Position numbers and translations under genes: made by a program | NCBI GenBank assembly: GCA_022646745.1 | Contig: CP060262.1 | Coordinates: forward strand, 330,001 to 362,000 | Origin: Planctomycetales bacterium | Lineage (GTDB): Bacteria > 4484-113 > JAFGCY01 | Direction of reading: 5' to 3' | Length of the DNA: 32,000 nt | Shown: in pieces, positions 1 through 32,000 of the stretch | Layout of the letters: each line of letters starts with the position of its first letter | Numbering within the stretch: position 1 is the first letter of the stretch | The notes under the pieces: model-generated | Told to the model about the DNA's origin: nothing | Seen by the model: the letters and a program-made list of their open reading frames with translations, nothing else | Databases searched by the model: none

Positions 1-41
1 TACGCCGGGGTATGGGGGATGGTTTCGCGAAGGAAGGAATT

Positions 42-1049
42 TCAGCCGAAGACCAGCGGGAATGAGCGCTGGATGAACCAGAAGGCCCCGCTGATGCCGA
101 TCACGTAGGCCGGTGACTCGCGCAGCCAGAGCGGGGCGCGCATGCTGAGCCGGCGCAGCGGCCAGTACAGCAGGAGCAGCATGCCGACGAAGGCCAGCTG
201 GCCCAGTTCCACGCCGACATTGAAGCTCAGCAGCGACAGCGGGATCTCCACGCGCGGCATGCCGATCAGGCTCAGCCCGCCGGCGAAGCCGAAGCCGTGC
301 AGCAGGCCGAACACGAAGGCCACCAGCCAGGGCATGCGGATCGCGAGGCTGGTCTCACCCTTCATGCGGTGGATCACCTCCGGCCCGAGCAGCAGGATGC
401 TCAGTGCGATCAGGGCCTCGATCGGGGCCGGCGGCAGGTTGACAACACCGAGTGCCGCCAGCGCGAGCGTGATGCTGTGCGCCAGCGTGAATGCCGTGAC
501 GGTCTTTATCAGCTGCCGGGCCCCGCCCACGATCAGCAGCAGGCCGAACACGAACAGCAGGTGGTCCGCACCCTTGAGGATGTGCTCGAAGCCCATCACG
601 ATGAACTCAATGCTGCGCTGTTGCCAGCCGCGCTCTCCGCTCAGCTCGAATCGCGGGTCGGTCGAGCGCACCAGCGCGCTGTAGTTGCTGCCATCCAGCC
701 GGCTGACGCGCACGAACACCTCGGTGACCATCCCCTCCAGCCCCGGGAAACTGACAACGCTACCATCCAGCCTGCCCGGTTCGATGGCAACACTGCGGAT
801 CTCCAGCTCGCCGTCACTCAGGCTGCGGCGCTGCACGGGCGTGCTCTCCAGCCAGTCCGCGGGCAGCTCAAGGCTGACCGGGTAGCCCTCCGGGCCGGTC
901 GGCGGCGGGGTCTTCCAGCTCACACGGAACTGAGTTTCATCCAGCTGCGTGATGTTCAGCACGCATGGCTTGCTTTCATGCGCCAGTGCCGGCCTGGCCT
1001 GGGTTGCCAGGGCCGCGAGCAGCAGGATTGCCAGCCAGGCCTGCTTCAC
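42..1049 (-). CDS. HupE/UreJ-family (HupE_UreJ_2-like) integral membrane protein with signal peptide and N-terminal periplasmic domain
   Basis: 335-aa ORF. Signal peptide MKQAWLAILLLAALATQARPALA. The motif GFEHILKGADHLLFVFGLLL is followed by several hydrophobic helices, as in HupE/UreJ metal-transport proteins. The GTG start overlaps the stop of the upstream ORF (GTGA at 1046-1049). Confidence 0.75.
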   Translation of the reverse strand: MKQAWLAILLLAALATQARPALAHESKPCVLNITQLDETQFRVSWKTPPPTGPEGYPVSLELPADWLESTPVQRRSLSDGELEIRSVAIEPGRLDGSVVSFPGLEGMVTEVFVRVSRLDGSNYSALVRSTDPRFELSGERGWQQRSIEFIVMGFEHILKGADHLLFVFGLLLIVGGARQLIKTVTAFTLAHSITLALAALGVVNLPPAPIEALIALSILLLGPEVIHRMKGETSLAIRMPWLVAFVFGLLHGFGFAGGLSLIGMPRVEIPLSLLSFNVGVELGQLAFVGMLLLLYWPLRRLSMRAPLWLRESPAYVIGISGAFWFIQRSFPLVFG

Positions 1050-1984
1050 TCGGCGGCCCCTTCTTCCGGTATATCCTCGCTTGCCAGCTGCGCCATGTCG
1101 AAACTGTCAACGCTGACCTCGTACTGCTGCTTCACGCCCTCGAGTGCGGCATCGAGCTTCTCCCGCTGCTGTGCCTCGATCCAGTCCCGCTCGACATCCT
1201 CGCGGATCTCCCCCAGCTCCAGCGGCCGGCCCTCCCGCCGCTCCTCGATGAACACGAGGTGCACGCCGTAACTGCTTTCCACCGGCCCGCTCCATACACC
1301 GACGGGGTAGTCCCTGATCGCATCCGCGAACATCGGGTCGAACTGCCAGCCGATTTCGCTGAGCGCCACCAGTGGCAGGCGCGGCGGCAGGCTGCCCGCA
1401 TCGCTCAGCTCCTGCACCAGCCCGAGTTCCTCGGTGCCAGTCAGCTGCTGCTTCAGCAGTTCCGCATCCAGCAGCGGCTCAGCGCGCTGCAGCGGGTCGA
1501 GGTAGATCTGCATCAGGCTCAGCGAATCCTCCGTGCGGTAGCGCTCGGGATGCTCTTCAAGGAACTGCTGCAGCTGCCCGTCCGTCGGCGTGGGCGGCTC
1601 GCTGCCGTCATCCAGCAGCAGCTCATACTTGCTGCGCAGGTGGTCACGGATCAGCTGGTCGTCACGGTCCAGGCCCATTCCGCGTGCCTCGCGCACGCAG
1701 ACCTCCGTGCGGATGTAGTCGTCAATCAGTTCCTGCAGCTCAGCCTGCGTCGGCTCACGGTCGAAGTCGCGCACGAACCCGTGGTACATCACCGCGATGC
1801 GCGGGCGGTCGACCGTGATCTCGAACTCGCCCTCATCCGCAGGCTGCTGGCGCAGGTTGCTCAGCAGGAACAGCAGGCCGCCGACCAGGATGAAGTGCAC
1901 GATCGGCTCGCGCCAGAAAGAATGCGGCCGCGCTTCCGCACCACCGCCATCGCCTGCCTGGTTCAGTTTCTGGTTATCTGCCAT
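1046..1984 (-). CDS. Membrane-anchored PpiC/parvulin-type peptidyl-prolyl isomerase-like protein
   Basis: 312-aa ORF with one N-terminal TM helix (PIVHFILVGGLLFLLSNL). The C-terminal segment SGPVESSYGVHLVFIEERREGRPLELGEIREDVERDW resembles rotamase (PpiC-type) domain proteins. A 4-nt overlap with the downstream HupE-like gene indicates an operon. Confidence 0.6.
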   Translation of the reverse strand: MADNQKLNQAGDGGGAEARPHSFWREPIVHFILVGGLLFLLSNLRQQPADEGEFEITVDRPRIAVMYHGFVRDFDREPTQAELQELIDDYIRTEVCVREARGMGLDRDDQLIRDHLRSKYELLLDDGSEPPTPTDGQLQQFLEEHPERYRTEDSLSLMQIYLDPLQRAEPLLDAELLKQQLTGTEELGLVQELSDAGSLPPRLPLVALSEIGWQFDPMFADAIRDYPVGVWSGPVESSYGVHLVFIEERREGRPLELGEIREDVERDWIEAQQREKLDAALEGVKQQYEVSVDSFDMAQLASEDIPEEGAAE

Positions 1985-2013
1985 GTCTCCTGCCGGCCCT
2001 GACCGGATTGCAG

Positions 2014-2019
2014 ATTATG
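2014..2019 (-). promoter_or_regulatory. Candidate -10 box (CATAAT on minus strand) for the ppiC-like/hupE-like operon
   Basis: Plus-strand attatg at 2014-2019 lies 30 nt upstream of the ATG at 1984. It is an isolated AT-rich hexamer in GC-rich DNA. No convincing -35 was found. Confidence 0.3.
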
Positions 2020-2030
2020 GCGCATGTCCG

Positions 2031-2159
2031 GGAGCTACCCGCTTTAGCGGTAGAACGGAGCTGCGGCGCCAGCCGCACAACGGAGGCCAAGCTGTAAGCT
2101 TGGCGTCTGCCAGGCAAACTGCCTGGCCTCCAACATGTCCCTGTAGCTCTAAGAGCTAC
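2031..2159. repeat. Cluster of short palindromic (REP-like) hairpin modules, including a nested two-hairpin module
   Basis: ggagctacccgctttagcggtag (2031-2053). tgcggc/gccgca hairpin (2062-2077). Outer stem ggagg/cctcc (2082-2131) encloses gccaagc-tgtaa-gcttggc and gccaggca-aac-tgcctggc. gtagctc-taa-gagctac (2143-2159). Related copies occur at 12201-12245, 14203-14220 and 14411-14429. Confidence 0.8.
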
Positions 2160-2271
2160 ACTCCACCCTCTATTGCGCCCAGGGCCCACAGCTACTAAGA
2201 ACTAACAACTTCTTCCACTATTCGAACTACCCAAACCATCCCGAAGCCTGCGAAGCTCTGCTTCGCGGCTC

Positions 2272-2327
2272 CCCTGCCTTCTGCCTGTTGCCTTTTGCCT
2301 TCTGTTCCCCGTTCCCTGTTCCCTACT
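2272..2327. repeat. Single-arm heptanucleotide array (NNCTGCC dialect) abutting a stop codon
   Basis: ccctgcc ttctgcc tgttgcc ttttgcc ttctgtt ccccgtt ccctgtt ccctact. The period is exactly 7. The last unit contains the minus-strand TAG stop (2323-2325). Confidence 0.8.
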
Positions 2328-2784
2328 TCATCTCCTCTATCAGCGAGCGCATCTTCTCCGCGCTGACCCCGCTCGAACGCCTCACTTCAATCACGCCGTC
2401 CGGCTTGCCATCCCCGTCCACATCCTGCCCGGCTGCCATATCCTCCCCGAAGCCCAGCAGGATGTAGTCCTTCACGTCATAGCCGTCATGCACCGCGATG
2501 TAGCACACGTTGCCAGCCGCCAGCTCGCCGGCGGTGAAGGCCACCGGATGCATCTCAGTGCGGTCGTAGGGATTGATGAGCGCCATGTTCTGCCCGTCCT
2601 TCATCAGGTCGGCGTTCAGCGTCTCCGGGTACAGCCCGCCATTCTGCCGCGCCCAGTCCAGCAGGTTCTGCTCAATGGTGGCAATGTGCGCCTTGAGCTC
2701 CATGTCCGCCGGACTGCTCGCCGCTGGCTGCTTGCAGCCGGCCAGCAGGGCCAGCAGCGCAATCGCAATCCAGTAAATCTTCAT
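2323..2784 (-). CDS. Small lipoprotein of unknown function
   Basis: 153-aa ORF with lipoprotein signal MKIYWIAIALLALLAGC. A purine-rich SD (gggggaa) lies upstream of the ATG. The segment IEQNLLDWARQNGGLYPETL weakly recalls pseudopilin-type folds, with no firm family call. Confidence 0.7.
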   Translation of the reverse strand: MKIYWIAIALLALLAGCKQPAASSPADMELKAHIATIEQNLLDWARQNGGLYPETLNADLMKDGQNMALINPYDRTEMHPVAFTAGELAAGNVCYIAVHDGYDVKDYILLGFGEDMAAGQDVDGDGKPDGVIEVRRSSGVSAEKMRSLIEEMK

Positions 2785-2973
2785 GTCATTCCCCCTTCGC
2801 CTGTCAGCAGGCCCGGCAGCCTTCCCGCTGCCTGATCCACTCTAGCACCACCTGTGCAGCAGGCCAATCCTGCGCCTCCAGGGGTAGCACTTCCCAGCGA
2901 TGCTAACATTGCAGCGCGCAACACCTGCCGGAAAGCGGACCAGTATCACCTGGCAGGCTTGACCAGGAGCTAC

Positions 2974-3684
2974 ATGTCAACTCAGGAAACACAGACCCGC
3001 AGTACCGGCGGGGTGAAGCGGGTACGCCTCGTGCTCGCCGCCCGCGAGCACCATTATGCTGACGTCCACACCTACCACTTCAGCGCGGACGAGCCGCTGC
3101 CCTACAACGCCGGGCAGTACGTGCATGTCGCCCTCGAGCTGGCCGACCCGGATGCCAAGCGCGTGCGTGAGCTGTCATTCTCATCCGCGCCGCATGAGGA
3201 GCATGTCAGCTTCACCATCGACGGCCGCTCGCGCTCACCCTTCCAGTTGCATATGCTGGCAATGCAGCCCGGGGACAGCCTGCAGCTGTTCAAGTCCAAG
3301 ATGCATATGCTGTGGCCGGTGATCGAGGAATGCGTGGTGTTCATCGCAGGCGGCGTCGGCGTCACGCCCTTTCGTTCGATGGCGCTGGACAAAGAGCACA
3401 GCAGGGTGCGGATGCGGATGGAGCTGATCCACGCCGCCGGCAGCGAGCACCTGTTCGCCGACGTGCTCCAGCCCCTGATGGATGAATACATCGCCACCGA
3501 CCGTGCGGGTCTGGCCGGCGAAGTCACGGCCTGCATCGAGCGCAACCCGGATGCACGCTACTACATCGCGGGCTCACCGGGCTTCGTGGAGGGCATGATG
3601 CAGCAGCTAGAGGCGGGCGGCATCAGCCCAAAGAAGATCGAAACGGACGAGTTCAAGGGCTATGTGGAAGAATGGCAGGAGTAG
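2974..3684 (+). CDS. Ferredoxin-NADP reductase-like FAD/NAD(P)-binding oxidoreductase
   Basis: R-x-[YF]-S type FAD motif (RELSFSS) and NAD(P) motif FIAGGVGVTPF. I place the start at ATG 2974, preceded by AGGAG at 2965-2969, rather than at the GTG 2854 of the ORF track. Confidence 0.8.
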   Translation: MSTQETQTRSTGGVKRVRLVLAAREHHYADVHTYHFSADEPLPYNAGQYVHVALELADPDAKRVRELSFSSAPHEEHVSFTIDGRSRSPFQLHMLAMQPGDSLQLFKSKMHMLWPVIEECVVFIAGGVGVTPFRSMALDKEHSRVRMRMELIHAAGSEHLFADVLQPLMDEYIATDRAGLAGEVTACIERNPDARYYIAGSPGFVEGMMQQLEAGGISPKKIETDEFKGYVEEWQE

Positions 3685-3686
3685 TT

Positions 3687-3791
3687 GTCAGACTACAGAC
3701 ACCAGACTTCAGAAATCAGACTTCCGAATTCAGATACCAGACGTCAGAACAACCTGAAATCTGGCGTCTGTAGTCTGACCACTGACCACTG
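3687..3791. repeat. Heptad-periodic hairpin element (NNCAGAC dialect) between convergent genes
   Basis: 15 consecutive 7-nt units in one phase. 3687-3706 pairs with 3760-3779 (19/20 bp) and the stem extends through 3708-3712/3754-3758. The element lies between the stop of the FNR-like gene and the 3' end of tRNA-Val. Confidence 0.85.
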
Positions 3792-3797
3792 GAGTAA

Positions 3798-3874
<77 letters not shown>

Positions 3875-3879
3875 GGATA

Positions 3880-3953
3880 TGGAGGCGGCGGGCGGAATCG
3901 AACCGTCGATAAAGGATTTGCAGTCCTCTGCCTTACCACTTGGCTACGCCGCC
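3880..3953 (-). tRNA. tRNA-Cys (anticodon GCA), CCA encoded
   Basis: The reverse complement is GGCGGCGTAGCCAAGTGGTAAGGCAGAGGACTGCAAATCCTTTATCGACGGTTCGATTCCGCCCGCCGCCTCCA. The acceptor stem is GGCGGCG/CGCCGCC, the anticodon loop is CTGCAAA, and discriminator U73 is typical of tRNA-Cys. The T stem has one A-C mismatch. Confidence 0.9.
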
Positions 3954-3994
3954 GGGTGCCCTTCCCACGGGACGGCCCGCAGGGGGGAAGAAGA

Positions 3995-4022
3995 ATTATA
4001 ACACTGCATCAGGGCGGCGCAA
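3995..4022 (-). promoter_or_regulatory. Candidate sigma70-type promoter for the tRNA-Cys/tRNA-Val unit
   Basis: On the minus strand, TTGCGC (4017-4022) is followed by a 16-nt spacer and TATAAT (3995-4000). The predicted start is about 35 nt upstream of tRNA-Cys. Confidence 0.45.
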
Positions 4023-4051
4023 GCGGCCCAGCGATGAGAAAAGAGCGAAGA

Positions 4052-4160
4052 GCCTGAATAGCAATGAGCAATGAAGAGTGAGCAATGATCCAATGGAGAA
4101 GCGGGGTCACCTCCCCCTGGTCAGGCTCATTGCTCATCACTCATTTCTCATTGCTCAGCC
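4052..4160. repeat. Heptad-periodic hairpin element (GAGCAAT/ATTGCTC dialect)
   Basis: Left-arm units are tagcaat gagcaat gaagagt gagcaat and right-arm units are attgctc atcactc atttctc attgctc. 4079-4088 pairs with 4127-4136. The core 4060-4088 is 28/29 identical to the reverse complement of 12332-12360. Confidence 0.85.
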
Positions 4161-4185
4161 AGTCACGCTAAAGCGTGACAGGCTG

Positions 4186-4222
4186 AAAAAAAACTCCCCG
4201 GAGCTACTACCCTCCGAGGAGT
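4186..4222 (-). terminator. Rho-independent terminator of the 758-aa lipoprotein gene
   Basis: The minus strand reads ACTCCTCGGAG-ggtagtag-CTCCGGGGAGT followed by T8 (plus-strand A8 at 4186-4193). It lies about 60 nt downstream of the TAA stop at 4283. Confidence 0.65.
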
Positions 4223-4282
4223 CTTGTAAAGAGTTGGTGATTCGGGACCCGGGCATGCCCGGTCCAAAACTACTACCTTGGG

Positions 4283-6559
4283 TTACAGGCCGATCGGCGG
4301 AGCCGGATCGGTCGTGGTGCCGCCGTCATCGTCCACCGGGAAGCCGGGTTCGATGAAGATCGGGCCACCGCCACCGCCGCTGCCGCCGGGGGCGCCGATG
4401 GGCCACATCCAGAAGTCCATCTCCTTGTCGTACATGTCCGGCCAGATGCGGATGAAGATGTCCTCGTAGCCACCCTTCTGGATCAACAGGTTGTACTCAA
4501 CCTCAGCCAGCGTGGTGCTGTAGCGGCCGTTGGAATCACTCAGCACGTGGCTGAAGTAGCCACCGCCGAGCTGCTCGTCAGTCGGGGTGAACACCATGTC
4601 TGCGCCGGCGATCGTCGAGTCGTCAAAGCCATCGTAGACCGTGCCGCTCTTGTTTCCGGTGTTGACGTCCGGGGCCTCATAGGTCTCCAGCACGAGGTTC
4701 ACGTTGCTGGCCTGGCCGTCACGGATCTCGACCATGATGCCCTGCGTCAGGTGGCCGTTGCGGTAACCGCTGACCAGCCACTCGCCGGTGGGCACGTTGT
4801 CAATCACGAACTCGCCGTTGGAGTTGGTGTAGGTGAAGGGGTCGACGTTGGGCTGCGTGGCATTCACCAGCGCATCCGGGATCGGGTTGCCATCCTCGTC
4901 GGTGACGCGTCCCTCGACGCTGCCCACCGGGACCTCCGGCAGGGTGATGGTCACCTCGTTGGCGGCCGCCTCCTCCTCCACGGTCACGTCGGCGCTGTAG
5001 GAGATGTGGCGGTAGGCGCTGGCGAACACGTAGTACGGTCCGGCCGGCACGTCCTCGAAGCTGAACTCGCCGTTGTCATCCGCCCAGCCGCTGTAATAGC
5101 CGATGAAGTCCGGGGCCACCATCGAGCTTGAGCGTCCGTTGCGCTGCTCCCAGAGGAAGCGCTGCAGCATGTTGTTGTCAAACTCGCTGCTGTTCTGGCT
5201 GTTGCCGTCGCTGTTGGTGCTGCCCTCGGCGAAGTCCGCCGCGGGGGCCATGAAGCCGTCGTCACTGCCGCCGGTGCTGAAGTCCTCACCGCGGGTCTGC
5301 GGCGGGGCCGGGGCACCGAACTCATTGAAGATCTCCACGCCGTCCTCGAACATCATGTCGAGGTCCACCGCGCCGGGCACGGCGATGCCGCCGCCGAAGC
5401 CGCCACCGAACACGTACTCGACGTAGGCACCCTTGATCGGGTTGCCATCGCCGTCAACCACCACACCGCTGATGTCGGTGTAGACGATCGGCTGGATCTC
5501 GATCTCGAGGTCCAGGTCGCTCGTGCGGTTGTAGATGTCCTCGGACAGGCTGGCGTTCAGGTAGCCATCCTTGTAGACGCTGATCCAGGCGCTGTAGCCG
5601 GCCACGCCGTCGGGGAACTCGAAGTTGCCGTCGGCATCGGTGGTCACTTCCTGGTACTGCGGCTCGTAGCGCCAGTAATCCTCATACGGGGCGGAGGTCA
5701 TCGCCTCACGGCCGTCGCTGCCGCCACCGCCGAAGCCGGGGTCGCTCTGGCCGCTGTCCACCACGCCGGTATCCACGTCATCCCACTTGATGTCGTCCTC
5801 GAAGGGCATCGGCATCGGCTCGGGGATTCCGAAGTAGCCGGTATCGACCATCATGCTGACGGTGGCATCCGCCACGCCGGCACCGGTCTTCTGGTCCACC
5901 ACGCGGCCCGTGACGGTGATGCCCTCGCCGCTGCCAACCTGGCCCTTGCGGGTCAGCTCGATGTTGCGCACGCTGGTGTCACCCTCGGCGATGCGGACCA
6001 TCGCCATGCCGGGGTAGTAATCCTCGGTGTTGGCCACGATGTTCCAGGTGCCGGCAGCGACGTTGGAGAAGCTGTAGACACCACCGCTGCTGTGCGTCGT
6101 CTGCACGCCGCCGGCCTCGGAGAAGATGGTTACTTCCACGCCGTTGAGGCCCGCACCGGACTTGTCGTCGGTGACGGTACCGCCAAGGCTGCCCGTGCCC
6201 TCATTCACGGTCGGGTCAAAGCGGATCACCAGGTTCTGGTTGTCCAGCGGGACCACGCTGCGGCTGCCGATGACGACACCGTTGGTGCCGAGCGAAATTT
6301 CGTTCTCCGCGTTCACGCCGCGCGGGAACTGACCGCGCTGCAGGGTGAAGTTACCGTTCGCATCAGTGCTGATGCCGGTATCCACGCCCTCGACGCGCAC
6401 CTGCATGTTGCTCAGCGGTGTGCCGTTGTTTCCGTAGGCGACTGCGGTCATGCGCTCGAAGCTGTCCGGCGGCGTCGCCGGGCCTCCTGAGCCTCCGCAG
6501 GATGAAAGCAGCGCGGCAATTGCGGCCAGCGCCACCCATACGATTTTCACTGTCTTCAT
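4283..6559 (-). CDS. Large surface lipoprotein with multiple carboxypeptidase-regulatory-like (CarboxypepD_reg) beta-sandwich repeats
   Basis: 758-aa ORF with lipobox LLSSC and a Gly/Ser tether. Repeated signatures include GTVTDDKSGAGLNGVEVTIF, GRVVDQKTGAGVADATVSM, GVVVDGDGNPIKGAYVEY, GRVTDEDGNPIPDALVNA and GTVYDGFDDSTIAGADMVF. GGAGG lies 7 nt upstream of the ATG. Confidence 0.8.
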   Translation of the reverse strand: MKTVKIVWVALAAIAALLSSCGGSGGPATPPDSFERMTAVAYGNNGTPLSNMQVRVEGVDTGISTDANGNFTLQRGQFPRGVNAENEISLGTNGVVIGSRSVVPLDNQNLVIRFDPTVNEGTGSLGGTVTDDKSGAGLNGVEVTIFSEAGGVQTTHSSGGVYSFSNVAAGTWNIVANTEDYYPGMAMVRIAEGDTSVRNIELTRKGQVGSGEGITVTGRVVDQKTGAGVADATVSMMVDTGYFGIPEPMPMPFEDDIKWDDVDTGVVDSGQSDPGFGGGGSDGREAMTSAPYEDYWRYEPQYQEVTTDADGNFEFPDGVAGYSAWISVYKDGYLNASLSEDIYNRTSDLDLEIEIQPIVYTDISGVVVDGDGNPIKGAYVEYVFGGGFGGGIAVPGAVDLDMMFEDGVEIFNEFGAPAPPQTRGEDFSTGGSDDGFMAPAADFAEGSTNSDGNSQNSSEFDNNMLQRFLWEQRNGRSSSMVAPDFIGYYSGWADDNGEFSFEDVPAGPYYVFASAYRHISYSADVTVEEEAAANEVTITLPEVPVGSVEGRVTDEDGNPIPDALVNATQPNVDPFTYTNSNGEFVIDNVPTGEWLVSGYRNGHLTQGIMVEIRDGQASNVNLVLETYEAPDVNTGNKSGTVYDGFDDSTIAGADMVFTPTDEQLGGGYFSHVLSDSNGRYSTTLAEVEYNLLIQKGGYEDIFIRIWPDMYDKEMDFWMWPIGAPGGSGGGGGPIFIEPGFPVDDDGGTTTDPAPPIGL

Positions 6560-6725
6560 GTAGTACCTCCCGCAGTACTAAAAAGAGCGATGCGTGCCAC
6601 TTGGCACGGGATACAGTCTGCACTACAGGCGTATTCTATCCGGTTACCACAGTTTGTGGGGTACCAGTTGGCCAGTTTTTGCGGGTAACCGGTCCAATCC
6701 AGTCTGGATCAGGCCTCAGGCCCCG

Positions 6726-7661
6726 TCAGACCCCCAGCCTGGTATCGACCGCTTCCTGCTGGACACCATTATGGCTGTTGAATTCCTCCGGATGCAGTTC
6801 CTGCTGGATCGAGGCCCCCATTTCCGCCCCGAACAGCACGATGCTCGATGAGAAGTAGATCCAGATCATCAGCACGATGAATCCAGCCATCGGGCCGTAC
6901 AGCGTGGTGAACACCCCGCCGGCCAGCACCAGCCGGGTGAACAGGAACTTGCTGAGGTACCAGAAAAGCCCGACCGGCACCGCCACACCGAGGGACACTT
7001 TCCAGGGCACGCGGCGGGTCGGCAGGTACTGGTAGATCAGAAACACCACGAAGCAGGCCGCCAGTGCCGGCACGCTGTCCGTGATTAACAGCCACAGGCC
7101 GTCCAGCCGGAAGCCGAGGAAGGCTGGCACCAGGTTCTCCAGGTTGCGAAGGGCAGTGCCCAGCATGATGAACAGCCCGGTCAGCGCACCCGCAGCGATG
7201 AACAGCACGATCGAAACCAGCTTGCTGCGCAGGAAGGGCCGCACCTGGCTGCCGCCCCAGGCCCGGGTCAGCATCACCTGCAGGATCTCATAGAAGCGGA
7301 TCCCGGCCCACAGGAAGGACAGGATACCGACACCGGCCCCTGCGATGTTCACGCCCTCGGCGCTGATCTTGCTCACGCGGTCACGCAGCATCACGATCGC
7401 ATCCGGCAGCAGGTAGGGCCTGAGCACCGCTTCGAGGCTGTTGTAGACATCCACGCTCGGGCCAACGATCTGGGTCAGGATCACGAGCGCGAGGTAGGAC
7501 AGCGGGATCACGGAGATCACCACGAAGAATGACAGCGCGGCCGACATGAACATGCAGCCATGCAGGTGGTAGGCGTCGATCGCACGCAGCAGGATCCTGC
7601 CACTGGAGTGTTCCAGCATCTCAGTCCGCAGCTTCTGTGGCAGTCCGAAAAGGCGTTGCAT
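6726..7661 (-). CDS. YihY/BrkB-family integral membrane protein
   Basis: 311-aa polytopic ORF. SAALSFFVVISVIPL near the N-terminus and GPMAGFIVLMIWIYFSSSIVLFGAEMGA near the C-terminus are characteristic of the YihY/virulence factor BrkB family. Confidence 0.8.
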   Translation of the reverse strand: MQRLFGLPQKLRTEMLEHSSGRILLRAIDAYHLHGCMFMSAALSFFVVISVIPLSYLALVILTQIVGPSVDVYNSLEAVLRPYLLPDAIVMLRDRVSKISAEGVNIAGAGVGILSFLWAGIRFYEILQVMLTRAWGGSQVRPFLRSKLVSIVLFIAAGALTGLFIMLGTALRNLENLVPAFLGFRLDGLWLLITDSVPALAACFVVFLIYQYLPTRRVPWKVSLGVAVPVGLFWYLSKFLFTRLVLAGGVFTTLYGPMAGFIVLMIWIYFSSSIVLFGAEMGASIQQELHPEEFNSHNGVQQEAVDTRLGV

Positions 7662-7696
7662 GCGTAGTCCCGCGACCCCGCAATTATCGCAGGCGG

Positions 7697-8116
7697 ATGT
7701 CTCAGGAGCTCCGTCCCGCGCTATCGTTATCAGCGATGTCAGTTGAAACCATGCTGCCGGTCCTGATCAGCCAGCTCGAGGGCGGGCGTTCGCTTAACAT
7801 ATATGGCCTGATGCACCACGAGGCCGAGCAGTACGAGAATGGCGAACTGTTCGGCAGCGGACGCAAGGCCTTGCTGCAGCTGCACCGCGAGTTCCGCGAG
7901 GGCGTGAAGGGTTATCGAGGCGTCGTGCTGGACAGCCGCATTGAAGGGGACATCGCCTACCTGCACGTGCGCTACGAATTCACCGAGTCCGACGGCCAGC
8001 AGTACAGCATCCCCGGCATCCATGAGCTGCACTGGAAGGGCAACATGGTCATGCGCGAGGACTTCTGGGTGGAGAAGCATTACGCGAAGAAGCGCAAGCA
8101 ACTGTTTCCCGGCTAG
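7697..8116 (+). CDS. Small NTF2/SnoaL-like fold protein (tentative)
   Basis: The stop is firm (TAG 8114-8116). The start is uncertain: GTG 7637 (ORF track) overlaps the divergent yihY-like start, while ATG 7697 and ATG 7736 are alternatives. ATG 7736 sits 7 nt after a TATCGT hexamer. The alpha+beta pattern (GDIAYLHVRYEFTESDGQQYSIPGIHELHWKGNMVMREDFW) suggests a SnoaL-like domain. Confidence 0.5.
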   Translation: MSQELRPALSLSAMSVETMLPVLISQLEGGRSLNIYGLMHHEAEQYENGELFGSGRKALLQLHREFREGVKGYRGVVLDSRIEGDIAYLHVRYEFTESDGQQYSIPGIHELHWKGNMVMREDFWVEKHYAKKRKQLFPG

Positions 8117-11064
8117 CCAGCCTGGATCGCAGAACCCAGCAGTTGCCGGCCGAGGGCATCCAAGGTTGCGTCCTGCGGTTCCGGAATCCGCTCCATGCCC
8201 TCGGCCAGTTCGTCGAGGTGCATCTGCTCCACACGGGCCAGCGTTGCACCCTTCGCCGTCCAGGCAGAGATCGCGGCCACGATCCGCTCCGCCCCCGCCT
8301 CGTCAGCCTGCTCCTTCAGGTAGAGCCCGCAGACCAAAAGCGCCGTTGCCAGCAGGCGTTCGCCGCCGAGTTCGAGCGCATCCGCCAGTGCGGAGCTGAG
8401 CAGTGAATCCAGCGAGTCTCGCCGGCCGAGCCTGAGGCTGGCAGCTGCGATGTCGCACAGGCAGGCCGCGATGCCGTAGCGGTCATCCAGCTCCCGAGAG
8501 ATCGCCATGCTGCGTTCGGCGTACTCCAGTGCCTTTTCGAAGTCCCCGGTGACATAGCTCACCAGTCCCATGTTGCCAAGGCAGTGCGCCACTCCGCGCC
8601 GGTCGGCCAGGTCCTCACGGATCGCGCGGCTGCGCTCCAGCAGCTCCAGCGCGCGGGCAAAGTTGTCAATCCGGTACTCCGTCAGGCCCTGGTTGTTGAG
8701 CGAGCCGGCCAGGCTGTAGCGCTCGCCGAGTTCCTCCTGAATCGCGATCGCCTCATCCTGCATGCGCTGTGCATCCCGGTAGCGGCCCTCGGCACGGGCG
8801 ATCAGCGCCAGCCCGGTCAGCGCGGCCGCGATGCCGTACTGGTTGCCGATCCCGCTGTCGGTGTCCAGCGCCTGCTGGTACAGCCGCCGCGCGTTGCCAC
8901 GGTCGCCGCTGCGCAGGTAGACGCTCGCCAGGCTGATGCTGGCGGAGGCGTATGTCCAGAGGTCGCCGCCGTCACAGGCATCACTCATCGCACGCACGAA
9001 GTCCATCTTCGCGCCGACATTGTCACCGGCCGCACGGTTGACGCAGCCCGACAGCCAGCAGGCCAGCGCGCGGCTCTCAAGGTCCTCACTCTCCAGGAGC
9101 AGGCCGGCCAGCTCACGCAGCACACGGCGCGCCGCCGGCAGGTGCCCGTCACGTTCCAGCACGCGGGCCAGCCCGAGCAGCACCTGCACCTTCAGTTCAT
9201 CACTGCCGCTGCGCTCGACGTACTCATGCAGGCGGCGGAACCACTGCAGCTGCTCCCGCTGGCGCGTTGCCATTTCCTGGAAGCGTGCCAGGTAGCGCAC
9301 CAGCGGTGCCAGCAGCTCGTTGTCAGCGAGCCGGATCGCGGTCTCGATCGCCAGGTAGAAGTTCTCCGTCTCCGGCCTGAGCCGCGCCAGGGCCTCGATC
9401 TGCCCGGCCCCCTTGAGCTGCTCGCCGAGCCGTGCGATCAGTCTACTATAGCTAGCAGCATGCGCCCTGAGCACTTCATCCTGCCGGCCGCTGGCTTCCA
9501 GCTGCTCGTTGGCAAAGCGCCGCGAGGCGGCATCGCGCATCATGAAACGGGTCTGGGAGCCGCTCCTGCGGCTGACGAGCCAGCTGCGGTCCACCAGCGC
9601 ACTGAGCTGCATACGGGTCACGCCGGGCAGCACCTCCGCCAGCTGTTCATGGCTGAAGCCACCGCGGAACACGCTCAGGCCCTGCAAAAGCTCCTGCTGC
9701 TGCGTTGTCAGGTGCCCGTAGCTCCATTCACAGGAGGCGCGCACGCTGGAGTGGCGCTGCGGCATGTCGCTGTGGCGCGACTGCAGGTCCAAAAGCCCGC
9801 CCAGTTCATCGCGCAGCTCCTCGAGGCTGAAGCTGTCCAGCCAGGCCGCCGCCAGCTCAATCGCCAGCGGCACGCCCTCGAGACGGTGGCAGACCTGCTG
9901 GATCAGCAGGGCGTTGTCAGCATCAAGCAAGAAGTCCGGGTCAGCCTGCTGCGCGCGGTCCACGAACAGCGCGATCGCCTCCCCCGGCTCATGCAGCATG
10001 TCCGCCGGCGGGATGCCGAGGGGCTCGATGCGCAGCAGCTGCTCGCGGCGCAGGTGCAGCGGCACGATGCTCGTCACGAGGATGCTCACGCGCGGCGCTT
10101 CCCGCAGGATGCGGTCCACCAGCGGCGCGGCATCAGTGATGTGTTCGAAGTTGTCAAGGTAGAGCAGGAGCTCACGTTGCGCGAGGAAGTCCACCAGCTG
10201 GTCCTCTGGGGCGCGGCTGCCGTGGAAGCTGAAGCCCAGTGCATCCGCGATCGCCGAGACCACGCGGCTGGCATCCCCGAGGCTGGACAGCAGCACCTCA
10301 CAGGCGCCATGCTCGAAATGGTCCAATAACTCGGCGCAGCACTGCGCGGCCAGCCGGCTCTTGCCGTAACCCGGCGGGCCGACGATGCTCACCAGCCGGC
10401 GCTCGCCATCCGTCAGCATCCGCCTGAGATTGTCCAGTTCATCGCGCCGTCCGACGAATGTGCCGGCCTGTTCACTGAGCCGGCCCTTAAGGCTGCCGAC
10501 GGTCGGCAGCGGCGGGAATTCACTCTGGCCGAAGTCCGCATGCACGACCTGCACCAGCTCCTCCGGCTCGCCGAGGTCCCGCAGGCGCTGCATGCCGAGG
10601 TTGATGCTGGCTAACCCGAGCGGCAGGTCGCCGGACAGGCCGTCCAGCAGCTCGCGGGATACCAGCAGCTGGCCGGGATGGCAGCACTGGCAGATGCGCG
10701 CGGCCCGGTTGAGCGGCGGCCCGAACCATTCGCCGCCGCTGGACAGCTGGCGCAGCCGCCCACCATGCGCCACCACGCGCATCCTCAGCGGTGAATTGTC
10801 CGGCAGCAGGCCCAGCCCCTCCACCGAGCGCTGCAGCTCGACGGCGCAGCGCAGGCAGGCATCGGCACTGGCGAACAGCAGCAGGTAGCCGTCACCGAGG
10901 TTCTTGTGCAGCACGCCGCCCTGGGCAGCCACCTGCTCCTCGATCATGCGGTTGTGCGCATCCAGCAGGCGCGGGTAGTCGGACGGGAAGTCCTCCCACA
11001 ACCGTGAGGATGATGCGATGTCCGTGATCAGGATGTAGTGCTGCTGCAGCGATGCCGAATCCAC
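8113..11064 (-). CDS. Class III adenylate/guanylate cyclase domain fused to a STAND-type P-loop ATPase and C-terminal TPR array
   Basis: 983 aa. The cyclase motifs are ILITDIASSS (metal Asp), KNLGDGYLLLF (second Asp) and FGPPLNRAARI (Asn/Arg). The Walker A is GPPGYGKS at about aa 229-236, preceded by FVGRRDELDNL. The C-terminal half holds many TPR-like repeats (for example YQQALD, EKALEYAERSMAI). GTG start. Confidence 0.85.
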   Translation of the reverse strand: MDSASLQQHYILITDIASSSRLWEDFPSDYPRLLDAHNRMIEEQVAAQGGVLHKNLGDGYLLLFASADACLRCAVELQRSVEGLGLLPDNSPLRMRVVAHGGRLRQLSSGGEWFGPPLNRAARICQCCHPGQLLVSRELLDGLSGDLPLGLASINLGMQRLRDLGEPEELVQVVHADFGQSEFPPLPTVGSLKGRLSEQAGTFVGRRDELDNLRRMLTDGERRLVSIVGPPGYGKSRLAAQCCAELLDHFEHGACEVLLSSLGDASRVVSAIADALGFSFHGSRAPEDQLVDFLAQRELLLYLDNFEHITDAAPLVDRILREAPRVSILVTSIVPLHLRREQLLRIEPLGIPPADMLHEPGEAIALFVDRAQQADPDFLLDADNALLIQQVCHRLEGVPLAIELAAAWLDSFSLEELRDELGGLLDLQSRHSDMPQRHSSVRASCEWSYGHLTTQQQELLQGLSVFRGGFSHEQLAEVLPGVTRMQLSALVDRSWLVSRRSGSQTRFMMRDAASRRFANEQLEASGRQDEVLRAHAASYSRLIARLGEQLKGAGQIEALARLRPETENFYLAIETAIRLADNELLAPLVRYLARFQEMATRQREQLQWFRRLHEYVERSGSDELKVQVLLGLARVLERDGHLPAARRVLRELAGLLLESEDLESRALACWLSGCVNRAAGDNVGAKMDFVRAMSDACDGGDLWTYASASISLASVYLRSGDRGNARRLYQQALDTDSGIGNQYGIAAALTGLALIARAEGRYRDAQRMQDEAIAIQEELGERYSLAGSLNNQGLTEYRIDNFARALELLERSRAIREDLADRRGVAHCLGNMGLVSYVTGDFEKALEYAERSMAISRELDDRYGIAACLCDIAAASLRLGRRDSLDSLLSSALADALELGGERLLATALLVCGLYLKEQADEAGAERIVAAISAWTAKGATLARVEQMHLDELAEGMERIPEPQDATLDALGRQLLGSAIQAG

Positions 11065-11147
11065 TCAATTGGTCCATGGCCCAGGCCGGGCCGCCTGTAA
11101 TTGTAGTACCGGCCCGTACCAGCCCACCAGGTTTTGAAGTTTGGCAA

Positions 11148-12152
11148 TCAGCCCGCGGCGAAGATCCGCTTGCGGCGCTCCAGCACGTCATTGCATGCAT
11201 CGAGCACGCCCTTGACGTTCAGGCCCGCGAGGTCCATCAGCTCATACGGGTCGCCGCTGGAGAGGTACATGTCGCGCACCGCCACCAGGCGCACCGGCAC
11301 GAGGTTCTCGCCCTCCGCCATCACCGTCGCCACCGTGCTGCCCATGCTGCCGTAGTAGCTGACTTCCTCGGCCACCACGATGCCGCCGGTCTCGCCCGCC
11401 GCCGCCGCGATCGCTTCGCGGTCGATCGGCTTGACGCTGCTCATGTTGAGCACGCGCGCCGAAATGCCCTGCTCCGCCAGCTGCTCGGCAGCCAGGATGC
11501 AGCGTGAGAGCATCAGGCCATGCCCGATGATCGTGATGTCAGTGCCCTCCAGCACCTTGGTGGCCTTGCCGAAGTTGAAGGGCGTATCCTCACTGGAGAT
11601 CAGCGGCACCTTCTCGCGGCCGATGCGGCTGTACATCGGGCCGTACCACTCCGCCATGAACTTGGTGCACTTGAGCGTCTCCCAGTAGTCCGTGGGGTAG
11701 ATCAGCGCGGTGTTCACCAGCGGCTGGATGCAGGAGCAGTCCTCGGAGGACTGGTGCGTCGGGCCGTCCTTACCGACGGAGATGCCGCCGTGCGCGGCGG
11801 TGATCTTCACGTTGCAGTAGGAGTAGTCCACGGTGTTACGGATCTGGTCCCAGGAACGGCCGGCGAGGAACATCGAGTAGCTCGCGAGGTAGGGGATGAA
11901 GCCCTGCTTGGCGAGGCCCGCCGCCGTGTTGATCATGTCGTTCTCGGAGATGCCGCACTCGAAGAAGCGGCCGGGGTAGCGGTCGCGGAAGAACTTCGTG
12001 TAGGTGGACTCCGCCAGGTCGGCGTCGAGCACCACGACCTTCTCGTTGGTCTCGCCGAGCGCCAGCAGCGCATCGCCGAAGCCCTCGCGCGTGAGCTTGT
12101 CCTCCCAGGCGGAGCTGGGCTTGTAACCGTTCAGATAGTTGAGTTGTGCCAT
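11148..12152 (-). CDS. Transketolase, C-terminal (pyrimidine-binding plus C-terminal domain) subunit of a split enzyme
   Basis: 334 aa. TREGFGDALLALGETNEKVVVLDADLAESTYT, GISENDMINTAAGLA and HGGISVGKDGPTHQSSED are canonical transketolase Pyr-domain motifs. Confidence 0.9.
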   Translation of the reverse strand: MAQLNYLNGYKPSSAWEDKLTREGFGDALLALGETNEKVVVLDADLAESTYTKFFRDRYPGRFFECGISENDMINTAAGLAKQGFIPYLASYSMFLAGRSWDQIRNTVDYSYCNVKITAAHGGISVGKDGPTHQSSEDCSCIQPLVNTALIYPTDYWETLKCTKFMAEWYGPMYSRIGREKVPLISSEDTPFNFGKATKVLEGTDITIIGHGLMLSRCILAAEQLAEQGISARVLNMSSVKPIDREAIAAAAGETGGIVVAEEVSYYGSMGSTVATVMAEGENLVPVRLVAVRDMYLSSGDPYELMDLAGLNVKGVLDACNDVLERRKRIFAAG

Positions 12153-12184
12153 TGTCTTGTCCTGCCGTTCGCAGCGGCAGGAAG

Positions 12185-12190
12185 ATTATA
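12185..12190 (-). promoter_or_regulatory. Candidate -10 box (TATAAT on minus strand) giving the C-terminal transketolase gene its own promoter
   Basis: Plus-strand attata lies 32 nt upstream of ATG 12152. A CTGCCG/CGGCAG hairpin (12162-12180) sits in the predicted 5' UTR. The layout matches that upstream of the ppiC-like gene. Confidence 0.35.
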
Positions 12191-12200
12191 TAAGGTGCGT

Positions 12201-12245
12201 GGAGCTACCCGCTTCAGCGGTAGGAGGCCAGGCTGTTAGCCTGGC
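12201..12245. repeat. Palindromic module pair (REP-like), homologous to 2031-2053 and 2082-2104
   Basis: ggagctacccgcttcagcggtag matches 2031-2053 at 22/23 positions. gccaggc-tgtta-gcctggc (12227-12245) recurs reverse-complemented at 14411-14429. Confidence 0.8.
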
Positions 12246-12260
12246 TGCGGGATGCGGGAT

Positions 12261-12365
12261 GCCGAGCAATAAAGAATTAGTCCTGAGCAATGAGCCAATC
12301 CTGACTGAGCTAACTTCGATGCAACATGGACTCATTGTTCACTCTTCATTGCTCATTGCTTCCCC
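12261..12365. repeat. Heptad-periodic hairpin element (GAGCAAT dialect), inverted copy of 4052-4160
   Basis: 15 units of 7 nt in one phase. The reverse complement of 12332-12360 is agcaatgagcaatgaagagtgaacaatga, against agcaatgagcaatgaagagtgagcaatga at 4060-4088. A second shared block is ggctcattgctca. Confidence 0.85.
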
Positions 12366-12480
12366 CAGCCGCCGGACATTCAGGGCGGGGATCACGACAA
12401 AGGCGTGATCCTCGGGCGGGGATGTCAAACAGGCCGGCGGCTGGTGAGGATATCGGAGCTGGGTTGTAGCGGGTAGCGGA
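12361..12480 (+). repeat. 120-bp direct repeat, copy A (left flank of the low-GC orphan ORF)
   Basis: It aligns without gaps to 13128-13247 at an offset of 767 nt. The blocks gccggacatYcagggcggggat and cgggcggggatgtcaaacaggccggcggctggtgagga are near-identical, with a variable 23-nt centre. Outer stem is gccgccgg/ccggcggc. Confidence 0.85.
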
Positions 12481-12531
12481 AGAACTGAAGAACGGAGGTG
12501 TGCAATATATCTGAACAGCTATAATCCTGAA

Positions 12532-13083
12532 ATGAAACTTCCTCAGCCCCAAAACTGGTGGGATAACTCAATGCTTAAGGACGCGGAGATCCAGGTGTAT
12601 GACAATTCTCTCGAGTTGAGTCCCCATTCTATCTACATGAAGGCTCTGTTGGATGAAGAAAAACCACCGTGGATTGACGAAATCTATGCAATTCGATGGC
12701 GCGATGATTGGCAATGGCAGATTCTATTCGAATCAAAGTGTGAGTTTGATTCAGCTCGGACAATTGTAGTTATCTCAAATCAGGATGATCAATTCCTCGA
12801 AATAGACACTATGTGGTCACATACTCACATGTCTCCATGTGATGTGATTGATTGGATCGTCAGAATGCGAACGGAGTCACTAGTCGAGATTGTTTACTTC
12901 ATTGACAATGAAGACCGGGGAGGTGCTTACAAAGAAGCTTCATACCTTAAGACCGCCAATCCACAGCAAGAAGTACTGGACTTTTTTCGCAAAGTTGGAA
13001 GTACCAACATAGGCAAGGTTGTCACTAGAGCTGTATTCTCATGGAAGGGAACATTTGACTCGGTAATGGAAGTCAGATTGTAA
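12532..13083 (+). CDS. Orphan hypothetical protein in a low-GC (about 40%) insert
   Basis: 183-aa uninterrupted ORF, acidic and Trp-rich, with no motif I recognise. TATAAT (12520-12525) lies 6 nt upstream of the ATG. An alternative start is ATG 12571, after ggtggga. Composition contrasts sharply with the flanks. Confidence 0.6.
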   Translation: MKLPQPQNWWDNSMLKDAEIQVYDNSLELSPHSIYMKALLDEEKPPWIDEIYAIRWRDDWQWQILFESKCEFDSARTIVVISNQDDQFLEIDTMWSHTHMSPCDVIDWIVRMRTESLVEIVYFIDNEDRGGAYKEASYLKTANPQQEVLDFFRKVGSTNIGKVVTRAVFSWKGTFDSVMEVRL

Positions 13084-13127
13084 CTGAAAGCAGTTGCCAA
13101 AAAAATGTGATATTCGGCTTCAACTGG

Positions 13128-13247
13128 TTCCCAAGTCGCCGGACATCCAGGGCGGGGATTGAGCCGCAGGCGAGATCCACGGGCGGGGATGTCAAACAGG
13201 CCGGCGGCTGGTGAGGACTTTGGAGCTGGGTTATAGGGTGTAGCGGA
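13128..13247 (+). repeat. 120-bp direct repeat, copy B (right flank of the low-GC orphan ORF)
   Basis: See copy A. The outer stem keeps pairing through a C-to-T change (gtcgccgg/ccggcggc, giving a G-U pair). Confidence 0.85.
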
Positions 13248-13258
13248 TGGATCCAGAT

Positions 13259-14140
13259 CTAAGTCTTCAGCCGCGAATCAAGCCAGGCGTAGGCATACTC
13301 CCGCATCTCAGGAGTGAACACATGTCCGCCTTCGTAGATCTTCAGTTCCACCTCCTGGGTCGGGTAACTGGCCCTGATGTAATCAGCGAGCGCTTGTGCA
13401 CCAAAGCTGTACTTGTCCTGCGTCGTTGCCGAGATCAGCGTAGAGCAATTGTCAAACAGGCCGACCAGATCCCCGATATCACCCCAGCCGGCAATCCCCG
13501 GAATCGCAAACTCCAGCTGGATGCCAATGTCCTTCTCCATCGATTCCGCATATGAAATGCAGCGGCAGTTTGAAACGGTGGCCCTGATGCGATTGTCAAA
13601 TGCCGGATACCATAGTGCCATCTGCCCGCCATAGGAATGGCCGATGAAACCGATTCTGTCAGCATCAACTTCGGGCAGCGTGCACAGGTAATCCACCGCA
13701 GCAGTGATGTCGTGGACAGCCTTGGCATTCAGCGAAGATCCCTGCACCAGCCGGGCTGTGAACTCCCTGTACGCTGTGCCGCCTGTATTGCCGGTATCGT
13801 TGCGCTCTTCGAAGCCGATCGCATCCGGCGCAATGACAACATAGCCCCGCTCGGCAAGCTCCTTTGCATAGCACTGATCCGGGTCCCCTGCCAGGCCGAC
13901 CACCTCACTCTTGCCAAGCTCAAAATTGCCGGCATGCTGGTGATGGGCGAAGATGGCTGGCAACTTTCCCCCATGCTTCGGAAGCAGCAGATAAGCGCTG
14001 ATCCGTTCGCCTGCTTCTGAAGCATATTCAACCTTCCGCTGAATGTAAGAACCCTTATCCTCCTCAGCCAGGACAACTGGCTCGAGTGCTGCCTTGCCAG
14101 GGAAATCGCCGAGGAGCTTCAGGAGTTCGCGCTTCTTCAT
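13259..14140 (-). CDS. Alpha/beta hydrolase, dienelactone-hydrolase-like esterase
   Basis: 293 aa with nucleophile elbow GHSYGG and a C-terminal His in YEGGHVF. GC is intermediate, in the mid-50s% by hand count. TACAAT lies 6 nt upstream of the ATG and no SD is present. Confidence 0.75.
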   Translation of the reverse strand: MKKRELLKLLGDFPGKAALEPVVLAEEDKGSYIQRKVEYASEAGERISAYLLLPKHGGKLPAIFAHHQHAGNFELGKSEVVGLAGDPDQCYAKELAERGYVVIAPDAIGFEERNDTGNTGGTAYREFTARLVQGSSLNAKAVHDITAAVDYLCTLPEVDADRIGFIGHSYGGQMALWYPAFDNRIRATVSNCRCISYAESMEKDIGIQLEFAIPGIAGWGDIGDLVGLFDNCSTLISATTQDKYSFGAQALADYIRASYPTQEVELKIYEGGHVFTPEMREYAYAWLDSRLKT

Positions 14141-14197
14141 GGCCTGATTGTAGCCCAGCCGCTCAGACCCGTCCCGTACTGGATGTCCGTCGGCTGC

Positions 14198-14281
14198 GGA
14201 GTGTAGCTCTTAAGAGCTACATGGCCCTGTCGGTCTTTGACCGACACTCCGAATACCTTGCCGCCTCATACAAGTATTCGG
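14198..14281. repeat. Nested palindromic (REP-like) module cluster
   Basis: Outer stem ggagtg/cactcc (14198-14250) encloses the perfect 18-nt palindrome gtagctcttaagagctac (14203-14220) and gtcggtc-ttt-gaccgac (14229-14245). It is followed by ccgaatac...gtattcgg (14249-14281). Confidence 0.8.
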
Positions 14282-14379
14282 CGGTCTGTCGCTGAGGCCG
14301 GCAAATCCGTCCGGGTCGCGAACATGAAGGAATCGGCTTGTGCGACAATCACGCCAGGGCGTTATCGCAGCTCCTGATC

Positions 14380-14466
14380 CTCATTCTGATTCTCTTTCTG
14401 CTTCTGCCTTGCCAGGCTAACAGCCTGGCCTCCCTTCTGCCTACTGCCAACTGCCTACTGCCCACT
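14380..14466. repeat. Heptad array (NNCTGCC dialect) interrupted by a palindrome and running into a stop codon
   Basis: The sequence ...tctttct gcttctg ccttgcc is followed by the palindrome gccaggctaacagcctggc (14411-14429), then cccttct gcctact gccaact gcctact gcccact. The TAG stop of the VOC gene (14455-14457) lies inside a unit. Confidence 0.8.
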
Positions 14467-15378
14467 CGCCCCGTATTGCCAGAAGGTCACCACATTCCCC
14501 GCCGGGTCCGACACGCTGAACCACTGCAGGTCCGCCGGCTCGCCCTGCAGCTCCTCCGGCTCAGCTCCGCTGGCAACGAGCCGTGCATGTTCGGCGGCGA
14601 TGTCGAAGCATTCGAAGCACAGGCGCAGGGGTGCCGGATCACTGTCCTCCGGGTTGCCACCGCCCCACCAGCTGGCCCAGTCCATCAGGCCGACGAAGCG
14701 TCCCTCATCTGACAGTTTCAGGGCCTTGTAGACACTGCCATGTTCCTGCAGCACATTGAAGGCCAGGTGCTGCGTGTACCACTCCGTCGCCTCGTCAATA
14801 TTGCCAACGAACACCAGCGCTTCGCCCATGCCGTAGCGGCTGGATGCCGGAGCCTGTGCCGCATGCGCCTCCACGGCCTGCGTGGCGGCGACGTCACTGG
14901 TGGCATCCGCCCAGATGATCAGCGGCTCGCCGTACTTATGCCTGATGCCGATGGTCTGCATCGACTCATCGCCCGTGATCTCCGTGCAGTCGTTGCCAAG
15001 TGCGATCAGCCGCGCGCGGTCCGTGGCCAGGTCCATGCTCTGGAAGCTCAGGTTGGCAGCCGGTGTCGGCCCACCGGGTTCGAATCCCTCAGCCCATTGT
15101 GCAGCGACGAGTGACATCTGGTAGGCATTGTCACAGCTGATGGATGCGTACTGGTCGCCGAATTCGAACATCACGGTCCAGCCCAGCCTGTCACGGTAAA
15201 AGTCCCGGCAGGCGGTCCAGTCCTCGGCGTAGCAGACCACCTCAGCGACCTGCAGGCGGTGGGCATCATTGCTCTTCTGTGCATCCATGGAAGCCTCCCG
15301 GGCGTGCGGGAATTCAGGTATGAACAGCAGCAGCATTGCGGCTGTTGCCATTACCAGGCAGTGAATGGTCCTGTGCAT
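14455..15378 (-). CDS. Secreted protein with two VOC/glyoxalase-bleomycin-resistance-type domains
   Basis: 307 aa with signal peptide MHRTIHCLVMATAAMLLLFIPEFPHA. There are two beta-alpha-beta-beta-beta style modules (VAEVVCYAEDWTACRDFYRDRLGW... and ALVFVGNIDEATEWYTQHLAF...DPAGNVVTFWQ). A GGGGAG SD lies upstream. Confidence 0.7.
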   Translation of the reverse strand: MHRTIHCLVMATAAMLLLFIPEFPHAREASMDAQKSNDAHRLQVAEVVCYAEDWTACRDFYRDRLGWTVMFEFGDQYASISCDNAYQMSLVAAQWAEGFEPGGPTPAANLSFQSMDLATDRARLIALGNDCTEITGDESMQTIGIRHKYGEPLIIWADATSDVAATQAVEAHAAQAPASSRYGMGEALVFVGNIDEATEWYTQHLAFNVLQEHGSVYKALKLSDEGRFVGLMDWASWWGGGNPEDSDPAPLRLCFECFDIAAEHARLVASGAEPEELQGEPADLQWFSVSDPAGNVVTFWQYGASGQ

Positions 15379-15422
15379 CTAGAACTCCCCGAACTGAACT
15401 GGCTTCCCCAAGCCTCAATTTT

Positions 15423-15527
15423 TCTAGACACCAGACTACAGACTACAGACTTCAGAGTGCTGAGCCCTCGATTCTGCTGCCAACGAAGATCTGATGTCTG
15501 AAGTCTGAGCTCTGAAGTCTGACGTCC
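15423..15527. repeat. Heptad-periodic hairpin element (NNCAGAC dialect)
   Basis: The 15 units are tctagac accagac tacagac tacagac ttcagag tgctgag ccctcga ttctgct gccaacg aagatct gatgtct gaagtct gagctct gaagtct gacgtcc. 15446-15457 pairs with 15510-15521 (12 bp). It shares the 11-mers agactacagac, agacaccagac and cagacttcaga with 3687-3791. Confidence 0.85.
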
Positions 15528-15528
15528 G

Positions 15529-16617
15529 CTACTCCACCGGCGACATTTCCCGGAAGTGGTCCGGCTTCACCGCGTCCGGGTGCAGGGTGTTGTGGCGCTT
15601 CTCGGTGATCGTAAGGTCCGCCGGGCCGCCCGGGCCCTCGCTGTCCATGTGCACCACGCGTGCCCAGGGGCTGGCCTGGATCTGCTGCACCACGCCGTCG
15701 TAGACCGGCGCGCCGTACTCCGCGCGTACCTCGTCGAGGTTCTCGAATTCATAGCCGAGCGCCTTCAGGCAGGCAGTGGCCTCCGCATCGGTGCAGGCCT
15801 TGCCGTGCCACTTGAAGATGTCCTCGTACTCCGGCACACCCTTCATCATCGTGGTGTGGAAGACCAGCGCCTTCGGGCTGCCCTCCTGCTTGCGGGCCCA
15901 GCTCCAGGCCGCGTTGATCGCGTCCATGTCATGCCCGTCCACGTTCTGCACCATCCAGTGGCAGGCCTCCAGCTTCTTGTCCAGCGGGTCAAGGCGCTTC
16001 ACGTCCTTCACGCGGCCGTCGATCTGGATGTCGTTGTAGTCGCAGCTCATCACCAGGTTGTCCGTGCCACGGTGCCCGGCGTGCATGATCGCTTCCCAGA
16101 TCTGCCCTTCCTGCATCTCGCCGTCGCCGACGTTGCAGTAGACGAACTGCTCGCCCTTGCCCTCAAGCTTCTTCCCAAGCGCCATGCCATGCGCCACGCT
16201 GAGGCCCTGCCCAAGCGAGCCGGTGCCGATCTCGACACCCGGCAGCTTGATGTGGTTCGGGTGGCCCTGCAGACGGCTCGGGGTGGAGCGGAAGGTCAGC
16301 AGGTAGCCCGGGCTGAAGAAGCCGCGGCGTGACAGCAGGCTGTACTGCAGCGCGCTGACGTGGCCGTTGGAGATCACGTACTTGTCGCGGTCCGGCCAGT
16401 AGGGCTTATGGGGGCGGATGCGCATGTGGTTGAACAGCAGCGCCGCGGTGTAGTCGGCCATGCTGAACGGCCCGCCGGTATGGCCGCTGTTGGCGGCATT
16501 GGTCATCATCACCGCGTCCTTGCGCAGCGTGCGCGCGACCTCCCTGAGCTCATCGTTGCTCAGATTGAGCGTGTCGGCCTTAAGGCTGCGTTCGCGGATT
16601 TCGGCGTGTGAAAGCAC
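15529..16617 (-). CDS. Transketolase, N-terminal (TPP-binding) subunit of a split enzyme, with a C-terminal extension
   Basis: 362 aa. NSGHTGGPFSMADY, GSLGQGLSVAHGMALG and VGDGEMQEGQIWEA are canonical transketolase PP-domain motifs. GTG start with ggggtga upstream. About 70 extra residues follow the WHGKA region. Confidence 0.9.
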   Translation of the reverse strand: MLSHAEIRERSLKADTLNLSNDELREVARTLRKDAVMMTNAANSGHTGGPFSMADYTAALLFNHMRIRPHKPYWPDRDKYVISNGHVSALQYSLLSRRGFFSPGYLLTFRSTPSRLQGHPNHIKLPGVEIGTGSLGQGLSVAHGMALGKKLEGKGEQFVYCNVGDGEMQEGQIWEAIMHAGHRGTDNLVMSCDYNDIQIDGRVKDVKRLDPLDKKLEACHWMVQNVDGHDMDAINAAWSWARKQEGSPKALVFHTTMMKGVPEYEDIFKWHGKACTDAEATACLKALGYEFENLDEVRAEYGAPVYDGVVQQIQASPWARVVHMDSEGPGGPADLTITEKRHNTLHPDAVKPDHFREMSPVE

Positions 16618-16646
16618 GGGGTCACCCCAATGGTTTAGATGAGCCG

Positions 16647-16652
16647 ATTATA
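16647..16652 (-). promoter_or_regulatory. Candidate -10 box (TATAAT on minus strand) for the N-terminal transketolase gene
   Basis: Plus-strand attata lies 30 nt upstream of the GTG start at 16617. No clear -35 was found. Confidence 0.35.
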
Positions 16653-16658
16653 GCGCTG

Positions 16659-16705
16659 GGAAGCAGGCAGGGAGCCGAAAGCAGATAGCAGATATCAGAG
16701 CTGCC
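16659..16705. repeat. Truncated heptad element (AGCAG dialect, left arm only)
   Basis: The sequence is ggaagcaggcagggagccgaaagcagatagcagatatcagagctgcc. The 15-mer gaaagcagatagcag (16677-16691) is identical to 19741-19755. It lies about 55 nt 3' of the 971-aa gene stop. Confidence 0.75.
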
Positions 16706-16759
16706 TGCCATCGCCTGCATTGGCACAATACAACGCCCTGTTCGCGAAACTCCCCTTAT

Positions 16760-19675
16760 TCAGGGGCCGAAAAGTAGAAATGCCGACGATGTATCGCCAG
16801 CATATAGCTGTCCCAGGTCGTTGAGTGCCAGGCCATTGGCATAGGAGAACCCAAACCCGGTGTATTCCCAGAGCTTCGATCCAGCGGCACTGTAGGCATA
16901 AACCGTCTGGTCGTTGATCAGAAACAGCCTGTCTTGATTATCTATCAGGACAGTGCTGTAACCTCCACTTCCAAGATCCTCTGACCACAGCAGGTTGCCG
17001 GCGGTATCAAGTGCTGTCAGGCTGCCGCCGAAGGGAGCGAAGTATGCGTTACCCGCGGAATCAAGGGATATCCTCACACTTGATGAGCTGGTCGTTCCTG
17101 TGTCATAACTCCAGTTGTCGAGTCCATCCGGCGAGATTCTATAGGCCACACCATCAATATCCGTAAAGAAAGTGTTTCCCGAGCCATCGCAACTGACGCC
17201 GTTGCGCACCAAGCCGCTTCCAGCATCAAACATATCGACGAGGCTTCCATCCGCAGCAATGATAAAGCGGATACCGAATTGCGTCACGGCATGGATCCTG
17301 GCCGGACCAGTGGTCTCCTGCACCGCGCTGCTGCCATTGACAACATCGGAAAGCGTGAAATCCCACCTGAAATCACCGGCAGGACTGATGCTGGTCAATA
17401 CGCAATCGGCAGCCCCATTTCGCAATACGTAGAGATTACCGGCTGCATCCCTTGAAGGCGCACCCGTCAGGCGAGAATTGAAGTTGTACTTCCAGACAAG
17501 TTCGCCTGCCGGATCATAACAAACCAGGCTATGCTCGGTGTTGAATGGGTTCTGCTCCAGCATGTAGACAATATCACCATTGTCAAGAATCAGCGGACTG
17601 CCCTTTGGCACGTACCCCGGCCAGTCCTTGCTCCAGCTCACGTTGCCAAAACGATCACAGGCCAGCACGACATCGTTCGTGGCTGTGTAGAAGCTGCTGT
17701 CAACGGCGAATGCTGGCGGGTTCCTGAAGTTTGCTGTCCTACCGATATCCCAGATTATCTCCCCGGCCTCATCCACACGCTGCAGTCGATCCAGTCCCTG
17801 AGTGTAGAGGTTGTTATTTTCATCGGTGGCCCCCCGGGTAGACATTACAACATCGGAATTGAGCCAGTTGCTGCCCACAACATCCGGGATGGTACTCTTG
17901 ATACCCTCAAAGGCACTGCTCCACCAAACTCTGCCGTTGTCCGCCACGAGAACCGGCACATGCACATCGCCTGGTGATCCGAAACGCTGATGCAGACTAC
18001 CGTCCTCACTGAATCCGACAACCACATCCCCCTGATCACCTGCAGTGCCAAACCAGATGTTGCCGTCTCCAGCTATTGTCAGTTTCGTATTCGGGAAGTC
18101 GTAGAACATTTGAGGAGGGAAATCATCCTTGTGTATCACGTTGGTCAGGTATGTCCAGTAGTCACTGCCATCACTGTGGAATGCGATGAGAAGCCAAGGG
18201 AAAGTCAGGTGATCTTCAGGCATGGACAAGACAATCGGCACATCATCCTTGCCATTCACCAGGCTGCCCGTGACCATACTGCTGATCCCGTCCACTATGC
18301 GGCGGCTCCACTGTTCAATGCCGGTGGAGTCAACTGCCACGAGGTCCATGTCATAAACTCCGCCACTTAAGGTCGTTTTGAGGAAATAGATGTTGCCGTT
18401 TCCGGCAGTGGCACTGCTCACTACGCTGCTCTCTCCGCCACCTATTCTCCATTCTTCATTTCCAGACTCATCGATCAGCACCAATTCCCCGCTGCTGAAG
18501 TCCAGCATGATGACATCATCCGCCATCGTGGCTTCAAAGTCCGCCAATTCAGCATCTACTGCCCTTTGCCAGAGGACCTCGCCATTGCTGGAAATCCGGT
18601 AGAGCTGCCTTCCAGTCGTGTGCAGCACCATACTGTTGTCAGACAGCAAGGTAAACGAGGGCTCATGCAAAAGGCCGCCTGGGGATGAGTTTTTGCCATC
18701 CACCGCCGTACTCCAGTGTATCTCTCCGTCCCTGCCAACACAGTTCACAAATCCATTGCTGCTTGTGCTGTAAAGCCTGCCATCACTACCCATTCCAAAC
18801 TGGCCGAACTGGCTGAGCATCGAGCCGTGGAAAACAGCTTGCGGTGAATCTGGCGCAGCGATGTTGATCCGTGATCCGGCACTACCTCCTCCTCCGGGGC
18901 CGTTGAATTGCCCGGGACTGGGATCTGGTTCAATGGCAACAAGGTTCACGACATTGCTGTCAGCACCCAGATCACGTGCTGCACCGCTGCCAGAAAACGG
19001 CTGAACCATGTAGTATCCGCTTGGCGCCTGCGGTATGTCGAGGGTGAACTCCTTCAGGCCTCCACCGGCGGGCGTGACACCGGACGCAAAGGAGATTTCC
19101 TGCAGTTCCGAAAAGTTGGCCTGATCAATCGCGTACTGCATTACATAGCCCGATATACTGTTGCCGAAATTGATTCCAATCGGCGTGATATCGGCAATCG
19201 TAACCTGTCCATTGCCATCTCCGTCAGCCAGCCTGGCCTTTCCCCAGTCAGCATCGGAACTTGATTTGCCGAGGTGAATGCCAACAGGCGTAATGTCAGC
19301 AACGTTCACTTCACCGTTCTGGTCATAGTCCCCATTGTTGCGCAGGCTCCATTTGAAGGTTGTGCCCGCCACGGACAAGTCGCTGACGGCTCCGGCTACC
19401 CCGCCAGGCGCTGCGCTGACGTAATGAGTGATTCCCTGCTCATCCAGGACGCGCTGCAACTCCCGCAACAGAAGCTCAGCGGTATCAGGGTCCATACCGG
19501 CCGGGGGACTGTACTCAGACAGCAACAAATGAGCAGTCGGTCCATCTGCAGGCAATGGTTCATTGATGGGATTGGAGCTGCGGTTGGAGCCGCAGGATGC
19601 CACCATAAGCAATGTAAGAACAAGCAATAAGCCGAGACTGATCATAACAATTCCAGTCAGCAGTAGCTGTCGCAA
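16760..19675 (-). CDS. Giant lipoprotein: N-terminal dockerin-like double EF-hand module plus many PQQ/BamB-like beta-propeller repeats (low-GC paralog)
   Basis: 971 aa with lipobox LLMVASC. The dockerin-type duplicated Ca loops are DYDQNGEVNVADI and DGDGNGQVTIADI. At least 11 propeller repeats of the type VDSTGIEQWS, YDPAGELVWKY and LDTAGNLLWSE are present. The start is TTG 19675 (alternative ATG 19645). GC is about 47-58% in hand-counted lines. Confidence 0.8.
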   Translation of the reverse strand: MRQLLLTGIVMISLGLLLVLTLLMVASCGSNRSSNPINEPLPADGPTAHLLLSEYSPPAGMDPDTAELLLRELQRVLDEQGITHYVSAAPGGVAGAVSDLSVAGTTFKWSLRNNGDYDQNGEVNVADITPVGIHLGKSSSDADWGKARLADGDGNGQVTIADITPIGINFGNSISGYVMQYAIDQANFSELQEISFASGVTPAGGGLKEFTLDIPQAPSGYYMVQPFSGSGAARDLGADSNVVNLVAIEPDPSPGQFNGPGGGGSAGSRINIAAPDSPQAVFHGSMLSQFGQFGMGSDGRLYSTSSNGFVNCVGRDGEIHWSTAVDGKNSSPGGLLHEPSFTLLSDNSMVLHTTGRQLYRISSNGEVLWQRAVDAELADFEATMADDVIMLDFSSGELVLIDESGNEEWRIGGGESSVVSSATAGNGNIYFLKTTLSGGVYDMDLVAVDSTGIEQWSRRIVDGISSMVTGSLVNGKDDVPIVLSMPEDHLTFPWLLIAFHSDGSDYWTYLTNVIHKDDFPPQMFYDFPNTKLTIAGDGNIWFGTAGDQGDVVVGFSEDGSLHQRFGSPGDVHVPVLVADNGRVWWSSAFEGIKSTIPDVVGSNWLNSDVVMSTRGATDENNNLYTQGLDRLQRVDEAGEIIWDIGRTANFRNPPAFAVDSSFYTATNDVVLACDRFGNVSWSKDWPGYVPKGSPLILDNGDIVYMLEQNPFNTEHSLVCYDPAGELVWKYNFNSRLTGAPSRDAAGNLYVLRNGAADCVLTSISPAGDFRWDFTLSDVVNGSSAVQETTGPARIHAVTQFGIRFIIAADGSLVDMFDAGSGLVRNGVSCDGSGNTFFTDIDGVAYRISPDGLDNWSYDTGTTSSSSVRISLDSAGNAYFAPFGGSLTALDTAGNLLWSEDLGSGGYSTVLIDNQDRLFLINDQTVYAYSAAGSKLWEYTGFGFSYANGLALNDLGQLYAGDTSSAFLLFGP

Positions 19676-19734
19676 TTATTGGATGCGAAGCAGTATTCTA
19701 GCCTTATACGCAAATCCCGTGGGAATGAAAGAGG

Positions 19735-19852
19735 ATAGCTGAAAGCAGATAGCAGGGATCAGACTCGGCACTTCGATCCTTCTGCGGCAGTTCACCTGTC
19801 CGCGTCTGCTCTCTGCTCCCTGCGCTCTGCTTTCTGCTATCTGTTCCCTATT
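19735..19852. repeat. Heptad-periodic hairpin element (AGCAG/CTGCT dialect) between the two dockerin-PQQ paralogs
   Basis: The left arm is gaaagca gatagca gggatca gactcgg. The right arm is gtctgct ctctgct ccctgcg ctctgct ttctgct atctgtt ccctatt. 19751-19764 pairs with 19804-19817. The 20-mer gtctgctctctgctccctgc (19804-19823) is identical to 31593-31612. The last unit holds the TAG stop. Confidence 0.85.
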
Positions 19853-22718
19853 GGATGTAAATCAGCGTGCCTTCCTTCTGCATCACGAACACCCGGCCAT
19901 CCGGGTCGATCGCCGGGCGGCACTGCCAGGCCATGTCATTCGGCCAGCTCCACAGCTCATTGCCGGCACTGTCCAGGCAGAAGGTGCGCCCGTTGCCGAC
20001 CTCACCAGCCGTCACCACCAGCGGGTCATTCGCATTGCCGAAGTAGATCCGCCCGGCACTGTCCACGCAGACCGCCGAGAAGATCGGGGAGGGGTAGCTG
20101 ACTGCCCAGCGCTGCGAGCCGTCATCATTCAGCGAATAGAGCTGCTTGTCCGTGCAGCCGAACACCACCCCGCCATCTGCGCCGACGGCCAGCCCGCCGA
20201 GCCCGATCGATCCCGCGATCGGGAAGCTCCACTTCAGGTTGCCATCCGGCTTGATCGCGCTGATGTTGCCGGCATAGTCGTCAAACACCGCACTGCCATC
20301 CGGCTGCAGCGAGACACCGGAACTGTCCAGGCTGAGCAGCGGGTCAGCGACCGCATAGCTCCACAGCAGGCTGCCCGAATCATTCACCGCCACCAGCCGG
20401 TCCCGCAGGCGGGCATACAGCACCGGCGGGTCAGCACCGGTCCGCACCGCCATCTGCGTCGGGCCGGCGAAGGTGTAGAAGCGCGCCGGCAGGGCGTCCG
20501 TGGTCCACAGTTCAGTGCCATCACCGCCGATGCAGCTGATATAGTCGTCAAAGCCGTCGCTCCAGCCGTAGTACAGCTGGCCATCCCCCATTGCCAGCTG
20601 GCTGGTGAACACCCCGAGCGGGCGGCGGTACCACAGCAGCGTGCCGTTGTCAGTGCAGCACAGCAGCGCCGGCCGGCCTTCATGCGTGCCGAGGAAGGCG
20701 ATGCGGTTGTCCGGCAGGATCCAGGGCGTGCCGCGGTTGCTGGCGAAGGCCGGGTACACCGTGCCGAAGCTGTTGCCAACCGGCAGCACGGACAGCCCGC
20801 CGAAGCCGCTGACCACGCGCCCGTCATCCGTGAAGCAGGGGCTGCCCGTCGGCAGGTCGCTGCCGCCCGCCCCCCAGCGGAAGCTGCCGTCAGGCGCAAT
20901 GCTGAGCAGGCTGCCGTTGTAATATCCATAGAAGTTGCCAAGCTGGTCAACTGCGGCATCAAACAGGTTGCCGATGCCGGCGTACTCCCAGTCCCCGCTG
21001 CCCGGGGGGACGAGGGAATGGATCACCGCGTCGCCGCTCTGCCAGGCCAGCCGCCCGTCCGCTCCGAGTGCCGTACTGCCCTGCACCTGGCTGGCCTCCT
21101 GCGAGAACAGCTGCAGGCCGTTGCCATCGAACAACCGCACATGGTCCGGGCTGTCGCCGAAGGTGCCGTAGCTGGACTGGCCGAGGGCATTAACCTTGAC
21201 CGTGCCGTTCAGGCTCTCCACCGGTCCTTCCCATGCCACGCCGCCAGCGGAGTTGAGCGCCACCAGCCTGTCCGCGCTCACGAGCAGCCGGCCGGCGCTG
21301 TCTGCGTTGAGGTAGCTGCTCACGTAGTAGTCATTAATGTCAATCGATGCCACGCCGGGGACCGTGTAGCTCCACAGGAAGCTGCCCGCGTCGTCAACCG
21401 CACTGACCCGCACATCGCTCGGCACCGGCAGCTGGTTGAGATAGGGCTGGCCGGTATAGCTCAGCACACAGAATGCGCCGGGGATCGCGAAGCACAGGCC
21501 GAAGTCCCGCCCCGGCTCACTGTAGTTCCACAGCTCGCTGCCGGAGCTGTCCAGCCTGCGCAGCGTGGCCCCACCGCCTTCCACATACAGCGCGCCACCA
21601 CCCGGCACCGGGCGGATGTCCCGCACCCTGGTCCCCAGGTTCAGGCGCCAGTCCTCGCTGCCACCCGTGATCTGCATGATGTCGCCGTTGCGCATGGCGG
21701 CCAGCACGGTGTTGTCTGACCCCAGCCGGTGGATCGCCGGCCAGTCGCCGGTGTCGATCCCCCAGATGTGGATCAGGTCCGGCGTGAAGCATTCCGCCAG
21801 CCCGTCCATCCCGAGCGTGTAGATGTTGCCATCGCTGCCGACAAGCGGTGCGCTGAAGCGGTCGGTGAATGTCATCCCGCTCTGGTTCGTGAACACAGCC
21901 GGGCCGGCCACCGGGCTGTAGCCGGTGTTGCCGGAATCCGCCCCGCTGCCATTCCAGTTGCCCGGGCTGATCGGCCCGCCACTCGGCACCAGTTCATAAA
22001 CGTTTCCGGGAATGCCCAGCTCGCGGCTGCTGCCGTCCTGCTGGTAGGGCACAGCGCGGTAGAAGCCGGATGGTGCACCGGGCTGCTCCAGTTCGAAGTA
22101 TTTCCGTCCGCCACCCGCCGGCAGCAGCGCCGCGGCAATCGGCAGCTCACTGCGCAGGCCCCAGCCCGTGCTGCCATCGCTGCTGTACTGCAGCTCATAA
22201 CCGTCCACCCGGTTGCCGAAGTTGACACCGAGCGGGGTGATGTCCGCCAGCGTGATGAACTCGTTGCCATCGCCGTCCGCCAGCAGCGCCCTGAACCAGT
22301 CCGAATCACTCGGGGTGCGGTTGAGGAAGATCCCGATCGGGGTGATGTCGGAAACATTCACCTCGCCGTTCTGGTCATAATCCGCCGGGTTGTTGAAGGT
22401 CCAGCGGAAGGTATTGCCATCGAGCGCGAGGTCATGCACCGCTGCATTGGAGGTCTGCGGTGGCGCACTGGCCATCCGGGTGATGCCCTGCTCCGCCAGC
22501 ACCCGCGAAAGTTCCTTGAGCAGCTCATCCGCCAGCTGCGCATCGATCCCCGCAGGTGCCTCATACTGCGACAGCAGCTGCTCCACCGGCACTGGCTGCC
22601 CGGCCTGCGGTTCAGGCGACTGTCCGCGGCCACCGCAGCCGCCCAATAGTGCGGCCAGCAGGGCCGCTCCCCAAAGCTTCACGCTCCACTTCATCTGCAC
22701 ACCTCGTTCTGGCTGCAT
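19848..22718 (-). CDS. Giant lipoprotein: dockerin-like module plus PQQ/BamB-like beta-propeller repeats (high-GC paralog)
   Basis: 956 aa with lipobox LLGGC. Dockerin loops are DYDQNGEVNVSDI and DGDGNEFITLADI. The N-terminal 170 aa are colinear with the 971-aa neighbour. An alternative start is ATG 22694 (MKWSVKLW...), preceded by GAGGTG. Confidence 0.8.
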   Translation of the reverse strand: MQPERGVQMKWSVKLWGAALLAALLGGCGGRGQSPEPQAGQPVPVEQLLSQYEAPAGIDAQLADELLKELSRVLAEQGITRMASAPPQTSNAAVHDLALDGNTFRWTFNNPADYDQNGEVNVSDITPIGIFLNRTPSDSDWFRALLADGDGNEFITLADITPLGVNFGNRVDGYELQYSSDGSTGWGLRSELPIAAALLPAGGGRKYFELEQPGAPSGFYRAVPYQQDGSSRELGIPGNVYELVPSGGPISPGNWNGSGADSGNTGYSPVAGPAVFTNQSGMTFTDRFSAPLVGSDGNIYTLGMDGLAECFTPDLIHIWGIDTGDWPAIHRLGSDNTVLAAMRNGDIMQITGGSEDWRLNLGTRVRDIRPVPGGGALYVEGGGATLRRLDSSGSELWNYSEPGRDFGLCFAIPGAFCVLSYTGQPYLNQLPVPSDVRVSAVDDAGSFLWSYTVPGVASIDINDYYVSSYLNADSAGRLLVSADRLVALNSAGGVAWEGPVESLNGTVKVNALGQSSYGTFGDSPDHVRLFDGNGLQLFSQEASQVQGSTALGADGRLAWQSGDAVIHSLVPPGSGDWEYAGIGNLFDAAVDQLGNFYGYYNGSLLSIAPDGSFRWGAGGSDLPTGSPCFTDDGRVVSGFGGLSVLPVGNSFGTVYPAFASNRGTPWILPDNRIAFLGTHEGRPALLCCTDNGTLLWYRRPLGVFTSQLAMGDGQLYYGWSDGFDDYISCIGGDGTELWTTDALPARFYTFAGPTQMAVRTGADPPVLYARLRDRLVAVNDSGSLLWSYAVADPLLSLDSSGVSLQPDGSAVFDDYAGNISAIKPDGNLKWSFPIAGSIGLGGLAVGADGGVVFGCTDKQLYSLNDDGSQRWAVSYPSPIFSAVCVDSAGRIYFGNANDPLVVTAGEVGNGRTFCLDSAGNELWSWPNDMAWQCRPAIDPDGRVFVMQKEGTLIYIQ

Positions 22719-22799
22719 ATGGGCTCACCGCAGCCGGGAAACCTTCATATATATTAAGGTGAGTCGCCTCAGGGCGGCGGGATCGGGAGGAAAAGGAAG

Positions 22800-23822
22800 A
22801 TGGCGACGATCAGCAGACTCGGATTGCTGCCCTGGCTGAGGCACCTGCGCGGTGAAAGCAGCCAGTACATCCTCGTGTTCAGCGGCGGGCGGCTGACGAA
22901 GAGCGGCCCCGGCCTGGCGTTCTGGTTCAACCCGCTGTCAACGGCAGTGGCCCAGGTGCCGCGTGAGGACATCGAGACCACCTTCATGCTGCGCGAGCGC
23001 AGCTCGGACTTCCAGGAGATCAGCGTGCAGGTGACGATAACCTACCGCGTGCTGGACCATGCGATGGCCGCCGAGCGCCTCAACTTCTCCGTCTCGCTCG
23101 TGAACGGCGCCTGGCTGGAGCAGCCGCTGGACCGGCTGGCCAGCTTCTGGATGCAGCGCTCGCTGAAGAGTGCACGCGACTACATCTCCTCCAACACGGT
23201 GCAGCAGAGCGTGACCGCCGGACCGGGGGCGATAGCCACTGCGATCACCAGCGCGCTGAACGATGACCCGGAGCTGGAGGCGATGGGGCTTGGGCTGGTC
23301 GGCGTGCAGGTCAACAGCGTGTTGCCATCCTCCGACGTGGAGAAGGCGCTGCAGACCCCGACCCGTGAGGCGATCCAGCAGAAGGCGGATGAGGCGATGT
23401 TCGAGCGCCGCGCGATCGCCGTCGAGAAGGAACGAGCCATCAAGCAGAATGAGCTGGACACCGAGATCGAGCTCGAGAAGAAGAATGAATCCCTGATCCG
23501 CAAGAAGGGTGAGAACCGCCGGCTGGAGATCGAGGCCGAGAACGAGGCCGGCCGCCTGACCGCCGAGGGCGACGCCCAGCAGGTGCGCATCCGCGCCGAG
23601 GGCCAGGCCGAGAGCAAACGCATCACTGCCCAGGCCGAGAACGAGGCCGAGGCCGCCCGTGTCGCGCTCTACCGCGATGCCCCGGCCAGTGTGGCCACCG
23701 GCATGGCGCTGATGCAGTTCGCCTCCAAGGTGCGCGACATCCAGCACCTGAACGTCACCCCGGACCTGCTCGGCAGCAACCTGCGCCAGTTCCTCACAGA
23801 CCAGGGCGACACGGCGGAGTAG
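22800..23822 (+). CDS. SPFH/Band-7 (flotillin/stomatin-like) domain protein with C-terminal Glu/Ala-rich coiled coil
   Basis: 340 aa. The SPFH-type N-terminal half is followed by a flotillin-like EA-rich region (EAENEAGRLTAEGDAQQVRIRAEGQAESKRITAQAENEAEAARVALY). gggagga SD lies upstream. No obvious N-terminal TM helix. Confidence 0.75.
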   Translation: MATISRLGLLPWLRHLRGESSQYILVFSGGRLTKSGPGLAFWFNPLSTAVAQVPREDIETTFMLRERSSDFQEISVQVTITYRVLDHAMAAERLNFSVSLVNGAWLEQPLDRLASFWMQRSLKSARDYISSNTVQQSVTAGPGAIATAITSALNDDPELEAMGLGLVGVQVNSVLPSSDVEKALQTPTREAIQQKADEAMFERRAIAVEKERAIKQNELDTEIELEKKNESLIRKKGENRRLEIEAENEAGRLTAEGDAQQVRIRAEGQAESKRITAQAENEAEAARVALYRDAPASVATGMALMQFASKVRDIQHLNVTPDLLGSNLRQFLTDQGDTAE

Positions 23823-23825
23823 CGC

Positions 23826-24770
23826 GTGGAGGGCCACGGCCAGCAGAAACAGCATTCATCCAGCCCGCGCGTGGTGGTTGTCACCCGTCCGACGCGGCTG
23901 GAGGTCCTGCTTGAGCGGCAGGGCACGCTGGGCCAGGCGGCCTTCTACCAGCGCTCCCGCGGGCAGTCGATCGAACCGCTGCAGGCCGAGCATGAGCGCA
24001 TGCAGTCCAGCCTGGACTTCGTGCTCGGGCAGCTGCCCGCCGAGCAGCGCCGCACGCATGTGGACCGCAGTGAGCTGGACCGCTTCCTGTTCGCACCGGA
24101 TGACATCGTGCTGGTGGTCGGCCAGGATGGCCTCGTTGCCAATACGGCGAAGTATCTCAGTGGCCAGCTGGTGGCCGGCATCAACCCGGACTTCGAACTG
24201 TTCGAGGGCGTGCTCTGCCCGCACCACCCGGAGGTTGTCACCGAACTGCTCGCCTGGTGCAGCGGCTCCGGCGAGGCGCAGTTCCGTATGGAACACCGCT
24301 CGATGGCCCAGGCCCGGCGCGAGGACGGCCAGCAGCTGCTGGCGCTGAACGATGTCTTCGTCGGGCACAGTTCGCACCAGTCCGCGCGCTACCGCCTGAC
24401 GAGCGAGGGCCGCGAGGAACGCCAGAGCTCCTCCGGCATCATCTGCTCCACCGGCACCGGGGCCACCGGCTGGGCCCGCAGCATCGTGCTGCAGCGCGGC
24501 ATCGAATCCCAGATGCCCGGACCGCAGGAGCGCCTCTTGGCCTGGTTCGTGCGCGAACCCTGGCCCTCGGTATCCACTGGGGCCGAGCTGAATTTCGGCT
24601 TCTGCCTCGATGGCTATCCGCTGAAGGTAGTCAGTGAAATGGGCAGTGGCGGCGTGGTGTTCGCCGACGGCATCGAAAATGACCGGCTGGAATTCCTCGA
24701 AGGACAGACTGTGGAAATCAGCCCGGCTGAGCATACGCTGAACCTCGTCCTGCCTGCAGCGGAGCACTGA
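23826..24770 (+). CDS. NAD kinase / diacylglycerol-kinase-superfamily protein (NADK-like)
   Basis: 314 aa. VLVVGQDGLVAN corresponds to the GGDG motif, LALNDVFV to the NE/D motif, and SSGIICSTGTGATGWARSI to the Gly-rich STPTGSTAY motif. The GTG start is 3 nt after the SPFH stop, with GGAG in the end of the upstream gene. Confidence 0.65.
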   Translation: MEGHGQQKQHSSSPRVVVVTRPTRLEVLLERQGTLGQAAFYQRSRGQSIEPLQAEHERMQSSLDFVLGQLPAEQRRTHVDRSELDRFLFAPDDIVLVVGQDGLVANTAKYLSGQLVAGINPDFELFEGVLCPHHPEVVTELLAWCSGSGEAQFRMEHRSMAQARREDGQQLLALNDVFVGHSSHQSARYRLTSEGREERQSSSGIICSTGTGATGWARSIVLQRGIESQMPGPQERLLAWFVREPWPSVSTGAELNFGFCLDGYPLKVVSEMGSGGVVFADGIENDRLEFLEGQTVEISPAEHTLNLVLPAAEH

Positions 24771-24864
24771 TCCAGTCAGGCTTCCCGCTGCAATCAGCCC
24801 CGGCAGGCCTCCAGGCGGGCGATCCAAGCCCCAGTATTCCGTTTTGCGTATTCCGCAGCATCGG

Positions 24865-24893
24865 TTAGATTTAAGTTAAATGCCGGGTACAAC
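24865..24893 (+). promoter_or_regulatory. Candidate promoter (TTAGAT-17-TACAAC) overlapped by a 13-nt AT palindrome
   Basis: TTAGAT lies at 24865-24870 and TACAAC at 24888-24893, about 45 nt upstream of ATG 24940. The palindrome atttaa-g-ttaaat occupies 24869-24881. The direct repeat gtattccg occurs twice, at 24834 and 24848, just upstream. Confidence 0.35.
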
Positions 24894-24939
24894 CAACGGT
24901 TGCAGCTGCCTCCAGGCCCTGTGATCGAGGAGCCTAATA

Positions 24940-27900
24940 ATGCGTTTCAATCGGACCAGGATCTACCTTCTGATGTTGTTGCTGATGCCGGCTGTGCTGG
25001 CCTCCTGTGGCGCAGGTGGCGGCAGCGCGGTTTCATCCCTTGATGTAGCTTCACAGCCTTCCCATCCCCTGCAGGACAGTGCTGCGCTGGCGGATGGCCT
25101 GCCAGCCCTCGACCAGCTGCCTGAGCCATCTCGCAGCGCGATGCTCAGCGGACCGGGTTACTTCCCGGTGCCGGTCCTCGAGCAGGGCGTGATGCTGCAG
25201 CGCAGTGGTTCGGTCATGTCCGGCCCACAGGGCATCGAGCTGGATGGCAGCGCAGGCGAGGCCTGGGTGCTGTTCGGGGTCTACGGCTTCGACGGTGACA
25301 GCCAGCCAAACTCGGTGATGGCTGAGGCCACTGATGTGCAGGGCAGCTTCCATATCGGCGTCACGCACTACGCCAGCGGACGCTGGGAGTGGAGCGCGCC
25401 CTTCACCGGCGATGAGGAGCATGAGTACGAGCACGTGGCCCAGTACACCGTGGCCGACCAGTATGTCAGCGAGCGTGGCTACCACTACATCGCCGTGCTG
25501 GCGCCGGAGGGCTCGAGCCTGCTGCTCAGCGGCCTGCAGCTCGGCGTGGACGGCGGTGACAACGCACCCGTCGCGCCGGACTACTTCGAGATCAGCAATG
25601 GTGACGCCGGCTTCCACTTCTGGTGGTACCCCAGCCCGGACCATGACGACCCGGACTTCGCCGGCTACACCATGCAGCGCGCGCTGTGGCCCGGCACCGA
25701 CTTCCAGGACCTCGGCCCGCTCTCACACGAGACCTTCTACCATGACGCTGCAGCCGACCCGGCCCTGCTCTACCGCTATCGTGTGCGTGTGGCGGATGTA
25801 AGTGGCAACTCCAGCTGGGGTTATTCCAACACCCCGGTCAGCGTCAGTGGCGACAACTACCCGGTGCCGGCGCTGGAGATGCCGGCCGGCCCACTCTACG
25901 GCGGGCAGATGGTGACATTCGACCTCAGCGGAAGCTATGACCCCGACGGCGAACCGCTCACTGAATACACTGTCCAGTTTGACAACACGAACGGCATGGG
26001 CGGCGTCGGCCCGCTCACCAGCACCGACCCGCTGGTCAGTGTGCTGCTGCAGCCCGGCTGCTATGTGGTGCAGGCCGCGGCCAAGTCCACCGTCTATTGC
26101 CAGCCGATCGTTGACACGCTGAAGATCTACCCGGCCTGGCAGCCTGAGCCACAGCTGGTGGCCGAGCCCGGCAGCGGGCAGTGGCGCATGCAGTCCAGCC
26201 GCAGCATCTACTGGCAGCAGGGCGACGCAATCGTCACATTCTTCAATGACTACCTCGGCCCCGGCCTCGGCGCGCTCGTGCAGCACGCCGACGGCAGCCG
26301 GGAGATCCTGCAGGTGCCCTACTACCTGTACGACATCGACTGGATCTCCGAGCCCGTGGTCTGGCAGGGCCAGCCCTATGTCGGCGTCGTGTCTGACAAC
26401 GTGATGCTGCTGGCGGCCATCGGGGTGGACGGCCTGCAGTGGGTTGAGGGTGGCCTCGGCTACACCGGCTTTGTGAACATCGACCTTGTGGTGGACGGTG
26501 AGGACCAGCTGCGGGTCTGCACCCTGAATGAATACAACCCGGGGGACTTCGAGGTGCTGGCGATCAATGCCGGCAACCCGCTCGACATCTACACCCTCGA
26601 GTTCATGTCCAATTCCGACGGCCCGTTCGACGTGGAGTGGAACCCGGAATACGGTGGCTTCGAGCTGATTTACACCACGGTCGGCAGCATCCACTGGAAC
26701 CGCACCGATGAGGAGGGCGGCCTGGTTGACAACGACTTCGTCGGCGCGGGCATCTTCGATTCGCTGGACATGGAACTCCATGCGGACGGCAGCCCCGGCG
26801 TGATGGGCCGCTCCGGCGGGTCCTTCGTCTACTTCTCCTATGACGAAGGCACCGCCAGCTGGTCAGCACCGGAGGTGATCGAGCCTGCCGGCCTGAACGG
26901 CAAGTCCGGCGACCTGCTGTTCGATGGCAACGACATGGCGGCCTTCTTCGGCCTGGCGGTCGGCCAGTCATCGCTTTATCGCCGCAACGGCGGCAGCTGG
27001 GACCCGCAGACCGTCAACTGGGCGCTGCTTTCCGGCCAGCACTGTGCCATCGCCCAGTGGCCCGACGGCCGCGTTAACATCATCGACGGCACGGTGGGCG
27101 GCGCGATCTTCATCTCGGACTTCAATGAGGATGGCAGCCACCCGGCCCCGATTGAGGTTCCCTCCGTTTCCTGGGACGGCATTGACTTAAATGCCGTCGC
27201 CGGGGCTGACGGCATCCACGCCGTCTGGCGTGGTGACAACGGTGCGATCCACTACATCGCCGACAACGACGGCACCAATTGGAACGCCTCCACCGGCTTC
27301 GTCAGCAGCGATGCCCTTGAGCTGATGGCGGACGAGAACGGCAAGGTGTTCGTCGGCAACACCCACGGTGCGACCGCCGACCTGTTCAGCTGGTTCGGCG
27401 GTGCCTGGCTGATCGAGGGCAGCTCCAACCGCTGGGGCAGCAGCCTGCCCTACCTCGCCGCCCAGCGTGATGCACCCGGCGGACAATTCATCGTGCAGGA
27501 CGACCTGCCGGTGCCGCCCGCGCTCAGGCACATGCATGACGACGGCGGCGGCTTCCTCGTGTTTGACAGCTACGATTTCGACACGATCCGGATTGACGAG
27601 GGGGTGTCCCTCTTCACGGGCGCCGGACTGATCAGCTTCGTGCGCGGCGATGAGATCCTCGGTTCCAGCGGGCTGGTCGGATTCATCTCCGCTGACGACC
27701 ACAGCTATGCCCACCAGATACACGACTACCTCTACACCAGCAGCGTCGACCTGACGCGCGGCCGCCGGATGGATGCCTGCAACTACCTGACAGGCCCGTC
27801 AAACTCGCACAGCGCATTCTGGGTCAGCGGACTCGAGGACGGCGCTCCCGGCGTGACGCGCTTCCAGGGCAAGGCCTACAACGGCAAGTACAACGTCGAC

Positions 27901-28191
27901 AGCAACACTGCCCTGGCGGACCCGGTCGGCATCGGGGCCGGGCAGATGCAGCACACGCTGTCCGCGGCCCAGGCCTGGGGCCTGACTGCCGTGGCGATCT
28001 CCGACCAGTTCGGCGGCGAGCAGGGCTGGCTGGAATGGAGCAACTTCGGTGAGTTTGAAAGCCTCGCGCTGCCACCGATCGACATGCAGTACACGATGAT
28101 GCACGAACTGGTCGTCGGAGCAGATGGCCGCTGGCACATCATCTACCGCGACAAGCGAGACGGGGCGATCTATGCGATCAGCACCACATGA
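24940..28191 (+). CDS. Giant lipoprotein: N-terminal beta-sandwich, FN3-like and PKD-like domains, then a large propeller-like C-terminal region
   Basis: 1083 aa with lipobox VLASC and a Gly tether. The FN3-like stretch ends in YRYRVRVADVSGNSS. The PKD-like stretch is GQMVTFDLSGSYDPDGEPLTEYTVQFDN. Blade-like repeats carry degenerate Asp-box-like motifs (DNDGTNW, YDEGTASW, RNGGSW). GAGGAG lies 7 nt upstream of the ATG. Confidence 0.8.
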   Translation: MRFNRTRIYLLMLLLMPAVLASCGAGGGSAVSSLDVASQPSHPLQDSAALADGLPALDQLPEPSRSAMLSGPGYFPVPVLEQGVMLQRSGSVMSGPQGIELDGSAGEAWVLFGVYGFDGDSQPNSVMAEATDVQGSFHIGVTHYASGRWEWSAPFTGDEEHEYEHVAQYTVADQYVSERGYHYIAVLAPEGSSLLLSGLQLGVDGGDNAPVAPDYFEISNGDAGFHFWWYPSPDHDDPDFAGYTMQRALWPGTDFQDLGPLSHETFYHDAAADPALLYRYRVRVADVSGNSSWGYSNTPVSVSGDNYPVPALEMPAGPLYGGQMVTFDLSGSYDPDGEPLTEYTVQFDNTNGMGGVGPLTSTDPLVSVLLQPGCYVVQAAAKSTVYCQPIVDTLKIYPAWQPEPQLVAEPGSGQWRMQSSRSIYWQQGDAIVTFFNDYLGPGLGALVQHADGSREILQVPYYLYDIDWISEPVVWQGQPYVGVVSDNVMLLAAIGVDGLQWVEGGLGYTGFVNIDLVVDGEDQLRVCTLNEYNPGDFEVLAINAGNPLDIYTLEFMSNSDGPFDVEWNPEYGGFELIYTTVGSIHWNRTDEEGGLVDNDFVGAGIFDSLDMELHADGSPGVMGRSGGSFVYFSYDEGTASWSAPEVIEPAGLNGKSGDLLFDGNDMAAFFGLAVGQSSLYRRNGGSWDPQTVNWALLSGQHCAIAQWPDGRVNIIDGTVGGAIFISDFNEDGSHPAPIEVPSVSWDGIDLNAVAGADGIHAVWRGDNGAIHYIADNDGTNWNASTGFVSSDALELMADENGKVFVGNTHGATADLFSWFGGAWLIEGSSNRWGSSLPYLAAQRDAPGGQFIVQDDLPVPPALRHMHDDGGGFLVFDSYDFDTIRIDEGVSLFTGAGLISFVRGDEILGSSGLVGFISADDHSYAHQIHDYLYTSSVDLTRGRRMDACNYLTGPSNSHSAFWVSGLEDGAPGVTRFQGKAYNGKYNVDSNTALADPVGIGAGQMQHTLSAAQAWGLTAVAISDQFGGEQGWLEWSNFGEFESLALPPIDMQYTMMHELVVGADGRWHIIYRDKRDGAIYAISTT

Positions 28192-28282
28192 TGTACCCTT
28201 CCGGTTTCACATCCCGGCCAGCCGGGTATCAGGACAGGTTGCCCCTCCGGGGCTCCTGCATTTTCTGTCCAGGAGTATTGAG

Positions 28283-31200
28283 TTGAATACCTATAGATAC
28301 AGGTGGGCGCTGGGCGCCCTTGCATTGTTCACATGCATGGCCATGCTTGGATCCTGCGGTTCCGGCGGCGGCATGCAGCTTGAGCCTGTTTCCAGCACGG
28401 ATGCAGCCGGGCAGGAGTCCTTCAACGGACTGCTGCCTGCCATTGACGAACTTCCCGAGGCTGAGCATGCAGTCAGCATGCTTGGTCCCGGCTGGTACCC
28501 GGTGGATGTCACCGAGCAGGGCGTGCTGCGCCAGCGCAGTGCATCCGGCAGTGTCACAGTGCAGGCGGATGGCGTGCACCTCACGGCGGATTCATCCCCG
28601 GCCTGGGCCCTGTTTGCAGTCTACGGCTTTGACCATGACGCCTTCCCGAGCTCAGTGCGCGTCGAGACCGATGCCGATCCAGGCAGCTACTACGTCGGCG
28701 AGACCAGCTACCAGGATGGCCGCTGGAACTTCGCAGGCCCCTTCGGTGGCATCAGCGAATTCGAGTACCCGGATGCCGGGACCGAGTACGACCCTGACAA
28801 CCACGTCAATCCGATGGGCACGCATTTTGTTGCCATCGTGGCCCAGCCCGGTGTCACGATGGTGCTCAGCGGCATCGAGCTTGGCGTGCACGGCGGCGAG
28901 AATGCCCCGATGGCAAACCTGCTGCTCGGGATTGACTCCGATTCCGGTGACCAGGGGATAGTTATCAGCTGGCCGGACGCAGACGGGTCCGACATTCCGG
29001 ACTACCTCGGGGCCTTCGTGGAACGCTCATTGTGGCCCTCCTTCAGCTTCGAGACCATCGCTGGACCAGTGCTTGACAACCATTTCCTCGATTCGACGGT
29101 GGAGCTTGGCACGAAGTACCGCTACCGCGTCCGCTACGAGGACGTCAGTGGCAATGCAGGCCTGAGCATGTCCATCTCGAGCGTTGCCACTGCTGGCGAC
29201 CTGCCCCCCATCGCCGTGCTGGACATCCCGCATGGCCCGCTGTTCGGCCGCCAGACCGTCAACTTTGACATGTCCGGCTCCTTCGACCCGGATGGCGACG
29301 CGATCACCGAATACCGCGTCGAGTTCGGCATGGGCAGCTTCAACACAGGCATCCAGCCCGTATTCGGCCCGGCCAGCGACTTTGATATCGAGCTGCAGCC
29401 CGGCACTTACTGGATCAGGGCTGAGGTCACGGCGAACGGCAAGACCGGAGGCACGCTTGCCAAGCTGAAGGTCTACCCGGCCTGGCAGCAGACCGCGAGC
29501 ATCGTCTCCCCCGGCCAGAAGGGCGAATGGCAGATGCAGCGCAACCGCGCGATCCACTTCCCGCCGGCCAACGAGATGCTGGTGTTCCATGATGCCCCGC
29601 TGCTGCCCGGTGTCGGCCTGCACATCACCGCGGCCGATGGCAGTATGCGCACGCTTGGCATCCCCTACATGCGCACCGGCGTGCAGTGGATCTCCGAACC
29701 GGTGATCCACGATGGCCGGGCATGGATCGCCGTGCGTGATGACACCACCTTCTTCCTCGCTTCCTACGACGGCAACGAGTTCCGCTGGGCCGACAACTTC
29801 ACGATCGGTGTCGGTGGCGGCTATGAGCAGTGCGACCTGGTTGTGGACGGCGATGGCCGGCTGCGCATGTGCTACCTCTGGGAATTCAACCCCGGCGACT
29901 GGCGCATCGATGCCGTGGACGTGTTCGACTACGACGTCATCCCGGTCAGCCCGACAGCCAACACCAGCGGCTGGTTCGACGTGGAGTGGAACCCGGTGCA
30001 CGGCACATTCGACGTGATCTACCCGATGGTCGGCATCAGCATGTTCCAGCGCCTCGACCCGATCGGCGGCCCGGTTGACAACGAGATGGTGATCGCCATT
30101 GCGCCGAGCTTCGCCGACCTGGAGGTCGACCCGGCCAGCGGCCAGGCCTCCGTGCTTGAACGCATCGGAACCCTGCAGCTGTACATCCCCTACGATGACG
30201 GCGCCGGCATGTTCGGCCCGCCGGAGATCATTGACAACGCAGCTGACAACACCGAGTTCGCTGACCTGGCCTTCATTGACTCCGACCCGACCGTGTTCTT
30301 CGGGCTCAACGCGCTGCCCTCGAACCTGTACCGCCGCAATGGCGGCAGCTGGGACCCCATCAAGGCCACCTGGGCACCCTCTTCCGGCCAGCACTGCGCC
30401 ATCGCCGCCTGGCCTGACGAGACTGTGCAAATCGTGGACGGTACCAACAACGGCGGGATCTTCCTCGCCTCCGTCGATGCCTCTGACAACACCGAGGAGC
30501 TGGACTACATCGAGGGCAGTGTCTACCAGGGCAACAGCCTGCACGCCGTGGCCGGCAATGACGGGCTGCATGCCTACTGGATCATCGGCAACGAAGGCGT
30601 GCACGTGATCGGCAGTGCCGACGGCAAGAACTGGTTGCCTGCGGCTGACAACGGCCCGTCATTCGGTGCCGACCTGATGGCCGACCGGGATGGCGAGGTG
30701 TTCCTCTCCACTTCCTGGGGGGCCAACCACGAACTGCACAGCTGGACCGGTGCGGCCTGGCTGTTCGAGAGCAGCTCGGACACCTTCAACGCATCCCAGG
30801 CCTGGTTCTGTGCGCAGGACAACGTGTTCGGCGGGCAGTGGTGGGCGCATGACCACAGTGTCGCCCCGGCCCGCATCCGCCGCATGCATGATGACGACGG
30901 CATGGCCCTGCTGCCGGACTCCTACGAGTTCGACATCACGAACGTGTTCGAGGGCACCGGACTGCTGACACTGGGTGGCTACACCTCCTTCGTGCTGACC
31001 GGCAACGGCTCCGAGCAGGACGGCAGCGTCGGCTTCCTTGACAACGACACCGCGAGCTACAGTGAGATCATCAAGGGCTTCACCGTCAGTGATGAAATCA
31101 GCTGGACCAATGGCCGCCAGCTGGACGCCTGCAACTACATCGGCGATCCCGGCCTGCCGAAGGAGGCCTACTGGGCCAGCTTCAAGTCATTCGACCTCGG

Positions 31201-31543
31201 GGCCACCCGGATTGAGGGCCTCAACTTCGTTGGCGACATGTCCATTGAGCATGTCGAGGGCTTCGACAGCCTGCTGGACACCCAGACCTTCTCCGGCGCC
31301 CTGACCACCGTCAGCGCGGCCCAGGCCTGGAGCAACACCGCCGTGGCCGTGCTGGACCAGTTCTTCGGTGACTGGCACCGCATGGAGTGGAGCAACTTCG
31401 GTGACTTCGAGGAGATCCCCTCGCCGGGCATTGACTGGTCCATGACCAGCATGCACGAGCTGGTGGTCGGAGAGGATGGCCAGTGGCACCTGCTGTACCG
31501 CGACATGCGCGACGGTTACATCTACGTGATCAGCACTACATAG
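28283..31543 (+). CDS. Giant lipoprotein, paralog of 24940-28191 (FN3 + PKD + propeller-like region)
   Basis: Colinear with the upstream paralog along its whole length and shares the C-terminus MHELVVGxDGxWHxxYRDxRDGxIYxISTT. I place the start at TTG 28283, 7 nt after AGGAG (28271-28275), giving the signal/lipobox ...LFTCMAMLGSC. The ATG 28124 of the ORF track would overlap the upstream gene by 68 nt. Confidence 0.75.
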   Translation: MNTYRYRWALGALALFTCMAMLGSCGSGGGMQLEPVSSTDAAGQESFNGLLPAIDELPEAEHAVSMLGPGWYPVDVTEQGVLRQRSASGSVTVQADGVHLTADSSPAWALFAVYGFDHDAFPSSVRVETDADPGSYYVGETSYQDGRWNFAGPFGGISEFEYPDAGTEYDPDNHVNPMGTHFVAIVAQPGVTMVLSGIELGVHGGENAPMANLLLGIDSDSGDQGIVISWPDADGSDIPDYLGAFVERSLWPSFSFETIAGPVLDNHFLDSTVELGTKYRYRVRYEDVSGNAGLSMSISSVATAGDLPPIAVLDIPHGPLFGRQTVNFDMSGSFDPDGDAITEYRVEFGMGSFNTGIQPVFGPASDFDIELQPGTYWIRAEVTANGKTGGTLAKLKVYPAWQQTASIVSPGQKGEWQMQRNRAIHFPPANEMLVFHDAPLLPGVGLHITAADGSMRTLGIPYMRTGVQWISEPVIHDGRAWIAVRDDTTFFLASYDGNEFRWADNFTIGVGGGYEQCDLVVDGDGRLRMCYLWEFNPGDWRIDAVDVFDYDVIPVSPTANTSGWFDVEWNPVHGTFDVIYPMVGISMFQRLDPIGGPVDNEMVIAIAPSFADLEVDPASGQASVLERIGTLQLYIPYDDGAGMFGPPEIIDNAADNTEFADLAFIDSDPTVFFGLNALPSNLYRRNGGSWDPIKATWAPSSGQHCAIAAWPDETVQIVDGTNNGGIFLASVDASDNTEELDYIEGSVYQGNSLHAVAGNDGLHAYWIIGNEGVHVIGSADGKNWLPAADNGPSFGADLMADRDGEVFLSTSWGANHELHSWTGAAWLFESSSDTFNASQAWFCAQDNVFGGQWWAHDHSVAPARIRRMHDDDGMALLPDSYEFDITNVFEGTGLLTLGGYTSFVLTGNGSEQDGSVGFLDNDTASYSEIIKGFTVSDEISWTNGRQLDACNYIGDPGLPKEAYWASFKSFDLGATRIEGLNFVGDMSIEHVEGFDSLLDTQTFSGALTTVSAAQAWSNTAVAVLDQFFGDWHRMEWSNFGDFEEIPSPGIDWSMTSMHELVVGEDGQWHLLYRDMRDGYIYVISTT

Positions 31544-31546
31544 GTG

Positions 31547-31613
31547 GCAGAAAGCTGAGAGCAGGGAGCAGACTCGGTGTACGAACATGTGAGTCTGCTC
31601 TCTGCTCCCTGCC
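31547..31613. repeat. Heptad hairpin element (AGCAG/CTGCT dialect) directly after the stop codon
   Basis: 31559-31575 pairs with 31591-31607 (17 bp including one G-U) around a 15-nt loop. It shares an 18-mer (17/18) and a 20-mer (20/20) with 19735-19852. There is no T-tract. Confidence 0.85.
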
Positions 31614-31626
31614 CTAGAATAGGGCC

Positions 31627-32000
31627 ATGAGCAAGATCCCCGCACTTGACAACTACCGCCTGCTGGGCAACAGCGGCCTGGCCGTTTCCCCGCTCTGCCT
31701 CGGCACGATGACCTTCGGCACCGAATGGGGCTTCGGCGGCGACCGCGAGAATTCCCGCAAGCTGTTCGAGGTCTACACCGAGGCCGGTGGCAACTTCCTC
31801 GACACCGCAATCAACTACAACAAGGGCACCAGCGAGGAATACCTCGGTGAGTTCGTCAAGGGCAGCCGTGAACGCTACGTGATCGCCACCAAGTTCACCT
31901 TCGGCACCCGCGAGGGCGACCCCAACAGCGGTGGCAACCACAGGAAGAACATCATCCAGAGCGTGGACGAGAGCCTGAAACGCCTCGGCCTGGAATACAT
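31627..32000 (+). CDS. Aldo/keto reductase (5' part, truncated by window end)
   Basis: This ORF is absent from the ORF track because no stop falls in the window. My translation is MSKIPALDNYRLLGNSGLAVSPLCLGTMTFGTEWGFGGDRENSRKLFEVYTEAGGNFLDTAINYNKGTSEEYLGEFVKGSRERYVIATKF...SLKRLGLEY, which carries classic AKR N-terminal motifs. TAGAAT lies 6 nt upstream of the ATG. Confidence 0.85.
   Translation, partial: MSKIPALDNYRLLGNSGLAVSPLCLGTMTFGTEWGFGGDRENSRKLFEVYTEAGGNFLDTAINYNKGTSEEYLGEFVKGSRERYVIATKFTFGTREGDPNSGGNHRKNIIQSVDESLKRLGLEY

Follow-up and report, generated by a model that had tools for sequence, protein, structure and literature searches.

Intergenic spacers of the 32,000-nucleotide stretch of DNA analyzed here (the window) contain stem-loops whose arms consist of 7-base repeats and which lie directly after stop codons. 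The original prediction had divided positions 3687 to 3791 into heptamers and paired 3687-3706 with 3760-3779 at 19 of 20 positions. Stepping through this spacer by seven reproduces exactly the same list of units, the 19/20 pairing is correct, and both Tandem Repeats Finder and an inverted repeat search detect the predicted recurrence of the architecture at other spacers. Period 7 had been expected to exceed shuffled controls, and this excess was indeed found in the window's intergenic DNA (3,034 nt), where the self-identity at lag 7 is 0.338, compared to 0.257±0.008 in 300 dinucleotide shuffles. The resulting z of 10.5 excludes chance. Lag 14 follows with z=4.3, while all remaining lags from 4 to 13 have |z|≤1.3. 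Coding DNA has a lag-7 identity of 0.255, which is simply background, and none of the coding windows reaches 0.75. Tandem Repeats Finder reported period-7 arrays at 2274-2324, 3688-3734, 3775-3791, 4060-4088, 4125-4157, 12331-12360, 14433-14466, 15432-15456, 15485-15526, 16680-16699, 19805-19843, and 31594-31612, with matches of 70-100% and with units inside one array being 70-85% alike. Within the window, all of these arrays are confined to spacers, apart from overlaps of ≤18 nt with a stop codon. The loci are listed below, with six paired elements designated E1 to E6.

2270-2331, minus strand: single unpaired array overlapping the stop codon (2323-2325) of a 153-aa gene, from Tandem Repeats Finder and the lag-7 scan.
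3683-3791: E1, NNCAGAC dialect, with arms at 3683-3712 and 3754-3783.
4025-4160: E2, GAGCAAT/ATTGCTC dialect, with folding z of -4.2 and -5.8.
4186-4222, minus strand: canonical intrinsic terminator of a 758-aa gene (stem-loop plus U8), outside the heptamer system.
12258-12365: E3, GAGCAAT dialect, a 35-pair hairpin kept in four genomes.
14374-14472, minus (sense) strand: single purine-rich arrays, of the GGCAGTA type at 14428-14472 and of a degenerate AAGGCAG/AATCAG type at 14374-14406.
15423-15528: E4, NNCAGAC dialect, 2 nt past the stop (15529) of a transketolase N-terminal-half gene.
16659-16705: half element of AGCAGAT units that precedes the start codon of the transketolase N-terminal-half gene by 41 nt.
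19730-19852: E5, AGCAG/CTGCT dialect, 6 nt after the stop of a 956-aa gene.
31546-31613: E6, GCAGA/TCTGC dialect, a short hairpin lying 2 nt past the stop codon (31543).

The heptamer elements also account for the five longest inverted repeats (arms within 150 nt) of the entire 32 kb, with a further pair found in E6:

3683-3712/3754-3783: inverted repeat, 90%.
4060-4091/4124-4155: inverted repeat.
19734-19763/19812-19841: inverted repeat.
15427-15456/15497-15526: inverted repeat.
4025-4053/4132-4160: inverted repeat.
31554-31575/31591-31612: further inverted-repeat pair.

The stems are 20-30 bp long with 15-48 nt between the arms. In E1, 27 of 30 arm positions form Watson-Crick pairs, two A.C mismatches turn into G.U pairs when the minus strand is read, and the inter-arm stretch consists of additional CAGAC units; its dG is -44.5 on the plus strand (z=-7.8) and -59.5 on the minus strand (z=-9.4). 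When both strands were folded, as had been suggested, every element clearly surpassed its dinucleotide shuffles on at least one strand, with z ranging from -3.2 to -9.4 on both strands of E1, E2, E4, E5, and E6 and with values of -3.4 and -1.9 for the two strands of E3. Overall, element-bearing intergenic regions fold at z of -4 to -12 and promoter-type spacers fold near 0. Distant loci also share arm sequence, as E2 and E3 have a 29-nt arm segment in common at 96.6% identity and E1 and E4 a 25-nt segment at 92%. Arm segments are likewise common to E5, E6, and an extra element located just outside of the window (L167, about 6420-6565), which occupies a divergent spacer adjoining a tRNA gene.

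All of the elements had been placed at gene 3' ends, and most of them do abut stop codons. The gap between stop and element is -2 nt for E1, 2 for E4, 6 for E5, 2 for E6, and 0 for E3 as found in the related genome L008, and gaps lie between -18 and 6 nt at 7 of the 9 array or hairpin loci. E1 is situated between a convergent oxidoreductase gene (stop 3684) and tRNA-Val (3' end 3798), E4 leaves 48 nt to the start codon of the following co-directional gene, and E6 fills the 83 nt that separate two co-directional genes, leaving 13 nt to the ATG of the second (31627). E2 departs from the rule, as it lies 122 nt from the stop codon, behind both the 758-aa gene and the terminator of that gene, with tRNA-Cys following after 71 nt. 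The case of E3 is mixed. In the window it now resides in a divergent spacer because a ~0.9-kb cassette (12362-13258) has been inserted between the element and the hydrolase stop codon, whereas in L008 E3 starts directly at that stop codon. The single arrays are purine-rich on the sense strand when they follow a stop and pyrimidine-rich on the sense strand when they precede a start. Thus, the array at 2270-2331, for which no inverted partner was found, is purine-rich on its sense (minus) strand, with three GGGAACA units followed by four AAGGCAN units; the arrays of 14374-14472 flank a small palindrome (14411-14429) and overlap the stop of a glyoxalase-like gene at 14455; and the half element at 16659-16705, upstream of its start codon, is pyrimidine-rich on its sense (minus) strand. 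In all six paired elements of the 32 kb, the purine-rich arm is 5' and the pyrimidine-rich arm is 3'. This one fixed polarity is all that is left of the predicted strand asymmetry, since the hairpins otherwise read alike on both strands.

Two further parts of the original prediction did not hold. The arms had been described as phase-locked, but the register of the core varies, from NNGTCTG in E1 to GNNGTCT in E4, while the core of E2 is an exact reverse-complement unit. Reading one phase through both arms is correct but trivial because 7-periodic arms will pattern in any frame; we therefore rejected phase-locking as a real constraint. Similarly, the proposed length of about 15 units (105 nt) is not a fixed property, as the elements span 96-136 nt and the short one just 68 nt. 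There is indeed no U-tract behind any of them, as the 15 nt past each element contain 0-6 T residues without a run; the element at 19734 has a weak U/C-rich tail, CTCTTTCATT.

The host records carry the labels UBP7, bacterium, or Planctomycetales, and a literature search on UBP7 yielded nothing relevant. The elements are not limited to one contig. Such arrays were found in four related metagenome-assembled genomes (JAGRNR010000014.1, JAGRNT010000001.1, JAWLAZ010000006.1, and JAHEFU010000009.1, two of which are labeled UBP7) at ~10 times the density found in 2 Mb of other bacteria, and the window's unit families with their shared CAG/GCAG core were absent from those 2 Mb. Contigs from independent samples and metagenome assemblies are 100% identical across the elements, which rules out an assembly artefact. 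Since the contigs retrieved by exact-protein look-ups were identical in the elements, and scanning metagenomes with the transketolase N-terminal half gave best matches of 67-73% identity, none of them a close relative, polymorphism of unit number within the species is not visible in these data. The elements belong to a few dispersed families, or dialects, spread across a group of related, uncultured bacteria.

Comparison between these relatives reveals how the elements change. When the window is compared to L008, identity at third codon positions is 89.4%, while E1, E2, and E3 are 97.3%, 97.1%, and 95.2% identical without indels, which corresponds to 2-4 times less divergence than at third codon positions. 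At the same time, the elements diverge more than the remaining intergenic DNA (roughly 3.4% vs 1.4%). E3 and E5 keep the same position in four genomes, with unit indels, and persist there as 35- and 31-pair hairpins. The E5 homologs of L008, L009, and L007 form 31 pairs with 93.5% of cells paired, their consensus fold is more favorable in the sense orientation (-37.4 kcal/mol) than in antisense (-29.5), and the window has one more AGAGCAG unit than L008, a 7-nt indel. Elsewhere, 14-nt and multi-unit differences were observed. In L007, the orthologue of the array at 2270-2331 reads GGGACCA x4, compared to GGGAACA x3 in the window, which amounts to a concerted A to C change plus one additional unit, and downstream of the glyoxalase-like gene the two genomes differ by a two-unit indel of 14 nt, with AAGGCAG present once in the window and as six perfect copies in L007. 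Thus, the elements change by the gain and loss of 7-nt units. They are also replaced outright by other kinds of hairpins at the same post-stop slot. Behind the transketolase N-terminal-half gene, the window has a CAGAC hairpin, while in L008, L007, L009, and L010 the TAG is immediately followed by another hairpin, distinct in each case, and the oxidoreductase/tRNA-Val spacer contains a CAGT-dialect heptamer hairpin in L007 and a non-heptamer stem of about 34 bp in L009. In every relative examined, some hairpin fills the same post-stop slot. The same spacers also hold other multi-copy palindromes, at which metagenome contigs break.

Covariation among the four genomes was not significant, with 2 and 1 double changes that were matched by 68/500 and 252/500 shuffles; consequently, the hairpins may have persisted simply because the sequence is conserved. 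The substitutions that separate the window from L008 are not compensatory but disrupt pairs, leaving E1 and E2 weaker in L008 and E3 weaker in the window. Alignment-based counts of G.U versus A.C favor the sense strand, and antisense arms re-pair in other registers. In ungapped arm comparisons, G.U outnumbers A.C on the sense strand by a small margin and with tiny counts, and this bias is also confounded because heptamer arms can pair in alternative registers.

From these results, we favor the explanation that the elements are transcribed stem-loops located after stop codons, which either protect or set the 3' ends of mRNAs or serve as sites of processing, and whose arms lengthen through slippage in steps of 7 nt. 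We assign this a probability of roughly 45%. Arrays that run convergently, purine-rich first and pyrimidine-rich second, mean that the DNA encodes stem-loops of 60-135 nt at or near the stop codon. These would be cotranscribed with the upstream gene and would act as 3' or intercistronic RNA stem-loops, either shielding or defining the mRNA 3' end against 3' to 5' exonucleases or providing a double-strand-specific processing site, and they would be distinct from classical U-tract terminators. Replication slippage would have left the 7-nt texture as its trace, and periodic arms could re-pair in shifted registers, allowing the stem to tolerate unit indels. The position at stop codons, the folding z values, the conserved slot with its varying filler, the constraint relative to third codon positions, and the unit indels all support this explanation, as do the lack of enrichment of canonical terminator sites and the precedent in Xanthomonas (PMC4692102). 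Counted against it are the non-significant covariation, the pair-breaking substitutions, the confounded mismatch bias, the fact that E2 and the L167 element precede tRNA genes instead of abutting a stop codon, and the greater divergence of the elements compared to other intergenic DNA. It also leaves both the fixed purine-first polarity and the recurrent CAG-containing units unexplained.

Slippage could also be the whole story. The arrays might be heptanucleotide microsatellites without function, with inverted copies made by template switching or local duplication, and they would pile up at the stop codon because they are tolerated in non-coding DNA only. Heptamer repeats are indeed the one over-represented class of long SSR in many bacteria and have been attributed to slippage, according to Mrazek (2007) as cited in PMC4692102, and in our 2-Mb control set of other bacteria lag 7 was likewise the commonest period, with 18 arrays. 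Unit indels, perfect six-copy runs, the replacement of whole elements at orthologous sites, the pair-breaking substitutions, and the non-significant covariation would all be expected of such a by-product. However, E1-E3 are free of unit indels and their divergence is 2-4 times lower than that of third codon positions, the post-stop slot is filled by a hairpin in every relative examined, and arms of distant loci share unit variants, as in the 29 nt common to E2 and E3. Furthermore, the purine arm always comes first, which random inversion would not yield. Thus, we consider a functionless origin unlikely, albeit credible.

Distinctly unlikely, in our estimation, is that the elements are factor-independent terminators of a lineage whose RNA polymerase needs no U-tract. 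Such terminators would be bidirectional, as the hairpin looks the same from either strand. The positions at gene 3' ends would suit this, as would E1, a strong fold on each strand that separates two convergent genes. Nor is there any enrichment of canonical terminator-like sites: the scan yielded 10 sites versus 10.1±3.9 in shuffles and 5 versus 8.0±2.7, none of them coinciding with an element, although this consensus terminator/promoter scan also missed the genuine terminator at 4186-4222. The latter is a real canonical terminator by both sequence and fold, as had been noted originally, and because E2 follows this U8 terminator, the organism evidently does use ordinary ones. Given the missing U-tracts, stems 2-3 times the length of those in known terminators, and the 15-48 nt separating the arms, the earlier statement that plain intrinsic termination does not explain the elements agrees with our results. 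It is equally difficult to reconcile full termination with E6 and E4, which would then silence the co-directional genes that start 13 and 48 nt downstream.

A third possibility would make the hairpin secondary. The arrays could be rows of protein sites, one unit per 7 nt, for a single-stranded RNA or DNA binder of, e.g., the OB-fold/cold-shock type or for a protein binding duplex DNA, or they could form non-B DNA or RNA such as G-quadruplexes. A small number of unit families with CAG or GCAG cores does recur across loci and genomes while being absent from 2 Mb of other bacteria, single unpaired arrays obey the same placement rule as the paired ones, and binding of one CspB molecule per heptamer has been documented according to work cited in PMC4679880. 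With regard to quadruplexes, GGGACCN x4 of L007 has four G-runs of three or four, similar to the Xanthomonas GGGAATC arrays (PMC4692102). However, the array at 2270-2331 has three such runs, no array other than these two approaches G-quadruplex potential, and the main dialects CAGAC, GAGCAAT, and AGCAG contain no G3 runs. As most unit families lack G-tracts, a G-quadruplex cannot be the common denominator. Units being just 70-85% alike, no candidate protein having been identified, and the variable positions of E1 also being complementary between its arms (27/30), which pure sites would not require, we consider this explanation very unlikely.

The same low estimate applies to a more far-reaching version of the stem-loop model, in which the heptamer hairpins would be a dedicated post-transcriptional system that couples the translation of one cistron to the fate or translation of the next, throughout the host lineage and possibly in all bacteria that have convergent heptamer arrays. 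On terminating, a ribosome would unwind the purine arm and thereby release the C/U-rich arm, e.g. for entry of Rho or an RNase, or the stem would bring the stop codon beside the following start, as the 2-nt and 13-nt gaps of E6 might allow, with a protein reading one unit per 7 nt as a possible partner. If true, though this is a long shot, it would be the first function for a widespread class of heptamer SSR.

Finally, although arm segments common to distant loci (E2 and E3, E1 and E4, E5 with E6 and the L167 element), wholesale swaps between close relatives, and the other multi-copy palindromes and contig breaks in the same spacers would suit dispersed mobile palindromes of a MITE- or REP/BIME-like kind copied by a transposase, we regard this as highly improbable: the likeness is confined to 20-30 nt of arm while inter-arm stretches and flanks are unrelated and unit order differs, a BLAST comparison among 122 kb of related sequence yielded no dispersed copy of full length, on inspection we recognized neither terminal inverted repeats distinct from the arrays nor target-site duplications, and no transposase or RAYT gene was seen in the window. 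A 183-aa ORF beside E3 was considered as a REP-associated transposase and rejected, as it has no match in Pfam or NCBIfam; it is flanked by 118-nt direct repeats, and no integron attC-like core motifs (GTTRRRY/RYYYAAC) were seen near it on inspection.

Searches with Rfam covariance models returned just the two tRNAs, both at gathering thresholds and at E≤1. To our knowledge, no function has been established for heptanucleotide arrays in any organism. Compared to known systems, the elements resemble intrinsic terminators in being stem-loops downstream of genes, but differ from them in the missing U-tract, the 20-30 bp stems with periodic mismatches, and the 15-48 nt between the arms; as a warning for annotation, such spacers are not terminators. 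REPs are conserved extragenic palindromes of ~35-40 nt, without an internal 7-nt periodicity and associated with RAYT, that form part of transcripts at the 3' ends of operons or between cistrons, stabilize the upstream mRNA, and affect translation when near a stop codon. Together with the STRR heptamers, REP/BIME elements had been named as the closest analogues, which is sensible in both cases. Like REP/BIME, the elements are short extragenic palindromes at gene ends that occur as dispersed families in mosaic arrangements; unlike REP/BIME, their arms are tandem arrays, their copies are not full-length homologs, and no RAYT was seen. With STRR and the other cyanobacterial and Beggiatoaceae arrays, the window shares intergenic tandem heptamers and a small number of genome-wide unit families, and many units contain CAGT/CTG, comparable to the ACCACTG units of the window and the GTGGTCA units of L007. 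However, the STRR1-3 units, which we take to be specific to filamentous heterocystous cyanobacteria, differ from the units found here. STRR have been described as direct repeats, pairing into hairpins and abutting a stop codon are not part of the definition of either STRR or TAACTGA arrays, and both have other unit sequences and occur in other taxa. TAACTGA arrays are direct repeats located mostly just upstream of start codons (PMC4679880). In the Nostoc hupS-asr0689 spacer, ttgtcag x3 and ccactgactactgac are found about 85 nt apart (PMC2408588, Table 3), and by our own reading of these sequences the two appear to be mutually complementary.

The closest counterpart is found in Xanthomonas, where GGGAATC heptamer arrays form 70-75 convergent pairs per genome, 0-50 bp from stop codons (Rehm et al. 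2015, PLoS One, PMC4692102). Their G-rich strand is the coding strand after a stop and the non-coding strand upstream of an ORF, they are transcribed, and transcripts start or stop there more often than at control repeats; like the GGGGAYT repeats of Nostoc, they are intergenic heptamers with an unexplained function (PMC4692102). Both systems consist of imperfect tandem 7-nt units that are strongly intergenic and arranged in convergent pairs capable of forming stem-loops, with arrays near or overlapping the stop, the purine- or G-rich strand being the coding one, and the opposite strand rule applying before an ORF. Moreover, in both systems the repeat stays between the same genes in relatives while its length and sequence vary. 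Unlike Xanthomonas, the window combines several coexisting unit families (NNCAGAC, GAGCAAT, AGCAGNN, GGCAGNN, and GGGAACN), its arms are longer (4-9 units), nearly all of its long arrays are paired, and its host is of the UBP7 type. Homology to this described family is therefore one of architecture, as the two sets of elements have no sequence homology. The same convergent post-stop layout is also present on a contig of a Bacteroidales MAG (JAAVFJ010000070.1), so that the arm-symmetric form is not the novelty that had been implied: the heptamer hairpins are a further example of an already described and functionally unexplained repeat layout, rather than a new kind of element. What the window, Xanthomonas, and the Bacteroidales contig have in common is a geometry in which a purine-rich array lies at the stop and its complement before the next gene, always with the same polarity, and the value of the present finding is that it provides a clean comparative case for working out the role of heptamer arrays.

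Reading the window (62.6% G+C) in steps of seven recovered exactly the heptamer units that the original prediction had listed for 3687-3791, and likewise its other coordinates, and confirmed that 3687-3706 pairs with 3760-3779 at 19 of 20 positions. Tandem Repeats Finder independently placed a dozen period-7 arrays in the window at the same sites, the only other recurring periods being 14 and 21 at those arrays and 6/12 at 14374-14406. The five longest inverted repeats of the 32 kb with arms ≤150 nt apart (I1-I5) are heptamer elements, led by I1 (3683-3712/3754-3783, 90%), and no Rfam family matches the heptamer elements. An intergenic set of 3,034 nt, taken from a working gene map based on long ORFs, a tRNA scan, and gene calls on matching public contigs, was compared with 300 dinucleotide-preserving shuffles. 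A period-7 excess was indeed present, with a lag-7 identity of 0.338 vs. 0.257±0.008 in the shuffles (z=10.5). Lag 14 gave z=4.3, the lags from 4 to 13 other than 7 all gave |z|≤1.3, and lag-7 identity in coding DNA (28.5 kb) was 0.255. Folding of whole spacers gave z values of -4 to -12 where elements are present and near 0 in divergent promoter spacers. The heptamer-hairpin observation is confirmed and highly non-random.

Heptamer elements of the window, with RNA fold z against dinucleotide shuffles (plus strand, minus strand)
3683-3791, paired element E1, span 101 nt, z -7.8, -9.4
4025-4160, paired element E2, span 96-136 nt, z -4.2, -5.8
12258-12365, paired element E3, span ~104 nt, z -3.4, -1.9
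15423-15528, paired element E4, span 100 nt, z -3.2, -4.3
19730-19852, paired element E5, span 108 nt, z -5.9, -5.1
31546-31613, short paired element E6 (inverted repeats I9 and I16), span 59-68 nt, z -6.2, -4.9
2270-2331, single heptamer array
14374-14472, single heptamer array
16659-16705, half element

Several proposed details of the architecture required revision. Spans vary from 59 to 136 nt over E1-E6 rather than centering on about 105 nt, and the phase locking of the arms is a description, not a constraint, since both arms are 7-periodic and show a pattern when stepped by seven, regardless of loop length. The 3' arm also has its core in a varying register (NNGTCTG in E1, GNNGTCT in E4, and ATTGCTC, the unit's exact reverse complement, in E2). 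The claimed strand asymmetry survives in part: a hairpin reads identically on either strand, but a fixed polarity does exist, with the purine-rich arm 5' and the pyrimidine-rich arm 3' in every paired element of the window and its relatives. Relative to stop codons, E1 begins at -2 nt (on the opposite strand, it lies 14 nt from the tRNA-Val 3' end), E4 and E6 at 2 nt, and E5 at 6 nt, while the single arrays at 2270-2331 and 14374-14472 overlap stop codons by 9 and 18 nt. E3 is only an apparent exception, because in the window the array is displaced from the stop codon by an inserted ~0.9-kb cassette (12362-13258); in L008, a locus from a related metagenome-assembled genome, the gap is 0 nt (...GAC TGA AAGCAAT GAGCAAT...). 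The spacer of two co-directional genes is filled by E6, with 13 nt left to the next ATG, and the half element, pyrimidine-rich on the sense strand, lies 41 nt upstream of a start codon. From these gaps and the position of the half element, we can conclude that the sense-strand order is stop codon, purine-rich array, pyrimidine-rich array, next gene. E2 is separated from its stop codon by 122 nt and by a true terminator ending in U8, and an extra element in sequence L167 (~6420-6565), past the window's edge, occupies a divergent spacer and adjoins a tRNA gene. No U-tract follows any element, and a consensus terminator scan found no more sites than in shuffles. Between E2 and tRNA-Cys, within 3954-4024 (-), a TATAAT box (GTGTTATAATTC, minus strand, ~3990-4001), unreported by a consensus promoter scan, probably serves as promoter for the tRNA-Cys/tRNA-Val pair.

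An assembly artefact is ruled out, as contigs built by different assemblers from independent samples (Logan SRR6747754 and SRR12358675/6; ENA ERZ28655803, ERZ27309061, and others) match the window at 100% across E1-E6. The sole differences in one strain variant are at 3878-3892, 4837, and 4852. Using the transketolase C-terminal half as query, we found relatives at 100% protein identity in 'UBP7 HKST-UBA01' (L008), 99% in both 'UBP7 HKST-UBA03' (L009) and 'bacterium AC1.30' (L007), and 92% in 'Planctomycetales bacterium Ww346' (L010), after which matches drop to 45%; the window therefore comes from an uncultured lineage labelled UBP7 in the records. With a detector based upon 28-nt windows of ≥78% identity at a given lag, the window, L007, L009, and L010 (90 kb) contained 8 lag-7 arrays (0.89 per 10 kb) and none at lags 5 and 8-13, compared to 18 lag-7 arrays in 154 unrelated loci (1,985 kb; 0.09 per 10 kb), where lag 7 is again the most frequent period. 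Runs of three consecutive CAGAC, GCAG, GAGCAAT, or CAGT-type units number 2-6 per type in 122 kb of related sequence, and the 2-Mb control has none. The arrays are lineage-wide and enriched in the UBP7-type lineage.

Between the window and L008, identity is 89.4% at third codon positions, 98.8% at first and second positions, and 97-100% in other intergenic stretches, while E1, E2, and E3 are 97.3%, 97.1%, and 95.2% identical with zero indels. Thus, the elements evolve more slowly than synonymous sites and faster than the remaining spacer DNA. The substitutions are non-compensatory, weakening the fold of E1 and E2 in L008 and that of E3 in the window. E5 and its homologues in L008, L009, and L007 share 31 consensus pairs (93.5% of cells paired), and E3 across all four genomes has 35 (96.4%). 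Double changes affect only 2 and 1 of these pairs, respectively, and were equalled by 68/500 and 252/500 shuffles, such that structure-specific selection is not demonstrated for either. The E5 consensus folds better in sense (-37.4 kcal/mol) than antisense (-29.5), a preference that is no more than suggestive, given that pairing in other registers is open to periodic arms. Length changes come in whole units: E5 has one additional AGAGCAG in the window relative to L008, a 14-nt gap separates the window from L007 3' of the glyoxalase-like gene, where AAGGCAG occurs once and as six perfect copies, respectively, and 3' of a 153-aa gene three GGGAACA units correspond to four GGGACCA units in L007, with the identical A-to-C change in each. 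Whole elements also differ. The sequence immediately 3' of the transketolase-N stop codon is a CAGAC hairpin in the window, a small GGAG-stem-TTTA-stem hairpin and then AGGTTGC heptamers in L008, and a series of small hairpins in L007, L009, and L010, while the spacer between the oxidoreductase gene and tRNA-Val holds a heptamer hairpin of another dialect, i.e. unit family, in L007 (CAGTGGT.../...CACTGTT) and a non-heptamer stem of ~34 bp in L009. By comparison of these sequences, the post-stop slot is conserved and its filler replaced. Arms of different loci share unit variants (E2 and E3, 29 nt at 96.6%; E1 and E4, 25 nt at 92%; E5 and E6, 20 nt at 100%), with unrelated inter-arm stretches and flanks.

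The cassette lies exactly between the hydrolase stop codon and E3, and the entire stretch is absent from L008. It carries an orphan ORF of 183 aa (12532-13083, +; 43% G+C) with no Pfam or NCBIfam match, lying between direct repeats of 118 nt (12363-12480 and 13130-13247, 85.6% identical) that each fold into a long stem with a variable center (CCAGCCGCCGGACAT.../...ATGTC-AAACAGGC-CGGCGGCTGG). Other spacers in L008 and L009 contain related repeat ends (GGGTTGTAGSG.GTAGCGG, CCAGCCGGACATTCCGGG). The insert resembles a mobile gene cassette targeting the post-stop slot; inspection found no integron attC core motifs in it. A second intergenic family consists of mini-hairpins with GGAG, a variable 7-9-bp stem, a tri- or tetraloop (often GCAA, GTAA, or GTCA), the returning stem, and (A)CAA, frequently in series immediately 3' of stop codons. 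They occur at 2057-2131, 12223-12245, 14198-14221, and 14411-14429 in the window and in relatives at L007 3649-4440, L009 4584-4640, L010 3453-3690, and others, with a density of 6.3 per 10 kb in UBP7-type loci vs. 0.88 in 2 Mb of other bacteria; one version appears four times in L007 (3821, 3980, 4153, and 4415) at a spacing of ~160-260 nt. Their constant flanks, varying stems, and GNRA-like loops suggest an RNA-level element. Three more short palindromes recur across spacers (GAGCTACCCGCTTnAGCGGTAG; GCCAGGC-n5-GCCTGGC; TGTAGCTC-n3/4-GAGCTACA), with window copies at 2032-2053 and 12202-12223; 2109-2127, 12227-12245, and 14411-14429; and 2142-2160 and 14202-14221. These frequently adjoin heptamer arrays, and the spacers are thus mosaics of several repeat families, at which metagenome contigs tend to break off (e.g. 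window 12205, 12429, and 12445). Among the neighboring genes, the split-transketolase halves, usually adjacent, lie 3.4 kb apart (11148-12152 and 15529-16617, both -), separated by the glyoxalase-like gene, the alpha/beta-hydrolase, the inserted cassette, and three heptamer elements. Two tandem pairs encode large, secreted-looking paralogues: 16760-19675/19848-22718 (-; 971 and 956 aa, 28% identical, PQQ-like beta-propeller matches on record) and 24940-28191/28124-31543 (+; 1083 and 1139 aa, 40% identical, no Pfam match). E5, which follows the 956-aa gene, and the half element 3' of the 971-aa gene may have arisen as copies in the paralogue duplication; L009 lacks the 971-aa copy.

Overall, the elements consist of convergently paired heptanucleotide arrays at stop codons; they are lineage-enriched, occur in families, change in 7-nt steps, and are replaceable by other hairpins. 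REP elements and phage intercistronic hairpins define and stabilize the upstream cistron. By likeness to these, the elements would be transcribed as the 3' or intercistronic portion of the upstream mRNA, where their stem-loops could block 3'-to-5' exonucleases or be cut by a double-strand-specific RNase, thereby defining and stabilizing the upstream cistron. The 7-nt texture would best be explained as a footprint of slippage, to which heptamer over-representation has generally been attributed (Mrazek 2007 as cited in PMC4692102), and periodic arms could re-pair one register over, such that the stem would outlive unit indels. We tentatively favor transcribed post-stop stem-loops serving as exonuclease barriers or processing sites, with a slippage-derived texture, at a probability of roughly 45%, and this reading does not explain the purine-first polarity or the common CAG core. 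The lower divergence than at third codon positions could reflect constraint, and a functionless by-product of slippage and inversion is unlikely. Terminators that act independently of a U-tract are a still more doubtful reading, because the next co-directional start codon is 48 nt away from E4 and 13 nt from E6, and E2 comes after a real terminator, which also upholds the earlier argument against plain termination. Arrays of protein-binding sites, or a G-quadruplex role, seem improbable, and mobile palindromes of the MITE or REP type more improbable again.

The STRR and REP analogies drawn earlier are apt, but the layout, at first not recognized as a known form, had already been described in Xanthomonas, the nearest precedent. 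X. campestris and X. axonopodis (X. citri) each have ~185 imperfect GGGAATC arrays (Rehm et al. 2015, PMC4692102), including 70-75 stem-loop-capable pairs per genome 'in convergent orientation', one per strand. They are intergenic, mainly between co-directional ORFs, and lie a mean of 28 nt from the upstream ORF, frequently overlapping its stop codon, with the G-rich strand coding there and non-coding upstream of ORFs; for 83%, the two species share the gene context, with variable length and sequence. The majority are transcribed, with transcript starts and stops more frequent than at control repeats, and no function has been established (PMC4692102). The window's elements share all testable architectural features of these arrays, G-quadruplex potential excepted. 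The same convergent layout occurs in a different phylum, in a Bacteroidales contig (JAAVFJ010000070.1), where a stop codon at 2557 is directly followed by GGGTTAA-type units (2558-2601) and then 14 CCCTAAC-type units (2654-2751) ending 1 nt before the next ATG (2753), with two further CCCTAAC-type arrays at 6071-6109 and 6271-6341; its unit is one base off the plant telomere repeat TTTAGGG. Unlike the window's pairs, cyanobacterial STRR and related heptamers and the Beggiatoaceae TAACTGA repeats, the latter mainly in 5' regions, are direct arrays (PMC4679880; bioRxiv 10.1101/2022.06.06.494920), although the Nostoc hupS-asr0689 spacer has two heptamer arrays ~85 nt apart (PMC2408588 Table 3) that we read as mutually complementary. 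The TAACTGA 5'-UTR arrays are resembled by two on an unrelated metagenome contig (5882-5941 and 9480-9539), with six perfect, Shine-Dalgarno-like TCAGGAG/AGGAGTC heptamers in tandem, the second terminating at an ATG (...AGGAGTC AGAATGA) and the first a few bases before one (...TCAGCATGAGT). The window's elements belong to a known, functionally unexplained kind of repeat, of which this lineage has more unit families at higher density than the described cases.

Follow-up and report, generated by a model that had tools for sequence, protein, structure and literature searches.

Whether a low-GC gene lying between two structured direct repeats owes its position to a dedicated insertion mechanism is the question raised by positions 12361-13247 of the stretch of DNA analysed here (the window; 32,000 nucleotides). 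The preliminary description of this locus had read the layout as a sign of site-specific insertion or of a gene cassette. Its account of the repeats themselves is largely borne out: the alignment of the two direct copies (12361-12480 and 13128-13247) is free of gaps at an offset of 767, with 102 of 120 positions identical, a longest identical block of 38 nt (12413-12450, equivalent to 13180-13217) and a variable centre of ~22 nt, previously put at 23 nt. Searches with sub-patterns of the repeat give exactly two occurrences in the window, where shuffled sequences predict 0. The jump in composition, described as ~40% GC between flanks of ~65%, is smaller on one side of the locus: the interval between the copies (12481-13127) has a GC content of 42.7%, compared with 64-66% in the repeats, 65% in the neighbouring TktC gene and 62.6% in the whole window, but the DLH side reaches only ~56%. 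The notion of a single 120-bp element, on the other hand, has to be corrected, for each unit is a composite of a hairpin element, here termed R1 (~86-93 nt; 12361-12446 and 13128-13213), and a separate 34-nt tail unit.

The repeats and the interval are set between two genes of the minus strand assigned with Pfam, one for the C-terminal subunit of a transketolase (TktC; 11148-12152), which provides a conserved flank, and one for a protein of the dienelactone-hydrolase family (DLH; 13259-14140; GC3 0.65), an accessory gene of this slot. Further along the same strand, Pfam identifies a secreted glyoxalase-like gene (14455-15378) and the N-terminal transketolase subunit (TktN; 15529-16617). The sole ORF of the interval encodes 183 aa (12532-13083; GC 43%) and lies on the plus strand, opposite to all its neighbours, as had been pointed out; its GC3 is 0.46, versus 0.91-0.93 in the two transketolase genes. 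A Pfam scan of the 21 larger ORFs of the window revealed no integrase or transposase domain, again in keeping with the earlier reading, and positions 12361-13247 had no match among PLSDB plasmids and INPHARED phages.

Structure and covariation of the R1 hairpin

On the plus strand, both copies form the hairpin that had been described. In copy A (12361-12446; covariance model score of 103.5 bits, E 1e-24, over 12361-12453), helix P1 (CCAGCCGCCGG/CCGGCGGCTGG) is accompanied by an 8-nt 3' bulge (CAAACAGG) and followed by P2 (ACATTC/GGATGT), a G-rich internal loop and a variable terminal hairpin (GATCACG/CGTGATC). Copy B (13128-13213; 99.5 bits over 13128-13220) differs from it in the terminal hairpin (GAT-TGA-GCC/GGC-GAG-ATC), which contains tandem G-A pairs, while the C-to-T change at 13136 does preserve pairing as G-U, in line with the preliminary description. 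The predicted folds have energies of -59 kcal/mol (z -3.9) for copy A and -47 kcal/mol (z -1.4) for copy B. The basal stem of R1 reads GCCGCCGG/CCGGCGGC, the sequence 3' of P1 is GGTGAGGA, and the element contains two internal direct repeats, GGGCGGGGAT.

A covariance-model search located 13 full copies and one contig-truncated copy of R1 in related MAGs (UBP7, 4484-113, AC1.30 and Ww346), spread over at least seven genomes or contigs, a count that refers to the 8-20 kb around each match; in the 32-kb window, the model finds only the two full copies described above. Across the 13 copies, 84.6% of the cells pair and 13 of the 29 pairs present double changes, distributed over all three helices. 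None of 500 shuffles reached the observed values, and pairing amounts to only 30-51% in shifted registers. P1, P2 and the base of P3 are also recovered by RNAalifold from an independent MAFFT alignment. In addition, G-U pairs clearly outnumber A-C oppositions (12 versus 2) and tandem G-A pairs recur, which indicates that one strand of R1 folds. The analysis shows R1 to be a real family with three covarying helices and strand bias. Several unpaired nucleotides (AGGGC, GGGCGG and CAAACAGG) are near-invariant, and long forms of the element carry ~60 nt inserted in the terminal loop. Since seven of the 13 copies were recovered by an exact 20- or 18-mer, the apparent conservation of the 3' half is inflated.

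The tip of the hairpin bears on the origin of the pair. The terminal hairpin of copy A resembles that of a copy in the Ww346 MAG (L030), that of copy B differs by 1 nt from a copy in MAG AC1.30 (L027), and terminal-hairpin subtypes are common to non-orthologous loci of different MAGs. Direct copies that align in register and without gaps, and that share a 38-nt identical block, could have arisen by duplication upon insertion of the ORF into one repeat, through either a long target duplication or a local tandem duplication. Such an origin is nonetheless highly improbable and we reject it, because the terminal hairpins of A and B are unrelated in sequence, each of them self-complementary, and match those of other genomes. 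Also against it are the 15% divergence between A and B, when the ORF module is 100% identical from one contig to another, and the orthology of tail A to the region 5' of the ORF homologues.

Genomic distribution of R1

The copies of R1 are intergenic and reside beside unrelated core genes (dinB, RNR, GlnRS, acyl-CoA dehydrogenase, PCMT, secretin). The preliminary description had asked whether further copies flank other orphan ORFs; further copies do exist in the related MAGs, many of them next to core genes, and the hairpin, far from being specific to insert boundaries, is a dispersed intergenic element. Clustering is observed in the window (two copies in 0.9 kb) and at locus L028 (three in 5.2 kb), where dinB is flanked in the same manner, and low-GC segments of hypothetical genes adjoin five of the 13 copies. 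Antisense orientation to both neighbours is never seen, and 12 of 13 copies run in the same direction as the upstream gene. Convergent spacers harbour copy B of the window, L028b and the copy in L084, and copy A of the window occupies a divergent one. Around 11 other R1 copies no integrase domain was detected.

On the basis of these comparisons, R1 is to be regarded as a previously undescribed structured intergenic repeat family of an uncultured lineage. Rfam 15 yielded nothing in the window at gathering thresholds, and nothing on the repeats (12100-13400) at E up to 10. A gapped R1 pattern had 0 matches in the JGI metagenomes, and the 39 loci retrieved there with an R1 18-mer include a single genuine one, L061; three R1 patterns gave 0, 0 and 15 chance matches in IMG/VR, none of which was confirmed by the covariance model.

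Several of these traits would suit a purely functional RNA motif (protein-binding, processing, self-cleaving or a G-quadruplex/hairpin switch) whose position at variable segments is incidental. The stems covary, the unpaired bases are near-invariant, the insertion in the terminal stem is optional, the G-U bias and tandem G-A pairs are those of a folded strand, and R1 is always co-oriented with a neighbouring gene. To judge from the alignment, alternative folds may, moreover, be open to R1, which has four conserved G3 tracts and can pair AUCC with GGAU in two ways. We nevertheless consider this explanation unlikely, albeit worth retaining: the adjacent genes reveal no functional theme, convergent and divergent spacers are both used, so that neither a 5' nor a 3' role suits all copies, the presence of R1 varies at the same locus between genomes 86-96% identical, and a match in Rfam is absent.

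The 183-aa gene and its variable slot

The ORF between the repeats had been reported as devoid of recognizable motifs, and no credible match was obtained for it in Pfam (E up to 10), PADLOC, PHROGs, NCBIfam or a PDB profile search. A word-seeded homology search also returned no match, but an exhaustive phmmer search identified two homologues, P0076 (46% identity, E 5e-50, full length) and P0078, the three proteins showing 46-48% mutual amino-acid identity. A third candidate, P0079 (946 aa, E 2.6e-5), was dropped, its match being weak and repetitive. The structure prediction that had been proposed together with the profile search proved equally uninformative, with AlphaFold2 models of pLDDT 40 (single sequence) and 47 (3-sequence alignment), too poor for a fold search. 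A nonsense allele of the ORF occurs in L089.

The TATAAT that had been ascribed to the ORF is present at 12520-12525 on the plus strand, 6 nt 5' of the ATG. All three homologues keep it, 5-7 nt ahead of the start codon, and it is likely to serve as the -10 box for a leaderless mRNA. Because a consensus promoter scan found no matching -35, a sigma-70 promoter including a -35 box was discarded. The ORF is also accompanied by the tail unit, a short repeat in its own right with two copies in the window: tail A (AGGATATCGGAGCTGGGTTGTAGCGGGTAGCGG; 12447-12480, plus strand) and, after hairpin B, tail B (AGGACTTTGGAGCTGGGTTATAGGGTGTAGCGG; 13214-13247, plus strand). The unit contains GTAG motifs, which are absent from R1. 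Each of the two ORF homologues has this unit on its 5' side, L083 with tandem units and L084 with 93% identity over 29 nt, and tail A is present in L006 in a context that lacks hairpin A. The homologues are located elsewhere, behind an SDR gene, and possess the tail unit and the TATAAT without flanking R1. The preliminary description would have abandoned the insertion reading had the ORF been found in relatives with normal GC and without repeats; the homologues do lack the hairpins, but their GC content is also lower than that of their flanks. These comparisons show that the ORF is independent of R1, and they identify it as a real gene of a very rare family. In this slot it is strain-specific.

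The slot occupied by this gene varies among relatives. The orthologous locus of the Ww346 MAG (L030), with 87% nucleotide identity to the window in TktC, lacks both DLH and the ORF. In strain S2 (L072 and L106; 95.6% identity to the window in TktC and 87% in DLH), DLH is present and a PKD lipoprotein gene takes the place of the ORF, equally inverted. The homology between S2 and the window ends at 12361 on one side and at ~13268 on the other, the latter point, at which it resumes, lying inside the last DLH codons, ~20 nt beyond tail B. Two inner breakpoints, known from a single metagenomic contig of 771 nt and from contig ends, fall at 12446/12447 (versus L006) and at 13134, just before P1 (contig ends of L005 and L006). 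The ORF module of L006 is 100% identical to that of the window, its flanks are different, its junction lacks the hairpin, and its foreign 83 nt could not be placed in any of the sequences compared. R1 is also found 5' of the glyoxalase gene in L030 and S2, whereas the corresponding 150-nt spacer between this gene and TktN in the window lacks R1 and holds a different palindromic repeat. Both the TktN-glyoxalase spacer and the DLH-TktC slot are polymorphic. An empty site with a single repeat, which the preliminary description had proposed to look for, was not found among the relatives compared. The alignments show the variability of the slot and place its apparent breakpoints at hairpin edges.

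A degenerate third copy of R1 (14160-14205, minus strand) is located directly 5' of the DLH start codon. It falls below detection by the covariance model and looks like R1 minus the segment between the two internal GGGCGGGGAT repeats. It includes an exact 16-nt match (GCCGACGGACATCCAG; 14179-14194, minus strand), against 0.04 expected, and the motif is kept in S2 as GCCGACGGATATCCAGGGCGGGAC.

With this relic taken into account, R1 or a remnant of it precedes each accessory gene between TktN and TktC, namely the glyoxalase (in L030 and S2), DLH and the ORF. This pattern would be explained if R1 were the site of a non-integron, single-strand gene-mobilizing system (attC- or IS200/IS605-like) and the ORF a true cassette, a possibility that seems improbable to us. 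We attach no greater likelihood to its mechanistic corollary, in which a recombinase encoded elsewhere would cut at the base of the hairpin, mobilizing units of the 'hairpin-gene' or 'gene-hairpin' type. Consistent with such a system are the attC-like build of R1 (two conserved stems with a conserved bulge between them, a variable terminal structure 11 to ~80 nt long and asymmetry between the strands), the twofold occurrence of a repeat-gene-repeat arrangement (the ORF here and dinB in L028), the location of all four breakpoints at hairpin edges, the identical ORF module between other flanks in L006 and the low-GC segments bordered by five of the 13 copies. However, neither the window nor ~100 kb from related loci encodes a tyrosine, serine or HUH recombinase, the edges of R1 exhibit neither a conserved cleavage motif nor a target duplication, many copies sit between ordinary core genes and none forms an array, and the ORF homologues do without R1. 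Copies A and B are, furthermore, only 85% identical, with unrelated terminal hairpins, and the L006 junction has lost the hairpin that a site-specific product should keep. More doubtful still is the proposal of R1 as the single-strand recombination site of an undescribed cassette system of UBP7/4484-113, a functional analogue of integron attC or of hairpin-ended HUH elements, which would use a different site and rely on an unlinked recombinase to deliver single accessory genes into operon spacers, the split-transketolase slot being one of them. As regards the insertion suggested in the preliminary description, a strain-specific unit does occupy a variable slot, as seen against L030 and S2, but an integrase, attC cores and an array are all missing; the cassette-like layout is real, and a dedicated cassette mechanism is unproven.

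The explanation that we favour, as quite possible though somewhat short of probable, is that R1 is a lineage-specific dispersed palindromic intergenic repeat of the REP/BIME, ERIC or Correia/MITE-like kind, gained and lost among close relatives and situated at the junctions of strain-variable segments. R1 would be co-transcribed with an adjacent gene and fold into a hairpin of high stability (-45 to -59 kcal/mol) whose G-rich loops are conserved. This hairpin probably functions as an insulator or at transcript ends, where it would block an exonuclease or polymerase or else offer a protein-binding site. At the DNA level, its dispersed copies and their hairpins may constitute hot spots of segment exchange, and the ORF, with its own leaderless-type promoter and tail unit, would have entered the DLH-TktC slot, landing between two different R1 copies. 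We infer both the transcription and transcript-end role of R1 and the placement of the ORF by recombination at or near it. A transcript-end role makes no sense for copy A, which lies in a divergent spacer, and no target-site duplication or transposase is seen that would point to active mobility of R1. The conserved unpaired nucleotides, moreover, would be unusual for a plain REP or MITE, and a dedicated RNA or recombination function would fit them better. Our verdict is that R1 represents a new structured intergenic repeat family that appears to mark a recombination-prone slot.

R1 among known repeat classes

The attC sites of integrons, such as the 120-bp VCRs of Vibrio super-integrons, are the obvious term of comparison for a repeat-ORF-repeat unit with a compositionally odd orphan ORF and direct copies. 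R1 resembles them in its single-strand fold, with basal stems, unpaired spacer, variable terminus and strand asymmetry, but the resemblance is one of architecture only. An integron cassette was rejected for want of an IntI-type integrase, an attC cluster and an array, and attI and Pc are likewise missing. The cores RYYYAAC/GTTRRRY are absent from the base of R1; their only near-match, GTCAAAC, is part of the one-sided bulge, with nothing to pair with. In contrast to attC sites, R1 copies reside between core genes, and one occupies the divergent spacer 5' of the ORF. With the IS200/IS605 family and its non-autonomous derivatives, the PATEs, R1 shares sub-terminal hairpins, alike and directly oriented, at the two ends of a segment, as well as single-strand specificity and the lack of target duplication, but its hairpins are far larger and mostly solitary, and neither TnpA/TnpB nor guide or cleavage tetranucleotides accompany them.

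Among intergenic repeats, ERIC/IRU and Correia (NEMIS) elements are imperfect palindromes of 100-155 bp from Enterobacteria and Neisseria. R1 is similar to them in size, in its long imperfect hairpin, in its operon-spacer or intergenic sites, in the existence of short and long forms and in its variable presence among relatives. It differs in having no sequence similarity to them, no target duplication and no inverted-repeat/transposase relationship, as well as in its internal direct repeats (GGGCGGGGAT), conserved unpaired bases, strict orientation bias and lower apparent copy number. As in MITEs, terminal inverted repeats are present, with P1 (9-11 bp) serving as the inverted termini; the flanks of the 13 copies contain no consistent direct repeat. 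REP sequences are palindromes of 20-40 nt with a GTAG foot, often arranged as inverted doublets, and REPINs are mobilized by RAYT (Y1) transposases. R1 is comparable to REP/BIME elements as an extragenic, strand-specific palindrome at gene ends and convergent spacers, and it coexists with REP-like 'GTAG/GGAGG + hairpin' elements, but at 86-150 nt it is 2-4 times longer, forms no inverted-REP doublet, has internal repeats that are direct instead of inverted and a foot without GTAG, and no RAYT was seen in the loci scanned; it does not conform to the REP/REPIN type. Two further classes were discarded: intrinsic terminators, with 0 terminator-like sites in 12100-13400, and the TR/VR pair of a DGR, as no RT was found, both copies are intergenic and the mismatches are of all kinds and mostly at the hairpin tip.

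R1 stands as a well-supported, uncatalogued structured element confined to a poorly known candidate lineage. Its location at the edges of strain-variable slots offers a practical handle on the shuffling of accessory genes in the absence of recognizable integrons or insertion sequences nearby. Should R1 turn out to be a site of recombination or an RNA with a processing role, it would establish a new class. As an ERIC- or REP-like repeat, it would remain of practical use for typing strains and recognizing assembly breaks among these MAGs, and would illustrate how several families of palindromic repeats compete for one set of intergenic sites.

Two other such families are found at this locus. A REP-like element consisting of GGAGG and a hairpin (12223-12245, plus strand) has a perfect inverted twin at 14411-14433 (minus strand), which is absent from S2 at this position, and the pair brackets DLH together with the repeat-ORF-repeat unit. 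Four copies of this element occur in the window, with compensatory changes in their stems. A long palindromic element (CTCATTGCT/AGCAATGAG; 12262-12360) abuts hairpin A and is the last sequence in common with S2; it is similar to positions 4060-4156 of the window and 1226-1323 of L072.

A strain-specific segment at the transketolase locus

The preliminary description had presented a low-GC ORF enclosed by two 120-bp direct repeats. That description proves accurate. The repeats (12361-12480 and 13128-13247), shifted by 767 nt, can be superimposed with no gap, giving 102/120 identities, a shared block of 38 nt (12413-12450 = 13180-13217) and a variable centre of about 22 nt; their sub-patterns have exactly two occurrences in the 32 kb of the window and never occur in shuffled sequence. 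Two elements make up the 120-bp unit: a hairpin, here termed R1, in its first 86-93 nt (copy A, 12361-12446, + strand; copy B, 13128-13213) and a tail in its last 34 nt (12447-12480 and 13214-13247). Both copies form the hairpin originally proposed, folding better on the + than on the - strand. Likewise, the interval holds a single 183-aa ORF (12532-13083, + strand) with its own TATAAT (12520-12525), the neighbouring genes all lie on the - strand, and none of the window's 21 larger ORFs shows an integrase or transposase domain. The interval is low in GC (42.7%) with respect to the repeats (64-66%), the transketolase C-terminal subunit gene (TktC; 65%) and the window (62.6%); the side of the dienelactone-hydrolase-family gene (DLH) is itself only about 56%. 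Two very large ORFs elsewhere in the window (24940-28191, 1083 aa; 28124-31543, 1139 aa) have no Pfam match.

Gene order in the window runs from the transketolase N-terminal subunit gene (TktN, 15529-16617) through a glyoxalase gene (14455-15378), a degenerate R1 relic (14160-14205, - strand), DLH (13259-14140) and the inverted unit of hairpin B, ORF and hairpin A to TktC (11148-12152), a STAND/TPR gene and BrkB. The halves of this split transketolase (11148-16617) lie 3.4 kb apart with three accessory genes between them, and more distant relatives (L074, L090) carry TktC without any TktN neighbour. The Ww346 MAG (L030; nucleotide identity 86% in TktN, 87% in TktC and 77% in glyoxalase) displays the order TktN, R1, glyoxalase, TktC, BrkB, with neither DLH nor the ORF. 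The gene between TktC and BrkB in the window (8113-11064), encoding a 983-aa STAND-type protein (AAA_16/NB-ARC and TPR) with a weak cyclase-like match at its N terminus, is missing from this syntenic locus and hence represents another strain-variable insertion.

A close strain from the same samples (S2, contigs L106/L107 and L072/L073; identity to the window 95.6% in TktC and 87% in DLH) shows the order R1, glyoxalase, relic, DLH, PKD-repeat lipoprotein gene (in inverted orientation), TktC. Its homology to the window ends at 12361, the outer edge of hairpin A, and restarts at about 13268, some 20 nt past tail B. Hence, the interval initially delimited is, almost to the base, the strain-specific segment. 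Further junctions, known from short metagenomic contigs, fall at the inner edge of each hairpin (12447 and 13134): contig L006 carries 12447-13134 at 100% identity, preceded on the left by unrelated sequence (another gene's end, a small hairpin and a stretch resembling the tail), and 13134 is the end of both L005 and L006. Contig L003 (window 11348-13907) is 100% identical over 11772-13553 and diverges by 12%, mostly at third codon positions, over DLH (13553-13904); this pattern reflects either recombination between an S2-like strain and that of the window or a chimeric assembly.

R1, a dispersed structured repeat

The structure of R1 is well supported. It comprises a basal helix P1 of 9-11 bp (GCCGCCGG/CCGGCGGC), a one-sided bulge of 8 nt (CAAACAGG), a second helix P2 (ACAUCC/GGAUGU), an internal loop rich in G (AGGGC in the 5' arm, GGGCGG in the 3' arm) and a terminal hairpin P3 of variable sequence and length. 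Each arm contains GGGCGGGGAU once, which thus constitutes an internal direct repeat. Over 13 copies, 84.6% of cells are paired and 13/29 pairs present changes on both sides, across all three helices; no shuffle reached these values, shifted registers pair at 30-51%, and an independent MAFFT/RNAalifold run recovered P1, P2 and the base of P3. Non-Watson-Crick cells are G-U in 12 cases and A-C in 2, and tandem G-A pairs are frequent in P3, pointing to a structure that belongs to one strand. The terminal hairpins of A and B are unrelated, each matching a copy in another genome, which makes it highly improbable that the two copies arose by duplication.

The first search, with a 20-mer from the 3' half of R1 against one genome per GTDB species, yielded 10 loci, and the whole element was recognised in 7 of them (MAGs UBP7 HKST-UBA01, HKST-UBA03, 'bacterium AC1.30' and 'Planctomycetales Ww346'); JGI metagenomes provided one further true copy (L061). 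A covariance model trained on 7 copies added two on a UBP7 contig (L028), one in a 4484-113 MAG (L084) and a contig-truncated one in the sister strain (L106), and revealed three seeming half-site matches to be complete elements whose terminal loop carries an insertion of about 60 nt. An exact word from the 3' half served to find 7 of the 13 copies, which overstates the conservation of that half; the 4 located by other means depart from this word at 1, 1, 1 and 5 bases. No match to R1 was found in Rfam 15, in IMG/VR or in plasmids and phages.

Genes flanking R1 include dinB and those for ribonucleotide reductase, GlnRS, acyl-CoA dehydrogenase, PCMT, secretin, glyoxalase, the 183-aa ORF and secreted proteins of unknown function, with no common theme. 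The element shares the orientation of the upstream gene in 12/13 cases and is never antisense to both neighbours; three copies (window B, L028b, L084) occupy spacers between convergent genes and one (window A) a divergent spacer. The conserved loops would suit a motif acting purely at the RNA level, a reading that we consider rather unlikely given the mixed 5' and 3' positions of R1, the lack of a gene theme and its presence/absence polymorphism.

In L028, dinB lies between two co-oriented copies, the layout of the ORF in the window, and low-GC segments of hypothetical genes adjoin 5/13 copies. The same UBP7 contig bears a 2.2-kb low-GC island (1500-3700), encoding an HRDC-domain protein and a 525-aa protein without family, whose end coincides exactly with an R1 copy. 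No recombinase gene accompanies any copy within the 8-20 kb read around each related one. A genuine cassette system that uses hairpin sites and a recombinase encoded elsewhere might account for the pattern of breakpoints, for both repeat-gene-repeat cases and for the architectural resemblance of R1 to attC; we deem this unlikely, as the sequence examined around the copies contains no recombinase, cleavage motifs and arrays are absent, and many copies lie between core genes. What endures of the cassette-like insertion first proposed is a strain-specific repeat-ORF-repeat segment resembling an integron cassette in layout; IntI, core sites and array, which define such cassettes, are all missing.

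The tail unit and the 183-aa ORF

The tail (AGGAYNTNGGAGCTGGGTTRTAGNGNGTAGCGG) is a different repeat from R1: tandem units of it, with no R1 beside them, precede the ORF homologues, it recurs inverted downstream of one homologue, and it is kept in L006, where hairpin A is missing. An open frame of 183 codons is very unlikely to arise by chance in 43% GC DNA, and exhaustive phmmer searches identified two full-length homologues, P0076 (184 aa, 46% identity, E 5e-50) and P0078 (48% identity, with a frameshift near codon 10). Both are preceded by an SDR gene, neither is flanked by R1, and both are GC-poorer than their flanks (0.53 vs 0.65; 0.46 vs 0.53-0.59). In all three genes TATAAT lies 5-7 nt ahead of the start codon, which speaks for a conserved promoter that yields a leaderless mRNA. 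A similar hexamer, TACAAT, precedes the ATG of DLH by about 6 nt (14141-14160, - strand), and leaderless mRNAs may be common in the source organism. A population variant (L089, window 12323-12868) carries a nonsense allele (Q61*, C-to-T at 12712); the ORF may be dispensable, or else the stop may be a sequencing error.

Turnover of intergenic palindromes

We tentatively favour, at somewhat short of even confidence, the view that R1 constitutes a new family of palindromic repeats, dispersed, strand-specific and putatively transcribed, which come and go at intergenic sites and lie at junctions of variable segments. The ORF would be an independent rare gene that was brought into a variable slot together with a promoter and a tail unit of its own and now sits between two different R1 copies, and the hairpins might act at transcript ends and as recombination hot spots. 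We take R1 to be of the same kind as REP/BIME, ERIC and Correia elements; by kind, it would be a new addition to the structured intergenic repeats. R1 differs from REPs in its size and in lacking a GTAG foot, and from MITEs in lacking consistent target duplications.

The spacer between TktN and glyoxalase holds R1 in L030 and S2, whereas in the window it is filled by a palindromic simple repeat, CAGACTTCAGA...TCTGAAGTCTG (15430-15525; also at 3700-3760), suggesting that one palindrome family takes the place of another at a given site. REP-like elements (GGAGG plus a 7-8-bp hairpin, with compensatory stem changes; 2082-2104 and 12223-12245, + strand; 2109-2131 and 14411-14433, - strand) also differ between S2 and the window. 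Hence, several families of intergenic palindromes are being exchanged rapidly in this lineage. The REP-like copies at 12223 and 14411 are inverted twins, 100% identical, that enclose DLH and the repeat-ORF-repeat unit; similar elements come after genes in L030 and S2. A palindromic element of about 100 nt, built from CTCATTGCT/AGCAATGAG units, occurs at 4060-4156, beside tRNA-Val and tRNA-Cys genes, at 12262-12361, where it abuts hairpin A, and in L072 (1226-1323).
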